NCBI GenBank assembly: GCA_965637545.1
Contig: OZ281499.1
Coordinates: 3,472,001 to 3,536,000, forward strand
From: Phallusia mammillata
Taxonomy: Eukaryota
Direction: 5' to 3'
Length of the DNA stretch: 64,000 nucleotides
Shown: positions 1 to 64,000 of the stretch, piece by piece
Layout: every line of letters starts with the position of its first letter
Numbering within the stretch: position 1 is the first letter of the stretch
Program-made: the position numbers and the translations under genes
Notes under the pieces: model-generated
Databases searched by the model: none
The model's input: the letters and a program-made list of their open reading frames with translations, nothing else
What the model was told of the DNA's origin: nothing

Positions 1-3000
1 ATTTTCGCATAATATAAAATAGTATATGATAGCAAAAGACTGTTTATATCATGTCAATTATTTTAACAATTAAAAAAGTGACTACTTACTAAACATTACA
101 GCAGAAAGATTAGATTACATGAATCGTTAAGAAGTACTATCTGTGCAAACACATATTAACTCGAGCCCGGCATAAAACAAAAATGCTAAAAATTCAATCA
201 AAGAAAACAACTGTTCCACCAAACACTTACAAGTTGTTTGGTTAGGTTTTGTAATTCTTCACAATACTTTTAAAGGCTTGATAACGCACAGCACAGCAAA
301 CGCGCTTATCATCTACTTGTAACTTTACTGAATCAAACATAAACGAAATTGAAAATTTAAACAAACAACCGCTTAAAGCAAAATATCGATAGCAAAACAC
401 TTACAATATGAAGCACCATAAAACCTTCTGCTGTTTCCACATCTAAGGTGTAGTTAGGTATTAAATGTAACGCCGCAAATGCGGGGACCGGCTGCAGCAA
501 CTCGGCACTCAGCGCACACAACAAAGGGAATAAGGAACCGTCGGCGATAAAACACGATGATTCATCAACGTTTCGTAAGGACCTGAGTGACTCACCGTCT
601 CGCAAAATATGAAAATCACATACACGCCTTTATAAAGGGGATGTTCATAAAATCCTTATTTTTCAACACTGACTAAAATGGCATATAAAAACTAAAACAA
701 AGAGAAAAACTAATACCTCTTCACTTGTTTGGGTACATGACAAACCAGAAGGTAATTCCAACTTAATTAAAGAGTTGCGAGCAGTCTAGCGAAACGATAA
801 AAACGTTAAAACGAGTAAAAAGTTCAAAACTCTTGGCTGCAAATGGTTATTTCGGAGCAGAACTAAAATCAGCTAAATCACTTTTGTTATTGGATACCCG
901 ATAACCTTTGGGGTATCCAATATCACAGGAGCTCATAGAGATTTTGCAAAATATCGGATTTAAATTCTGTAAAACAACCCTTTCTCATCACCAAAGCGAC
1001 CCGTAGTTCACGCATGACTCAATTAATCAACTGGCGCAACTTTACGGCGCAGCGAACTGAAAACGGATGCTAATTCAATTGTTTGCCTAACAGCATTGCT
1101 TGCATGCAAGGGGTAGTTACTTATTTTTACCAACCAAAAAAACAACATAATTTAACGGTTGGGCAAATGCAAACAACATCGCGTGAACCAACTACGTGAA
1201 CCATTGTAAACGAAAGGCAAAATGCAGCATGCTTTCGGTCGCAAAGTTTTAATATAATACCTCTCATTCCTAACATGGTCCTATTCCTAACAAGAATAAA
1301 AACGTATATAGCAGCACACTTTCAAACTTAAAAGAGTAAAAGCAGCCTATTGACACTTATATTTTTTAATTCTGAAAACCGTTTATTGGTGTTCGGTAAA
1401 AAGTTGACAAATTTTATGTTCTCAGCTTACATAGGCCGAAACTAAAATAACTGTTAAAGCTTATTACCACTAAGTCCATTAACATACCAACAGATTAATT
1501 AAGTAAAACAAAAGCCACCTGAAAGCAGTTGCATCTCCATAGTTTTTTAAATTGTCCTTTGCTAATTCTTCCTTTTAGTCTCCTTGCTGACAGAACAATA
1601 GCCTGTTTCACATGTACTTTATTGTATGTTACTGCTGCTTTAAAACAGTCAAAATAATCTAACTTACAGCGTGTACATTAATTAACCGCAGCACAATTCA
1701 AAACTATCTAAAAACATAGCTGCAATAAACCAGCCTTTTTGTTCAAACGTGTGACACAAAGAAGACATTCACTTGTTTCGTAACAAAGGAAGTAATATGG
1801 ATCAATGGTTATATTGGCGGGAAAAGTTTTTGCTTTTAGGGGAGCGTTACTGAACATCCATGTTGGACAGTAACTACAGTGTGATATTTTTAATACATAC
1901 ATGACCGATTCTAAATTTATGATTTTGACTGTGGATTGTTACTCATTTTAGTTCGGATAAAAACTTTTACCAAACAACTACGTTGCCTAGCGTGTGATTT
2001 CTTAGTAACTCTGAGGACTTCCTATATGTTGTTTATCAGTTTTGATTGATGGTGGTTTATAAACGCGCGAATAATCGTTCATAGTCCTATTCAGCAAAGT
2101 GCTGCAGTCAACATAGCTACCAAGATCTGATGATTTTTCCACTGTGTTGTTGGTGTTATGACAAGTAACGTACATACTTCTGGTCAAATAATAAATAGAA
2201 AATGAGAAATCCAGTTCATATAGCGTTGTGAACATGGATAAACTGATTGGTAGAACAACAAAAGTTCTTAACAATGTTCGAATTTCCAAGAGGTTATGTT
2301 GACCTCCTTTTTTTAATATAAATTAACTAAGTATTCGGAAATAGTTAAAGAAAGTTGGGCGTGAACTTTGTCTTGTGAGTCTGTCTGAAAAGTTACCTAA
2401 ATGTATAGTTTTAAGGTCCATTTATAGGATTGTATGAATAGGGTAATGTAAACATTGCCCCCGTTAGTATATCACAGCAGGGTGAAGCATAACCGTCCAG
2501 TTTAAAGGCTGACGCGATTTGGCTGTCCAATTTAACGTAATTAAGGCTGGTTAATTGCAATCGACGGTTCTATGCTGCATGGAGCAAACTCATCTAAATG
2601 TTACAAAATAAGAGAACCTTACAAAACCACAACCCTACTTTTGCAAAACGTTAAATAACTAATCCTGGTATATTACAAATGAACAAAACAATTAAAACTG
2701 CCTCAACTAGTCATGGGTAAACGATTTGCAACATAGTCTTTGAGTAAGTATACGCCGTGTAGATAGTTATGTTAATTTTAGGGCGCTGGCCATTCTAACA
2801 TGAGTTTGAATGAGTCATCAAGCAGACACACGTAGGTGAAGCAACCAAAAGTTCAGCATTTGCTAAAATATTTTAACAAACGCTATAGAAATTTGGATAC
2901 AAACTTAATTTCGCCAGTTTTTTCAATTTGACCTATTGCGAAATTTGACTTTAAAGTGCGTCACTCAACCATGTACTGTAATTTGATTGTGGGTTTATCA

Positions 3001-3032
3001 TGGAAATTTTTGTAATGCAGCCATATAACGTG

Positions 3033-3205
3033 GAAGTGGGAGTGTAGTTGGATTATAGTTCACAGTAACCTTATGGACTTCCGGTATTTGTTTATCAGTT
3101 ATGAGTAGCATAAGAGCTAAGTCATATTTGTAGACTCTGCTTCATGCTACCATTATAGCAAATCAAGCCATTCTGGTCTATTAACTTACGATAATATGAA
3201 GCAAG
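3033..3205 (+). promoter_or_regulatory. Putative promoter / non-coding first exon of the IAP gene
   Basis: ETS-type ACTTCCGG at 3077-3084 and GGAAGT at ~3032; strong donor GCAAG|gtgagt at 3205/3206; acceptor tttttacag| at 3555 upstream of ATG 3671. Confidence 0.35.
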
Positions 3206-3670
3206 GTGAGTGTTGGTGTAAAGATTTCGAACCAGACATAATGATTAACATTAATTCTCGATATCAGTAAATTCTCGAACAATAATTATCGATTTCAGAT
3301 TTTAGATTTCAGCATAGCAAATAGATTTTTGGAGGTTTTTTAAACATTGTTCTCAGCTACGTGTATGAGATAGACTTATCCAATGTTTCTAGCTAGTGTC
3401 TGTCATTGAACAGTAAGTTATTTCAGTGGTAGTCGCTAGGATTTCATCATTTGCACCGCATTTTTGTTTTGTCTTCATTTTTCCCGAAACGAAATCGTTA
3501 ATTCCGAAAGCATTACTTATTGGTTTTAAATAAAAATATTTCTTTATTTTTACAGAAAATTCAAAGATTATTGTGGGTTTATTATACTCAACCTACTGTA
3601 AGCAGCGACACTGACTAATTTGCGTAAAGCATTCATAAAAAAATGTCGAAAGAAATTAAATCTGTTTGAA

Positions 3671-6600
3671 ATGGCATCACCAATTTACGTCAACGAGAAA
3701 GAGAAGGTACATACACAGACTGTGGCTCAAACGGAACTTCGTGCTTTGCGAATTGTACTCTGCGCGAATCATGAGAATATGCCGGAAGACTGCAATACAA
3801 ACAAACACGATGCGAATAACTGCCACAACAAGAAAAATGTACCCTGGTCACTTTTTTCGCATGTAAGTTTATACTTTTTGGCTTTTAAACGTCTGAGCAA
3901 TTAAACATTTTTGTCATACATTAATTAAGTACACATATATACTTGCGTTGACGGATAGATTTTATAACTATAACCTATTTAAAGACATTTGAGCTGCATT
4001 TCTGTGGTCATTAAAAACTATGCAATTAGAAAAAGTTTTTACACCATAAACCTCAGAACTGGGAAAATTTGATTGTTGTATCCTAATTGCATTGTTGTAT
4101 TTGTCATTTACAATTTCAAATGCTGTTTTTAGGCTTTGAAAAAATTTACAGAAACGCTCAATTCGACTATGGACATTTGCAAGGTAAGCATTTTAAACCA
4201 GATATTTTCAGTCAAAAAGCCATTAAAATTTGCTTCTATTGGGCTAACATTTATATTCTACAACAGCGCGGTTGTTAATTGGGGTCTAAAATGAAGCGAA
4301 TAAACTAAAATGGTAACAATAATTAACATATTATTTGGTTTGATGTAATAACGTTTTATATATTTTTTAGAAATCCTTAACATTGATACCCCGACGTCAG
4401 ATCATTACTACGAGGCCTACGAGCAAGGTCCCAGACGCTGTCCTGGAATCAAAAGACAATAATGTTTGTAACCCCATTTTTTGTAAATTTTGAACAAACC
4501 GGTTCCGAGTTGCAAGTCGGGCCGGGATTTTTGGGCCGGGTTCAGGTTAGGGCTTAGGTATTTGTGAGAAAACGGGCTTAAAACGGGCCTGACTTTACGT
4601 TCCGTGTCCGCCATTGTTTTTTAAATAAAATCATTCAGCTAAGTAACAATTCTCTGGCTTTGACCTAATTCCCACCTTCCTCTAAAACGTATTGTTTACC
4701 CCATTGTCTACTATTGTTCATTGTGTTTGTTGTTTTTCTCTTTTTTCTTTCTCATCCTTTGTTGCAAGGCTTTCTTAGATAGAAAGCCTGTCAATCAAAA
4801 TTTCGGGCCTACACGGGCTTTGCAAAAGCGTTTCAGGTTCGGGTCGGGCTTCGGGCTTATACTTTCGGGTTCGGGCTTATACTTTCGGGTTCGGGCCGGG
4901 TTCGGGCCGGGTTCGGGCCGGGTTCGGGCCGGGTTCGGGCTCAGATTTTGGTCCCCTTTGCAACTCTGAACCGGTATGTACGTTTTTTGCTGTTTAGGCG
5001 TCGGAAAAAAATGAACAACCTGCAACGGATAGAACCGAAATGGTAATAAGCAATTGATTTTAGAATTTGTAAATCATGTTCTTTAAAACTGCTTATACAC
5101 CTCATAATTTACTAGCAAAAGTATGTTGGGTACGTTACAGCCATGACATATGTATTAAAATGCAGGTTATATATATACAAGTATATGAAATCCGCGACAC
5201 CGTCTTAATGCACTGCCCTGGAAAATCTGGACTTTATCGAGGCGATAAATGTGACCCTGCAACCCAACGAGGTAAAAAAAGTTTTTAGAAAAGAATTGGT
5301 TATTCTAAAAAATCTTAAAAGGCGATCTTAAAATATATGTATACTTTTTGTACAAATGAAAGCGATTTTTATAATTTTAATTGATTTATTGCGATAACGA
5401 TTGTAATCATTAAAGTGTATCCCATAAAAAGATATCCTACACAAAAAAATAAGATTAAAAAAAATATTTTTGATATAATGCACCATTTTTGAATGGCGAA
5501 AGCTTATTCAAATACGACATGCATGAATTATTAAGTTTCGAGGACAAGATTTTGAATTGTTTTAATGTGATTCGACTTTCGCCAACTAAACATCACCGCT
5601 GAACATTTATAACCCTATAAATAATTAAAATACTTTGCAATATAAAGTCGTGAGTTTTACTTTATCCCACGCAGTTTTGGCAAAGACAATGCCACATATA
5701 AAACCTTTCCCGTTTTATTGATCTATGCTATTTTGTTTCTTACAGAGGATGATTATCAACGAATGGACGATTTGGTAAAAAAGCAATTTTTGAAGCCGGA
5801 GGGAAGAATTTTAATTGAAACACGGCTGGGGCGGGTCCAGCTTCAGGTACAGCTCCAGCCTTATTAAATCTTACAAAGCTACTATTAAGCCACTTCTTTG
5901 TTTGATTTAGATGTTTAGCTTCACATTAAACTTGCCTTGAAAAACCTTATTTCCACTTGTAAATCTTGCACTCGTAGACTAAAAATAATTAAAAGTAAGT
6001 CTTGGTAACGCAAAAAGCCGACGTTTAGACTATTTCTAAACATGTTTGGGGGGCGTAGTCCGCCAGGCTTATTAAAGGGGTGATACCGAATCAAGGCGGT
6101 CTCCCAAGCGTTCCCACATGACAAGGCACAGATTAGAAAATAGCCTGCTTTAAATAGGATTCGATACCACGACAGGAGTCTTTCCGGGACTCGCGCTCTA
6201 ACTAAGCTACACAGGCTCACTGGTGATAGCCGTCGAAAGTCGAATCACAAACACCGTTGCCTGCCGTGCATGCTGCACATGTCAGCTTCATAGTAGGGGC
6301 TTGCCAGTTCGACCATATCAGCTAAAAAAGAAAACATCCATACTGCGATCAGACGATGCAGACCAGCGATGACGGCATACGCATTGCAAATCATAGTACA
6401 CCATGTCTGTTAAAAAGCTTATACCAAATCACGCCCGTCTCCCACGCATTCCCATTTCCCATACTTTTTTAGGTGATAATTATTGTTTATTTAACTGTTT
6501 TTGTTTACAGGGTGATTGGAACCCTGAAAAGCTGGACCCGATTGTGCTGACTGTTTTTAAACCCCAGTCGTTGCACAATACACTGATAAACTTACGGTAA

Positions 6601-9116
6601 GTTTTATCGTGTCATTCATGGCACATGCACGGAACTATTTTTACGTTATCCAAGTTGCCTTCAGCATAATTCGCTGACATTTTATTAAACCAATTAAACT
6701 CTCCATCGGCAATGATTGGTTGTCAGATTGTGTTGTGGACACGTTTAAGCAAAACGGTAAAATAACGAGGGTTTGTGTAAACACTGATTGGCTCTTGTCG
6801 GTTGACCAAATTACGGCCAAAAAACGCGATGTGCTTCGAAAAAACATTTTTCTGGTCTGCTCTTTCCAATCAACAAGAAATTTTGCAACTTAATTGTAGT
6901 TTGCTTGCTAAGGTTAATAAAGTTAACTTTACCGAGTGGTGTTTTAAGCTCAACATTTATGCGATCTGTGTTTCAACAAAAATCACTTCAGGTGTTTACA
7001 ACTCAACTTCGATTTGGCGATTTTGTCACGTGATTTTGGCGATTTTGTCACGTGACAAAAACTGTATTGTTGACATTTGACATTTTTCAGACCGTCGGCA
7101 TCAAGCCATTTTGAAGCAAACAAACTAATGAATTCACCTAATTCGGATACAGAAATTCAAGGTAGATTGATGTGTTATGTTGTGCATGGTGCAAATTTTG
7201 GGTTTGTATAAAGTTTGGGCTAGCTAGGATCAGTACGATGGATATTTCGCAGAATTGAGTTTTTTGACGGCCTGTTGAATTCTATGATGACGTCACAGTG
7301 ACGTCATGTATGTGACGTATCCGGGTCATGACGTGGTTCATTATGTATCAATATTGTTAGGTTACGTCATAGGCTTAGGAAGTTAAGAAAGTACACTAGA
7401 CCCCAAATTTTTGTTTTGTTGTTTTATTAGTATTACTTTTTTTCAACCAACACCTAACTAATAACTTTCAAACTGTTTGGTATCGTTGAGTTTAAGTGAA
7501 ATAGATTACTTACACCTGCTGCACACCAATGTTGGTAATCAAAAGGCTTTCTTTTAAAATTGTAAGCATTTTTTAGATCAGCGATTGGTGGAAAACAATA
7601 TTGTAGATGTTCCAACAAATTCACAAAAACAAAGTTCTGCAAAACATATTGGAAAATACCAAAACCCAGAATCTGATGAGGAGCGTGTTTTTACGGATGA
7701 TAATTCAATAAATCTGAAATGTCTTAAAGGTGATTTTTACGATACACCTGGTGTAAAAAAAGTTTAATGTATTTGCTATCGAAATTTTGCACTTATATGT
7801 ATTTTGACACATATTATTGGATGGTCATGCAAAGGGTATGCTCGTTGAAATTGGTGATACAGCTACAGATGCAATTGCAGCTTGAAAATAATGAACAATA
7901 CTGAGTGTGCAATCATGACCATCTATAGATATGTTGTATTGGCTTATTTTTCTGTAACAATTAGATGCACAATCGTCAAATTGCAACCAAAATGTGTCAG
8001 GCATTGAAAAACAAGTGCACGATGGAAAAAAGTTTGCAACAAAAGTCGAAAGTAAAGTGGAAGGCAACGACAATGGTGGTAACATCTGTGGTTTAGATGT
8101 TGTTGATAAAGATCAAGGTATATATTTTTTTGTTTACTGACTTGAGTTGTCAGAATGGATGTTTTTATGACTTTTAATGTTTTAGATGTCCAAAATGTCA
8201 CAAATGCTAAAGAATATAGCAATCATGATGATTTTTCACCACCCACTATTGGAGAATACATAACACACCGTGTAACTTTTCCAGTTACTGACAAATATGT
8301 GCATGAAGAGTCAACAAGTGATGTGGTATTGGAGTTTGTTGATGGTGTATATAACCAGTTCGTACAAGCCATGCAGATTTGCACTGACCTTTCAGTTACA
8401 AATTGGATTTCAGCTGTAACATGTTTCTTGCACAAGGTCAACGACTTGTGCATAAATGCTTATACCAAAACAGAGCCCTTGTCCACAGCAGAAGAAATTG
8501 GTTGCGCCATGCACATGGTGAATAATTTGTCTTTACACCAGTTCGAGAGGCTTACAACAACTGGAATTAATGTCAACAATGGAAGAAACATATTTGTTAA
8601 CACATGCTTTTTGTTGGCAAACCTTGAAACAGCCAGGGCTTTTTCAACCAACCTTGATGACAATGATGATGACTGGTACAACACAAAGTTTGACATGATA
8701 AGAAAGTTTTTGATTTTGAAAACCTCAGGTGTGTACACACATATGTATCTAACAAACTATAAGTCAATTCCTCAGTTCACTAAACTCAATATGAGACACC
8801 TAGTCTAATACTCATTCACTTGTTTTGTAGACAAGGCTTTCACAAAACTTCGTGATAACCAGGAATGGCTGATGAAATGTGCTACAGTTCTTGGTGATTA
8901 TCATGTTCTAGAGCAAATAGAAAAGGAGCAAAGGACTCTTTTGGAAAATTATCAAGTTCAAAGTTGCAGCACTGCACATAGAGAGAAAAACCGAGTAATA
9001 TTACCAAACCTCTTACTTTTGGTACAACTTTTGGTTACTTGTGTTTTGCTAAAGATTTTTTACTATTCATGCATTTACCAATTGCAGGTCGAAGCTGATG
9101 GCAACATTTATGACAG
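3671..9116 (+). CDS. 12 coding exons (~580 aa) of unknown domain content upstream of BIR1 (N-terminal extension of the IAP, or a separate adjacent gene)
   Basis: All 12 exons have pyrimidine-rich AG acceptors and GT donors and stay in one open frame. They include the 543-nt exon 8186-8728 (ORF-track 217-aa ORF, ...[42 protein letters not shown]...). No recognisable family motif. Confidence 0.75.
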
Positions 9117-12100
9117 GTTTGCATAAAAATGACTACACCAATGTAATAGCTTCGCTGATTCTGCATTTTGAGTATTGTTGTCTTTTTCTGAAGGGCCTGA
9201 CATTGCTGTACAACTGCGATTTGTACTGTTTTGGGTAAAAATAATTTGATTTTGTACAGAGCAAGAGATCCACCAGGCCAAAGAAGTGTATATATTCCAC
9301 CTGGGGATGCGAATATGGAATCATACAGACTTTCAACATTCATAAAATATCCACAGGAGGTACCAGTCAACCCAAGGCACTTGGCCTCAGCTGGGTTTTA
9401 CTACACTGGTTACAAAGACAGAGTCAAATGTTTCAGGTTAGATCAAATGTTGAAAGCTGGAACTTAGCCAAACGGATCTTTTGTTACAGATATAAAATTA
9501 GTAAACAGTGCCAAAGCTTATTTTTGCTTTGAACTTTTACCAAAAAAATATTGCTCATTTACATTCTAAACTAATGTAAATCGGGTGGAATTGTGGTTGG
9601 TCTAATGTTTTGCTAATTTTTTATCAACTTGCTGTTCTGTTAATCACAGTTTTTTATATTCCTTTGATTTTACAATAGATAAAACCTAGGAAAATATACT
9701 ACATATTTTTTAATAATAAGTAGGGGGCTTACCTAAGAGTTCTGGTTTAAAAAACTTGCAATTAAATAAAAACTTTGATTGAGTAAACAATGAAAATTTG
9801 CTGTTTCAAAAATAATATTGTTTTTTATACACAACAACATCAATAAATTTGATATTAATAAATTTATGTTTAAAAATAGTATTACAAGAAGAAAAATTTA
9901 ATAACAAAACATATAAAAATAAACTTACCAAAGATCCGCTAATTCTTGCAAACTCTTCCTGTCAAATTCTTGTAACCTTTTGTTATCTGACTCAAAGCTT
10001 AACACAGCCATTCGACAATAATGCTTACTTTGCCCGTTAAGTGAAAGCTTACTTACTCTTGGGCACAACAAGTGGCGAGTATTTTGCTCGTAGGTATTTT
10101 TTCTACCGCCATGTCCACGTACCTTTCAAATACTGCTAGAGTTTTATTTTTTGTAACTCCTGGCTAACACCAAGTGGAGGATTTTTTGTTTGCTGAATTT
10201 TTTTCTATACAATGTGTCCGTGCAACTTCAAATACTGCCATACTGCTTCCCATGTTATACATAATAAAATGATTTATATTCATACAGACATCAATATACT
10301 TTACCTTATGTAATTGTTATTCTGAAAAAAACTAAACAAACCACTGAATTAAATTTGTGAACAATTTTTTTTTTACTTGGAGATTTTATTTTATGATATA
10401 TCAGCTAATCAATATTTACTGTTCTAATACTGTTTCTTTTGAATCATGACCTGTTCATTGACGGTAAGATTGTAAATCCTTGTTTATGTTATGATATATT
10501 GATTGTGGGTTGCACTAAAACCATGCATCTTTTGGTACCTTTATGTATATGTACAAGATTTCCAAAAGGGTAAAGCCATCCAATTGTTTTTCTAGTTGTG
10601 GTTTATGCTGTGAGAATTGGGTGTTTGGTGATGATGTTCGGTCGGCGCAGTGGCATCGCAGTGATTGTGCTTTTGTGCAGGGCAGGGACAGTGGAAATGT
10701 GCCCATAGGTAACTTCTAGAAGTATGAACTTTCAATCAAAACCTGTTAACTAAAGATTTATGATCAAACTCTTTCAAATAATGTTACCTAGACAATTATT
10801 AAAGCCAATGTTTCAATCATATTTTTAAGGACCTGACACATTGATTCTCAAACTGTTACCATAGAATATGATGGTTTTAATACTATTTTAATAGACCACA
10901 TAGATTTTTAAACAAATTTTAGTGTTATATGTGGTGTAAACTAAAAGCTGCTACATTTGTTACAGAGGTAAAAACCAGCTTATGACTGTAGACCATTTAG
11001 AATTTATAACATGTAGAAATCTGTACACTGGTTTATTCAAGTATTTAGGCCCAGAATCCCAAAAGTTTAAAACCATGATGTTAGTACACAGTTGTATATC
11101 AATAAAATGATACTTTAATCTATAAAGTTTATTGAGTTTGGATATAAGTATTGGTTGTAAGTTGCTTGTTTGAATTTTTCCGATATTTGGTTTACTCTAT
11201 ACAGGTGGTGGAGGACTTGCTAGATTTATGATGCCAGCAAGATCACAGGAAGGGATCCATGCTATGGACACTGGTCCAGTAAGTAACAGACGATCCAACC
11301 TTTTTATGCATGTAGTGACCTTTATGTCATGTATTTACAGCCATCCAGCAATTTTACTGCATCAAGTGGCACAGCAAAACAAGTTCTAAATGCACAAACC
11401 CCATCTGCTGGATCAGTTTTGCTGTCACATTCTGCTGGTTGTAAGTAACAATTAGTGGACTGTGACCCATGGAATATTTTGTTTTTTGTAGAGTTTATTA
11501 ATTTATTAAAAGGCTTTTCTTGCTTAGAAAGTCAATCTGGTTGTCTGAACATTTATAAGTGTTTAATAATAGTGTGCCTGTAGTATAAATCTTCTATGTA
11601 TTAGTGGAGCCATCCTGTTTTACATTCCTTACAATTGCCTAAAGCACATTGTCATCTTATACCAATATTTTTAGCTATATAAACAGTTTTACCAAGCGTC
11701 AACCTTTGGGGTGAAATAATAGGTTGTACTTCTCAAGAATAGTGTTTTTTTGCTAAAGGAGTTTTGCTCTAATTTTATGCACATGACAGAATCAATAAAA
11801 AATCCACCTTAATGATGTCTGCTTTACACAATTTTTTAGCAAACCAATCCACTCCCATGCAGACAGCCCGGCCTGTAACCAGAAATCAACCATTGTTTCA
11901 GGTACCGCATGCATAATTTTTAACATTTTTACATCCTGTGAGAACGGTTTGACAGGTTTGTTATGTTTTACGTTCAAATTTTGAGCTGTTACATTATTGC
12001 ATGCTTTGGTGTATTTTATAGATTGTAGAATTTGCGACCATTCCGTCTGCATACCATGAAAACTTTCTGAAAAACCTAGACCTTAGAAAAGAGAGTGAAA

Positions 12101-15100
12101 GAGCGTAAGTAGGAAAGTGCCGATTAGCCTAAACCACAATTGAAATTGGCTTAAACTCAATCATCAGTGAAATATTTGATTCGGATGCACCAATTTTGTA
12201 AACTAGAGCTTCAGTACATAACTACTATTTAGTTTTCATTTTCACTCTAAGGAGCTAGTGTTTTTTTTTTTTTTTTTCTAAACCAATATGTATCAAACCA
12301 TTGGTTATTTGATATCAACAATCTGTTCTCTATCAACATACGTTTTTTTTGTATTTCTGCATTAAAATTGTAATGATTGCAAATATGATGGTAGAGTATC
12401 ATGAGAACATCCATTTTCTTGTTATGTTGGTTTGAGTTTATTTCAGAATGTTTACACTAAATTGCAGTCGGACATTCGAACATTGGCCTTCTGAAACCCC
12501 AACAGTCTACCCAGCAGACTTGGCAAGATCAGGATTTTTTTATCTTGGTAATCTCGACCGAGTTCAATGTTTTTCTTGTGGTGGTGTCTTGAGAAATTGG
12601 AACTATGGTGATAATGTGCAAGCTGAACATCGCAGACACTTTCCGCATTGCAAGTATGTTGACACTGACTGTCTCATAATTGAACTTGGTTTATAGTCTT
12701 TATTTTTGTGTAGAATGTGCCAGGGTTCAGAAACAAGAAATGTGCAACTGACACCAGATGAACGTGCAGCTGTTCCAAGTCAACAAACTGTGTTTCATGA
12801 ACCACCAGATCCATCTGAGGACCAATCTGTAAGTTACAAAGTTTGCCATTGCATTCTTAACATGTCAATATAGTTTCTACACAGATGGGAACCGTATTTG
12901 CTCAATGTGTTTTACATTCCAGAGGGACCTCCGCAACATGTTTCAATGCCAATACCCAGTTAGCCCACACATGAGAAATGAAGACACTCGCTTTGAAAGT
13001 TTCGACCATCGTTGGCCAGAAAGTCAAGTTAATGCAACTCCAAGACAAATTGCTAGAGCTGGATTCTTTTTCTTGGGTACAAAACTAAAAAAAAAAGTTA
13101 TACAAACAGCTCGTCTATTTTTTGATTATCTACAGCACTGCTTTTTAACCTTTTTAAGTTTCAACTATGTTGTTTCAATTTAACTGTTAATGAACTTAAA
13201 CAAAACAGTGAAATAATGAAAATAGTACAGGTTTGAGTGAATATTCAATATATTTTATTGTAAGTCATCGTGATTCAAATTATAACTTATTTGGCTTAGG
13301 ATTAAGAACACACCTAGTTTAAGATTGTTTATGCATAGAGAAAACCCTGTCATGTTGTTATGTGTTTTACCAAACATCAGTTTGTATAAAACATGGTCAT
13401 ATAATGCAAGTTTCCATTTATGACAACACCATTATTACTGCACAGGAGAGAGAGATCGTGTGAAGTGTTGGTATTGCAATGGAGGTCTTCAAAACTGGGA
13501 TCCACAAGATGAACCATGGACAGAACATGCAAAGTGGTTTCCAACGTAAGTTGCATGTAATTTGTTACATAAATTCAGAACACTTCGTATAGCTGGATGT
13601 ATGTCCAAGATAACATAAAATATTTCAAGTTGGTTGCAAGTCATACCATTTCACTTGTTATACATCGATATGGGCAGTATGTTGGCCAGGAAACATATTT
13701 GTGTCCAACTATAGAATGGTAACTTGAGCTACCTAGACCATTGTGTCACAATCACATGAATTCCCCTCCTGTCTGAAATGTACAGCAGACATACAAAAAA
13801 GCTGGTGATTTTTTTGTGGGGGAATCCCCCACTGGTGCTGCTTTTTGGTATGTCAAGAGGATTATTTCCTGTATTGCGCCACTCTGTACTGAGCACCAAA
13901 CCATTATCTATTTTCCTTTAGGAGACAAATGCTCAAATTTCTTTTGTTGGGTGTATAAAAATGTTTGTTTCTAATCATAATGTTGCATTATTTTAGATGC
14001 TACCAAAAATATTTTTTTATGTTTGAAACAGTTGGTGATATACTAATAAAAATATAATGGATATCAATTTGATTACTTTCCACTGTATGTGTACACATAA
14101 ATATGTACTGGCATTTATTAGTGTAACATGTTGTGTACAGAAAATTTAACAAAAACATTCTTGCAAATAAAACTTGGGTTAAACTACAGAAAAAATCAGT
14201 TTGACCTTGTGCTAATTTGGATAAAAGATGAGGTATGAGTGATTTATATTGCTTCACTTAACGAAATCATTTGGTTTAACCAGATTGTTAAATTCAAATT
14301 TCTGCCTAATCCTCCCACCCAAATTTTTTAATAATTGCACAGTTATTGTATTTATTAGGGATAGGCCGAGCGGAAAAAAAACGAAATGGAATGCTATAAA
14401 ACTAGCATTCAATTAGAATGTTTGTGACGTCATAATGCACCGCGCGTTCTTGTCCAAGCACCGAGCATAAGTCTTAGATGTTCGGTGCTCGACGAAACAG
14501 AACATTTGCAGTTTAGGCCCATCCCTAGTTTTAATTGTTCAATAATAGAATTTGTTGACTTCAGATGTGAGTTTTTGCTGCAAAGAAAGGGTCCTGATTT
14601 TGTTCATCGCATGGTGTCAATGTTTCCAAATCTTCCCCGACCATTACTTCGTGGACCACACGATGTCGCACCACCCAACCCTGGGCGAAGAATTGCTTAT
14701 GGAACAGCATCTGCACGAGCTCCTTCCCCACCACCACCTATCATTGATCCACAGGTAAAAGATGGCATGGTCACTATTTCACAATGCTAACTGGTACTAA
14801 TAACTGTAAATTGAAATGAGAGTTATGTTGTTTTGCTACCAAAAGAAAATTACAGTCTACTTATCTTGCGGTCATATTTTCTTGGATTAATGTCACTTTC
14901 CCCACTAAAAAAATTTGGCGGCATTTAAAAATGGTGCATGAAAAATTTTGTAAACAAGGTTTTGTATATCAAAGTCAAGTTGATTAAAACTGCAAGGAGA
15001 CCCATGCCAAGTGTGATTATTGGTTGAATTAAGTTATGTTTGACACATGAGTTAATGCTAACTACACAACTGCATGAAATGGTTAGGTACTCTTAAGAAT

Positions 15101-18100
15101 TTTTTGAAGTCTGTTTGACCTTTTTAGGAGATACAAATCTTCTTGAAGTGTATGAAACCACAAGAAAAGATTGGGTATTTTTAGCCAACATTTAAAAATG
15201 TTCACAATAATATGGATGTCAGAGTTTTGTTTATATTCAACCTTTTGTATAATTTCTGTATTAAGTATTGCTTGGCAAATTTGGGTCCGTTTTTAAGAGT
15301 GGCATTGACAAATCCATGTGCACTTAGCAGAACACACATAGCAAAAACTTTACATAGGAGATAATAAGCATAGAAAAGTTTGTGAGCATGGCTACCAGCA
15401 TAAAAGCAAATATATTTATGTGTATGTATTTGCTAAAACACAAAACCTATTACTTGTTGGTCAGTTACCAAATTCTGGCAAAACAGGCTTTTTACTACTT
15501 TTTAATGACATAGGATAGTTTTGGTGTTAAGTCACCCAGTTTTTTCTGTGAGTTCATCCTTATGTGAAAAGAGTTTTTTTGAAGTTTTAGTGCATTGTAT
15601 ATCATAATAACAACTAATTATGCATGAAATAATACTGTGTTTTGTCTTAAATTAGTAGTGTACAAAGGCATATCACCAACATTCAGTGTGAAAATTTTCA
15701 ACTTAAAATGTCAAAGTGTTTCCTCTTTCTCAAAAAACTATTAGTCTTTATAAATTGACAACTGACGTTGACAAACAAGTCATTCAATGCCTAAAGGTTA
15801 CACTTTACATATATATTGCTTTGTTTTGTCAAAGGCTGAAATGCAGCGGGAAAGACAAAAGATACAGGAGGCGATGAACTCTGACATTGTCAAGGCAGCA
15901 ATTGAAATGGGCTTTGAGAGGAAAGTTGTTCGTCATGTTGTGAAGAGGTGCAAGATAAATTTACATCTGCGTTTAAAAATAAAGAAGAAAATAACACAAT
16001 CAAACTTTTATGTTCAAAGCAACTCAAATTGTTTGCATACTTAACGAATTTTGAACTTGTTACTGAAGATCCCCCAGAAAAATGTACTTTTACCAATGTA
16101 GACTGTTAATCATATATAAGCATAAAAACTAAAACAAATTGACAACAAAAATGTTAATGTATGGATCACTTTTACATGAACCCTTAGTATTGCTAAAAAA
16201 AGGAATATAAAACATTAAATCATTATGGTACTCTGCTGCCAATAATGTTCATGTGAACTACCTAAGAGACCAGATTTTTATTTCCAAGCATTTGACGTGT
16301 AAAAAAACATCACTTTGCATACAGACGAATTCGTCGAGCGGATATGTACACAACAGTTGCTGACTTGGTTGATGATGTCACAGGTAACACAGGTGATGTA
16401 TCAGACAGTGATGATGAAGAAAATGAAAGTTCCATGCAATCTCAGCCATCAACATCTGCTAAAACACTAGCAGGAGGTTTGTTTGATTGATGTTGTACCA
16501 CATCACAGATTTACTACTTGATGTTGTTTAAGTGTTGTCCATTATATTGGAAATTTTTGCTCAATTAAAGTAATTAGGTGTTAGGGGAGACTGGGGATGG
16601 CTCAGACAATTTTAAAAACAAACAAAAAACAGTGAATATCTATAAATTTTAGTTTGTTTAATAGGGCAATCATTGGCCGATAGAAGTAAAGCCAGTAAAA
16701 CAATTAGCAACTATAAAAAGTCCAAACAAAGCAGCTATTAATTGTCCAAAGTTAACCTGGTATGGTAAACCCTGGATAGACCATAGGATATGATTTAACA
16801 AATAATTTGACCTATTAACAACAAATCTGTCCTATTTTTTTCCATTTTTATTTTTCACCATGTGCAATTTAACACTAATTTTGACATAAGTGTTCTAACA
16901 TAGGTGTCAGTAGAGATACCTCTACCAACAGGTCTAATGTACTCCCAACCTTGTGGAAAAAATGAGTAAAAAAGAGCCAACTGATTGCTTAATACCTAAA
17001 TTATCAAGTGCTAATCAAAAATTGCTGATAATAAATAACTTTTATTATAAAAACGGACATTTCAGTAATCTGCATTTAGTTACACCCTTACAAACCAAAT
17101 TTAAACATCTAGATATTTGCAATGTTTTCATTATTTTAGTTGTTGCAAATAATTAAAGCCAAACTTGTTTTAAACAACTATTTGCTTTTTATTCGACGCA
17201 TAGAGGATTTTATCAAAGATATCACAATATTTTTGGATGGCTTTGTATGCTGTATCCAGAGTGTCCCAGTGTCCGAATTATCCCCAGTCTCCCCTGCTGT
17301 TTGTATATAATACAGAATCTGTATTTTATATTATAAATAGCTCAACTTCAACCCTTTCTTTAGTTTTAGGATCTATCATTTTATTTCAGGGGTTACCATT
17401 TAGCAAAATTTAAAATTTTAGTTTAATAACACCAAACATATATCTTTTAATTTACTCAGGGCTAAAAGGAGCATGCAGGTCAGTAGCAATTATACAATTC
17501 TAAGTTGCTTGTCACTCAATTTAAAAGATGGTACCAAAGGAAGGTAGTTACTAGGAAAGACAGTCTTTTTGCATTGTGAGATTTGTGTTAGAATTAGACA
17601 CATACTCAGGCAGCAATTTTTTTATGACATAAGTTTTTATAATGTAGGAGCCTGATTTTTTCAAAATGAATTGTTTAGCCTTACAGTCAACTGTGTATAA
17701 AAGGAAGATATTTGTTTAGCAAGCAAAAACATTGTAAGGAAAGAATGGTCTAAGTTACAGGTAGACTGTTTAGGAAGCGAAAAGTTCCAGAGTAATTTTG
17801 GGTCCAATTTAGATCAGAAATTTTTTCTTCTTGCTTTTGCAAACTTTCTGATAGACAACTGTATTTGTTTCATCTCCAAACTTTTTTGCAAACAGAAACA
17901 GATAACACTGAAAAATGGAATACACTTTATGTTGATGAAAACAGAAATTGATAAATCATCTGCTACAGAACTGTTTACAACATTGCAGCTCTTGGGCAGT
18001 TTTTGGTTTGAACAGGTCACTTTTCATGTTCATGTCAAGTGTTCCTAGATATGACTTACACTAGTTACAAAATGTTGCAACAAAAGTATGGAAACTGTCC

Positions 18101-21100
18101 CCTTTTCTTATCTTTGATGATTCTTATTTGCTGATGTGATTTCATGGATACAGTCATTATACAGAATTCATCTGCTGTTCCATTTATTGAAATCTGTTTG
18201 TTTTCTCAGTACAACTGTGTTGTATGGAAAAAAGTTGTACCAAGTGTTTGTTGTCACCACATCAATCAGATCCGAAAACATACAAGAAAGAACACATTGG
18301 AAAATCTCTGGGGTTATGAGAGTCTGTTATTGGATTTTGAAATTGATTTTATTGGATTTTGAAATTTTTAAAAAAATTGTCGTATGCCTATACAGTGACC
18401 GAATTATAGAAGTTAATTTTCTTCTGATCATTGAACAAGAGGAAAATGTTGCATGAATGAAGTTGCTGGACTTGGAATTGTTTTTGCATCTGAGCAATCT
18501 GCATAACTGACTCTACATTGTTTGAAAGTTACATTTTGCATAAAGAATGATGCAGTAAACTGATTTTCATGCATCCTAAACGTAAACTGATTTTCATGAA
18601 TCCTACAAATTGTAACAAGCAGGAAAGATCTGAATAAGAGAACATTCATTTGGAAAATTGACTTTTTTGCAATTTTTTTGTGTTGTTTGTTTCTAAACAC
18701 TGATTTTTATTTGTTGTTGCTCTGTGACAGTACATTGTTGTTGTTTTTTGTATTCTTGATTATTCAACCTTGCATCCCCCCTACATATTTTTATTTCTTG
18801 TACTATTTTGTGCCATATGTCATAAATTTCTACTCTACAGATTAGCATCAGGATTTGATTGTAAATCATAAAAGCTGTGGTTCTGGTATGACAAGGAAAT
18901 TGTGCAGCATCTGTTTTGCCTCATACCACTGTGTCCATTGGGTTTGTATACCCCTTTGACAGTTTCACATTGACTAATTTTAAAAACTCATTCATTAAAT
19001 TGGAATGCTTGACTAAATTTTAATTACTGTTGTTTTTGTCAAACAAAACATTTGGATTTTAAATGCCAGAAAATTGTTCCCCGAGTCTGTTCAACTGCTT
19101 GATTGCTATTTCGGAAAAGTGAAAATGATTTGCATCTTCTTGAGTCCACGCCCCACATTATTTGGACTTGGGTTGTTAAACCTGAAACCCTGAACCAATT
19201 TAACTTGTAACTCAACTACCAGCTTCTGAACATTGTCATTTAGGTATTTTTTGATGAATGCAAAACCACATGCGAAAAGCGCAAATGATTCACAACAGTT
19301 CAAGATGATTGTGGAACTGAGGAACTGTGAAAATCTTGTACCAGTGTCAAGTTTGTCCACACTAAATACTGGTGTGGAGTGTATCCTTGATGTTAGCTGA
19401 AAGGTAAATTTTAAACATTTCTAATTTTCATACAGGCTCGGCTCTATCACTTGCTATACACAAAGTGGTATGAGATTTTATTGAACTAATACCAGAAAAT
19501 TGAACTAATACCAGAAAAAGCGAAGCAGTTGATTTCTATCTTTGTTTGGGATGCATTTGAAATAGACAATTAAAGTGTAAATAGACAAAAACATTTGGAA
19601 GCATTTTGGACCAAAACAATACACAAAAGATGAAAATGGTCATTGGAAAAAATACTTTGTGATGAAAAATTTGACCAATGTTAACTGAAGCTTCACTGCC
19701 AAAGTTTCTTTGTAAAAATGTGGTTAACGGACTTGTTATTGAAGCAAATGATAAAGGCAAAGCTGACCTTTTGTATCATGACAAAGTTTTTTAGAAATTG
19801 CAAACTAGATTCCAGGTTCACATTGGATAAGTGTCAATCCTGTTGTTGTTACTCACGAAGACTCAAGCAAAGGTCATTATTTGGCTTGACCAAATTGGTT
19901 GTTCTACCAACATAAGCTGAATACATGGTTAGATGAAGACCTGGATTGGAGACCAACTGAAAGGACTTTGCCACTTAAGATCAATTTTGGATGTGTTGTA
20001 TTGATATTCGTCTTCGTCTACTGGGATAAACAATTGTTTAGCAAGAAAAAACAGTTTAACATGTTATTGGCCTGTACAAAAATAAAAGATTTCCAAGAAT
20101 GTTTTTTTACCTTTTGTCAGCAGTTTTATTTATTCAAAGTATCAATTTAACTGTTCTCCTCCAAAATTTCTTGTTAGCTTTGCACATTTAAAACTTGTTT
20201 AAATAAGTAATTGGTTGAAACATATTTTTTTAATTTGGTGGCAACATTAGGGAAGCTCATAATATCATTCCAATTTCAACTTCTCTTTAAACTGTTCTCT
20301 GAATGTAATAACAATTCAGAGAGTCTCGAAACTGTTTAGAAGATCTCATAAGATTTGTATGCATGATCAAAACATTTGCATGTTGTTTTACATCACCTAC
20401 AAATGTGTGTTGCATGATTCACACACTTGTGATATGTAATGCATGACTAGTTTGTGGTAAAACGTGAAAAAGCATGAAACTATCACAATGAACATCAAGT
20501 TTTAATCACAACCAAGAAGAGCATGTTGACCTTCACTGGAGATGAAGTTCTCACAAGATACTGTGCTGTATGGGGCTGTTGTGTAAATAACATTTATTTG
20601 CACTTGAAAGAAGAAGCGTTATTGTTGTGTTGTGTATTTGTATGGCTTGCCCACAGAATAAAACAATATGTCACATCACAACAAAATTATGAGTGCTTCA
20701 AAGCAAGGTTGCCATACCCTCCCTATCTGTCCTTAATTTGATGTACATCATGAAAATAAATTAGACTGTCTTTATTTCTAAGAAATTATCTTATTTCTGA
20801 CACACACCCTTATTTTTATACGTTTGGTCTTTCATTTTACCTTACATGTTCACTATCATTTTCATTTATGACAACTTGTATACAATATAGCACCTTACTA
20901 TTAGCACAATAGGTTACTAGATTCACTTGTAGGATTTTTTTAATGTAAAAATTTACCATTTGAAATCAAATATCAGTGGCTTCAATATGTTTTTGTGTAA
21001 AATCCATTGCCAGTCTCATTTGTCTCATTTTATTGTGTTACATTGATGGCAACCCAGCTTATAACAGTGTGTGAACAACCTAACTTCCAAGCACTCATAA

Positions 21101-24100
21101 AACATCAGCATGAGCAAGTTTTCTAATTTAAAACGAATGACAAGTATTAATACAAGCAAATTTGTTGTTATGTTTTCATTTAGTAGTACAAGTAATCACT
21201 TGATAAAGCATTAGTTTGTTTCGATGTCTACTTTCAAACTAGAGACTATTAATGTAAAACAGCCATGATACATGGATTCCCCATTTTAAATTTAGGTTTC
21301 ATAAGTCTGCATAACCAAGTTAACAGCTACAAGGGAAATGGACCGTTAAAGAACTGAACATTGGGTATTAAATCTGAGGTCACATAGGCTAAATTGGCAA
21401 GTTGCCAAATACACTATTCAATTTGCTGAAAAAACATTTAATTATCAATTTTGTTTCAAGCTTTCACTCGGCCTAACTTAGGTGGTAAGATTGTGAACTC
21501 TTCCATCTGTCTGGTAATTTTGATTGGTCAGAATTGTTTCTCTTGTGGTTCTTTGGATGATGCTTTGAAATCTTTATGATGGTTTTCAAAATCTTTTAAA
21601 GGGTTGCAGTTGCATAAGTTAAGCAGAGATTATTTGATAAGCCTAGACATTTCATTGCTAAGCCCAGACATTTACTTTAGTTAGTAAGGATTTTAGATTT
21701 TGCAGTAAAGCATGGAATTATCAAAGAAGAATCTTTGCATTTACAATAGGAAAAGTGCCTTCACAGGTAATGCATTTCAAGCAGTTAGATTTTCTTCACC
21801 TGTACATTGTTTCAGGTAATTATGTAGCAACTGATCACTTGCTATGTGACAATCCTTTAGTACTCTGTAAGTGCATGAATAGAGTGCAGAACTCCACAGT
21901 AAATATATTTACACACAAGGCGAGGACACATATGTTTAAAGAGGTGACAAAGTGATTATGTATGAGATGTAGATTTTTGGTGAGTTGTTGACTTCTTGTT
22001 GTTTTTGACATTATTTTACTATCTCAAATACAAAACAATACAAATAATAAAATTCCAACTAGACAATAGGAATTGAAAAACTCCAGACTTAATTGTTCTT
22101 TACCAGTTTGGTCTGTTTTTGTTAGCTGGATCCATATTCTCACCCCACTTTTTACTTCTTCGATTGTCAACTGAATGATAAAAGAAAGTAAACTTGAAAT
22201 TGCTTTTTTAATAGGGTCACAATCATCAGCACCAAATGAACAGTCATCCATGGAAATTGAAGGTAGGCCAACAAACTTATTTATTACCTATAAGAAAAAA
22301 CATATCGTGAAAAATAACTTTCACTGATGGAACCAGTCAAGTTGGGATTGAAAAGCTAACCACCCATGTTGTGGAAAGAGTGTTGGGTTTCACAGGAAAA
22401 GAAACCCTGTCGGATAACTTCCGGTGCCAGAAGAAAGGGTGCAACACAAAACACAGTGGTGATAGTACATGATATGTAGTTGTACTACCTTACATAAAAA
22501 TGAGTCCATAGGTTTTGGGGATACTGAAGTTGGGAAACGCCATCAGCTTCCTAAATCTTATAAAGAAACAATCAAGATCTCAATTAATTATGGGTCCCCT
22601 TCCCTGAAGGGGACACATTTTGATTTTACTCGATTTTTTTTTTTTTTCTTGTTTTTTTTTTTCTTCCCTCAAGTTTGTCCACCCCACTTTGCCAAGAAAT
22701 GTTTGATGGATTTGGATGAAATTTTCACTGATGGTAGATATGGTTATGTAGATGTGCCATTTGTTTTGTTTGACTCGATAGCCCCAGTGTTTACCCCACT
22801 AGCCCCCTAAAATGGGTGATTTTTTAAACAATGTCCGAATCGGATGAAATTTGGATAGTTTGTTCATTGTGCCATTTTAGGGCATCGTTTGTTATGTTTT
22901 ACCCTGTAGCCCCAATATTTACCCCACTAGCCCCCTAAAATGGGTGATTTTTTAAACAATGTCCGAATTGGATGAAATTTGGACAGTTTGTTCATTGTGC
23001 CATTTTAGGGCATCGTTTGTTGTGTTTTACCCTGTAGCCCCAATATTTACCCCACTAGCCCCCTAAAATGGGTGATTTTTAAACAATGTCCGAATTGGAT
23101 GAAATTTGGACAGTTTGTTCATTGTGCCATTTTAGGGCATCGTTTGTTGTGTTTTACCCTGTAGCCCCAATATTTACCCCACTAGCCCCCTAAAATGGGT
23201 GATTTTTTAAACAATGTCCGAATTGGATGAAATTTGGACAGTTTGTTCATTGTGCCATTTTAGGGCATCGTTTGTTGTGTTTTACCCTGTAGCCCCAATA
23301 TTTACCCCACTAGACCCCAAAAATGGGTGATTTTTTAAACAATGTCCGATTTGGATGAAATTTGGACAGTTTGTTCATTGTTCCATTTTAGGGCGTCGAT
23401 TATTGTGTTTCACCATGTAGCCAAATATTTACTACTTAAGCCACCTATGGTTTATAAAACGTCCGATTTGGGTGAATTTTTGATAGTTTTTTGAATTTGG
23501 CATTTGTAGCTGTAAATATTGTGTTCCACCCTGCAGCCCTAATATTTACCCTACCAACCCCCCAAAATGGGTGAATTAATCAACAATACATTTTGACACT
23601 TTGTATAATATGCCATTTTGAGATGTCAGTGTTTTGTGCTATTTAGGCACACAAACTTATAACATTGTCTCAATTGCATGAGATTTGGACAGTTTGTACT
23701 TTACATAACTTGTTTTTTTAAGTAACACTACCAATCACTGTGTTTGACTTTATAGCACCATTTCTTATGGTTGTCTGTTTACAACTTTGCGGTTTTGGGG
23801 ACCCATGAGTTTCTGCCTGCAGAAACAAATCAAGATTATAAAAATGTTGGCTAATATGGGACCCAATATAAATAAATATAGAGAATATATTACAGTTTGC
23901 AGAATAGGTTGTAGTGTATATGCTATAGTAAAATGTGCTAAGCCACCCTTCTAGTTTATGGAAAGGTTCTTGCTCATTTCCCCTAGAGTGAAAAAGAAAA
24001 TATAGCTGAACCTTGTGCACATTAGGCTGATGTGAAAGGCATCCCAGGAAATGTAGAGATTTCAAAATATTAGGCTACGAATTAAAAATTTTTGGCAAAA

Positions 24101-24677
24101 TGCCATGGAATACAGACAAATCCGGTTGGTCACAACTTTTTTCATGTCATAAAACATTTTTTACCAAAAAACTACAGTCTGGAATTTAAATTCCTAATGC
24201 ATACAAACCAAATATGCAATTAATCAAATTCTTCTGTACCTGAACGTAAAAGGTAATTTTCAAGAGATACCAATAAGGAAATGGTTACAAATCACTTTTT
24301 CAGAGATGCAAAGTACATTTTTAATGGGAATTGTCCATGTTTAAACATATCGATTCATACAGCCATAATCTAAGCAAAATTGACTGTGTTTAACAACCAT
24401 ATATATGTGGTAAACCCAGTTACGTGGTTGTTTGCAACACGTTTATGAAAATTAACATTGTAATCATAAAAAAACAGAACAAACTCCTTCAATGCAAGCA
24501 CGAATTCAAGAATTGCAAGAAGAAAGAAAATGCAAGATTTGTCTCGACAATATGGCGGATGTTGTATTTGTCCCGTGTGGTCATTTGTGCAGCTGTGTCA
24601 GGTGTGCAGAGGCTCTAAGGAAATGCCCGATGTGCAGAAAGAAGATAGAGAAGGCCATCCGTACCTACATGTCTTAG
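3671..24677 (+). CDS. Inhibitor of apoptosis protein (BIRC family; BIR-BIR-BIR-UBA-RING, XIAP/DIAP2-like architecture) with long N-terminal extension; 26 coding exons, ~1186 aa
   Basis: Exons joined by GT-AG introns with consistent phase and no stops: 3671-3862, 4133-4183, 4371-4463, 5166-5271, 5746-5846, 6511-6596, 7091-7161, 7577-7729 (alt donor 7750), 7965-8117, 8186-8728, 8831-8994, 9088-9116, 9260-9436, 10596-10708, 11205-11278, 11341-11440, 11840-11901, 12022-12104, 12468-12653, 12714-12828, 12923-13076, 13446-13545, 14565-14754, 15835-15947, 16325-16476, 24478-24677 (sum 3561 nt). In-frame stop at 3599 precedes ATG 3671. BIR, UBA (MGF) and RING motifs recognised by eye. The IAP part (9260 onward) is near-certain; joining of the first 12 exons is less certain. 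Confidence 0.8.
4505..4968. mobile_element. hAT-type non-autonomous element (MITE), 464 bp, IAP intron 3
   Basis: 11-bp TIRs CCGAGTTGCAA / TTGCAACTCTG (1 mismatch); 8-bp TSD AACCGGTT / AACCGGTA; subterminal arrays of (GGTTCGGGCCG)-like motifs at both ends. Confidence 0.85.
6143..6216 (-). mobile_element. Degenerate tRNA-like sequence, probable SINE head (not a functional tRNA)
   Basis: 74 nt folding as GCCTGTG/AGCAGGC acceptor stem, GCTT/GAGC D-stem, GAGTC-CCGGAAA-GACTC anticodon arm and A/B-box-like TAGCTTAGTT and GGTATCGAATCC. The D-loop lacks GG, U33 is absent and the T-arm is imperfect. Confidence 0.6.
9260..10708 (+). CDS. BIR1 domain (exons 9260-9436 and 10596-10708)
   Basis: [12 protein letters not shown]...[18 protein letters not shown]|[28 protein letters not shown]; phase-2 splice cag|gttag ... 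tctag|ttgt. Confidence 0.92.
12022..12828 (+). CDS. BIR2 domain (exons 12022-12104, 12468-12653, 12714-12828)
   Basis: [10 protein letters not shown]|RTFEHWP...[44 protein letters not shown]; canonical CX2CX16HX6C. Confidence 0.95.
12923..14754 (+). CDS. BIR3 domain and Pro-rich linker (exons 12923-13076, 13446-13545, 14565-14754)
   Basis: [16 protein letters not shown]...[10 protein letters not shown]|[33 protein letters not shown]|[13 protein letters not shown]; canonical CX2CX16HX6C with the W..D.PW.EHAKWFP signature of type II (IBM-binding) BIRs. Confidence 0.95.
14356..14527. mobile_element. Small hAT-like MITE (172 bp) in the intron before the last BIR3 exon
   Basis: TIR TAGGGATAGGCC / GGCCCATCCCTA (11/12); eroded 8-bp TSD GTATTTAT / GTTTTAAT; internal hairpin AGCACCGA...TCGGTGCT. 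Confidence 0.7.
15835..16476 (+). CDS. UBA domain and acidic linker (exons 15835-15947, 16325-16476)
   Basis: [26 protein letters not shown]|[18 protein letters not shown], with the MGF loop of IAP UBA domains, followed by DSDDEENES. Confidence 0.85.
16584..17294. mobile_element. 711-bp MITE with GGGGAGACTGGGGAT TIRs (TA-flanked, Tc1/mariner-pogo-like by inference)
   Basis: Perfect 15-bp TIRs at 16584-16598 and 17280-17294, extending imperfectly to ~25 bp; TA on the left, TG on the right. Confidence 0.8.
18800..20100 (+). pseudogene. Heavily decayed LINE (CR1/L2-like ORF2) remnant
   Basis: Stop- and frameshift-ridden fragments in the order expected for APE C-terminus, linker and RT start: DLIVNHK, ASYHCV (cf. 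SDH), [41 protein letters not shown] (cf. KANLLN linker motif). Similarities are weak and judged by eye. Confidence 0.35.
22590..23826 (+). mobile_element. Helentron-associated (HINE / DINE-1-like) non-autonomous rolling-circle element
   Basis: 5' subTIR ATGGGTCCCC (22590-22599) overlapping hairpin GTCCCCTT-ccctg-AAGGGGAC; T-rich tract; internal 128-bp tandem array; 3' subTIR GGGGACCCAT (23797-23806) followed by hairpin GTTTCTGC-ct-GCAGAAAC (23809-23826). Confidence 0.7.
22781..23700. repeat. Tandem array of ~128-bp units (5 well-conserved plus ~2 diverged copies)
   Basis: Unit starts at 22781, 22909, 23037, 23164, 23292, 23420, 23536 (GCCCCAATATTTACCCCACTAGCCCCCTAAAATGGGTGATTTTTTAAACAATGTCCGAATTGGATGAAATTTGG...). 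Confidence 0.95.
24478..24677 (+). CDS. C-terminal RING finger exon of the IAP
   Basis: [66 protein letters not shown]; IAP-type C3HC4 RING. Phase-1 acceptor aaaacag|aa matches the phase-1 donor at 16476. Confidence 0.93.
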
Positions 24678-25117
24678 ACAGGGCCCGGCAAGCACAGAAA
24701 CGACCAAACACCGTTTCATGATTTTTGTCGCTCAAAGTTTGTATCTGCACCAAAAAAACGTCACGTAGATCGACGAATACAAACTGCTACACAAATACGT
24801 TTGTATTAGACATAGTGAAACAAAAGTCTATAGGCAGTGTCGTTTTAAAGTTACATACACCTTCCAGTATTCGATAGATGTATGTAGCCTATATAAGCTA
24901 TTGCTGCCAGGCATAATATCAAGTTTGAAAAGCCCTTCTGGCTAATGCCTTAGTAACGGTGTAGCTGCAGCGCGTTTATAATCTTTCCACCCATTGTGCC
25001 TTTACGTTTGTCGCGCCTTCTAACGTCCCAACGTTGCGCAGCTATTTCCGGCTTGGTGAATATTTTAGGGCAATTGTGCTTCTATGATTTGTATCACCGG
25101 CGAAAAAAACTCAACTG

Positions 25118-25155
25118 AATGTATTTTTATTCAAACGTTGGAATAAAAATACATT
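25118..25155. terminator. Palindromic bidirectional polyadenylation-signal candidate between convergent genes
   Basis: AATGTATTTTTATTC-aaacgttg-GAATAAAAATACATT: perfect 15-bp inverted repeat with AATAAA on + (25142-25147) and on - (25126-25131). Confidence 0.5.
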
Positions 25156-26935
25156 TGCAAGAGCTCTATAAACTTGCTCTGTAGCTCATAACTGCCCACA
25201 GACGTTCGCTTTACAATGTCTCGACCAAATTTAGATTTGTAATAGTTTGTGTTCGTGGATCTCCGTGCCGCTGTTTGTGCAGATGCAAACTTTAAGCAAT
25301 AAATTTCATGTCCAGGTGTTTAATCGTTTCTATGCTTGCTGTTGGGCCAAAATCGTAGGTTGCTGATTACATCTTGGCTTTCAAACGGTTTTTGTGCAAA
25401 GGATTTTGTGAACTTCATTTGCTTCGCATCAATTGCTGTAATGCATAGTGATTTTATAGTATCGTAAATTCTCTTTGCTGGTTGTAAATGTATTGGTACC
25501 ATATCTTACGATAGAGTAAACGTAATTATGTAGAATACCTTGTAACCAAGTCATCTGATTTTTGTACATAATGCATCGAAGTGTTTTTGGAATGTTTAAA
25601 TGTGGCATGGTGACTTCATAATTAGCCTGTATATTTAAAATGTACGCAACTAACTGTGTAGCGCACGATTAAAAAATAAACAAATTTAACCAAAACACGT
25701 CGTGAATAACAGCAGTGAAAGAGAGGTTTTTTTCCCGCGTATGAAAGATTTGATTTCGTACGACGCTGTTTAGTAGAATTTATTGATGGCAGTGAAACGG
25801 TTTGCAAATAGTGTTTTACCCAAACTAACTGCGTTACACGCAGTTACTGTAGTGGAACACTTGAACTCACCAATTTGTATTGCCTATCCAGACAAGCGTA
25901 CCGTTATAGTTCGACTAAAGAAAAACTTCGCAAAAAACGTTGGTCCGCGGGCGTCTTTATTTGATAAAAATTGGTCCTTATTAGAAAAAAAGTTTGGACA
26001 CCCTTTCTGTAGGCAGTTTTGAGTTACAGGTTATGACCTCGAGGCTTTTAGATACGGACCTGACCTTAGTTGCAACATAAGAGATGTAACTTTAACTAAG
26101 AACAAAATTTTCACATGCTGTGCATCTAATTGATACCCAGAGAATGGTATACTGCTGCTGGACACTTTGCAACATTCTCTATTCTTTTTTTGACAAGACA
26201 CGCAAACTGACCTGATCATTGAGTGATTTATTGAACTGTGGCGTATGTAAGATTACGTGACGACACTAGTGACGTCATGACGGTGATGAAAAAATCAAAA
26301 GACAATTTTCTGAGAAGTAGGCTTAATGTGGAGAAAATAGAAGAAGGCGCGAGAGTAAATAATGATTGAGGGCAAAAAAGAGCAATAATGCAGAATATGA
26401 AAGGAACGATGCTAAGGAGGGGAACAGGATTAAACCCCTATTTTCGTTTCTATCACAAATTGTACAAAACTAACAACAGTTTTTTTTCAAACAATTTCAT
26501 AGTTCTTTTTTACTTTTCGTATCGTTTAGTCCCGTTTTCCTCCACAAAGATGAATTAAGACGACATTACAGTGCTGGAAAGGAACCTATAGCGCCTCAAT
26601 GGGAAAATATATGACAAAATAATGGCTGTGCAAGGGACACAGAAAAATTCTCAGTACAGACATTTGAAGATTAAGCGTACCGTAATAATCAACCACCAAA
26701 TCCTGTCCCAAAATATACAAAACTGTATAATGCACTCTGGTGCTACAATTACTTTTGTCCGTTACAGCGAATAATTCATAAATTCGACGAAAATTTTTTT
26801 GTACGCAAGTCAAATGCAAATTAGGGGCGACTTTTGTTAAATTTGCTGTTGCTTAAGAATAGGATCAAACTACTTGCTAACGTGAAGTCTATATGTCAAA
26901 GACAGTGGAAAAAGATACTGCAGCTGAGGAAATAT

Positions 26936-29667
26936 CTAAACGTAAGATTCTGCTGCGTTTTCCAGCTCTTTAAGTTGAAAAACAATAGGAGAACAAGTAA
27001 CAGCATCATCGTATGACATACTGTGTTTAAGGTTGTTGTTATTATTGTTGTTATTTGTGTTATTGTTGGCGTGTGATAGCCGAGCACTTCTTTTTCGTCT
27101 CGACCTGCGCCGCGTGGGACTTGAACCCTCGACCTCTGGTTCTGAAGGCTTCCCAACGCTATTTTGTTTTGAGAAACTACTGCGCGGAGTTTTGCGGTTG
27201 CCGAACGCTAAGGATTCGGAAAGCGTTAAAAGCGCTTCATCTGAAAGGCGTCTCTGCCCATTTTCAATGTCTGAATGGTTGTCGCTTCTGCGCTCGTTCG
27301 GGGTGACTGCAATAGGTTTTGCATACACGCCATCGTCGCGTGTAACCAAGTTTTCTTTTCTTCTCCTTCGCGACGAGCGCCGTTGCGAACTATCACACTC
27401 AAAGTCTTTTAACATCGTGTCCAAGTTCACAAACGAAGCTGGCATCGAGGTTTTTCGCGCCTGCTGATGCTGATACAAAAGCGCATCGCGAATCGCCGTT
27501 TCCGAAATCTTGCGTGAGGCGTTGCTGACGTCACCGCGGTTGAAAGCATTAATTCTGGCGCGAACCGAACCTGACATGGATCGGTCAAAGTTGCTGTTGG
27601 CGACTTTCCCAGTCCGACACGGCGACGTAGCAAGTCCAGGTACAGAAGTGGATGATCGCAAGCGGCGGTCCAACGAGTCCACATTCTTTAATTGTGAGCG
27701 TTTCGGTTCGTTTTGAGGACCAGGTGTTTCAGCTTTGTTACTCGTCGTTGTATGAGTAATAGAAGTTTTCGAAGGCAAACTCAGGCTGAACAGACTCGTT
27801 CCGTCCGCAGTTGACCTTTTCAGGGCATCAGTCAGGGCGTTGACCTTTGGCCGACTTCTTCTATGGCGAATCGGCGTCGAAGAATCAGACGAAACTCCAG
27901 AGCTCGACTTTTCGCCATCGCAGTGACACCGTGTGGGCGTAAGACTCCTGGCAACTCCGCCACAAAAAGTCGCTGTATACTCGCAAGGTACAAACGCGGA
28001 TTTTGGCTTGATAATAGGGCTGACAGGGGTCAGGGATTTCACCGGGGTTTTGGGGCTTTCTGAAGCCTCCGAACCTGAAGATTTCTCTTGTTTCCGATCG
28101 ACAGATTTTTGTCCTTGCCTACCTTCGGTATAGAATATATCGCTTGCAATGGTTCTTTGAGTGGTCTTATCTGAGGATCTGTGTTGTGCAAATCGCTCGA
28201 GGTGGCACCCATGTGTGTAACTGGATCTTCGTGACTGATGCCTACCGCCCTGCTTGGCGATACCCCGGTGGAAATCTCGCATTTCCTTCGACGAAACTGC
28301 ATTGAGACTGGACCGTCGCCGGTTGGTAAAAAGACTAAGGGTCAGCGGCCTTTGTATGCTCGATTCCCCGCCGTTGCCGCACGGCTGGTCGTCGCTGACT
28401 TCGAACAGAGTCTCGGGAAGCACCAGTCCATTCAACGAGTTTGAAAAGATGTGATCCACACTAGACTGGCGGATGGTTTGTAGATATTTTTCAGCAAGTT
28501 GGTTGTTGTTGTTGCTGTTGTTATTATTGTTATTATTATTGTTTTCCGAGTGATTGATATCTTTATGATTGTGTTTAGACGTAGAACCTGCATAAACATA
28601 AGATCAAGTTTAAAACACATTTTCATTATTTAAAAAGTTAAAATTTCACTTTTATTTTACTTTATCCGTCTTTCAAAGTCGATTTTCTGACAAAAAGCCA
28701 GAAAAAAATTGTCACAGTGTGTTTCTAGTGAACATTCCATGTTATATTGCAAGTTTGAAACTCAATATCTCACCTGCATTATAGGCGACTGCCATTTTTC
28801 CACGTATCACTGGCTCCGACCTCCTGCGTCCACAATCAGTTTTAGCTGGCTCGGTGACGTGCGATCGTGCAGCCAAGTCAATCGCATCAACTTTCGAAGC
28901 AAGTAGGCGCTCGAAGGCCGACTCTTCCAGCTCAATTTTGCCGGCAATCGATTCATCAACTCCGGCGTCCTCGCTCCTGATGCCACGGCGTCGAAATTGT
29001 TGTTCATCATCGTCATTGCTTAAAGTCGTGAAGCCAGAATCGTTGCTAAGGCTGCACACGTCAGCACTATGACGTCGTTGTGACGTTTGATCGTCACTGC
29101 TGGTTGATCGAGTTTTTTTCTTGGTCTCATGGTTCGCAAGTGACTGCTGGAGTTCGGATTTCGCACGGTCAAGAACTAATTCAGCTTCCAAGATGTCCTG
29201 ATCGAGGCTGTCCATAGATGACGTGACTTTTAGCTGATGAGATAACGACTGAGTTAGGATAAAATTTAATAGTTTAGATTTATGTCAACTAACTAAGTAA
29301 ATCGTATTATTTAGAAACTGCAAAGATGTGTTAATACAGGAATCGCCCTGACCCACTATTGCTAAACAGACGATTCTAGTTACATGTATTGCGTGTATCA
29401 CAGCTGAAACTTACAGCACACTTGAATCAGTCTGGGTATACCCTAATGCACGTTCTTGTTACTATCGAAATTTCCATAAGCTTACAGAGGATGTCGGAAC
29501 TTTTCGGGATGATCTCTTCCTTTGCAGTTGCTTCCTCATTACTCTTCCACGATCAAACTGTCCGACACTTTCTTCAAAGTTTGAGTCTTCTCTCGCATCT
29601 TTGTCATCTTCCGTCGTGTCATCAACATCTCCATCCAGATGCTCGTCAACATAAGTTTCTTGTTCAT
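26936..29667 (-). CDS. ARHGAP20: C-terminal low-complexity exons of ARHGAP20-like gene (29667-29486, 29233-28774, 28587-26936)
   Basis: Acidic, Ser/Arg-rich and poly-Asn sequence. The last exon is 1652 nt, includes the 507-aa ORF-track ORF, and ends ...ELENAAESYV*. Acceptor tttatgcag|gt at 28588 restores phase with donor gcag|gtgaga at 28773. Confidence 0.88.
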
Positions 29668-32600
29668 CTGCAAACAAACAAGTCACATTAGGTTTAATGA
29701 AAGAATGTACATTATGATTGGAGTTTGTTTTGTGTAAAAAGGCTATTTAGTATAAAACACCGACAACATCAGCCAAAGGGTAACAAAAATCGTTCAACAA
29801 ATTTGGCACAAAAGTTACCTGCAAATTTGACAGTATTAAGGCTTATTATCATTAAAGGCGTACGAATTCTGATCTCATTTCATTTTACAATTTATTCGTA
29901 CTCACAACGGTTTGCAAAGTTTGCGACCTGTTCGTTCTGTATGTTAGTTACATAGTTGTAATGAATTGTTAAAAGGTGAACTTTAATGCCTGCATGTACC
30001 TTGTATAAATTTGTGTACTACATTTTTGTTTATTTTATTGATTTTGACCTTAAAATATATTATCGTTGGACCTTAATACTTTCAGTATACACCACCATTA
30101 AAAGCATCGTCGGTGTCTCAAATACAAAAAAATATAGAAACAAAAGTCCTATAACGCGTGCATTTAAGGTACAGTTTGAATTCCCTTGCCTTGTTTACAT
30201 GAAACGTTATCAACTTCTTCTTCATTTTCTTGGTCGCCTTCATCCTCAATCAGGTTGAGAATTTCTTCACCGAATATCGACCGACAGTTATCGATCATAA
30301 ATCGAAGTAGTTCCTGGACCTGCGACGAGTTTAATGTTTAATTAGGAGGCTTTGAACGAAATTGAAGACCAAAAGTTTGCGGAGACAGACTGTACAAAAC
30401 CTTAAAACTAGTCCTGATTTTATTTGAACGAGATAATGCTGTAAAAGAGAAATATTTATCTCTTTTATGCTGAACGATGAAAACGTTTTTCTTGAACTTG
30501 CATCGCAAAAGTGTCTAAATTTAAATATTTTTGTCAAACCTATTCGAAAAGCAAGGTTTCTCTGGCCATGTATGGATACTTCAATTGCGGAGCATATTCA
30601 ATTGCCCGTGTTTTGTGTTTGAATAAGGAGCCAAGTTTTGAATTAAACACATCTTCTGGCTGATACAGTATGTTTTTTTCCCATTTTGGTATTTCATAGC
30701 GTCCAAACAAATATTCGTTGTACGTGTGATCAACACAAGCGTACAATAACGCCAACACAAAAAACAGAAGATGCTCCACGTGTTAGATATGCCTGTGGTC
30801 TGTACTAATACCCATCAACCAGTTAGGCTGGTTTTAATGAAGTTTTAATAAAGTCACTGTACACCCCGCGGCCCTACCATTTTCGATCCCGATGCTTGTA
30901 AAGTGAGATCAGTGGCCGGGTCCATCCACAAGACACTGGGTGCGATGCAAACGGCCAAGTTGAACGACGTCATCCCGTTTTGGTCCGAATTCTCAGCGAT
31001 CCTGTGCAGTACGGACACGACGTGGCGCAAGAGAGTCTGTGTCAGGTCGTCAAGGGACTCGACTTGCCTGCGCCAACAAATACTTTGTACAAATAAATTG
31101 CTTAAGTCAACATAAATAGCGCACAGTTCACCGCAAACCAGTTTGATTGAAGACGATCGATCAAAAATCAATTTGCAAAAATCAATGGACAGACAACGCC
31201 CCTGCCACGCCAGCTTGAGCAGCCGAAGTAAACACACCCACATACACACCTTCTTATAGATTCAATTTTCTCTTCGTCCGAAGGCTGCTCTAGCGCGCCC
31301 TCCCACGTTCGGAAATGATCGGATCCGAGCAAGGAGTTGGGAATGTTTCGGAGGAAGTCTTTAAGCAGAGCGGCAACCACATGAACATGGACGCTGGTGA
31401 GGTCGTATTCAAGTTCTACAAATATTCACATACAGAAAACTGGCATTAAAAGAGCAAGGCTACAGCACCATGAAAGCTATGCATAAAATTTACTCGGCAT
31501 AAAGATTATCTGAAGTGAATGAGAAACACTAGGTTTCTTGTTGTAGCAAAGCTGATCAAAACGCGGTGCTGTGCTTTTGAAAACGACACGTGCATTTTTT
31601 TATGTTCGTTTTATATTTCATTTTCATTATCTTAAAATGAGTGGATGGCATCTTGCAAAGCCCTTCAATCACGAAGCAGCACCAAGCTTTCATCTGTATT
31701 GATTACCTACTGCTGTTCTTCTATGAGTGGTTTAAGCACTAAAGATAGAACTACCTTGGTTAAGAGCGTGTTTCACCATTCGGATCGTCTTAGCATTTGC
31801 GGACTTTCGAAATACTCCATTTGTGTTTGGTCCTTTACGGTAAACTATCTCCAGAAGCGTCTGAAAGCCAAAAGAACAGAGTTTAGGCAAACTTTCAATA
31901 TAATCCACTAAGCAAACCTTACGAAAGACATAAGTAAATGCATTTTTAAGAGTATGTAATATGTATCCAGCCAAACTTGCAATAAAACATTTTCAGAAGT
32001 AACGGAGACTTTCAGAAATAGACGACATTTTCATAATTACTACGAATCGAAAGAATTAGATTCAAATAGTTTTTGAATGCCAATGCCAAAGCCAAGTCAT
32101 TTCCTTATATAAGCTGTTGCTGCCAGACATAATGTATAAACGAGTATTGCTTTCCGGCAGTTCTATTTAAATAATCGACGTTTCGACGTCCCAAACAAGA
32201 TGCCTTTGTCCAGTCAATGGCATATCTTGAAAGACAAATTTCAAATAAAGCACGAGTCCTTAAAGTTCGTTTGAAAATTGGTACAAGGGCACACATCCTG
32301 AAATAAAAAACTATAACTAATTTTTACCATGACTGGTCGAGGAAGTGCTCCGTCTTCACATAACTGACTTAAAGGTCTAGAAAACAACTTTGGACTGCCG
32401 CAGTCTGAAGCACCGGACGGAGTAGGCGATGGAATGAGATACGATGCGTTGTGATTGGACAGCTGCTCGTCACATGACTCCCAGGAGTCGCTGTACGTCC
32501 TCGGATTGGCTGAGCGCTCGCCCCGACGACCGCTGCTGTTGCGAGAAAGGCTGCGCTTGCGGGCCCAGTTGAAAAACGTGCCAGGCGTCTTGGATTTTAA

Positions 32601-35600
32601 CCGAGCAAGACGCTTCTGACCTTGGTCTACAAATGGAATTTGGATTTAGGATACATTTTCCCTGAAATCAATTTGCTTACATTCAAACGAATCATGACGG
32701 AAAATCGATTTAAAAGTACACGTCGAGCCACGCCCCCTTTTTAGCGGCCACGCCTTCTTTTTATTTACCGTGGTTGAGCTTTAGGCTTCGTGATCGGTTC
32801 TGTAAGTAGAACTGGCATTCGTGTTTCGGCGACAGCTGCTCTCCGGGCACAGCAAGGTACATGAGGTCATTGCTGATGTCATCGTAACCGGGAGATTTGA
32901 TCGAGTAAGCCTCCCGGATGCAGCTCATCTTTATCGCGTGGGGGCGCTCGTGACCTACAGAAAATCGTTGTTTCTAGAATTTTCGATCAGATTTTACATC
33001 GGCCAAATACGGTTGTTGATAGGATTCCTTGGCAATTGGTTTTCGGCAAATTTGTGAACAGGAGATGCAAAAACAATACATTTTGTGGACTGGAACCTAA
33101 AGTCGGTGCTATTGACTAGATATCACCCACTCTGAAAAGATGTAGTGCTTTTAGATAGGTGTCTTAGGACATTCGTGCGTGCAAAAGGATTGAAGTTTTC
33201 AAATGCTTACGGTGCTTTTTGACTAATAAGTTGTATAAATCCACCAACTAGTGATTGTTTCAAAGCGGTTCGTGGAAGACTTTGCTGCCCTTCGTATATC
33301 ATATTGAGGAATAGTTTTAAAGTGCACCTAGCATTTAAAACCTACAACACCTTTTGTACGCACGAATGTCCTAAGACACCACCCTAATAGGACCAGATCT
33401 TTTTTAGAGTGCAAAAACAGCAACAGTTGGTTTCACCACAGGTCACGTAAAAGCCTGAGTTCATTAAATAGCATTTGGAAAAGTTCGTGAGAGGGTCTGC
33501 TAAGTTGACTAAAGTCGATATCAAGAAACAAAGCAACTAGAAAAGTCCATTAGCAAGGGTTTCTGAGCGCTAGTGTTGCGCTCTCAACAGCGTGCCAGCA
33601 ATCGTTTAGGTCTAGAGCGTAACATCAACATTTTAGTGAGGGGCAATTTGTGGGTGTGGCAGAAAGCATTCGTTTCCACTGCAGAAAACTAAGTTCATGG
33701 GATAAGGTGATCTTTGCAAACAGTTAAAGGTTGGGCGTGGTTTGAAGGGTTACATCCTTGTATGGCGTTAACAATTGTTTGTTCTATTATTTCTCCAAAA
33801 AAATTCCCGCCGTAAGGTTATCTTGGAGAATTTTACGCGGAAACAAGGTATAAAATCCCTAACCGAAACTAGGGATTATATACCACAGGATGTCTGACAA
33901 GATATTCGAAGTATTTAATCTGACATTTGACTAATGTCTACTAAACACTTAAAGTGAACTCGTAGGCAACAATATTTCGTTACTTTTCATTACTTACCCA
34001 TCAGTGGATATGCAGTGGTGTCCTTTCCCGTGGTAACCCACATTTGATAGCAGTCAGCGCTTTCCTATGGAAACAGACAGGCAACGTTGTTTAATGTTCA
34101 CAACGTTTAAAGAAGTAAACAAAATAACTTTACCTCACAGGAGTAGGCTTGTAGTGCTTGTTCTACGGTGTCTTTCGTGGTTTGTCGACTGTGAGCGCTG
34201 AAAACCTTCGACTGCCGGGCGAAAAAAGAACATTTACTGGTTAAAATTTGAGTGTTACCCCGACTAAAAACATTTATTACGTTTTTAAGCTAAAAGCTAC
34301 TTTTTGAGGTTAAATTTCTCAATTACAGATTCGCAAAAATCTATTGATCAATGCTAAATCGAGTTAAACGCGTTTAAACAGCGCAAAACGTATTATTAAT
34401 GCAAAACTTGGAAAGAAAAAGTTTGAAAACCACTGATCTAATGATTGCTCGGTTACTTATTCTCATTTACAGTTGGCTAAACAAGTTATAAGCAATTGTA
34501 CCGCTAAAAATAATTTAAGGCTTGCAAGCTTTAAGAATAAAGTGCTAACTGGATTTCAAGGACAGACATTAACCAATCCACTAAAACTACAACATAAAGA
34601 CTTACGGAGGTTGTGTTGTTGGAATTTCTGTAGGTGACGTTAATGTTTAAACATTGATTCTCATTTGCATCCTGACTCTGTTCAACAAGTCTGTAAAATA
34701 CAAAACTAAAGCGTGAACTTGATTCTACTTTAAAATGTAAAAAGTTTCAAAAGAAACATTGCACAATGGTCGTTGACACAAATAGATTTTATTGCCTCCA
34801 AACCTACTTTTTAATGATTAGGCTGCTTGATTTCAATTTGATTTAATGCAGTCAAATTATATTGCACTGACGGCATAATTAACTTGTCCAATTTGCATAT
34901 TATGACACCGATAGAGAAAATTGTCGGGGTCAGAAAATGTTCAGTTCGTAAATTTTTAGGACTTTAATTTGAATGCAAATGGATGGTAATTATATGTGGC
35001 CAACTTAAAATACGATTATATTGGCAAGCGTGACAGCAGCAACAAATAACGAACACAAACAGAGCAAGCCTACAATAGCACTTCAGCGTTCAATATTGTT
35101 GTTACAGTTCTAGCCTCATTGTATTCAATACAAAACTGTGTACGTTTTCACAAAATGATGATTGAGAATTCTTTACAAAATACAAATTGCGAAAAACGCG
35201 AAGTCACACAATAATGGGACCACCAACTATAGTACAGAAGTTTAGACTTGTGTGCGATCATCTGAGATAAAACCACATAAAGACAGAACCTGGTTTGACT
35301 TTTGGCAACTCAAATCTACGAAAACCTTACACAAGATTTCAATAAGCTGTTATCGTTCCTGTAGAATTGCCTAGAAGGTGCGTAATGACACCCAACTACT
35401 TCGACGGCACCGTTTGGCGGCCAATTATCGGCCACGGGCTCGGTAAATGTGCACGTCGCGGGGAAATTCGAAATGTCGCCAAATCGCGGTCGTTGTTTGT
35501 TTTTGTTCGGAGTTGAAGAAAAATGTGACAAATTGCCAGAAGTTTTGCGAACAATCGTGTCCAGAGCAAAGTATCACTGCTTTAAATTGCTGTAAAACTT

Positions 35601-38600
35601 TTCTTAGAAATCAATTTTTGACTCGTTTGGGGTTTTAATAATCGGAGGCGTTTATGTATTTTGGGCGATAGAATTTTTATAGTACACGTTTGCACTTATT
35701 TCTGGTATATTTTTAGACATGCCGTTATTTACAGTGATAATAAATAGCGCTTTAAACTTAAATCATAGGCTTTGTTTGTGGTCACATGCGTAGTCCCAAT
35801 CTGTTGGTCGATAGTGTTGCTTTTCGTGAAACATTTTGTTAGCGTGACAAAACCCTACGACATAAAACATCAAAAACAGATGTACATCGATGTGAAAAAT
35901 AAATCAATTAGCTACAAAAACCACATTCATTACCAAGACCGCTTTCGCTAGCTACGAATTGTTTTGCACGTTAGACATTTTCTCATTCATAAATTGACAT
36001 TTAGCCCTCTGCATCCTGATGAGCAATTAGCAAAGGGTCTCTGCGGCCACTTTCGGTCAATTGCCTTCCTGATAAGCTAGCACTTTTCCCCAGCAGTAAT
36101 GATTTTCCGTGGTTCCCATGCGCTAAATTGCCAGGTTGCCTTAAAATGACAGTTTAAGTTCGTGCAGGCCTAGCCTCGTTTATGATAGCAGACCGTTAGT
36201 GCTCTGAGAATGGGTACATCTTAGTTTATAAAATATGTGTCTATATTATACCCAAGGGCAAACTATAATAAAAACGTCTTTTGTCTCCTACAAGCCAGTG
36301 ACTGTTTAAACGAGCGTTGCTTACGGGAAATAAAGCAAAACTGAACATAATTTTAAATTCACATTTCCAGATAATGTTCAACATTTTGTGCACTTAAATT
36401 ATTTCTCTACTGTTTGGGTGTAAACGAACACACTACTTAAAACTTTTAAATTTAGTACCCAAAACGTTGCAAGTAAACCCAACCAGTAACGACAACTTAA
36501 TAGACGTAAAAACATAAAACAAATTTGTTTCTTCGTGAAAAATGAGTGGATGTGGGAAAGCCAAAGATGCCTTTTTCAACAACTTACAAAATCTAATGCT
36601 GTGCTGTACATACTCATATTAGCTCATATAAATTCTAAAAACGTAGCTGATAGCTCACAAAAAAATCCACAAAAAATCCAATTTAACCGCTCGATCATGT
36701 ACTTCCGTTTAGTGACATGCAATCAAAACAAACAGCAAGCAAGGGATTAAATCCGCTTCTTTCCGGCGAAACCGATCGATCAAACCCCGCGACATGGAAC
36801 AGGTGTCGACAACCGGGCAAGGGTACGAATCGCCATCTATCTGTCTTGTTGTGAGCGGAAGTAAATTGACCTTAGCTCCCCTGCGTACCCCCCAAGTAAA
36901 ATGATCGGCTGCAGCAAGACGCCCGTCATTGTAATCGAAGTAACCGTGACCGCGCTTGCATTGTTGTCGTCACAAACAAACCGCGCGCGTGGGATTATTG
37001 GCTTGCAACCCGACCGAGCTTTTTTGCAGCAGTTTTGTAGGTTATATCAAAATGTAGTTTTTTTAGAAATACGACTATTTCACCTTAGCTATTTTCAAGT
37101 ATCATCGGCTGTCTCGTGAATTTGTGAAAACAACGTGTTGTTTAAGCATAACCTTTAGACTAGGACGCCAACGTTTTCTATGTAGTTCATATTCAATCAC
37201 ATTTAGAAGAGTTATCATGTGTATAATACTCGCACTTTCATAAAACATGTAAAACACCCCTTAACCACAAACTAAACCCCAAACCGAATTGCGTGCTAAC
37301 ATTTTCTGAAACTTCAGATAGCAGTACGTGGATACTAGGAATTGGAAAACGCACGCCAGCGTTTATCTGTGTTTTTTAATAATACAACCTAAAAACAAAA
37401 CTCGTACATAAAAAAAATTTACCTCATTGTGTTGCAAAATCTAGATACTTCCAACCTTTACACGAACTTCGCAGCAAAACAAAAAACACGTCTTTGGTCT
37501 CTGCCTGCTACCTCACAAATGACTAGCTGTCTGCTCAAAGAGGCACAAAATGATTGCCTGGACACTGTAACCACGGTGATTTTGCTCAAAACTAGAGAGT
37601 GTGGCACTTAGAAGCTCCACTAGACGTCAGTCTGGCAAGAATGGTCCGCTTCCTATGTCGCTTACAACTTAAGCATGTAATTCCTGTGCGATTACCATCC
37701 GAAATAAGCGACACGTGACCTGCGGTGAACCAATCAGCGGCGGAAAGGGTAATTATCACTGAATGTGTCTGAGCCATGGCTGCTTTGCAAAGCCCAAAGT
37801 GGAAGTGCTCGTGTTTCGGGTTAAGGTGAAATTTGTTAGAGGAACTAGTGCTTAGTGCTGGAATAATTGAAACCTACAAGTGGACTTTAAACTAATTGTT
37901 CAATTTTTCTCCTAAACTGAAACGAAGCAAAAGTGATGTCATATACAAATAAGGAAACTGCCTCAAAAACATTTACAAAGTATAAGCTCACATATACACA
38001 AGTAAAAAGAAACTTGAAATGATCTGTTAACAACCAAAGTTTAAAAAAACTTACAATGGCGTTTGCTGTCTGGTCAAAAGCTTGGTTAAAAAACTATCCT
38101 CGTGTATTTAACCCAAATATTTTCATTTACCCGAGTTTATGAACGATTTGCTGCTTTAAAATTGAAACAAATCACCAAATGTAATTTTAATCAACTTAAA
38201 ACCACCACCTGTAGGATTAACCATACAACCTTAGTCATACTAATAACACTAGTTCAAAGCATTCTTTAAACACGACCTATGTCATATACTTTAGGACAAA
38301 ACGTTTCTACCAACCTTGTCAAATCACTCCACCAAAGTTCCATTATTTCTGGGGAGCTGCAAAAAAGACAAAATCACAGTTAGCTTTAGAAGTAAATCAG
38401 TTGTTTAAAATGCCTTTTACTAGAATCTGAAAAGTGTCTATGAACGCTTGAACAAATGTAGACAACGTTAGTGAGAAATAACGCCAAATCAACTTTCTTT
38501 GGTCGGTTTTGAAGCCCCCTTTAAAAGCATTTCCTTGAAAATGAGCCCAAATAACCACATTAAAAAGTAAAGTGATATTTTTGTACAAAACAATGCCAAT

Positions 38601-41600
38601 TTGTAGTTTCCCTTTTACAGCATATAACCTATAGCCACGTGACGCTTTCAGGCGTTGTGATTGGTCGCCATTTCGCGAGCACAAAAGACATTATCTCAAA
38701 GTACTTTATTTCACTTGAATTTCGTTGCCAGTAAGGATTGGCAAAAATAACACAGAGGTTAATGATGTGTGCGTTGGTTGGTACCGCAGGTGTTTGAAAC
38801 ACACCCAGTAAGTTTGTGGCTCAGTTTACTACACAATGGTAACAGTGTTTCCGAAATAATTTAAGTGTTTCCAAAACTTTTTTACTGTTTACTGTAATTT
38901 ACAATTCTGCTAACAGATGTTTAGTGTGAGAATATAGTCATTGTAGTACACAAGTACAGTTTATCATTCGAAAAAGCGTACATTTTATTGGCTACGAGAT
39001 TTAAGACACACATAGTTGTTTGGCATAAAATTAGTCATTTTTTTCGTCTCAAATTCTAAATTTCCCTTCGGCAAAAGCTAAACCTAAAAACGGAATACAT
39101 TAAACAGTGCATGACAGAATCGGGCGTTGATCAAAAACGGAACAAACCAAGTTTTTGTTCGACGCAGTGTTTCGCCGAAAACACACAAAAAAGTTCACGC
39201 CACCACCGGCAATGTTGACCAAACAAAATTTCACGAGATAATCGCGCCAAACGACGGTGTCTGTTTGCCTGATCTTTGCCACGCCGCGGGCCAATGGTTG
39301 ATGACGTCACAATGCACTCGTTCTGAAACTGTGCTTGTGAGGAGGAGCGACCGCCAGGGGCATCGATAATTACGCGAAGGGAAGAGTGAATGAATATTGT
39401 AATTACAGTGTCAGTGGCACGTTAATGGTTGTAACTACGCCCAAGCCCTGTCGAGATGTTTGTTTTGAGGAAAAAAAAACTGTACAGAAACAGATTAACA
39501 TTCGTGGTTTTGGAGAGCAAAGTGACGTTGGACAATTACCGCAGCATTTAGGAGGATGTTTGCATTTATAGCACGGCTTGTTAACCAAATACCAGAGCAA
39601 ATTCCACGAGGCGTCATAACGGCTATTTCTCGCAATAACAAACGCATTTTTCTTGAGTATCATTGAAGTGGTTGACACTTGTGTCGCATTTTGATGACAC
39701 AGAATTTCAAACCGGCTTACCATATTTGGTATGTGTTAAAGCCTTTGTATGTTAGAAACAAATAAATTTATCAACGTTGTTGTAAATTACTGTACACCTA
39801 CAGCAAAAGCCATTTATTTTGATGTTTCGACAGCTAAAACCCGTTTTTTCTTTGTGCAATGACAAATGGCAAAGAATTGAACACAATTATCGGCAGAAAA
39901 GTATTGGTACTTTTTACAGAGTCTGACCACCTTTGGTAGGCAAAATATATATCATCAATCTTTCAGGTAGCTTTGTATTAGAAGGTACAACGAAGAAGTA
40001 TACTGGGCCGAAAATACCAAAAATATTTCAAATATTTTTGTTCATTTTCACCATTGCAAAATCAAACCGAAACCAGTGTATTTTGCAGCTGAGATTGTTT
40101 AAAATAGTAACAGCTATGTTTAAAATTAACATTCTTACCTAAAAGTGGCGACGTAGTTTACAGTGGGCCAGCCAATCACAAACGAGCAATCTGTGGCGGC
40201 TGTTGTCGATTCGTACACCTCATCCATTCGCTCAGCACTCATCCACACCTCGTCAAGTCGAACCCGATTTTTTAACTTGTAATTAGATGTGGACCTGAAT
40301 GTAAAAAATCCAATTTTAAAGCAAATACGAATTACAGTTGTTAAGATCACCTGAAATGCAACAGCAAATTTAACGGTGATACAAGAAAAAATAACAGCAA
40401 ATTAGCGTAACTTGTAATCGAGAAACCAACATAAGAAAACGTTTTAAAACAATGCGCGAGTTTTCAAACAGGGAAAGAATCCCTTTCTTAAACGATCTTT
40501 TTCAACAAAGCTTCAATTTCAAAACAATCAAACTGTTAAGCTTAAGAGGTATTTCATAAAATCATAAACTCTACAATCAGATTAAAGTAAGGAATTTAGG
40601 GCATTGTATTTTAATGAATGCCATGATCACAATGAAGTCGTGATTGGACTTTTTTCCCTCGAGGGCCGCGTGTCTTAGGGGATTATAGTGACCAAAGGGT
40701 CATCGTTAAGTTATGCGCGGAACTCGCAATCAAAACATGTTCATTTTGGCCACTTAAGGCTCGCTATAGTATGAAGAAGATAGTTGTTATTAGCACAAGC
40801 GTCAAGTATTGAATTTTAGAGTGCTGAGATTTGAAATTTAGAGATTGTTGGTTTTGTCCGCGGTCTTGACTAATCTCCAAAAAATGATCATTTTTTTGCT
40901 GTCTCTTATAGAAAATAATTGCAAACCTGTTTACTAGCGCCATTTTCAAACGATTTGTAGGCCTATTTACTAGCCCTAACATCTTATTTTCCTAAAATAC
41001 CTACAAAACGCACAAGCAAAGGGCTTTAAATGTGCTTGGCTCTGTTACGAATGTCCACCATACAATGCTTTCGTATATTTTATGCGATGAAACACAGAAT
41101 GCCGTTGAAAAACTCCATGCATGTTATTTGTTTTTGTAAATTAAACAAGTCATAAAAAAAACAATTTCATAGTTACTTGACGCATTTACCTATTGCTGAC
41201 AGAAAAACGAAATGTACAAGATTCAAGGTCAGTGAACCCAAACGTTCGTTAGATTTGGCTGCAATTTGTGCATAACAACCGGAATTCATCATCATAAACG
41301 TGAATGTAACTATCAAGGCCAAGCCGCTACGACCATGACTCAGGCAATTACTAATGCTTACAAATGATGAGTCACCATACGTCAACGTATAGATGAAGAC
41401 TTCAATTGCTGCACGAGACGTTAATGATGATTGTGACCTCGATTTAATACAATTACCGACAACTCGTCACTTAAATCTCGGAAAAACGGTGAATAACAAC
41501 CAAATTTGGTCGTAAACAAGTTATGTTTTTAAACTAATCAAGATATGTCACGTGTTCAGTTAAGACAAATAACAAATTTTAATGTCAAAAATTAAGCCTT

Positions 41601-44600
41601 ATATTTTCCTGAGTACCGCATAACATTTCTACAAGTATCAATAGGCGGTGACTTCAATTTTTTTGCAGATTTACCTGGGTTTAACTACAACAAAATGCAA
41701 AAAACTACTCGCATTGAAAAACATTTTTAGTCATTATTCACACCAAACTATCACAAACGTAGTTTATTCTGTAACACAATGGACCTAACTACATCTGGAA
41801 CGAATTATGTACCCAATATTACTAAGGGTTATCAGTAATTCAAAGTTGAAATCCTTCACGGTTTTTGGCATGTTAATCTCCACAAACCGCTATTCTCCAT
41901 ATTTACCGACGTTTTGCTCTCACGATCGATGGCCGGATAAGCCGAGATCAAAGGTGACAAGTTTTGTTTTTGTCAACGCCACATCACACACAAGGTCACG
42001 CAGAGGGCAATGAGGCTGCTACTAGATTAGGTCTTCCCGTTTACATGCATTTGATCTTAAATCTGGGCCCACCGAAGAAAGACTGTGAGTTTGCCAAAGG
42101 ATTCAATCCCCCACTTAGAATGCGAACAAGCGACGTGGTTAAAAATAGGTCCTATTTAATGATTTGCGATGCCTTTGTGCATGGTTTAAGTTGTAAGTTA
42201 TCAAGACTTAGGTAACCTGTGCGGTGGGATATAGGGGTATTAAGGGATTTTTGCGGTGTGCGTTTGAGGTTGGGTGGTATGTACGTAACTGCAACTCAGC
42301 TTAACTCATACGAGTTTTTTTTATCACATTGACTGCGTTTTTTTCCCGCTTGACTACATGGTATTTGTGAAGATTTGAAGAAGTTACGATGAACGATTAC
42401 CAGAAATACCGCCCTTGGCTGAAAGGCATTCATTATAACCTTAAGCTCTTCCGCTCGAAAAACACCGATTCCGAAAAAGATTCGAATGACCCGGTTGTTT
42501 AAGGATTAGGGACCCCATGGGTTGATTACAGGGTAAAAGGGGGTTAAATTTGAGTCTGACTGTCTAGACAAAATAGCACAAAATATGCCATGGGTTATCC
42601 GAATGAAAAAACGGTCTTGGAAACTTTGTTAAAACATGCTAAAAGCCTTCTCTAAAAAATATATATTTATTTGTTCTTTATTTATGGGCACTAACACAAG
42701 ATGGTTAAAATGTTAGCGACAAATTTTTATTATATCTGAGTTCCCAGGTATGATTTTGTAAAGCAAATTTTAACATCATCCCCATAGGACCTGTATTAAC
42801 AGGTAATCTTATGGTTGTCAACAACGAAACAACTGTCAATCCAACCCTGGTACGATTTCAATGGAATGCGCGGTCGTTTGTGGTGATTTATGGTAATTTG
42901 CAACGTTGAGACGTTCTGACTTCCGACTGGTGTTTCGAATAACGGTGCCTCGCCCATTCAATGAGATTCGGTTACCGCATGCGATATTGTAATCACCGAG
43001 CAAGAATTTTCGTAGAATTTCTTTGCATTAGCAAATGGCTGTACGAAATGTTAGTACATTATGCCAATTTATGAAACCATCACTGTGGTTGCAAGAAACT
43101 GGTTTATTGATAAATACTTAATTAAAAACATTGTTTCAAGATGTTGGAAACCTGTTATACCACAATCCAAGCAATTAAATAACACAAGCAGGCAAAACAT
43201 TACATATGTTTTGAGTTTGGGCGGTTTTGAAACCAATAAAAAAGGGTGCCTATAGACAAAACAGCAAGAATTTTGAAACCCTGCATATGGCAATCTGTCG
43301 GTAGCACTAACAATCTTTGCGACTGTGTTTGTAACAGTACACACATAAGGCTATGATAACACACTAAGACTTCGGTCTTTCATTGCCATATTTTAGGCAC
43401 AAAATATCATGTTTAAAACCCACTACGAGCAAACAAATAATATGTAATTATTTCAATAAAGCAACCAGTACAAAAATTTGTAGATTGAAAAAAAAAAACT
43501 TACTTGGATTTTGATACGATTAGCATGTCTGTGAAAAGGAAGAAATATCTCTCTTGCGTTTGCATCCCAGACGAGAGTTGGACTCGTCCTTCTCGAACAT
43601 ATTGTCGTTCTGCCAAATTTATAGATGGTTCGTGGCTGTTCAGCCTAAATCCAAAAGGTAAGCAATCCACATGTTGACCGTCATCACTGTCTTCCCTGCA
43701 ACAACAAAAATAAGATTAGATCAACTTGTAAGCTGTTTTCTTGATATAACCTAATTGATTTCGCCACAATCAAGACGGCTAGGGGTTAAAATAGTTTACA
43801 GCAAGATTCAAATTGATAGCTTTGACATCTTTTACACATGTATTAAGTGGAGATTTGAAGGTTTATAAAGTAGCTTTTTTGGGTAATGTTACTAGAGTAG
43901 CTTTTTGGGTAATGTTACTAGCAAGATTTTCTTTCCTGTACTGAATTCTACAAAGAGCCGGTGCAAACCAAATTTATGGTTGGAAATATTTTCAAAAATC
44001 CTCTTTGTTGGTTTTTGTCTATAACTTATCACCCTGATAATGTAAAACGCATTGTTTAAAGCAAAATTAAGAGAGTTTTTAAAAATGTGTCTAAGCGTTC
44101 CTTAAACTTTAAGGCTTAAAGGGAAAAAAGCTTTAAATATATATTGCCATACAAATTGGATGTTGTACTGGGTCACTATATTTTTAAAAGTAATAATGAA
44201 GAATCGCTTTCGCCTTTTCGCAATTACATCGAATTCGAAACGTTGACGTCATTACTCAATCTAACGACGTCAAATGCAAATTTTTTTGTTTTTGTTTTTT
44301 TGCATTTTTAGCTAAAACGAAAAAAGTTTAGACGCTCTGCTAACTTCAAATAGACGCGCTATATACTATCCTATCCAAATTTGAATAAAGGTTTTCTGGC
44401 GATGACGTATGTGCACTTGAGCATGACCACACGCTTACCTGTTGCCGTTGTTGTGGGAATGTGAAGTCAAGCGCATCGACCGATTGAGAACACTCCTTAT
44501 CACCACTGAAGGCGCAGATTGCCGTCGTTGGGCCATCTTCTTAAATTTGTTCTAGAGTAAAAACAATAAGCTTGATAGCAGTATTCTTTAAGGTTCAGTT

Positions 44601-47600
44601 AGAAGGGCATCACACTGCATATAACAAAGAAGCCCGCCTGTGGAGTTTTGTTGTGGTTTAGGATTTGCAAAGACAACAAAACAGTCGAGAGGCCAACTTC
44701 AATATAACCACCACACCCTACAATGCATTAACCGCGAGTCCCACCACGCTAGGCAATGACTTCGCTTTTAGGGCAAATCCTAAATGACAAGCGTAACGAA
44801 GCATAGCAAAGTTCAACTCTAAAGCAAACACTGGAAAAATGTAAAGCTGTGATTAGAACTAAAAATACTGCGCAAAGGTTTAAATAGTATTCCACACAGT
44901 ATGGAATGTAGCAATATTACATAACGCAAACGTTCTTTTTTCAGCCGTTTTGGCGGGAAATCAGCGGGTGTTAGGCGGTCAAACCGGCAAAGCTGCCTTG
45001 TGGTCTGCAGAAACAAGTGAATGATAGCGCTGTATAAGTACCACCCTGTATTTCAGATCAATCACCAATGCTTGTATACAACAGAACTAAATATTTCACA
45101 ACAAGAATAGTTCCAATCTTGTGCAACAAATTATCCAAAGAAGACTAAACAAATTTGATCAAATATTTTCCCATTCGAGAAATTGTGTCTGTTCATGACC
45201 TGACGAATAGTTCAAAAAACACTACTTTAAAACAATTCCTACCTGGCTGCTTATATTCGTACATGCCAGCGCATGCTCGCAATTCTGATAAACATCCCCC
45301 AAAAGCATATCCAGCAAATAGATCCACTGATTTAACTGCGACCTTTTTCTGTACTTGAATCGGTCGCTATCCCAATCGTACTTAAACCATAACAGCTTTG
45401 AACTTACAAGACGTTCTGTTCCGGCTACAAGTAGTGTGTTTTTATGTGGCCAATAACTCGTCGCAATTGTCAAGTGCCTGTTTGGAGAACATCGCTGCCT
45501 CCTCAACAGAACGTTGTCACTTTCTTTATCTCTCAACACACCTAGGGCCTTTTTCTGTCGCATATACGTACAACGTTATAGTGTCCAAAGCGTGGGTAAC
45601 GTGCCGTGTATTGTTATAGTGTCGTAATACGCGTGTTTGTAACGTGAAATTGGTCAACTCTGTTCAATACTTGCTATATTTCAATATAATAAAGACCGAC
45701 AAAAGCGGTTTTAACACCTTAAATAATACGATGTTAGATTTAGTAAATATTACAAAAATAAAACTGACAGTTTAAGCACTTTTTGTCCCGTGTTAAATTC
45801 AATACTCGTTAACGACAAAATGCTAAAAAAATGATCTGGTTTCGTTGCTTGATTAAGAATGACCGCATTTACGGTTGCTTCCATCGTATACAAGCTATAC
45901 GCCTCGAAATTTAAATGCGAAATCTATCTTGTAGTCATACACGCATGCTTGACTAAAAACCTAACTGCATGACTTGCAACTCGCTTAGACAAAACAATCA
46001 GTCTCCCTTTAACGAGGTACCGGGGCGTCGCTCTTTTCGCAGAGCCTTGGGGCCGTGCCTGACTTTCGACGTGCGCAGGCGATTTCACGGTGATTATCTT
46101 CCTTTGCACTGTTGTAATTATAAGCGTCCAGCTCGACACCCCGATATTACGAGCAAGCAAATGGAAGTGCACTGTTGTGTATGTGGGTAAAGAGAAAAGA
46201 AACCGGCCACTGATTCTTCAATGGATTATACGTTAGCGTGTGCAAACTGTTAACAACCGCAATTGGGTCGTCCAAAACTTTTATACTGCTTGGACGGCCA
46301 CATTTAGTTTTTAGACATTGTTTGCAAGCAGTACCAATATTTACATGATAGTAAGAAATCCTTAATCAAAATACAAAAGGCTTTATTTGAAATAGAGCTT
46401 TTTAATATATGAAAAGATATATGTTACTGCAACCGCTGAAACATTTTCTGGTATTATATTTATTAACAACAACAAAATTTATATGTTTTACACATTTAAA
46501 ATTTCTCCAGCTGTTTTAATCCTAATCAAAGATGAATACAACACGTTTACCAACCTTTTATTATTATCATCGCTGTTGATAGGAAGTCATTCAAATTGCA
46601 AATTCAGCATTTACTGTTACCTTAAAAGTATCACTATATCTGTACAGCAAACAACACACATATTAAAAATAGGCAGACAGAAGCTTAAACTGCCTGACAA
46701 AAGAAAAACCTTAATGAGCAACGTTTGCACAGAGAAATATAGGAAAGCTTTCCAGGCGTTTGCATTACTTGGCACTGCCAGGTCTCCCTAATGGACAATA
46801 AGTCTGCCTTTGTCCACATCAAATACGCGTAATTTTTTGCCGGATACTGCAAAACATTGATGGCGTGATAACCATGTTCAATTTGGCACATTTTCACTCA
46901 GTGTTTTGTGCCAGGAAAAATACCCAGATAACATCGCAATATTTAATCGACGCTGAAAAGAGTTTCCGGACGAAAACTCTATTACAATTTTGTGCTTATG
47001 AGATTGATGGCTGGTTCGGCAAAGCGCCTGGCATACTGTGATTACATGGTCAAATTTCGAGACGCCCACATAATGTGATCAAGTGGTAATTTTGTATTTA
47101 TAATATACTGTCCAAAGAAACTAAGTTTAGACCAGTGATTCTCAAACTGTGTGCCCTAAAATATTCGCCTTGTGTTTTAGGGATTGATGGAGAAATGCAG
47201 GCGTGCATGACAATTCTGTACAACCTCATTATGAAATTATATCAATAGCAATCTCACACATCCCTTTAAAGTCACAAAATAGTTTCTTATTTTATATTTC
47301 TAGAGAGAACTATAGTTACTTTTTTTTCCACCAGGTTGTATAGTTGGCAAAATTTTCGTTTAAATTGTGTAAAGTTTACAAAAGAACCAGTAATTTTGTA
47401 AAGGTTCAAGAACTTAAAAATGAGCTAAAACAATTGTTGAGAAATTGTGCAAGCGAGACCTTATTAGAGCATGCCACGTTAACCCTAACATCAAGCTTAA
47501 CTGATCAAACGGGATTTAGAAACATAAACATAAAACAAACAAAAACCTAAGATATAAAGATGTGCAAAACGAGGCGCTTAATTTGTGACCCTGAGTAATG

Positions 47601-50600
47601 CTTGTTTTATCACTTAAATTTCGCAGTATTTACGCCAGAATACAAAAAGGCGTTGACCATAATTTAATTAAAAGTCAAACCACACGAATTCCTGTGTCAC
47701 CGGAGCTCTCATCTTGTTTGCTTACACCTCGTATCCGACGCCGATCATGCGTGACCGCAACAGTGGGTCGTCTGACAAGTCTCTATGACGTCATAGGGGC
47801 GATAATGCGCGCTGTCGTGACGCTGATATGCGGCTTGTTTTGTGTAATTTGACGGCTGACGCAAGCGCTAAGAGGGCCAAGGGTAAGCGGTGACCATATT
47901 TGGTAAACTTAGAAGATGTTTTGCGGTGTTTGAGGGTTTACAGAAGAGCATTCAATCCGTGTTGACATTTTTAAAAGGATTTGTTGATTTTGGTTGGACA
48001 AGAGCAAAATTACGTTTTTTACGTCAGACAGAGTAACCGTAACTTTGACCTTTAATTGAAATATCACAAATCGGACAAAGTTTGCTTTTTAATACAAAAT
48101 AAAAACATGCCTTAACAAAATCTATATTAAAAAAAACGACAGTCTTACACGCACTGAAAGCATTAACATACAATACCTAGGTCCGATGTCCGCAGTACAT
48201 TGCATCGACCAATAACTACATAGCTTTTTATCTGACAGCCAAACGTTACCCCACATTTGATATTTTTGCCATCGAATTTTTGTGCCGCAATTGTAACGCA
48301 ATTTCTACGTAACTAAGGTTCTGCTTAAGATACGGAAGAAGCCTGCGAATTCGGTAACATGTAGGCTTCATGTTAAAATAAATTGACAACGACATTCCCA
48401 TCAGTTGACTATTAAATTTGTTTCAATAGAAACCAGTTAAATTGGCTTTTTGTCTGACCCTTATCAACTGTACTGAGTTCAAAGCGCCGAAACACTGTTT
48501 AACGTGGGTGGGCTGCGTCACAGAAAAGATATCAATTACTTTCAGTGCGAAACAAATTGACTATGGCTGCCCTGGTGTGTTTCACGACCTAACCGCACTA
48601 AAATCTCAGTGAAAATGACCGAAACACCCTAATTTACTTCATTTAAAAAACGCATTGTGTATAAGCTCAAGGGTCTTCGAAATGATCAATGTCTTCAAGT
48701 CCAGCAGATAAAACATAAACTATCACCGTTTACAATAGGTTTACTGAATATAAAAGCACGTCAGGCAATGTAAAAATCTGGAACTAAATATCACCGAAAT
48801 GGCAGCGCCTTTTTATTATTCAAATAAAATTCATCAAATTAATTTTAAATCCAGAACATGGATCAGAAAAACCTACAGGTTTGATCCAAATACGTTTCAA
48901 CAACATTTCTGCTTAGTTTAACTGCAAACAAGTTAAAAACCTAAGCGTATGTGGTCTACTACTTGACAACTCAGCTACAGATACAATATATTTGTTTTAG
49001 GCTTGAATTTTTGGTCCTATAACATTCGCCTTTTTCTACAAATTTTCCGGTCACTGCAGTTCATTCACTGTTCATTCAAAACTAAATATTAAAAAGCGCT
49101 CAATTTCATTTCCTACATTTATCACAGCTGTGCAAAGTGAATCGAATCTGCTTTCAGTTAAAATCAATGTTACGCAGGTTTTAAACAAAAACCTACCCGG
49201 GCATGGAAACGCAAACAGAAAAAAATCTATGTCCAAGCAAGCTCTGGGCGCCTAAAATCCAATAAATAGTAATTTGTAATGTAGCAAACACAGCCTAAAC
49301 GCCCAGTGACAAAACTATTACGAACATATGAGAAAAACTGTCTTTATGTAAACATTGCGGAGTGATTGAGGACTTTTTAGTTGCAACAAAATTCGTTCGG
49401 TTGGGTTTAGTCGCAATTTCAACGTTGTCGAAATTGATTAATGTCTCGCGTTGTCTTGATGCGTTTTCTTTCGTTCGTAAATTATGCATTCGCCTAATCT
49501 TGGTGTTACGCTAAAAGGTCGTTCCTAATCAGATTGAGTTTTCCGTCGTGATTGATAAAAATTCGATTTTACAGAAAACTTGTGGTAGCAACAATAAGAC
49601 GTCCTTCGTGCAAAGAAATGTTGTAAACAACTCTATCCAACAATTTTGTTTTGTTTTTCCAAGCTCTATATGCATGACCCTGTTGTTTCGATATCACTAT
49701 GGGGTCCCAAGCAGACTCTAAACTCTTACGTCGTCTACTGTTTTGATAAGATTAGTTTATTTTACGTACTAATAAGCATCTTCATTATCTTATTCAAATA
49801 GAATCATGTACCAAAGTACACAAATAATGCCATTATTTTCGCTGTGAAGTTAAACCCATTGAAACTATGACGTCATCCGAAACTTTATCACATACTGATG
49901 ACGTCATTAAGCCTCTGCTTTGTAAATGCAGTTTACTACACTACGAAAACAGACAGTAATTTTTCCTAAACTTAATTGCAACTAATATAAGAAGAACAAG
50001 TCTTAACTTTGACCACACCTCGCTCATAAAACCAGCTGTTGTGTAGAAACGTTGCGACGATTCTTGTAACAACGCATTACAGTGGACAGACAAGCTATTA
50101 AATCACAGTGATTGTTTAGGCCTAAACAAATACTCATGACAGGTCGCAAGGACGAGACAACGGCCGTTTCAATGTTGACAGTCAGACACCACTGATGTCT
50201 GCACAACAACACACAAAGCAGTTCTCGCTAGTTTCAACCAAAAACCTTTTTTAGCATTGTCCAGATTGCAGCAAAACGCAATAACTCTGATTTTAAACGT
50301 TTTTTGATAATATTATAGGGTGAAAGTAAAATGAGTGTGCACAAATAGGAATCGCGACCTGTTTTTTTTTTCAAAAAAACAACACAACGCCATTAATGTG
50401 GTTGCAGGACCTACAATACATCTGGAACGCGTTTCATACAAGACTTATTCTGCATTTTGTGCCCTCGCTTCGTTAAATTTCATTTCATTTTAATCTAGCA
50501 CATAACTGTGCCTTATTACAATTCCATCTCATCACAACAGTTTTAGACCAGAATAGCCTACTCAAAGCATGCGCGTAAACACGTTTTCAAATGTGGACAT

Positions 50601-53600
50601 AAACAGGCCCCTAGCGTCGCGAGAACGTAGCAACAGGGGGAAGTCCCAGTAATGTGAACGGCTGGGAACGGTAGATCTTCCTTTGTGGGCGAGCACTGTT
50701 ATTTGTAGGAGTATGCGACCCGACTGTACAAACAATACTAGGGTCATCTGGCCTATCTGGGCCTGGCGTCGTTGATGGGGGCCTGCCGGTGGTCTGTTGT
50801 CATCACAAGGGAATAAATCGCGATATACCGTCGCAAGACACGATCAAAGCGCATCACTGGACATTATTCATAACAAAAATGTAAGATAGCTGGACGTTAG
50901 CTAACAGTGGAAAATTTTGGAACAAAAACCTATGGATTATTGGTACTATCTATTGGCCGTACGCAGGCACGGTGTCATAAAGGCACAAAGCGCTAATAAA
51001 ACCATGTTAATCTCTCAAGAAAAAAAACGGCCCTCGTCCTGGGCGCTGTAAGATTATATTTACATATTTCATCATGAACTTAAATTTCATCATGAACTTA
51101 AATTTCATCATGAACTTAAATTTCATCATGAACTCCTCGTCGTGGGCGCTGTTATATTTACATATTTCATCATGAACTTAAAGAAAGAAAAAAATGCTAA
51201 AACCCGATCCATGTACGTTTAAACAAAAAATACAAAGGCTTGTGCAGTAATGTGCAGGATTTTGTACGTCTCCTACTTTTTATTACTGGTCAATAAAATT
51301 TGGCAACAATTGCTTTGAACATAATTGTTATTGTGTAACGCCAAGTAACTGCTCCTTATGGTTAATAAGTTTGAATGGCAATAAATTCGCTTCACATACT
51401 CCGACAAAATAGCACAATACAGCACACTGAATCTATGTTGACATTCCATTGCCCGCCCCAACGCACATGTTTGAAAGTCCTTTACAATGCAATTCCTAAT
51501 TATATTCCTACAAAGAGCCCAAACAGCGCTTTAAAAACATGCACCATGACAGTGAAACGATGGCATTCTTTTGGACAGTCGACGATATTACCAATTCTGT
51601 ACCTAAACTCATAACGTTGTCAGGAATATTGCCTGTACGTAAGGCACGATCGAGAACGCCTGTCAATCAACAATTATTCACGTGACTCTTGCTCGGGCTG
51701 TTGTAGTGTGACTTTGTACGCTTGTGCAACACTGAGAACAAGCTTAGGTAAACCTAGGTATCACAGAGATTAGACGTTCACTTACTGAATTTGGGCTAAA
51801 AAAATTAACCAACTGTAAAAGTTTAACCTACCGCTGGGTTGTGTTTTTCTGGATTATTTGACCATAATTAACTAACTTCTGCAAACGTTTAACTAAAAAC
51901 ATTCTATTTGCTATTAGGGCATGTAACCATACATGCTTAAATTAAAAGTGCCAATCAGTTATTGTAACTGACTAACTGTGTACATAACTGGTTTCAAGAA
52001 GCACAAATAATTTGCTTTTATCAGGGAAATTTGAGCAGTTTGTCTTGTACATTGTACCCTGTCGATTTTTTTTGTGTTTATTTTTGTAACGAACCCTATT
52101 GAACCTACATTTATGTAAATGAAGCCAGTCGATGCTTTCAGTGGCGTGCGGTGTTCCTTAATGAAACGGTCGTGGGAAAAGGACCACGGCTACTAATGAA
52201 AACTTGCGTTTAGGCTGTTAGATGCACTTTTCTGCACACTTTAGACATAATGACTAAGGCTGCAAAGTTAGATGGGTCATTATAACAACATTCAAGTCCA
52301 TACTTAGGTGAAACTACTTGCTCCGTTTCGACAAACACCAAACTAAATCAAATACTTTACATCAGTGGTTCTCAAACTTTTTTTATTGTCGGGGCCAATG
52401 TTAGTTTTTAAGTGTGTAGGGAGCCGCAAAAAACGAAACCTTGAGAAAATCACTAAAGATTATGACTTTCAAAACTAAACTAGTAATGTTTGGTGGTTTT
52501 CTGAGGTCTGGTGCGAGTCGCAAAATAAGTGGTTAGGAGCCGCATGTGGCCCCGAAAACAGAGTTTGAGAACCACTGCTTTACATAGAAGTATTGGCTTG
52601 TATTTAGGCGTTAAGATTATTAAAACTGTAAACTGTGCGTTAAAAGTGAAATTCTTAAGTACATAAAATACATACAGTATCATCCCAGCAATGCACGCGA
52701 ATCTGACAGTCTTGGACTCTTTAAACGCCATAAATCACTTCTGCCAAACCGAAACTTGTTTAACTAACCTCTGAACAACACCCCACTTAACTAAGAACCC
52801 ACATCAGTATCTACATTGCCTTCCGCGGGCACAGAGTTATAGCAACATCTCTTCACTAAGTGGGACGCAAAAGTACACAGATCCTCTTTGGTTTGGCTTA
52901 TACAAGTACTGGCTTTTAAGTAGAAGCAACCTATTCTGTCGTATGTAAACAGCTAATGCAGGGGTGTTGTGTTGTTGTTGACGAGTTTGCAATGGACAGG
53001 AAAGCTAATTAGGTCAATTGTTGTGGTGGAAACCTCAAAATTGTTTGGGATTTTGATTGTTTAAAGATTAAAGTTGTCCCTGTGTCGTATGGTATTATAG
53101 TTAAGGTTTAATCCGTATTTGATTGTATGTTTATGCGATTAGAGTACGATAGGAAAGAATATTAAAGTTGAATCATTACTGATAAGACTACGATTTAAAC
53201 AATACAGTAATGATACAACGTATGTAAAAAAGTCGAATAATTTTTTTTTTAATTTTTTTCTTATCATTACGTGTGTACTATTAACAGGTAATGTGAATAA
53301 TTCAAAGTTGCTGACACAATTTTTTATTGTAAATTTTTCTATTGAAAGACGCTAATATCCTCCAATCTTTGCACACAAACTGTAAAAAAGTCAACCAAAT
53401 ACCGGTGTAATGTTGCCAACGTAAAAACTTGTACGCAACCCCTAATCCCACCACATAAACAAAACGTTCAATTCAAAAAATACTTCATGGTTCATTTTCA
53501 AATAACTTTCCTTTTCCTTAAACTGCCCAGATAGGCACACTAAAGTAATTTTTTTCTATTTTATGCAAAAATGTTCTTAATTTGATAGTAGATGACGCCG

Positions 53601-56600
53601 TTTGGTCATAAATCGTATAAACTCAACAAAGAAGACCACGACGCCTTAAAATCAAACAATATTCATCACAAAATTAAACATTTTTATACGAAGGCAAGTT
53701 TCCGTAAAATTTGGATCCCTCACTCTTGTAAGCACAATTTAACTAAAACGCAATAACTTTGCCGAAGGGAAATACATCTCATACCGACAAATGCAAATAG
53801 ATTCATCTTTCTGAGAAATGGCTTGTTTAATGGTATCTAAATACAGAAGTCGGACTTTTTGGACTTTTTATAATCTTTAAAAGTATCTCACAATCGTTTG
53901 ATGCTTCCGAATACATAATGCTCTCTGGTCACGACTTATCTAAACAGCGGACCACGTAAACAAGGCTGTGTGGAGGAAAAGGCCTAAGACCACTTCGGTA
54001 CGCCTTTTTTCGTGACACAGCAAGCCCTGTACATAAGGGCGTAACAGGCGCGCGTAAGTGTCCAATTCCCATTTCGGAAACAACTGCCAAACATTCAAGG
54101 CCATTTTTCGCTCAAACGGAACCTGACTTAATGTAACTGGGAAATTTTAATTCAATGTCACTCAACCAAGAGACAATTATAAGTCCAAAATTACGACCCC
54201 AAGTCACTGTAGACCCTTGTGTGGTTTAAATAGTGTTTTGTGATGGAGTAAAGAATTACGAAAAGCTGCAGGCATGGCAAGGTGCAAAGAATCAAGTTTC
54301 GCTACCGTGGTGTGCTCCTTTGGGGTTATCGGGAGTTGACGAGTGTCTCAACTGTATCATATCAGAATTCCAGACATAGAATCGAATACGAATCACAAAC
54401 ATTGCATATACTTGTTTTACGGGTGGCAATACATATTGTTATTCTTTCTGTTTAGAAAGAAAATATTGTATGAGTCATTGTGGCAATTTTGTCTAATACG
54501 GTATCTGAAATAAATGTGGCTATATCTAATATAGTTAGATGCAAACTTCAAACATATTTTATGTCACAACTACTAAATGGTGCACAGTGGTTACCCTAAA
54601 CCTAAAGGGACTGTTTAATATCCAAAGCATATGATAAAAGGGTAAAAAGTCGTACTTAAATGCTTAAAATGCAACAAATATGCAGGTCAAATTGCTAACT
54701 TTGACATCGTTTTGTGAAGATAAGTCTTAATTTCAGCAAGAAAGCCTAATTGAACCTGAGAACAATACAATATTTGTTGACAAAAGTACGTAAACTTACT
54801 CTCTGCGTATCCAGCAGATTTTCCGGAATGCTTGCCGACTTATGCATAGCCAATAGCTGGATGAGATGAAGGTAATAATCCGAAATCGTTTTTTATACCC
54901 AGTGCAACATTTTACATTTACAATGACTATTTAAAAGACTGTCATATAATAGCAATTTTATTGTAACAAATTAGGAGTAAAACAAATTAGCAAAAAACGT
55001 CAAAGTCTAAAATATTGCCGAATATATTCCTTAAATATGGCAGTTTTGATAGTCTTGAAAAGTAGGTCAACTAAGAACGATTTGTGCAATCAAACGGAAG
55101 TCGGTAATAAAACAGCACATTAAGCGGCAAAAAGAAAATAAATATATGGCCCAACATAACAAAATAGTGGGTGTATCGCGGCAAAAGGTATTTTTACAAG
55201 CCTGCAATCTTGACAGGTTAAGTGGGCACACGCCACTCGCTTTAAACTGATCGCTTTCCGTAGTTAATAGTCTTGCCAATGGCTTGAACGTCTGTCCAAC
55301 AACGTGGTAGTTCATGATACCCACACAACACACACGCAGGCTTTCACTGTGGGCCTGTAACACTATCTTTACTTTGATGTTTCTGAACTCTGCCGCTGTA
55401 CTAACTGATGCATTTGGAGTTTGGTTTTGTGGTTGATAAGCTTGTGTAGAGCTTCTGTTCTTACTTCAGAGTGTTTATCGTGGAACCGTGGTTGATTGCT
55501 AACGTTTACAATGATAAGGAATGTTGTACCATTTAGTTTAGATACGCATCGCGCTGTAAACTTCTTACGTACTAATACAGGTACCTTATGTCCCATTTAT
55601 ACACCATTGGCTAAAATATTAGAATGTGCCTTTACCACGTATTATTCATTTTATAAAGCTTAAGGTGCATTTCAATCAAATTTAACTTAAATTTGCGCAA
55701 GGAAAAAACGTATTTGACTATGCGTTGCAAATAGATTTTTTTCGGCAAAAAGTAAGAAGTACATATTAAATATTACCTAAGATGAACATAAATTCATAAC
55801 TGGGATCAGCCCTGAAGCGTCTATGCAGACCAGCGATCACGATAAATATTACCTATTAACATAATCATTATCAGGGCAGTGATAATATCAATTTGCTATA
55901 TAAAGCCACACAACCTCAAAAATGGTAAAAAAATGCTAAATTCCTTGTTTCCAATCACGCTTTCGCAATAAAACGGAAGTTATTTCCAAATATGTACATA
56001 GTACATACTATAAACAGCTGCATGCAAAAAACATCTAATTTCAAACAAGAATAGTTGGTCCTTTTCTTTTAACCAGTTCAACGTAACATGATTTGGTGCA
56101 AAGCAGCTGAATTGAAAAGTAATTTAAGCGTCACGATTTTACGTTTCGTGACGACATGACGAACACGTGCTACCACTGCAACTCTAGTTAATTAGTTGTA
56201 ACTAACGAGGTACATCAACTTATGTTATGTTACAAGCCAGTTTAAATCGATCTGCGAGGTGAAACAAATCCTTTACCAAATTTTCCCAAAAAAATTTAAA
56301 CCAACTAATATGTTTTTGCTCTTCTCTCTATGTATGGGGAGAACACACAGACTCCCTGAATACACTGAAAACCACCAGTTACTGTCAACAGCGCCATCAA
56401 AGCTCTGAACGCTCGACCTTTAACGAAGATAGAGTCTTTTAATCCATAGCAAAATTTTGATCTATACGCTTTACAGATACTTTTTTGGTATTTTTCAACG
56501 AAGCTGAACGGTTAACTTATTTATTTTCCTCGGTCAATTGGGTGAGAACACACCAGTTTGTTCACAGTTTTTTTTCTAAAACGTTAAGAATTTGCGAACA

Positions 56601-59600
56601 AGATCATATTGCGCGCAGCTATCGAAAAAACGTATTGTCGAATGCAAAAAAATATTTCCAGAATTCAAGTCAATAAGGAACAGACGTTAAATCAATTCCT
56701 TCATGACGAATACCATTCATACAAATCCCACCACATTCAACTTATACTTGGACTATATTAATATCGGTAAGGGGAAAAATGGCTTTAAACTTGACGATGA
56801 TTCATGCGGCCATTTGCAAAAATTTGCTCGACCTTTCAGCGGTCTCAATACCAACCTATAGTTAAGTGTGGGAGGAATGTACATCGCCCCCTTAGGCCTG
56901 AAACCAGGCAGAAAACGCGGTCAGTGTGGCACGAAATTACACAAAACGCGGAACGTAAATTGCTCGCGTGCGCTCCACTGTAAACAACCCAGATTTAAAT
57001 CACTACTTGCTGACAGCTGGAAAATTTCCGAACTGAAATGTACATCTAGGTCTTAGAACAATTGGAAACGATTTCGTCAACAACCGGTGTCCATTAGTGG
57101 AACCCTAACTTCACGGCTGTTGCATTCACTAAAGATCTGCTGCCACTAATGGTATGACATCTCAGGATGCAAAAAATGAATTTGTTGGACCAAACCATGT
57201 TGAAAGGTGAAGTAATGACATTTAGTTGTTTCAGCTGCATTAGTAAGGTTTCCTACTTCAACTAGACCTAAGATATTTTCAGACCTATATCAGCACGAGT
57301 TTTTAACTATCTGACACGACTTTGTGACAAAAAGACACAAATTTGATCATTTGACAACAATTTGGAACATAAGGTACCACATTAAAATTAGCTAAGTCAA
57401 AGAGAGCCCCTTTGAAGAAACACATTTTTACAGTATTGTTGTCAAAAAATTCAAAGACTTTAGGAAAAAATTCGGTGTATACAATGTAAACAAACTACAA
57501 GGTAAAATAAACATTGTGTTTAATTTACGCCCCATATTAAAAGCAAATCATATAAAGCCTGTTATTCTCAAGCACCTATCTAACACCTCATTACTAACTC
57601 AAGTAACTGTGCTAACACGAACGCACAAGAAACCTCGCCCTAAGGTCGTCACGTCAACTTATCAGACATACTTGCTTTGACGTCGAACCAAACACGACCG
57701 CAAAATTGTGTTCGCAAAGTTTTTCCTTTAGTGAAAGGGGAACTGCCACGAAAACCAGGTTGCTATGCTACGGATAAATGACAATCAATGGGTTTGCGCT
57801 CGCTGTGGTTAACCCACTTGTTTTATGGACTTGTTCCGTAAAGCCAAAGGCCCGACCTTCAAACTGGATCAAATGTTTTTGTTTCTGGTATTTTGGTCCG
57901 CGGTGGCCAACCCAGTATCACAGGTGCAATACCAACACCGTGTACATATAGCGGCGGAGATAAAAAATGACATAGTATGCAATCTTAGTACGGGGTTTGG
58001 TATCATATAGTTTGCCTGAAATTGTCATCCAATAAAGTTTAAATATCTGATGGTTCATTATTGCTTTACTTAACCACATGGGTGCACATCTTAAATAAAG
58101 CATTATTTGAAACCTAAAACATGCCGTATTTGACTTACTTAAAGACACGGCACAAGATATGCATTGTATGGAAATTTAAGTCCTACGAGAATTGGGTACG
58201 AAAGTATTTAAATCTATTAGAAAAGTCGGAAAACAAACTTTTCTTTGCTTGTCGGAAAAAAAAAATTTTCCCCATTTTTTTGTTTCAAATAAGTTTAATA
58301 TTATTAAATGCGAATTACTCTGTTTTACTGAAACGTGTAATACATCTCACGGCACTTTAAAAGCAAAAAAGAACCACCCACAAACTCCTAATCTACAGCA
58401 TTCGTGCACAAAGCAGAAAAGAATTGACAACTCTAACCAACATCAATTTAAAGTGGCCTAATTCTTCAACTAAAATATGACGGTGCCACTCATTATAAAA
58501 GCATTTGTCATTCAACCTTTAGACTGCCTTGAAAAGCTCATGCGACGTTCTATCTTTCACAACAAGCGCGGAGACACTTTTCAAGTACATCCCAACTACA
58601 AACACGACTGCCAAAACGTCATGCAACGTCAACTGACAAGACTGAAGACCTAAAAGTCAAATGGTGGGGAGTTAATATCGAGGCCAGGAACCTCGTGTTT
58701 ACGTTTGCCCGTCCGGGGGCATTTTTACGAGGCAAAGCGCGTGCCGACGAAGTGCAACCGACCATGGCCGACCTAGATGCCAAGGGGGCTTTGAAAATAG
58801 CGAGACCACCGTCTTGTTGAACGTTGATGGATGAACGTAGGTTTGGACGAGGGAGGCGACTATGCTAAGCATTAACTGTTGCAGAGTTATGTCCGATTTT
58901 AGGGGAAGTGCGAACCTCGCAAAAAAAAGATGTTTTTTATTTGAAGTATAGTCACTCCCATACCTTTGTATTATACACTAAATATAACATGTGAATTATG
59001 TCAAAATGTGAATTTTTACGAATGATGTTAAAGTTTTAATTAATCTATTTAACGCACAACGTCCACGCCTATTTATGTCCATCGCCATAGACAAAAACAA
59101 GCTTTAACGGAAAAAATGTTCATATATCTTCGATGGTAAAGCATTTTTTCAAACCAAAAGTCTGCGAACTTAAACAAGTCAATAAACGGTTTTCGTGAGA
59201 TTGCAACCATCTCACGACAACAACTCCATTACACGACAAACACAAAATTCATACGTTTGCGTGTTTTCATGGGACATCTAAAAGTATTTATGTCCACTGG
59301 TTTCAATATAAAAATAAGAAAAACTTTCTGGTTTTATCGGATTTAAAATTTGTACTCGACGGTTCACTAAGTTTGCGAACCGTTTGTTCTGTATAAAAGT
59401 ATTTTAGTTGTAAGAAATAGTTCGAACTGAAGTAAATCTTAATACCTGCAGGTACCTTATATTCACTATGCCTGTAAACCGTTAAGCTGAGGTCAAAATT
59501 CTACGAGACTTCAAAATGGATACGATGCTACCATGAAGCCTTCACACGTGGCTATCACAAAAAAAACAGAACCTCACCTTAAACTACTCATTTTTACACG

Positions 59601-61870
59601 AGACTAAAATCCCAGCAAGGCAGAGGATTTGAAACCGCTTACAGTGGGCTGAGCTGACAAGCCAAGTATACGAGCTCCTGAAAACTCAACGTAACACCGC
59701 ATAGAGGAAAGTTGCATGGTGGAAAAACCTTAAATCTCCCTTCAACCGCCGGATTACTGCAGGCGGTATGCCACGGAACGTTTCATTTCATCCCCGTGCA
59801 AATATTGAATCATGTGAAACCGTGATGAACGATAAAAATAGAAATTCTGCCTAGGATTAGCTGGTATATATTTTTAGGTAGGCGGATAAGCAAAAGTAAA
59901 ACAAACATATATTTTTTTGCAACAGCAGCTGTATTATCACGATTTTGACTTTAATTGGACTTCAAAATTTTGGAAATCCTAAACAAACGCCAATCTTCTA
60001 TTTTAGCCAAGATTTAACACAGCTGTTTTCAATTAGCATTAATCTGAAGTATTATGAAATCAAAACTGAAAACAAAACAACATGAGAAAATCGTTACTGC
60101 ACTGAACAGACAACAGGTTGTCGCACATCATAAACTGACTTTTGCAGTAAAACATTCTGAATAGCATTTTTTCCACGGGTTCATACCAGGATGCTCCCGA
60201 GTACAAAACCCTTTCTGGATGCTTTCAAAACGGCAGAAAAAAAAACAAATCAACGTTTCGTCCACCAGTTACGAATTTAACAAACAAATCATTCAACCGG
60301 TGTGGTAAAAGACAACATACTCGTTGTTTCAAAAGATATGAAACTTTGCTGACGTTTATCCCACCAAAAACGATAGGGATGGTTTAGAGCCATGAGGTAA
60401 ACATGTTGCGAAGACGGCAAAACATTTTTCTTACCTGTAATAGTGGAGAGAGGACGATCATCCCGTCAGCCGCAAGTGGGCGCTGGAGCAAATGTTTGTT
60501 TTTCGGTGACGAATTAATTCCGTGAGCTTTAAGTGGTTTCTGCGCAAAAGTAAGTTAGTCATGTTTTTGAACAGTAACAAAGTGTTAACTATAAAAAAAC
60601 ATTTAATATCAACCGGACATATTTGTGTGGGATACACCAGTGTAACCACTTTTAAAATATGTGAAAAATTTTTCAGAAAAAATCTTTGCGAAAATCACTA
60701 CTAATTGGTAGTTCTTCTTTGAGCACACAGACTATAGCTTACATCTCTACATATTTCGCTAATGTGGTATTTCCACGTATTTAAAGGTCGTGCAGTGCAA
60801 ATGTTCGTGTATATTTTTTAATATGTTTTTTGAAAGATGATTTTGCATTTTTACTAAGCTATTTTAAGCCGCCAATTTGCACCCAAGTTTTCAGCATTAC
60901 GGCATAAATGGGTTTTCCATTGAAAACTTTACGTTACAGCACGTATTATTACGAAGGGACCACCTTCGAAACGTGGCAAAAAAAGAAAGCGTTCGCCAGT
61001 ACGATTAGCTTAAGTCCCACATCCACAAATATTGATACATAAAACTGCAACAAGAGGCTAATAAACATCCGCAAGGCGTGAAACCACACACGTCATATTG
61101 CTTTAATTTGATCCACCTGCTGCGCCTACCAACAAAGCGGTAGAGCAAATGTTTACTATAACAACTGGCTAGTTCCGTTCTGCGCTCCAGTCAACCAATG
61201 CTTGTAGAGTGGGTTGTTTGTATCCAATACACAACAATGCAATGCGTTAAGTAGGAGACGCCTGCTATGGCTCTTATTGTGTATCCGGTATTGGATACAT
61301 AGGGGATGAACTGTCTGCTGTAAACTGCATCTATTATAATGAGGGGTTGCAGTTCAATTCTGCGCACTACGTAGTTTCTGATCACCCGCTTAACTACTTT
61401 GAAGCCATATGTTGTCCTATTTACTAATCTGCACTTTTCATGCTTAGGGGTGACATTTAACCTTTAACCCGCAGTTTATAATCTGATTCAGTGTCAAAAC
61501 GAATTTGAAACGTCAAAGATTTTACCACGTAACTTAAAGTTAACTTAGATCTGTAGTAAATTAAAACTTTTTCTGACATTTTAGGATAGTTTTACCGATT
61601 TTGTAGAAGCCGCAAGAAGTATTCTCAATATTGACCCTTTTTTACAAACCAAAACTATAGAAATCTCGTTAAAAAAGACCATCCCACCTGTCCATATGTT
61701 GGGGATTCCCCATTGCTGATGCCATCAATGCTTAACCGGTCAAGGCTGGGAAAGTCCCTGGACAGCGAATGACCTTCAAATAAGCGAAGGTCGTCGTTGG
61801 GAAAGCGTGCCTGGACTGTCATCAGTTTCAGGTCGTTTTCGCCAATGCAATCTTTACTAACTGTCTCCAT
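26936..61870 (-). CDS. ARHGAP20: Rho GTPase-activating protein 20-like (PH-RA-RhoGAP, long disordered C-terminus); 18 coding exons, ~1460 aa
   Basis: Phase-consistent exons (5' to 3'): 61870-61688, 60539-60435, 44551-44439, 43695-43504, 40294-40139, 38356-38315, 34690-34606, 34211-34134, 34064-33998, 32954-32769, 32626-32328, 31860-31755, 31415-31250, 31067-30878, 30319-30199, 29667-29486, 29233-28774, 28587-26936 (sum 4383 nt). Motifs recalled from ARHGAP20: KKMAQRRQSAPS, TQERYFFLFTD, SFVIGWPTVNYVATF, YQMWVTTGK..AYPLMGHE.P..IKM. The first two exons are less certain. Confidence 0.88.
27032..27067 (-). repeat. Coding (AAC/AAT)n microsatellite, NNNTNNNNNNNN
   Basis: Direct reading of the last RhoGAP exon. 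Confidence 0.9.
28502..28543 (-). repeat. Coding (AAC/AAT)n microsatellite, NNNNNNNNNSNNNN
   Basis: Direct reading at the start of the last RhoGAP exon. Confidence 0.9.
30199..32626 (-). CDS. ARHGAP20: RhoGAP catalytic domain exons (32626-32328, 31860-31755, 31415-31250, 31067-30878, 30319-30199)
   Basis: KLFSRPLSQLCEDGALPRPVM|TLLEIVYRKGPNTNGVFRKSAN (arginine finger present)...VVAALLKDFLRNIP...NGMTSFNLAVCIAPSVLW...VQELLRFMIDNCRSIFGEE. Confidence 0.95.
32769..34690 (-). CDS. ARHGAP20: Ras-association (RA) domain exons (34690-34606, 34211-34134, 34064-33998, 32954-32769)
   Basis: SKVFSAHSRQTTKDTVEQALQAYSCE|ESADCYQMWVTTGKDTTAYPLM|GHERPHAIKMSCIR...ECQFYL, matching the recalled ARHGAP20 RA region. 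Confidence 0.85.
33128..33411. mobile_element. Fold-back MITE (~284 bp) with ~100-bp imperfect TIRs beginning CACTCT
   Basis: Core GGTGTCTTAGGACATTCGTGCGTGCAAAAGG pairs with CCTTTTGTACGCACGAATGTCCTAAGACACC (30/31); termini CACTCTGAAAAGA / TCTTTTTTAGAGTG; no clear TSD. Confidence 0.75.
38315..43695 (-). CDS. ARHGAP20: PH domain exons of ARHGAP20-like gene (43695-43504, 40294-40139, 38356-38315)
   Basis: RQYVREGRVQLSSGMQTQERYFFLFTDMLIVSKSK|STSNYKLKNRVRLDEVWM...CSFVIGWPTVNYVATF|SSPEIMELWWSDLTR. Confidence 0.88.
51031..51181. repeat. Nested local duplication containing an 18-bp tandem repeat (ATTTCATCATGAACTTAA) x ~4
   Basis: Units at 51066, 51084, 51102, 51120; the flanking CCTCGTC(C/G)TGGGCGCTG...TTATATTTACAT plus one unit is duplicated at ~51135-51181. 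Confidence 0.9.
52363..52577. mobile_element. hAT (Charlie-type) MITE, 215 bp
   Basis: Perfect 16-bp TIRs CAGTGGTTCTCAAACT / AGTTTGAGAACCACTG and a perfect 8-bp TSD CTTTACAT on both sides. Confidence 0.93.
54800..54856 (-). CDS. Candidate alternative first or cassette exon of ARHGAP20-like gene (LLA-MHKSASIPENLLDTQR)
   Basis: catccag|CTATTGGCT-ATG...CAGAGA|gtaagt; 57 nt, phase 0-0, in frame with exon 44551. Confidence 0.5.
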
Positions 61871-64000
61871 TGCAACATCCTAAACAAAACAAGTTTATTA
61901 TTTCATTTGTTTTAAAGATATGTTATTCATATTTTGCATAAACACTGGACGCACGAAAAACACAAAAAACAAACGACATATAAAAGTAAATCTGCATGAA
62001 CGCTACAGGGCTTATCTCACTTATATGAATTCATGTTCATCTTAACATACAAAATTTGATCAAAAAACTTTGTTTACGCGTTTAATCTAGTGGTTTTTTA
62101 TCTGTGGGTAGTTTGACATTTTTCAGTGGGTAAATTAACTGTCATGTTTAAGTTCTGCGCCATTACCCTTTTGTTGATCGTTTTTTTTTTTCGAAAGAGG
62201 GTATATGTAATTCGTCTCGTTGTTCTCAGGGTTACAATATTAATGGGTTAAGAACCACTGAAATCAATACAGCTTTCTTAAAACAAAACACGTCAAATCG
62301 CAATCTTTTGATCAAACCGGTTAAAAGCATCTCTCTTTTGACATTAATCTTTTAGTAGTCTAATCTAGCTAATTCCTTTGCGCGTACCTATCGATGAAGT
62401 TTAAGTCATTTGAATCCTCAGATGCGAAAAACTACAACAATATCGTTAATAGCTGGATGCTGAAACTATACTGAATCGCAAGCTCCTTGAAAAAAGCTGT
62501 CCAACCTCGAACAGCAAACTTGTGAGGTAAACAACTTTTAACTCTACAAAAGAAATGTTTACCACCACATTCGACTAACTCGTCTGAGCTTATCAACGTT
62601 TGAACCACTTGAATGCAAAACAATTGGCGTCAAATATCGCCCATGCCGTTTGTCAATGTCAAACTACAGCCTAACCAATGCCTAATATTGAAAACAAGCC
62701 AAAGTGCCAAACTGCGACAACGCATCGCTAAATCCACGTTTTAAGATACTGAACTTAGCAAATCGACCGCCTAATCTGCAAACAACAACAACAACAAATT
62801 ACTAACAATTAGTTATTCAAGATATGCTTTGACTGGAATTGTTCTGAAGCCTAGCGGCATTTTATCCTATTTGACAACTTTGACACTGGTAATATTGCAA
62901 CATGATGTGCGGTACAAAACCTACATAGCTTCAAGGGTACATAGAATCGTGACCTACATTTTAGGCGCTTATTGCGGGTTACGACCCTGAGGTGTGCGTA
63001 CCACACAGCAAACTGTTGTCGCTAACCACTGACTTCTGCCAAAGAGCAACAGACGAACCAGTACCGGTGTCAGAATTGCGGTAACAAAACACTACGGGCA
63101 CTCGATTCCGTTACGTCACTATTAAATTGAATGACAAAGACTGTAGGTGGGTTATAGTATGACAAGGCGCTGTATTGTGAGTCCCGCTGGATGGAATGTC
63201 AGCTATTTGGCGTCGTTTTAGCGACATGGCGACAAGGTATAGGTGCCTCGGCGCAGGGGCCACCAGTCAAGCAGATTAATTACATTTAATGAGGATTTTT
63301 TTGCGACAGAACCCGTGTGTTCAAACTGAACGCATTGGTCTCTTTACGCGCAATGCTAAGAATTGTTTGGTCGTACCGTTTTGTTATTCACTCCCCACAT
63401 TAAAGATATGTGACGGGTTATTCCGTTAAATTTTCTTACGAGGAAAACTTTTTCAAAACCTTGCGTGATCTAATATCAGTTTCAATTATAAATCGAAACT
63501 TGAATTTTATTTCATTTGAAGTATGGTACGCAAAGTACAATGTTACGTAGGATTTTATTCGTTGTTATATTACAAAAATCACCCCTGTATCATTACTTTC
63601 TTGCAGTAATTTTGACTTAAAAGGAACATATGGCAAAGAACTGCATCAAATAGTTTATGTAAAACTTTGACTAGGAACAAAGTTGTGATTAAGTTGAATC
63701 AGTGAAATCAAATACAAATACAAATAACTGTGCCAATGTATACTAAGTTAAAAGTAATAATGCAGTACCTGTCACACACAAAGTCTGGCACGCCAAATTT
63801 AAACTCATTGTGACAAGTGCCCCTTGTCCGTAACGTCTTAACCTAACCTTGCTTACGACATAATTAAGTTGTTACATTCCCACACGAAAATTAATAATCC
63901 ACAGTGGTAAAATCAATTGCCTTCAACAATAAACTCCTCCCTTGTTCGATGAGCAATATATTTTTAATTGTGATTACAAATTTCGCAGAGTACACTACAC

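Follow-up and report, generated by a model that had tools for sequence, protein, structure and literature searches.

IAPs hold caspases in check and act as hubs in innate immune signalling, and ascidians are reported to lack Apaf-1 and caspase-9. The ways in which IAPs acquired regulatory domains, among them CARD, NACHT and FIIND, are under active study (PMC13159474). This question is raised by a locus of the ascidian Phallusia mammillata, where a 64,000-nt stretch of contig OZ281499.1 (hereafter the window) holds an open frame that had been predicted to splice into the BIR1 exon of an IAP. We asked whether this upstream part and the IAP are one protein, how far the extension reaches and what it resembles.

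Gene structure and transcript support

The gene spans 7091-24677 on the + strand of the Phallusia mammillata window and its product is an IAP of ~990 aa. The domain order is an acidic stretch of ~110 aa, an all-helical domain of ~190 aa, a D-G pre-BIR1 motif, three BIRs, a UBA and a C-terminal RING. The features are as follows.

3671-3862, 4133-4183, 4371-4463, 4998-5042, 5166-5271, 5746-5846, 6511-6596, + strand: exons 1-7 of the original prediction, not counted in the gene
7091..7161, + strand: first confirmed exon, holding the start ATG 7128 (MNSPNSD...); joint 7161/7577
7577-7729 and 7965-8117, + strand: two 153-nt exons with the acidic low-complexity stretch (~aa 12-113); RNA joints
8186..8728, + strand: large exon of 181 codons with most of the helical domain (P0001 residues 115-294) and the core of its HMM family; contigs in four runs
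8831..9021, + strand: exon with the last domain helices and a short hydrophobic linker, also in P0001; donor 9021/9022
9088..9116, + strand: 29-nt micro-exon (VEADGNIYD), start of the pre-BIR1 motif and including its D-G; contigs X1 record 2, X2 record 6
9260..10708, + strand: BIR1 in two exons (9260-9436, 10596-10708); Pfam BIR, E=2e-9; joint 9116/9260
11205-11278, 11341-11440, 11840-11901, 12022-12104, + strand: linker exons, boundaries model-based
12468-12653, 12714-12828, + strand: BIR2 exons; Pfam BIR, E 7e-21
12923-13076, 13446-13545, + strand: BIR3 exons; Pfam BIR, E 6e-5
14565-14754, + strand: IAP-body exon
15835-15947, + strand: UBA exon; Pfam UBA_BIRC2-3 over 15829-15948, E 3e-7
16325-16476, + strand: IAP-body exon
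about 22214-22262, + strand: small exon (~49 nt) matched by P0002 and P0005 in tblastn
24478-24677, + strand: RING exon, ending at the stop codon; tblastn to P0002 and P0005; Pfam zf-C3HC4_3 over 24480-24674, E=6e-17

All exons from 11205 to 16476 were placed by tblastn with P0001, P0002 and P0005 as queries, together with splice-site fitting. Rfam and tRNA scans found nothing.

RNA-derived contigs joined 9116 to 9260 in X1 and X2, both from a single study, and inside single contigs (X1 record 2, X2 record 6) the 29-nt exon stood between exon 8831-9021 and the BIR1 exon. Upstream, joint 9021/9088 was present in the RNA contigs of X1, X2 and X6, joint 7161/7577 in those of X1, X2 and X5, and joint 8728/8831 in contigs from four RNA runs; joints 7729/7965 and 8117/8186 were confirmed by RNA-derived contigs as well. 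Confirmation came from up to three studies for 7161/7577, 7729/7965, 8117/8186 and 8728/8831, and the loose contig end at 9436 continues at 10596. Because the spliced contigs show these joints, the upstream exons are in frame with BIR1 of a 3xBIR-UBA-RING IAP. The predicted in-frame passage from 9116 into BIR1 was thus borne out by the contigs of both runs and by the public protein CAB3225588.1 (P0001). Contigs and Pfam together indicate a single gene, as had been proposed: cis-splicing links an uncharacterised N-terminal module, in frame, with a BIR3-UBA-RING IAP. The exon that was thought to end at 8994 in fact ends at 9021, which adds 27 nt and keeps the frame.

The transcript-derived P0001 is the product of this gene, with the same ATG 7128 and the same junction, though it may stem from data related to the RNA runs and its independence is limited. 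It matched Pfam BIR in three stretches (E 9e-42) and is cut off in BIR3, where it reads on into an intron. The gene model is corrected in two respects: P0001 stops short in BIR3, and the first seven predicted exons are spurious. With exons 3671-6596 discarded, the N-terminal extension amounts to ~368 aa from ATG 7128, the start also used in P0001, rather than the ~600 aa first claimed. The X1 contig begins at 7094 and that of X2 at 7086, the latter preceded by 14 unplaced letters, and an in-frame TGA occurs at 7071 if the RNA is unspliced upstream of 7091; a further exon may lie upstream of 7091. A Ciona-type spliced leader (SL) at 7091 was rejected since the TTCAG of the X2 contig is unlike the SL 3' end, an argument that is weak.

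Conservation and predicted fold of the N-terminal helical domain

The description of an acidic spacer (7091-8117) followed by a helical block (8186-9021) proved right, and the AlphaFold model supplied the helices. The acidic stretch of ~110 aa is probably disordered; it had no Pfam match and is missing or unalignable in the paralogues. By local iterative HMM search, the helical domain was found in 21 IAPs, always N-terminal of BIR1: P0001, P0002, P0005, P0006 and P0007 of Phallusia, eight Clavelina proteins, six Ciona proteins and two other database proteins. Sequences that were not yet members scored E 1e-6 to 1e-28 before being included. An exhaustive phmmer search with the N-terminal module gave only Phallusia mammillata IAPs once a match to the bacterial RTX protein P0003 had been rejected as compositional. 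The profile search found no stand-alone homologue in the range of 124-394 aa, and every match lay in front of an IAP's BIR1; no second copy was found inside the 64-kb window. The module corresponded to no Pfam family, as scans of all exon pieces, P0001, P0002 and all 20 family members returned nothing in the N-terminal part, and a PDB profile search with alignment A3 gave only biased matches to Plasmodium ISN1 (E 0.02). The large 2026 IAP survey makes no mention of the module (PMC13159474).

The suggestion of a lineage-specific one-off was not supported, since the architecture is common to Phallusia, Ciona and Clavelina and the proteins are already in public databases. These public members are named 'ZF(RING)-14' or 'XIAP-like' after their RING/BIR part, and their N-terminal domain is unannotated. 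The product of exon 8186-8728 matched P0001 at 100% and paralogue P0002 at 38%. Between P0001 and P0002/P0005 the N-domain is 34% identical and the IAP body 93-94%; between P0001 and P0007 the values are 36% and 74%. The pre-BIR1 motif, in which D-G is nearly invariant and whose G is nearly invariant in family alignment A3, also opens ascidian IAPs without the helical domain (residues ~10-50 of short IAPs).

The AlphaFold model from 20 sequences reached a pLDDT of 76 (core about 85-90), with five of five models in agreement, and was all helix with no winged-helix strands predicted. In the VIA wide search, ranks 1-7 were all NLRs, with NOD2 at Z 11.5 over 172 aa and the next unrelated chain at 7.7. 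In pdb_via, ranks 1-9 were all NLRs, with NLRP3 398-751 and NOD2 456-792 at Z 12.1 and an rmsd of 3.4 A over 160 aa for NOD2 (5irl). These matches, at Z 8-12.1, fall below the tool's guide value of ~13 for helical proteins and were obtained with predicted models only. A first, shallower AlphaFold model gave the same NLR list. The ESM Atlas search ranked a NOD1 cluster (NACHT + NLRC4_HD2 + WHD_NOD2) at TM 0.63, with the next row at 0.45; the Atlas look-up of P0001 itself met a poor model (pLDDT 0.44) and no feature match. The structural matches fell on the HD1-WHD-HD2 region, best in NOD2, NLRP3, NLRP1, NLRP2 and NLRP9. The predicted fold is closest to the HD1-WHD-HD2 helical part of the NACHT modules of NOD1, NOD2 and NLRPs. 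Pfam scans of P0001, P0002 and their relatives contained neither NACHT nor LRR. No Walker A motif (GxxxxGK[ST]) occurred in the open frames of window 1-9300, where the one minus-strand match is broken by stops, or in the N-terminal extensions of the IAP proteins examined.

Competing readings and proposed function

As a whole, the data are probably best explained by one gene for a ~990-aa IAP, with an NLR-like helical head without ATPase that serves as a binding or auto-regulatory module. That the locus instead holds two genes, as an operon or as neighbours, appears improbable. On this view the upstream gene would read through intron 12 and stop at TAA 9124, while an SL would be trans-spliced onto the IAP mRNA at 9260, with a start at a Met 5 residues before the BIR1 core; the joined contigs would then represent rare conjoined transcripts. 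The frame is open over 8995-9123 to a TAA, the Met is present, operons and SL trans-splicing occur in tunicates, and contigs drop rare variants, which could include an IAP-only mRNA trans-spliced at 9260 or an intron-12-retaining transcript ending at TAA 9124. However, the assembled forms are spliced at 9021/9088 and 9116/9260 only, with no loose end at 9260 among the loose ends listed, and the paralogues and the Ciona and Clavelina proteins have the same in-frame architecture. The upstream part has no stand-alone homologue, and exon 9088-9116 belongs to a motif found in IAPs that lack the module. More improbable still is the full original model, under which 3671-6596 would encode a further ~230 aa of globular protein, possibly a nucleotide-binding domain in degenerate form, expressed only in unsampled tissues or stages. 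One open frame over 3671-9116 with canonical sites could be rebuilt, exon 7091-7161 is open upstream of ATG 7128, X2 record 5 has 14 unplaced letters 5' of 7086, and predicted exon 5 (5166-5271) encodes a P-loop-like 'CPGKS'. Against this, exons 3671-6596 had zero RNA contig cover in X1, X2, X5 and X6 apart from repeats, and words of exon 1 (3671-3862) were present in DNA runs only. Dinucleotide shuffles of the region gave a frame-consistent canonical-splice chain of at least 674 nt in 23 of 40 cases and the opposite strand gave one of 995 nt, whereas the real chain of region 7000-9500 (1271 nt) compared with at most 731 nt in 20 shuffles. Because most shuffles give a chain that long, we regard the chain of exons 1-7 as chance-level, and the 'Cys/His globular segment' claimed earlier rests on these exons. 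They also lacked a Pfam match and a tblastn match to other tunicate IAP N-termini, and X2 record 5 carries TTCAG directly 5' of 7091, which disagrees with the TTACG at the end of predicted exon 7. In paralogues and orthologues no more than 20-120 aa precede the helical domain. A degenerate nucleotide-binding domain was rejected on the same chance-level length and the missing canonical P-loop.

A further alternative accepts the fusion but sees in the helical domain no more than an ordinary alpha-solenoid or bundle of helices, which would act as a spacer or in interactions and be unrelated to NLR biology. Its likeness to NLR WHD-HD2 would stem from convergence or from bias in the modelling. We consider this doubtful, though a real contender: Z 8-12 is ambiguous for helical proteins on the tool's calibration, Foldseek against PDB gave for both models nothing better than E 0.05 and only designed repeats, Pfam and PDB profiles gave no sequence-level match to WHD_NOD2, NLRC4_HD2 or NACHT, and the Atlas search with the first model returned PPR/TPR at TM 0.4. 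On the other side, three VIA runs with two models put NLRs in the first 7-9 places, and unrelated chains came only after a gap; an independent library placed the NOD1 cluster first; and the NLR match spans about 160-180 of about 190 ordered residues. A stronger version of the NLR likeness, which we think unlikely, holds that the N-domain is a true NLR WHD-HD2 descendant, which an ancestral ascidian IAP took up without the ATPase in an event separate from the origin of vertebrate NAIP. The RING-type ligases would then dock onto NLR-type sensors or copy their oligomer interface, and the tandem paralogues, with near-identical, gene-converted bodies and diversifying N-domains, would make up a small family of immune or cell-death ubiquitin ligases with different aims.

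Under the favoured reading of one gene with an NLR-like head, the C-terminal body would act like XIAP/cIAP, judging from domain content only. Caspases or antagonists with an IBM would be the ligands of the BIRs and ubiquitin chains those of the UBA, and ubiquitination would be carried out by RING dimers. The helical domain without ATPase is taken to be protein-binding or auto-regulatory, setting partner choice or keeping the ligase closed, the latter likened to the CARD of vertebrate cIAP1. The 'sensor or scaffold' role originally inferred is given some substance by the predicted NLR-like fold. Since the N-domains diverge strongly while the IAP bodies are near-identical, sequence comparison suggests that each tandem paralogue may be aimed at a different partner. 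Caspases may cut the helical module off at the conserved xxxD-G before BIR1.

Relation to known IAPs and NLRs

The Phallusia IAP shares its order of three BIRs, a BIRC2/3-type UBA and a C-terminal C3HC4 RING with XIAP/cIAP1-2/DIAP2-type IAPs, and vertebrate cIAP1/2 were among its matches (28-35% identity). It differs from these proteins in the 368-aa N-terminal extension with the conserved helical domain, in the lack of a CARD, whose insertion in IAPs is gnathostome-specific (PMC13159474), and in the conserved D-G pre-BIR1 motif. The ascidian 'ZF(RING)-14'/'XIAP-like' proteins (CAB3225588.1, CAB3225578.1 and the Ciona and Clavelina RefSeq models) are of the same family, with N-domain and IAP body. 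NOD1, NOD2 and NLRP3 gave the best predicted-fold match in HD1-WHD-HD2, yet sequence identity is 8-13% with no Pfam match, and the nucleotide-binding domain normally clamped by WHD-HD2 is absent from the Phallusia IAP.

NAIP (BIR x3 - NACHT - LRR) likewise joins a BIR array to an NLR-type helical architecture, and NAIP5 631-915 was among the structural matches of the helical domain (Z about 7). The Phallusia IAP has the opposite order, its helical part preceding the BIRs; it lacks NBD/P-loop and LRR and carries a RING and a UBA. NAIP-like IAPs are reported to be gnathostome-specific (PMC13159474), so an ascidian IAP with an NLR-like part would be an independent union. If true, the ascidian N-domain would mean that IAP and NLR architectures came together a second time, and independently, in chordates, and the hypothesis on its role is amenable to tests in Ciona or Phallusia embryos.

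Transcript joints and the extent of the IAP gene

The window has a G+C content of 35%, contains no N and carries short exons of the eukaryotic type. The exon chain of the original prediction could be rebuilt with canonical GT/AG sites as a single 654-codon open frame that begins at 3671 and extends into the BIR1 exon at 9260. Since the choice of splice sites can create an open frame and is no evidence alone, the chain was checked against RNA, homologues and chance. For the last of these, the longest frame-consistent chain was sought with pyrimidine-rich YAG acceptors and GTR donors, with dinucleotide shuffles as controls. At 3600-7090 the longest chains found were 800 nt (+) and 995 nt (-), the shuffles (n = 40) gave 173-1057 nt, and the 674 nt of the predicted chain was reached in 23 of 40. 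At 7000-9500 the real chain measured 1271 nt, and none of 20 shuffles exceeded 731 nt. In length, the upstream half of the chain does not rise above chance level; the downstream half exceeds it by far.

Sequence words of 8100-9500 were present in 14 runs guessed to be RNA, the best four containing 56-60% of them, approximately the exonic share of the stretch. RNA contigs of four runs (X1, X2, X5 and X6; three studies) were placed on 3500-9499 and skip GT..AG introns, indicating that they are RNA-derived.

Splice joints present in the RNA contigs (window positions)
7161/7577, + strand, joint in X1, X2 and X5 contigs
7729/7965, + strand, joint in X1 and X2 contigs
8117/8186, + strand, joint in X1, X2 and X6 contigs
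8728/8831, + strand, joint in X1, X2, X5 and X6 contigs (all four runs)
9021/9088, + strand, joint in X1, X2 and X6 contigs (two studies)
9116/9260, + strand, joint in X1 and X2 contigs

A single X1 contig (record 2, 1228 nt) spans 7094...9350 across all six joints. Exon 13 (29 nt) is shorter than the 31-letter words of Logan, so a contig path through it needs single words that reach from exon 12 across exon 13 into the BIR1 exon. The predicted in-frame splice from 9116 into the BIR1 exon at 9260 was thereby confirmed, and a contig end after 9436 resumes at 10596 with the remaining half of BIR1. Exon 12 had been ended at 8994 and required correction, as the observed donor is 9021/9022, which lengthens the exon by nine codons (VILPNLLLL) without shifting the frame. 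An X5 contig ends precisely at 8994, before the GTAATA taken as donor in the prediction, and some transcripts may use an in-frame alternative 5' splice site there, which shortens the exon by 27 nt.

Exons 1-7 (3671-6596) had no RNA contig cover in X1, X2, X5 or X6, and the depth in 4500-6500 came from repeats only. Exon 1 alone (3671-3862) was found at 100% in DNA-type runs and in two unclassified 2024 runs (X15 and X16), and at 0.00 in every run guessed to be RNA. Directly 5' of 7091, an X2 contig (record 5) reads TTCAG, preceded by 14 letters placed nowhere in 3500-9499; as predicted exon 7 ends with TTACG, this contig does not show an exon 7/7091 junction. From the missing contig cover and the chance-level chain length, we regard exons 1-7 as spurious.

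Searched exhaustively by phmmer against 1.84 billion representatives, exon 11 (8186-8728) gave two real relatives, P0001 (757 aa, 100% identity over exon 11) and the Phallusia paralogue P0002 (916 aa, 38%); a third match, a bacterial RTX protein, was dismissed as compositional. P0001 is the public P. mammillata protein of this gene (CAB3225588.1 / A0A6F9D7T1, 'ZF(RING)-14 zinc finger protein'). Its N-terminus MNSPNSD corresponds to the ATG at 7128 in exon 8, it carries an extension-to-BIR1 junction identical to that of the window gene, and it is cut off in BIR3 through read-through into an intron. Guided by P0001, P0002 and a further paralogue, P0005, the gene was followed beyond BIR1 through exons for BIR2, BIR3 and UBA and a small exon near 22214, up to a RING exon whose end is at 24677; the predicted product is about 990 aa. 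The IAP fusion is real and conserved; the proposed extension of about 600 aa shrinks to the 368 aa preceding the RDPPG motif, with P0001 starting at ATG 7128.

Several features were noted around the 5' end. At 6995-7060, 30-90 bp upstream of the exon at 7091, which is the first one confirmed, ggcgattttgtcacgtga is directly repeated and accompanied by two CACGTG E-boxes, and this stretch could be the promoter if transcription begins near 7086. The intron after exon 8 contains clustered TGACGTCA / TGACGT (CRE-like) motifs at 7280-7335, and an X1 contig ending at 7373 continues with 255 letters found nowhere in the window. Further upstream, a GGGTTCGGGCC-type minisatellite (4480-4960) and a dispersed repeat (6050-6450, without a tRNA by ARAGORN) both show high depth in the RNA runs with contig ends loose on both sides.

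A helical domain ahead of BIR1 in ascidian IAPs

Four public Phallusia proteins combine the N-domain with the IAP body, and a search with the IAP body returned many tunicate IAPs of 850-1560 aa. A local HMM was built on the helical part alone, leaving out the pre-BIR1 motif. Its first round recovered the Phallusia paralogue P0007 (E 5e-36) and Clavelina lepadiformis proteins (1e-5 to 8e-8), and after one iteration the proteins that were not yet members included those of Ciona intestinalis (6e-12 to 7e-6), together with Clavelina P0008 and an unnamed database protein, P0012, both at about 1e-28. The domain was found in 21 proteins, in all 21 ahead of BIR1 by 20-60 residues, and the profile search detected no stand-alone copy among proteins of 124-394 aa. 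No Pfam family covers it in any member. The exon 13 motif (DGNIYD...) also occurs at residues ~10-50 of ascidian IAPs without the helical domain, which places the evolutionary addition point at the 9021/9088 junction. At the core of the extension lies a domain of ascidian IAPs, so far undescribed, whose predicted fold is NLR-like.

A 2026 survey of 2,843 IAPs reported 18 IAPs and a divergent repertoire in Ciona, that tunicates have lost Apaf-1 and caspase-9, and that NAIP-like IAPs are confined to gnathostomes; its architectures are defined by InterPro domains and the helical module is not mentioned (PMC13159474). No paper on the module was found in the literature outside subscription journals.

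Predicted fold and possible function

AlphaFold predicted an all-helical structure from four sequences (pLDDT 70), and with a 20-sequence alignment the pLDDT rose to 76 (core 85-90), with five models agreeing on ten helices. Foldseek gave no match below E 0.05 for either model. With VIA-align against 48,161 PDB representatives, NLRs ranked first for both models; the top seven for the second were NOD2 (Z 11.5, 172 aa), NLRP2, NLRP3, NLRP1, an oocyte-lattice NLRP, NLRP3 again and NLRP9, unrelated chains stayed below them at Z ≤7.7, and rescoring of the Foldseek list gave nine top entries that were all NLRs, led by NLRP3 398-751 and NOD2 456-792 (each Z 12.1), although by the aligner's own guidance a Z below ~13 may reflect a common arrangement in helical proteins. 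The NOD2 match (5irl) had an rmsd of 3.4 Å over 160 aa, and by published domain boundaries the matched chain ranges correspond to the end of HD1, the WHD and HD2. The best ESM Atlas match was a NOD1 cluster (NACHT, NLRC4_HD2, WHD_NOD2; TM 0.63 over 181 residues), against 0.45 in the row below. Sequence-profile searches gave no support for NLR likeness of the domain, its model contains no winged-helix strands, and no P-loop was found in the protein, in a six-frame translation of window 1-9300 or in the long tunicate IAPs retrieved. We consider an NLR-like fold fairly probable and true descent from an NLR about as likely as not.

The product has the XIAP/cIAP-type domain set, with BIRs that would have caspases or IBM proteins as ligands and a RING that would ubiquitinate. 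Having no ATPase, the NLR-like N-terminal domain cannot act as a nucleotide switch; it would most likely be a partner-binding or auto-inhibitory module. A D-G directly after the helical domain, VEAD-G in this protein, is nearly invariant and may be a caspase site freeing the module. Ascidian IAPs have no CARD, the domain by which vertebrate cIAP1 is locked. The CARD insertion was dated to gnathostomes (PMC13159474).

Paralogue mosaics and other observations

P0001 shares 34% identity with P0002/P0005 in the N-domain and 93-94% over the 350 residues from RDPPG on; with P0007 the values are 36% and, for the IAP body, 74%. Since the window exons match P0001 and not P0002 or P0005, these are distinct loci. 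Such sequence comparison suggests that the N-domain lineages are old and the IAP bodies were recently homogenised, or that recombination took place between them. The small exon at 22214-22262 encodes 16 residues 100% identical to P0002, with neighbouring exons nearer P0005, a further sign of mosaic exchange among paralogues.

On the minus strand, an exact copy of the 16-nt Ciona spliced leader, ATTCTATTTGAATAAG (49789-49804; chance expectation ~3e-5 per window), is followed by ATAATG in place of a GT donor, and may mark an SL-bearing retrocopy, not an SL RNA gene. A 507-codon ORF without a Pfam match (26936-28459, -), inside a G+C-richer block at 26-34 kb (0.42), may be a mobile element. Three 'RING-HC finger proteins' of Endozoicomonas ascidian symbionts (P0020, P0047 and P0057) share 38-49% identity with the IAP body, including the pre-BIR1 motif, a pattern suggestive of gene transfer from host to symbiont; the related mussel parasite is known to have IAPs (PMC12491435).
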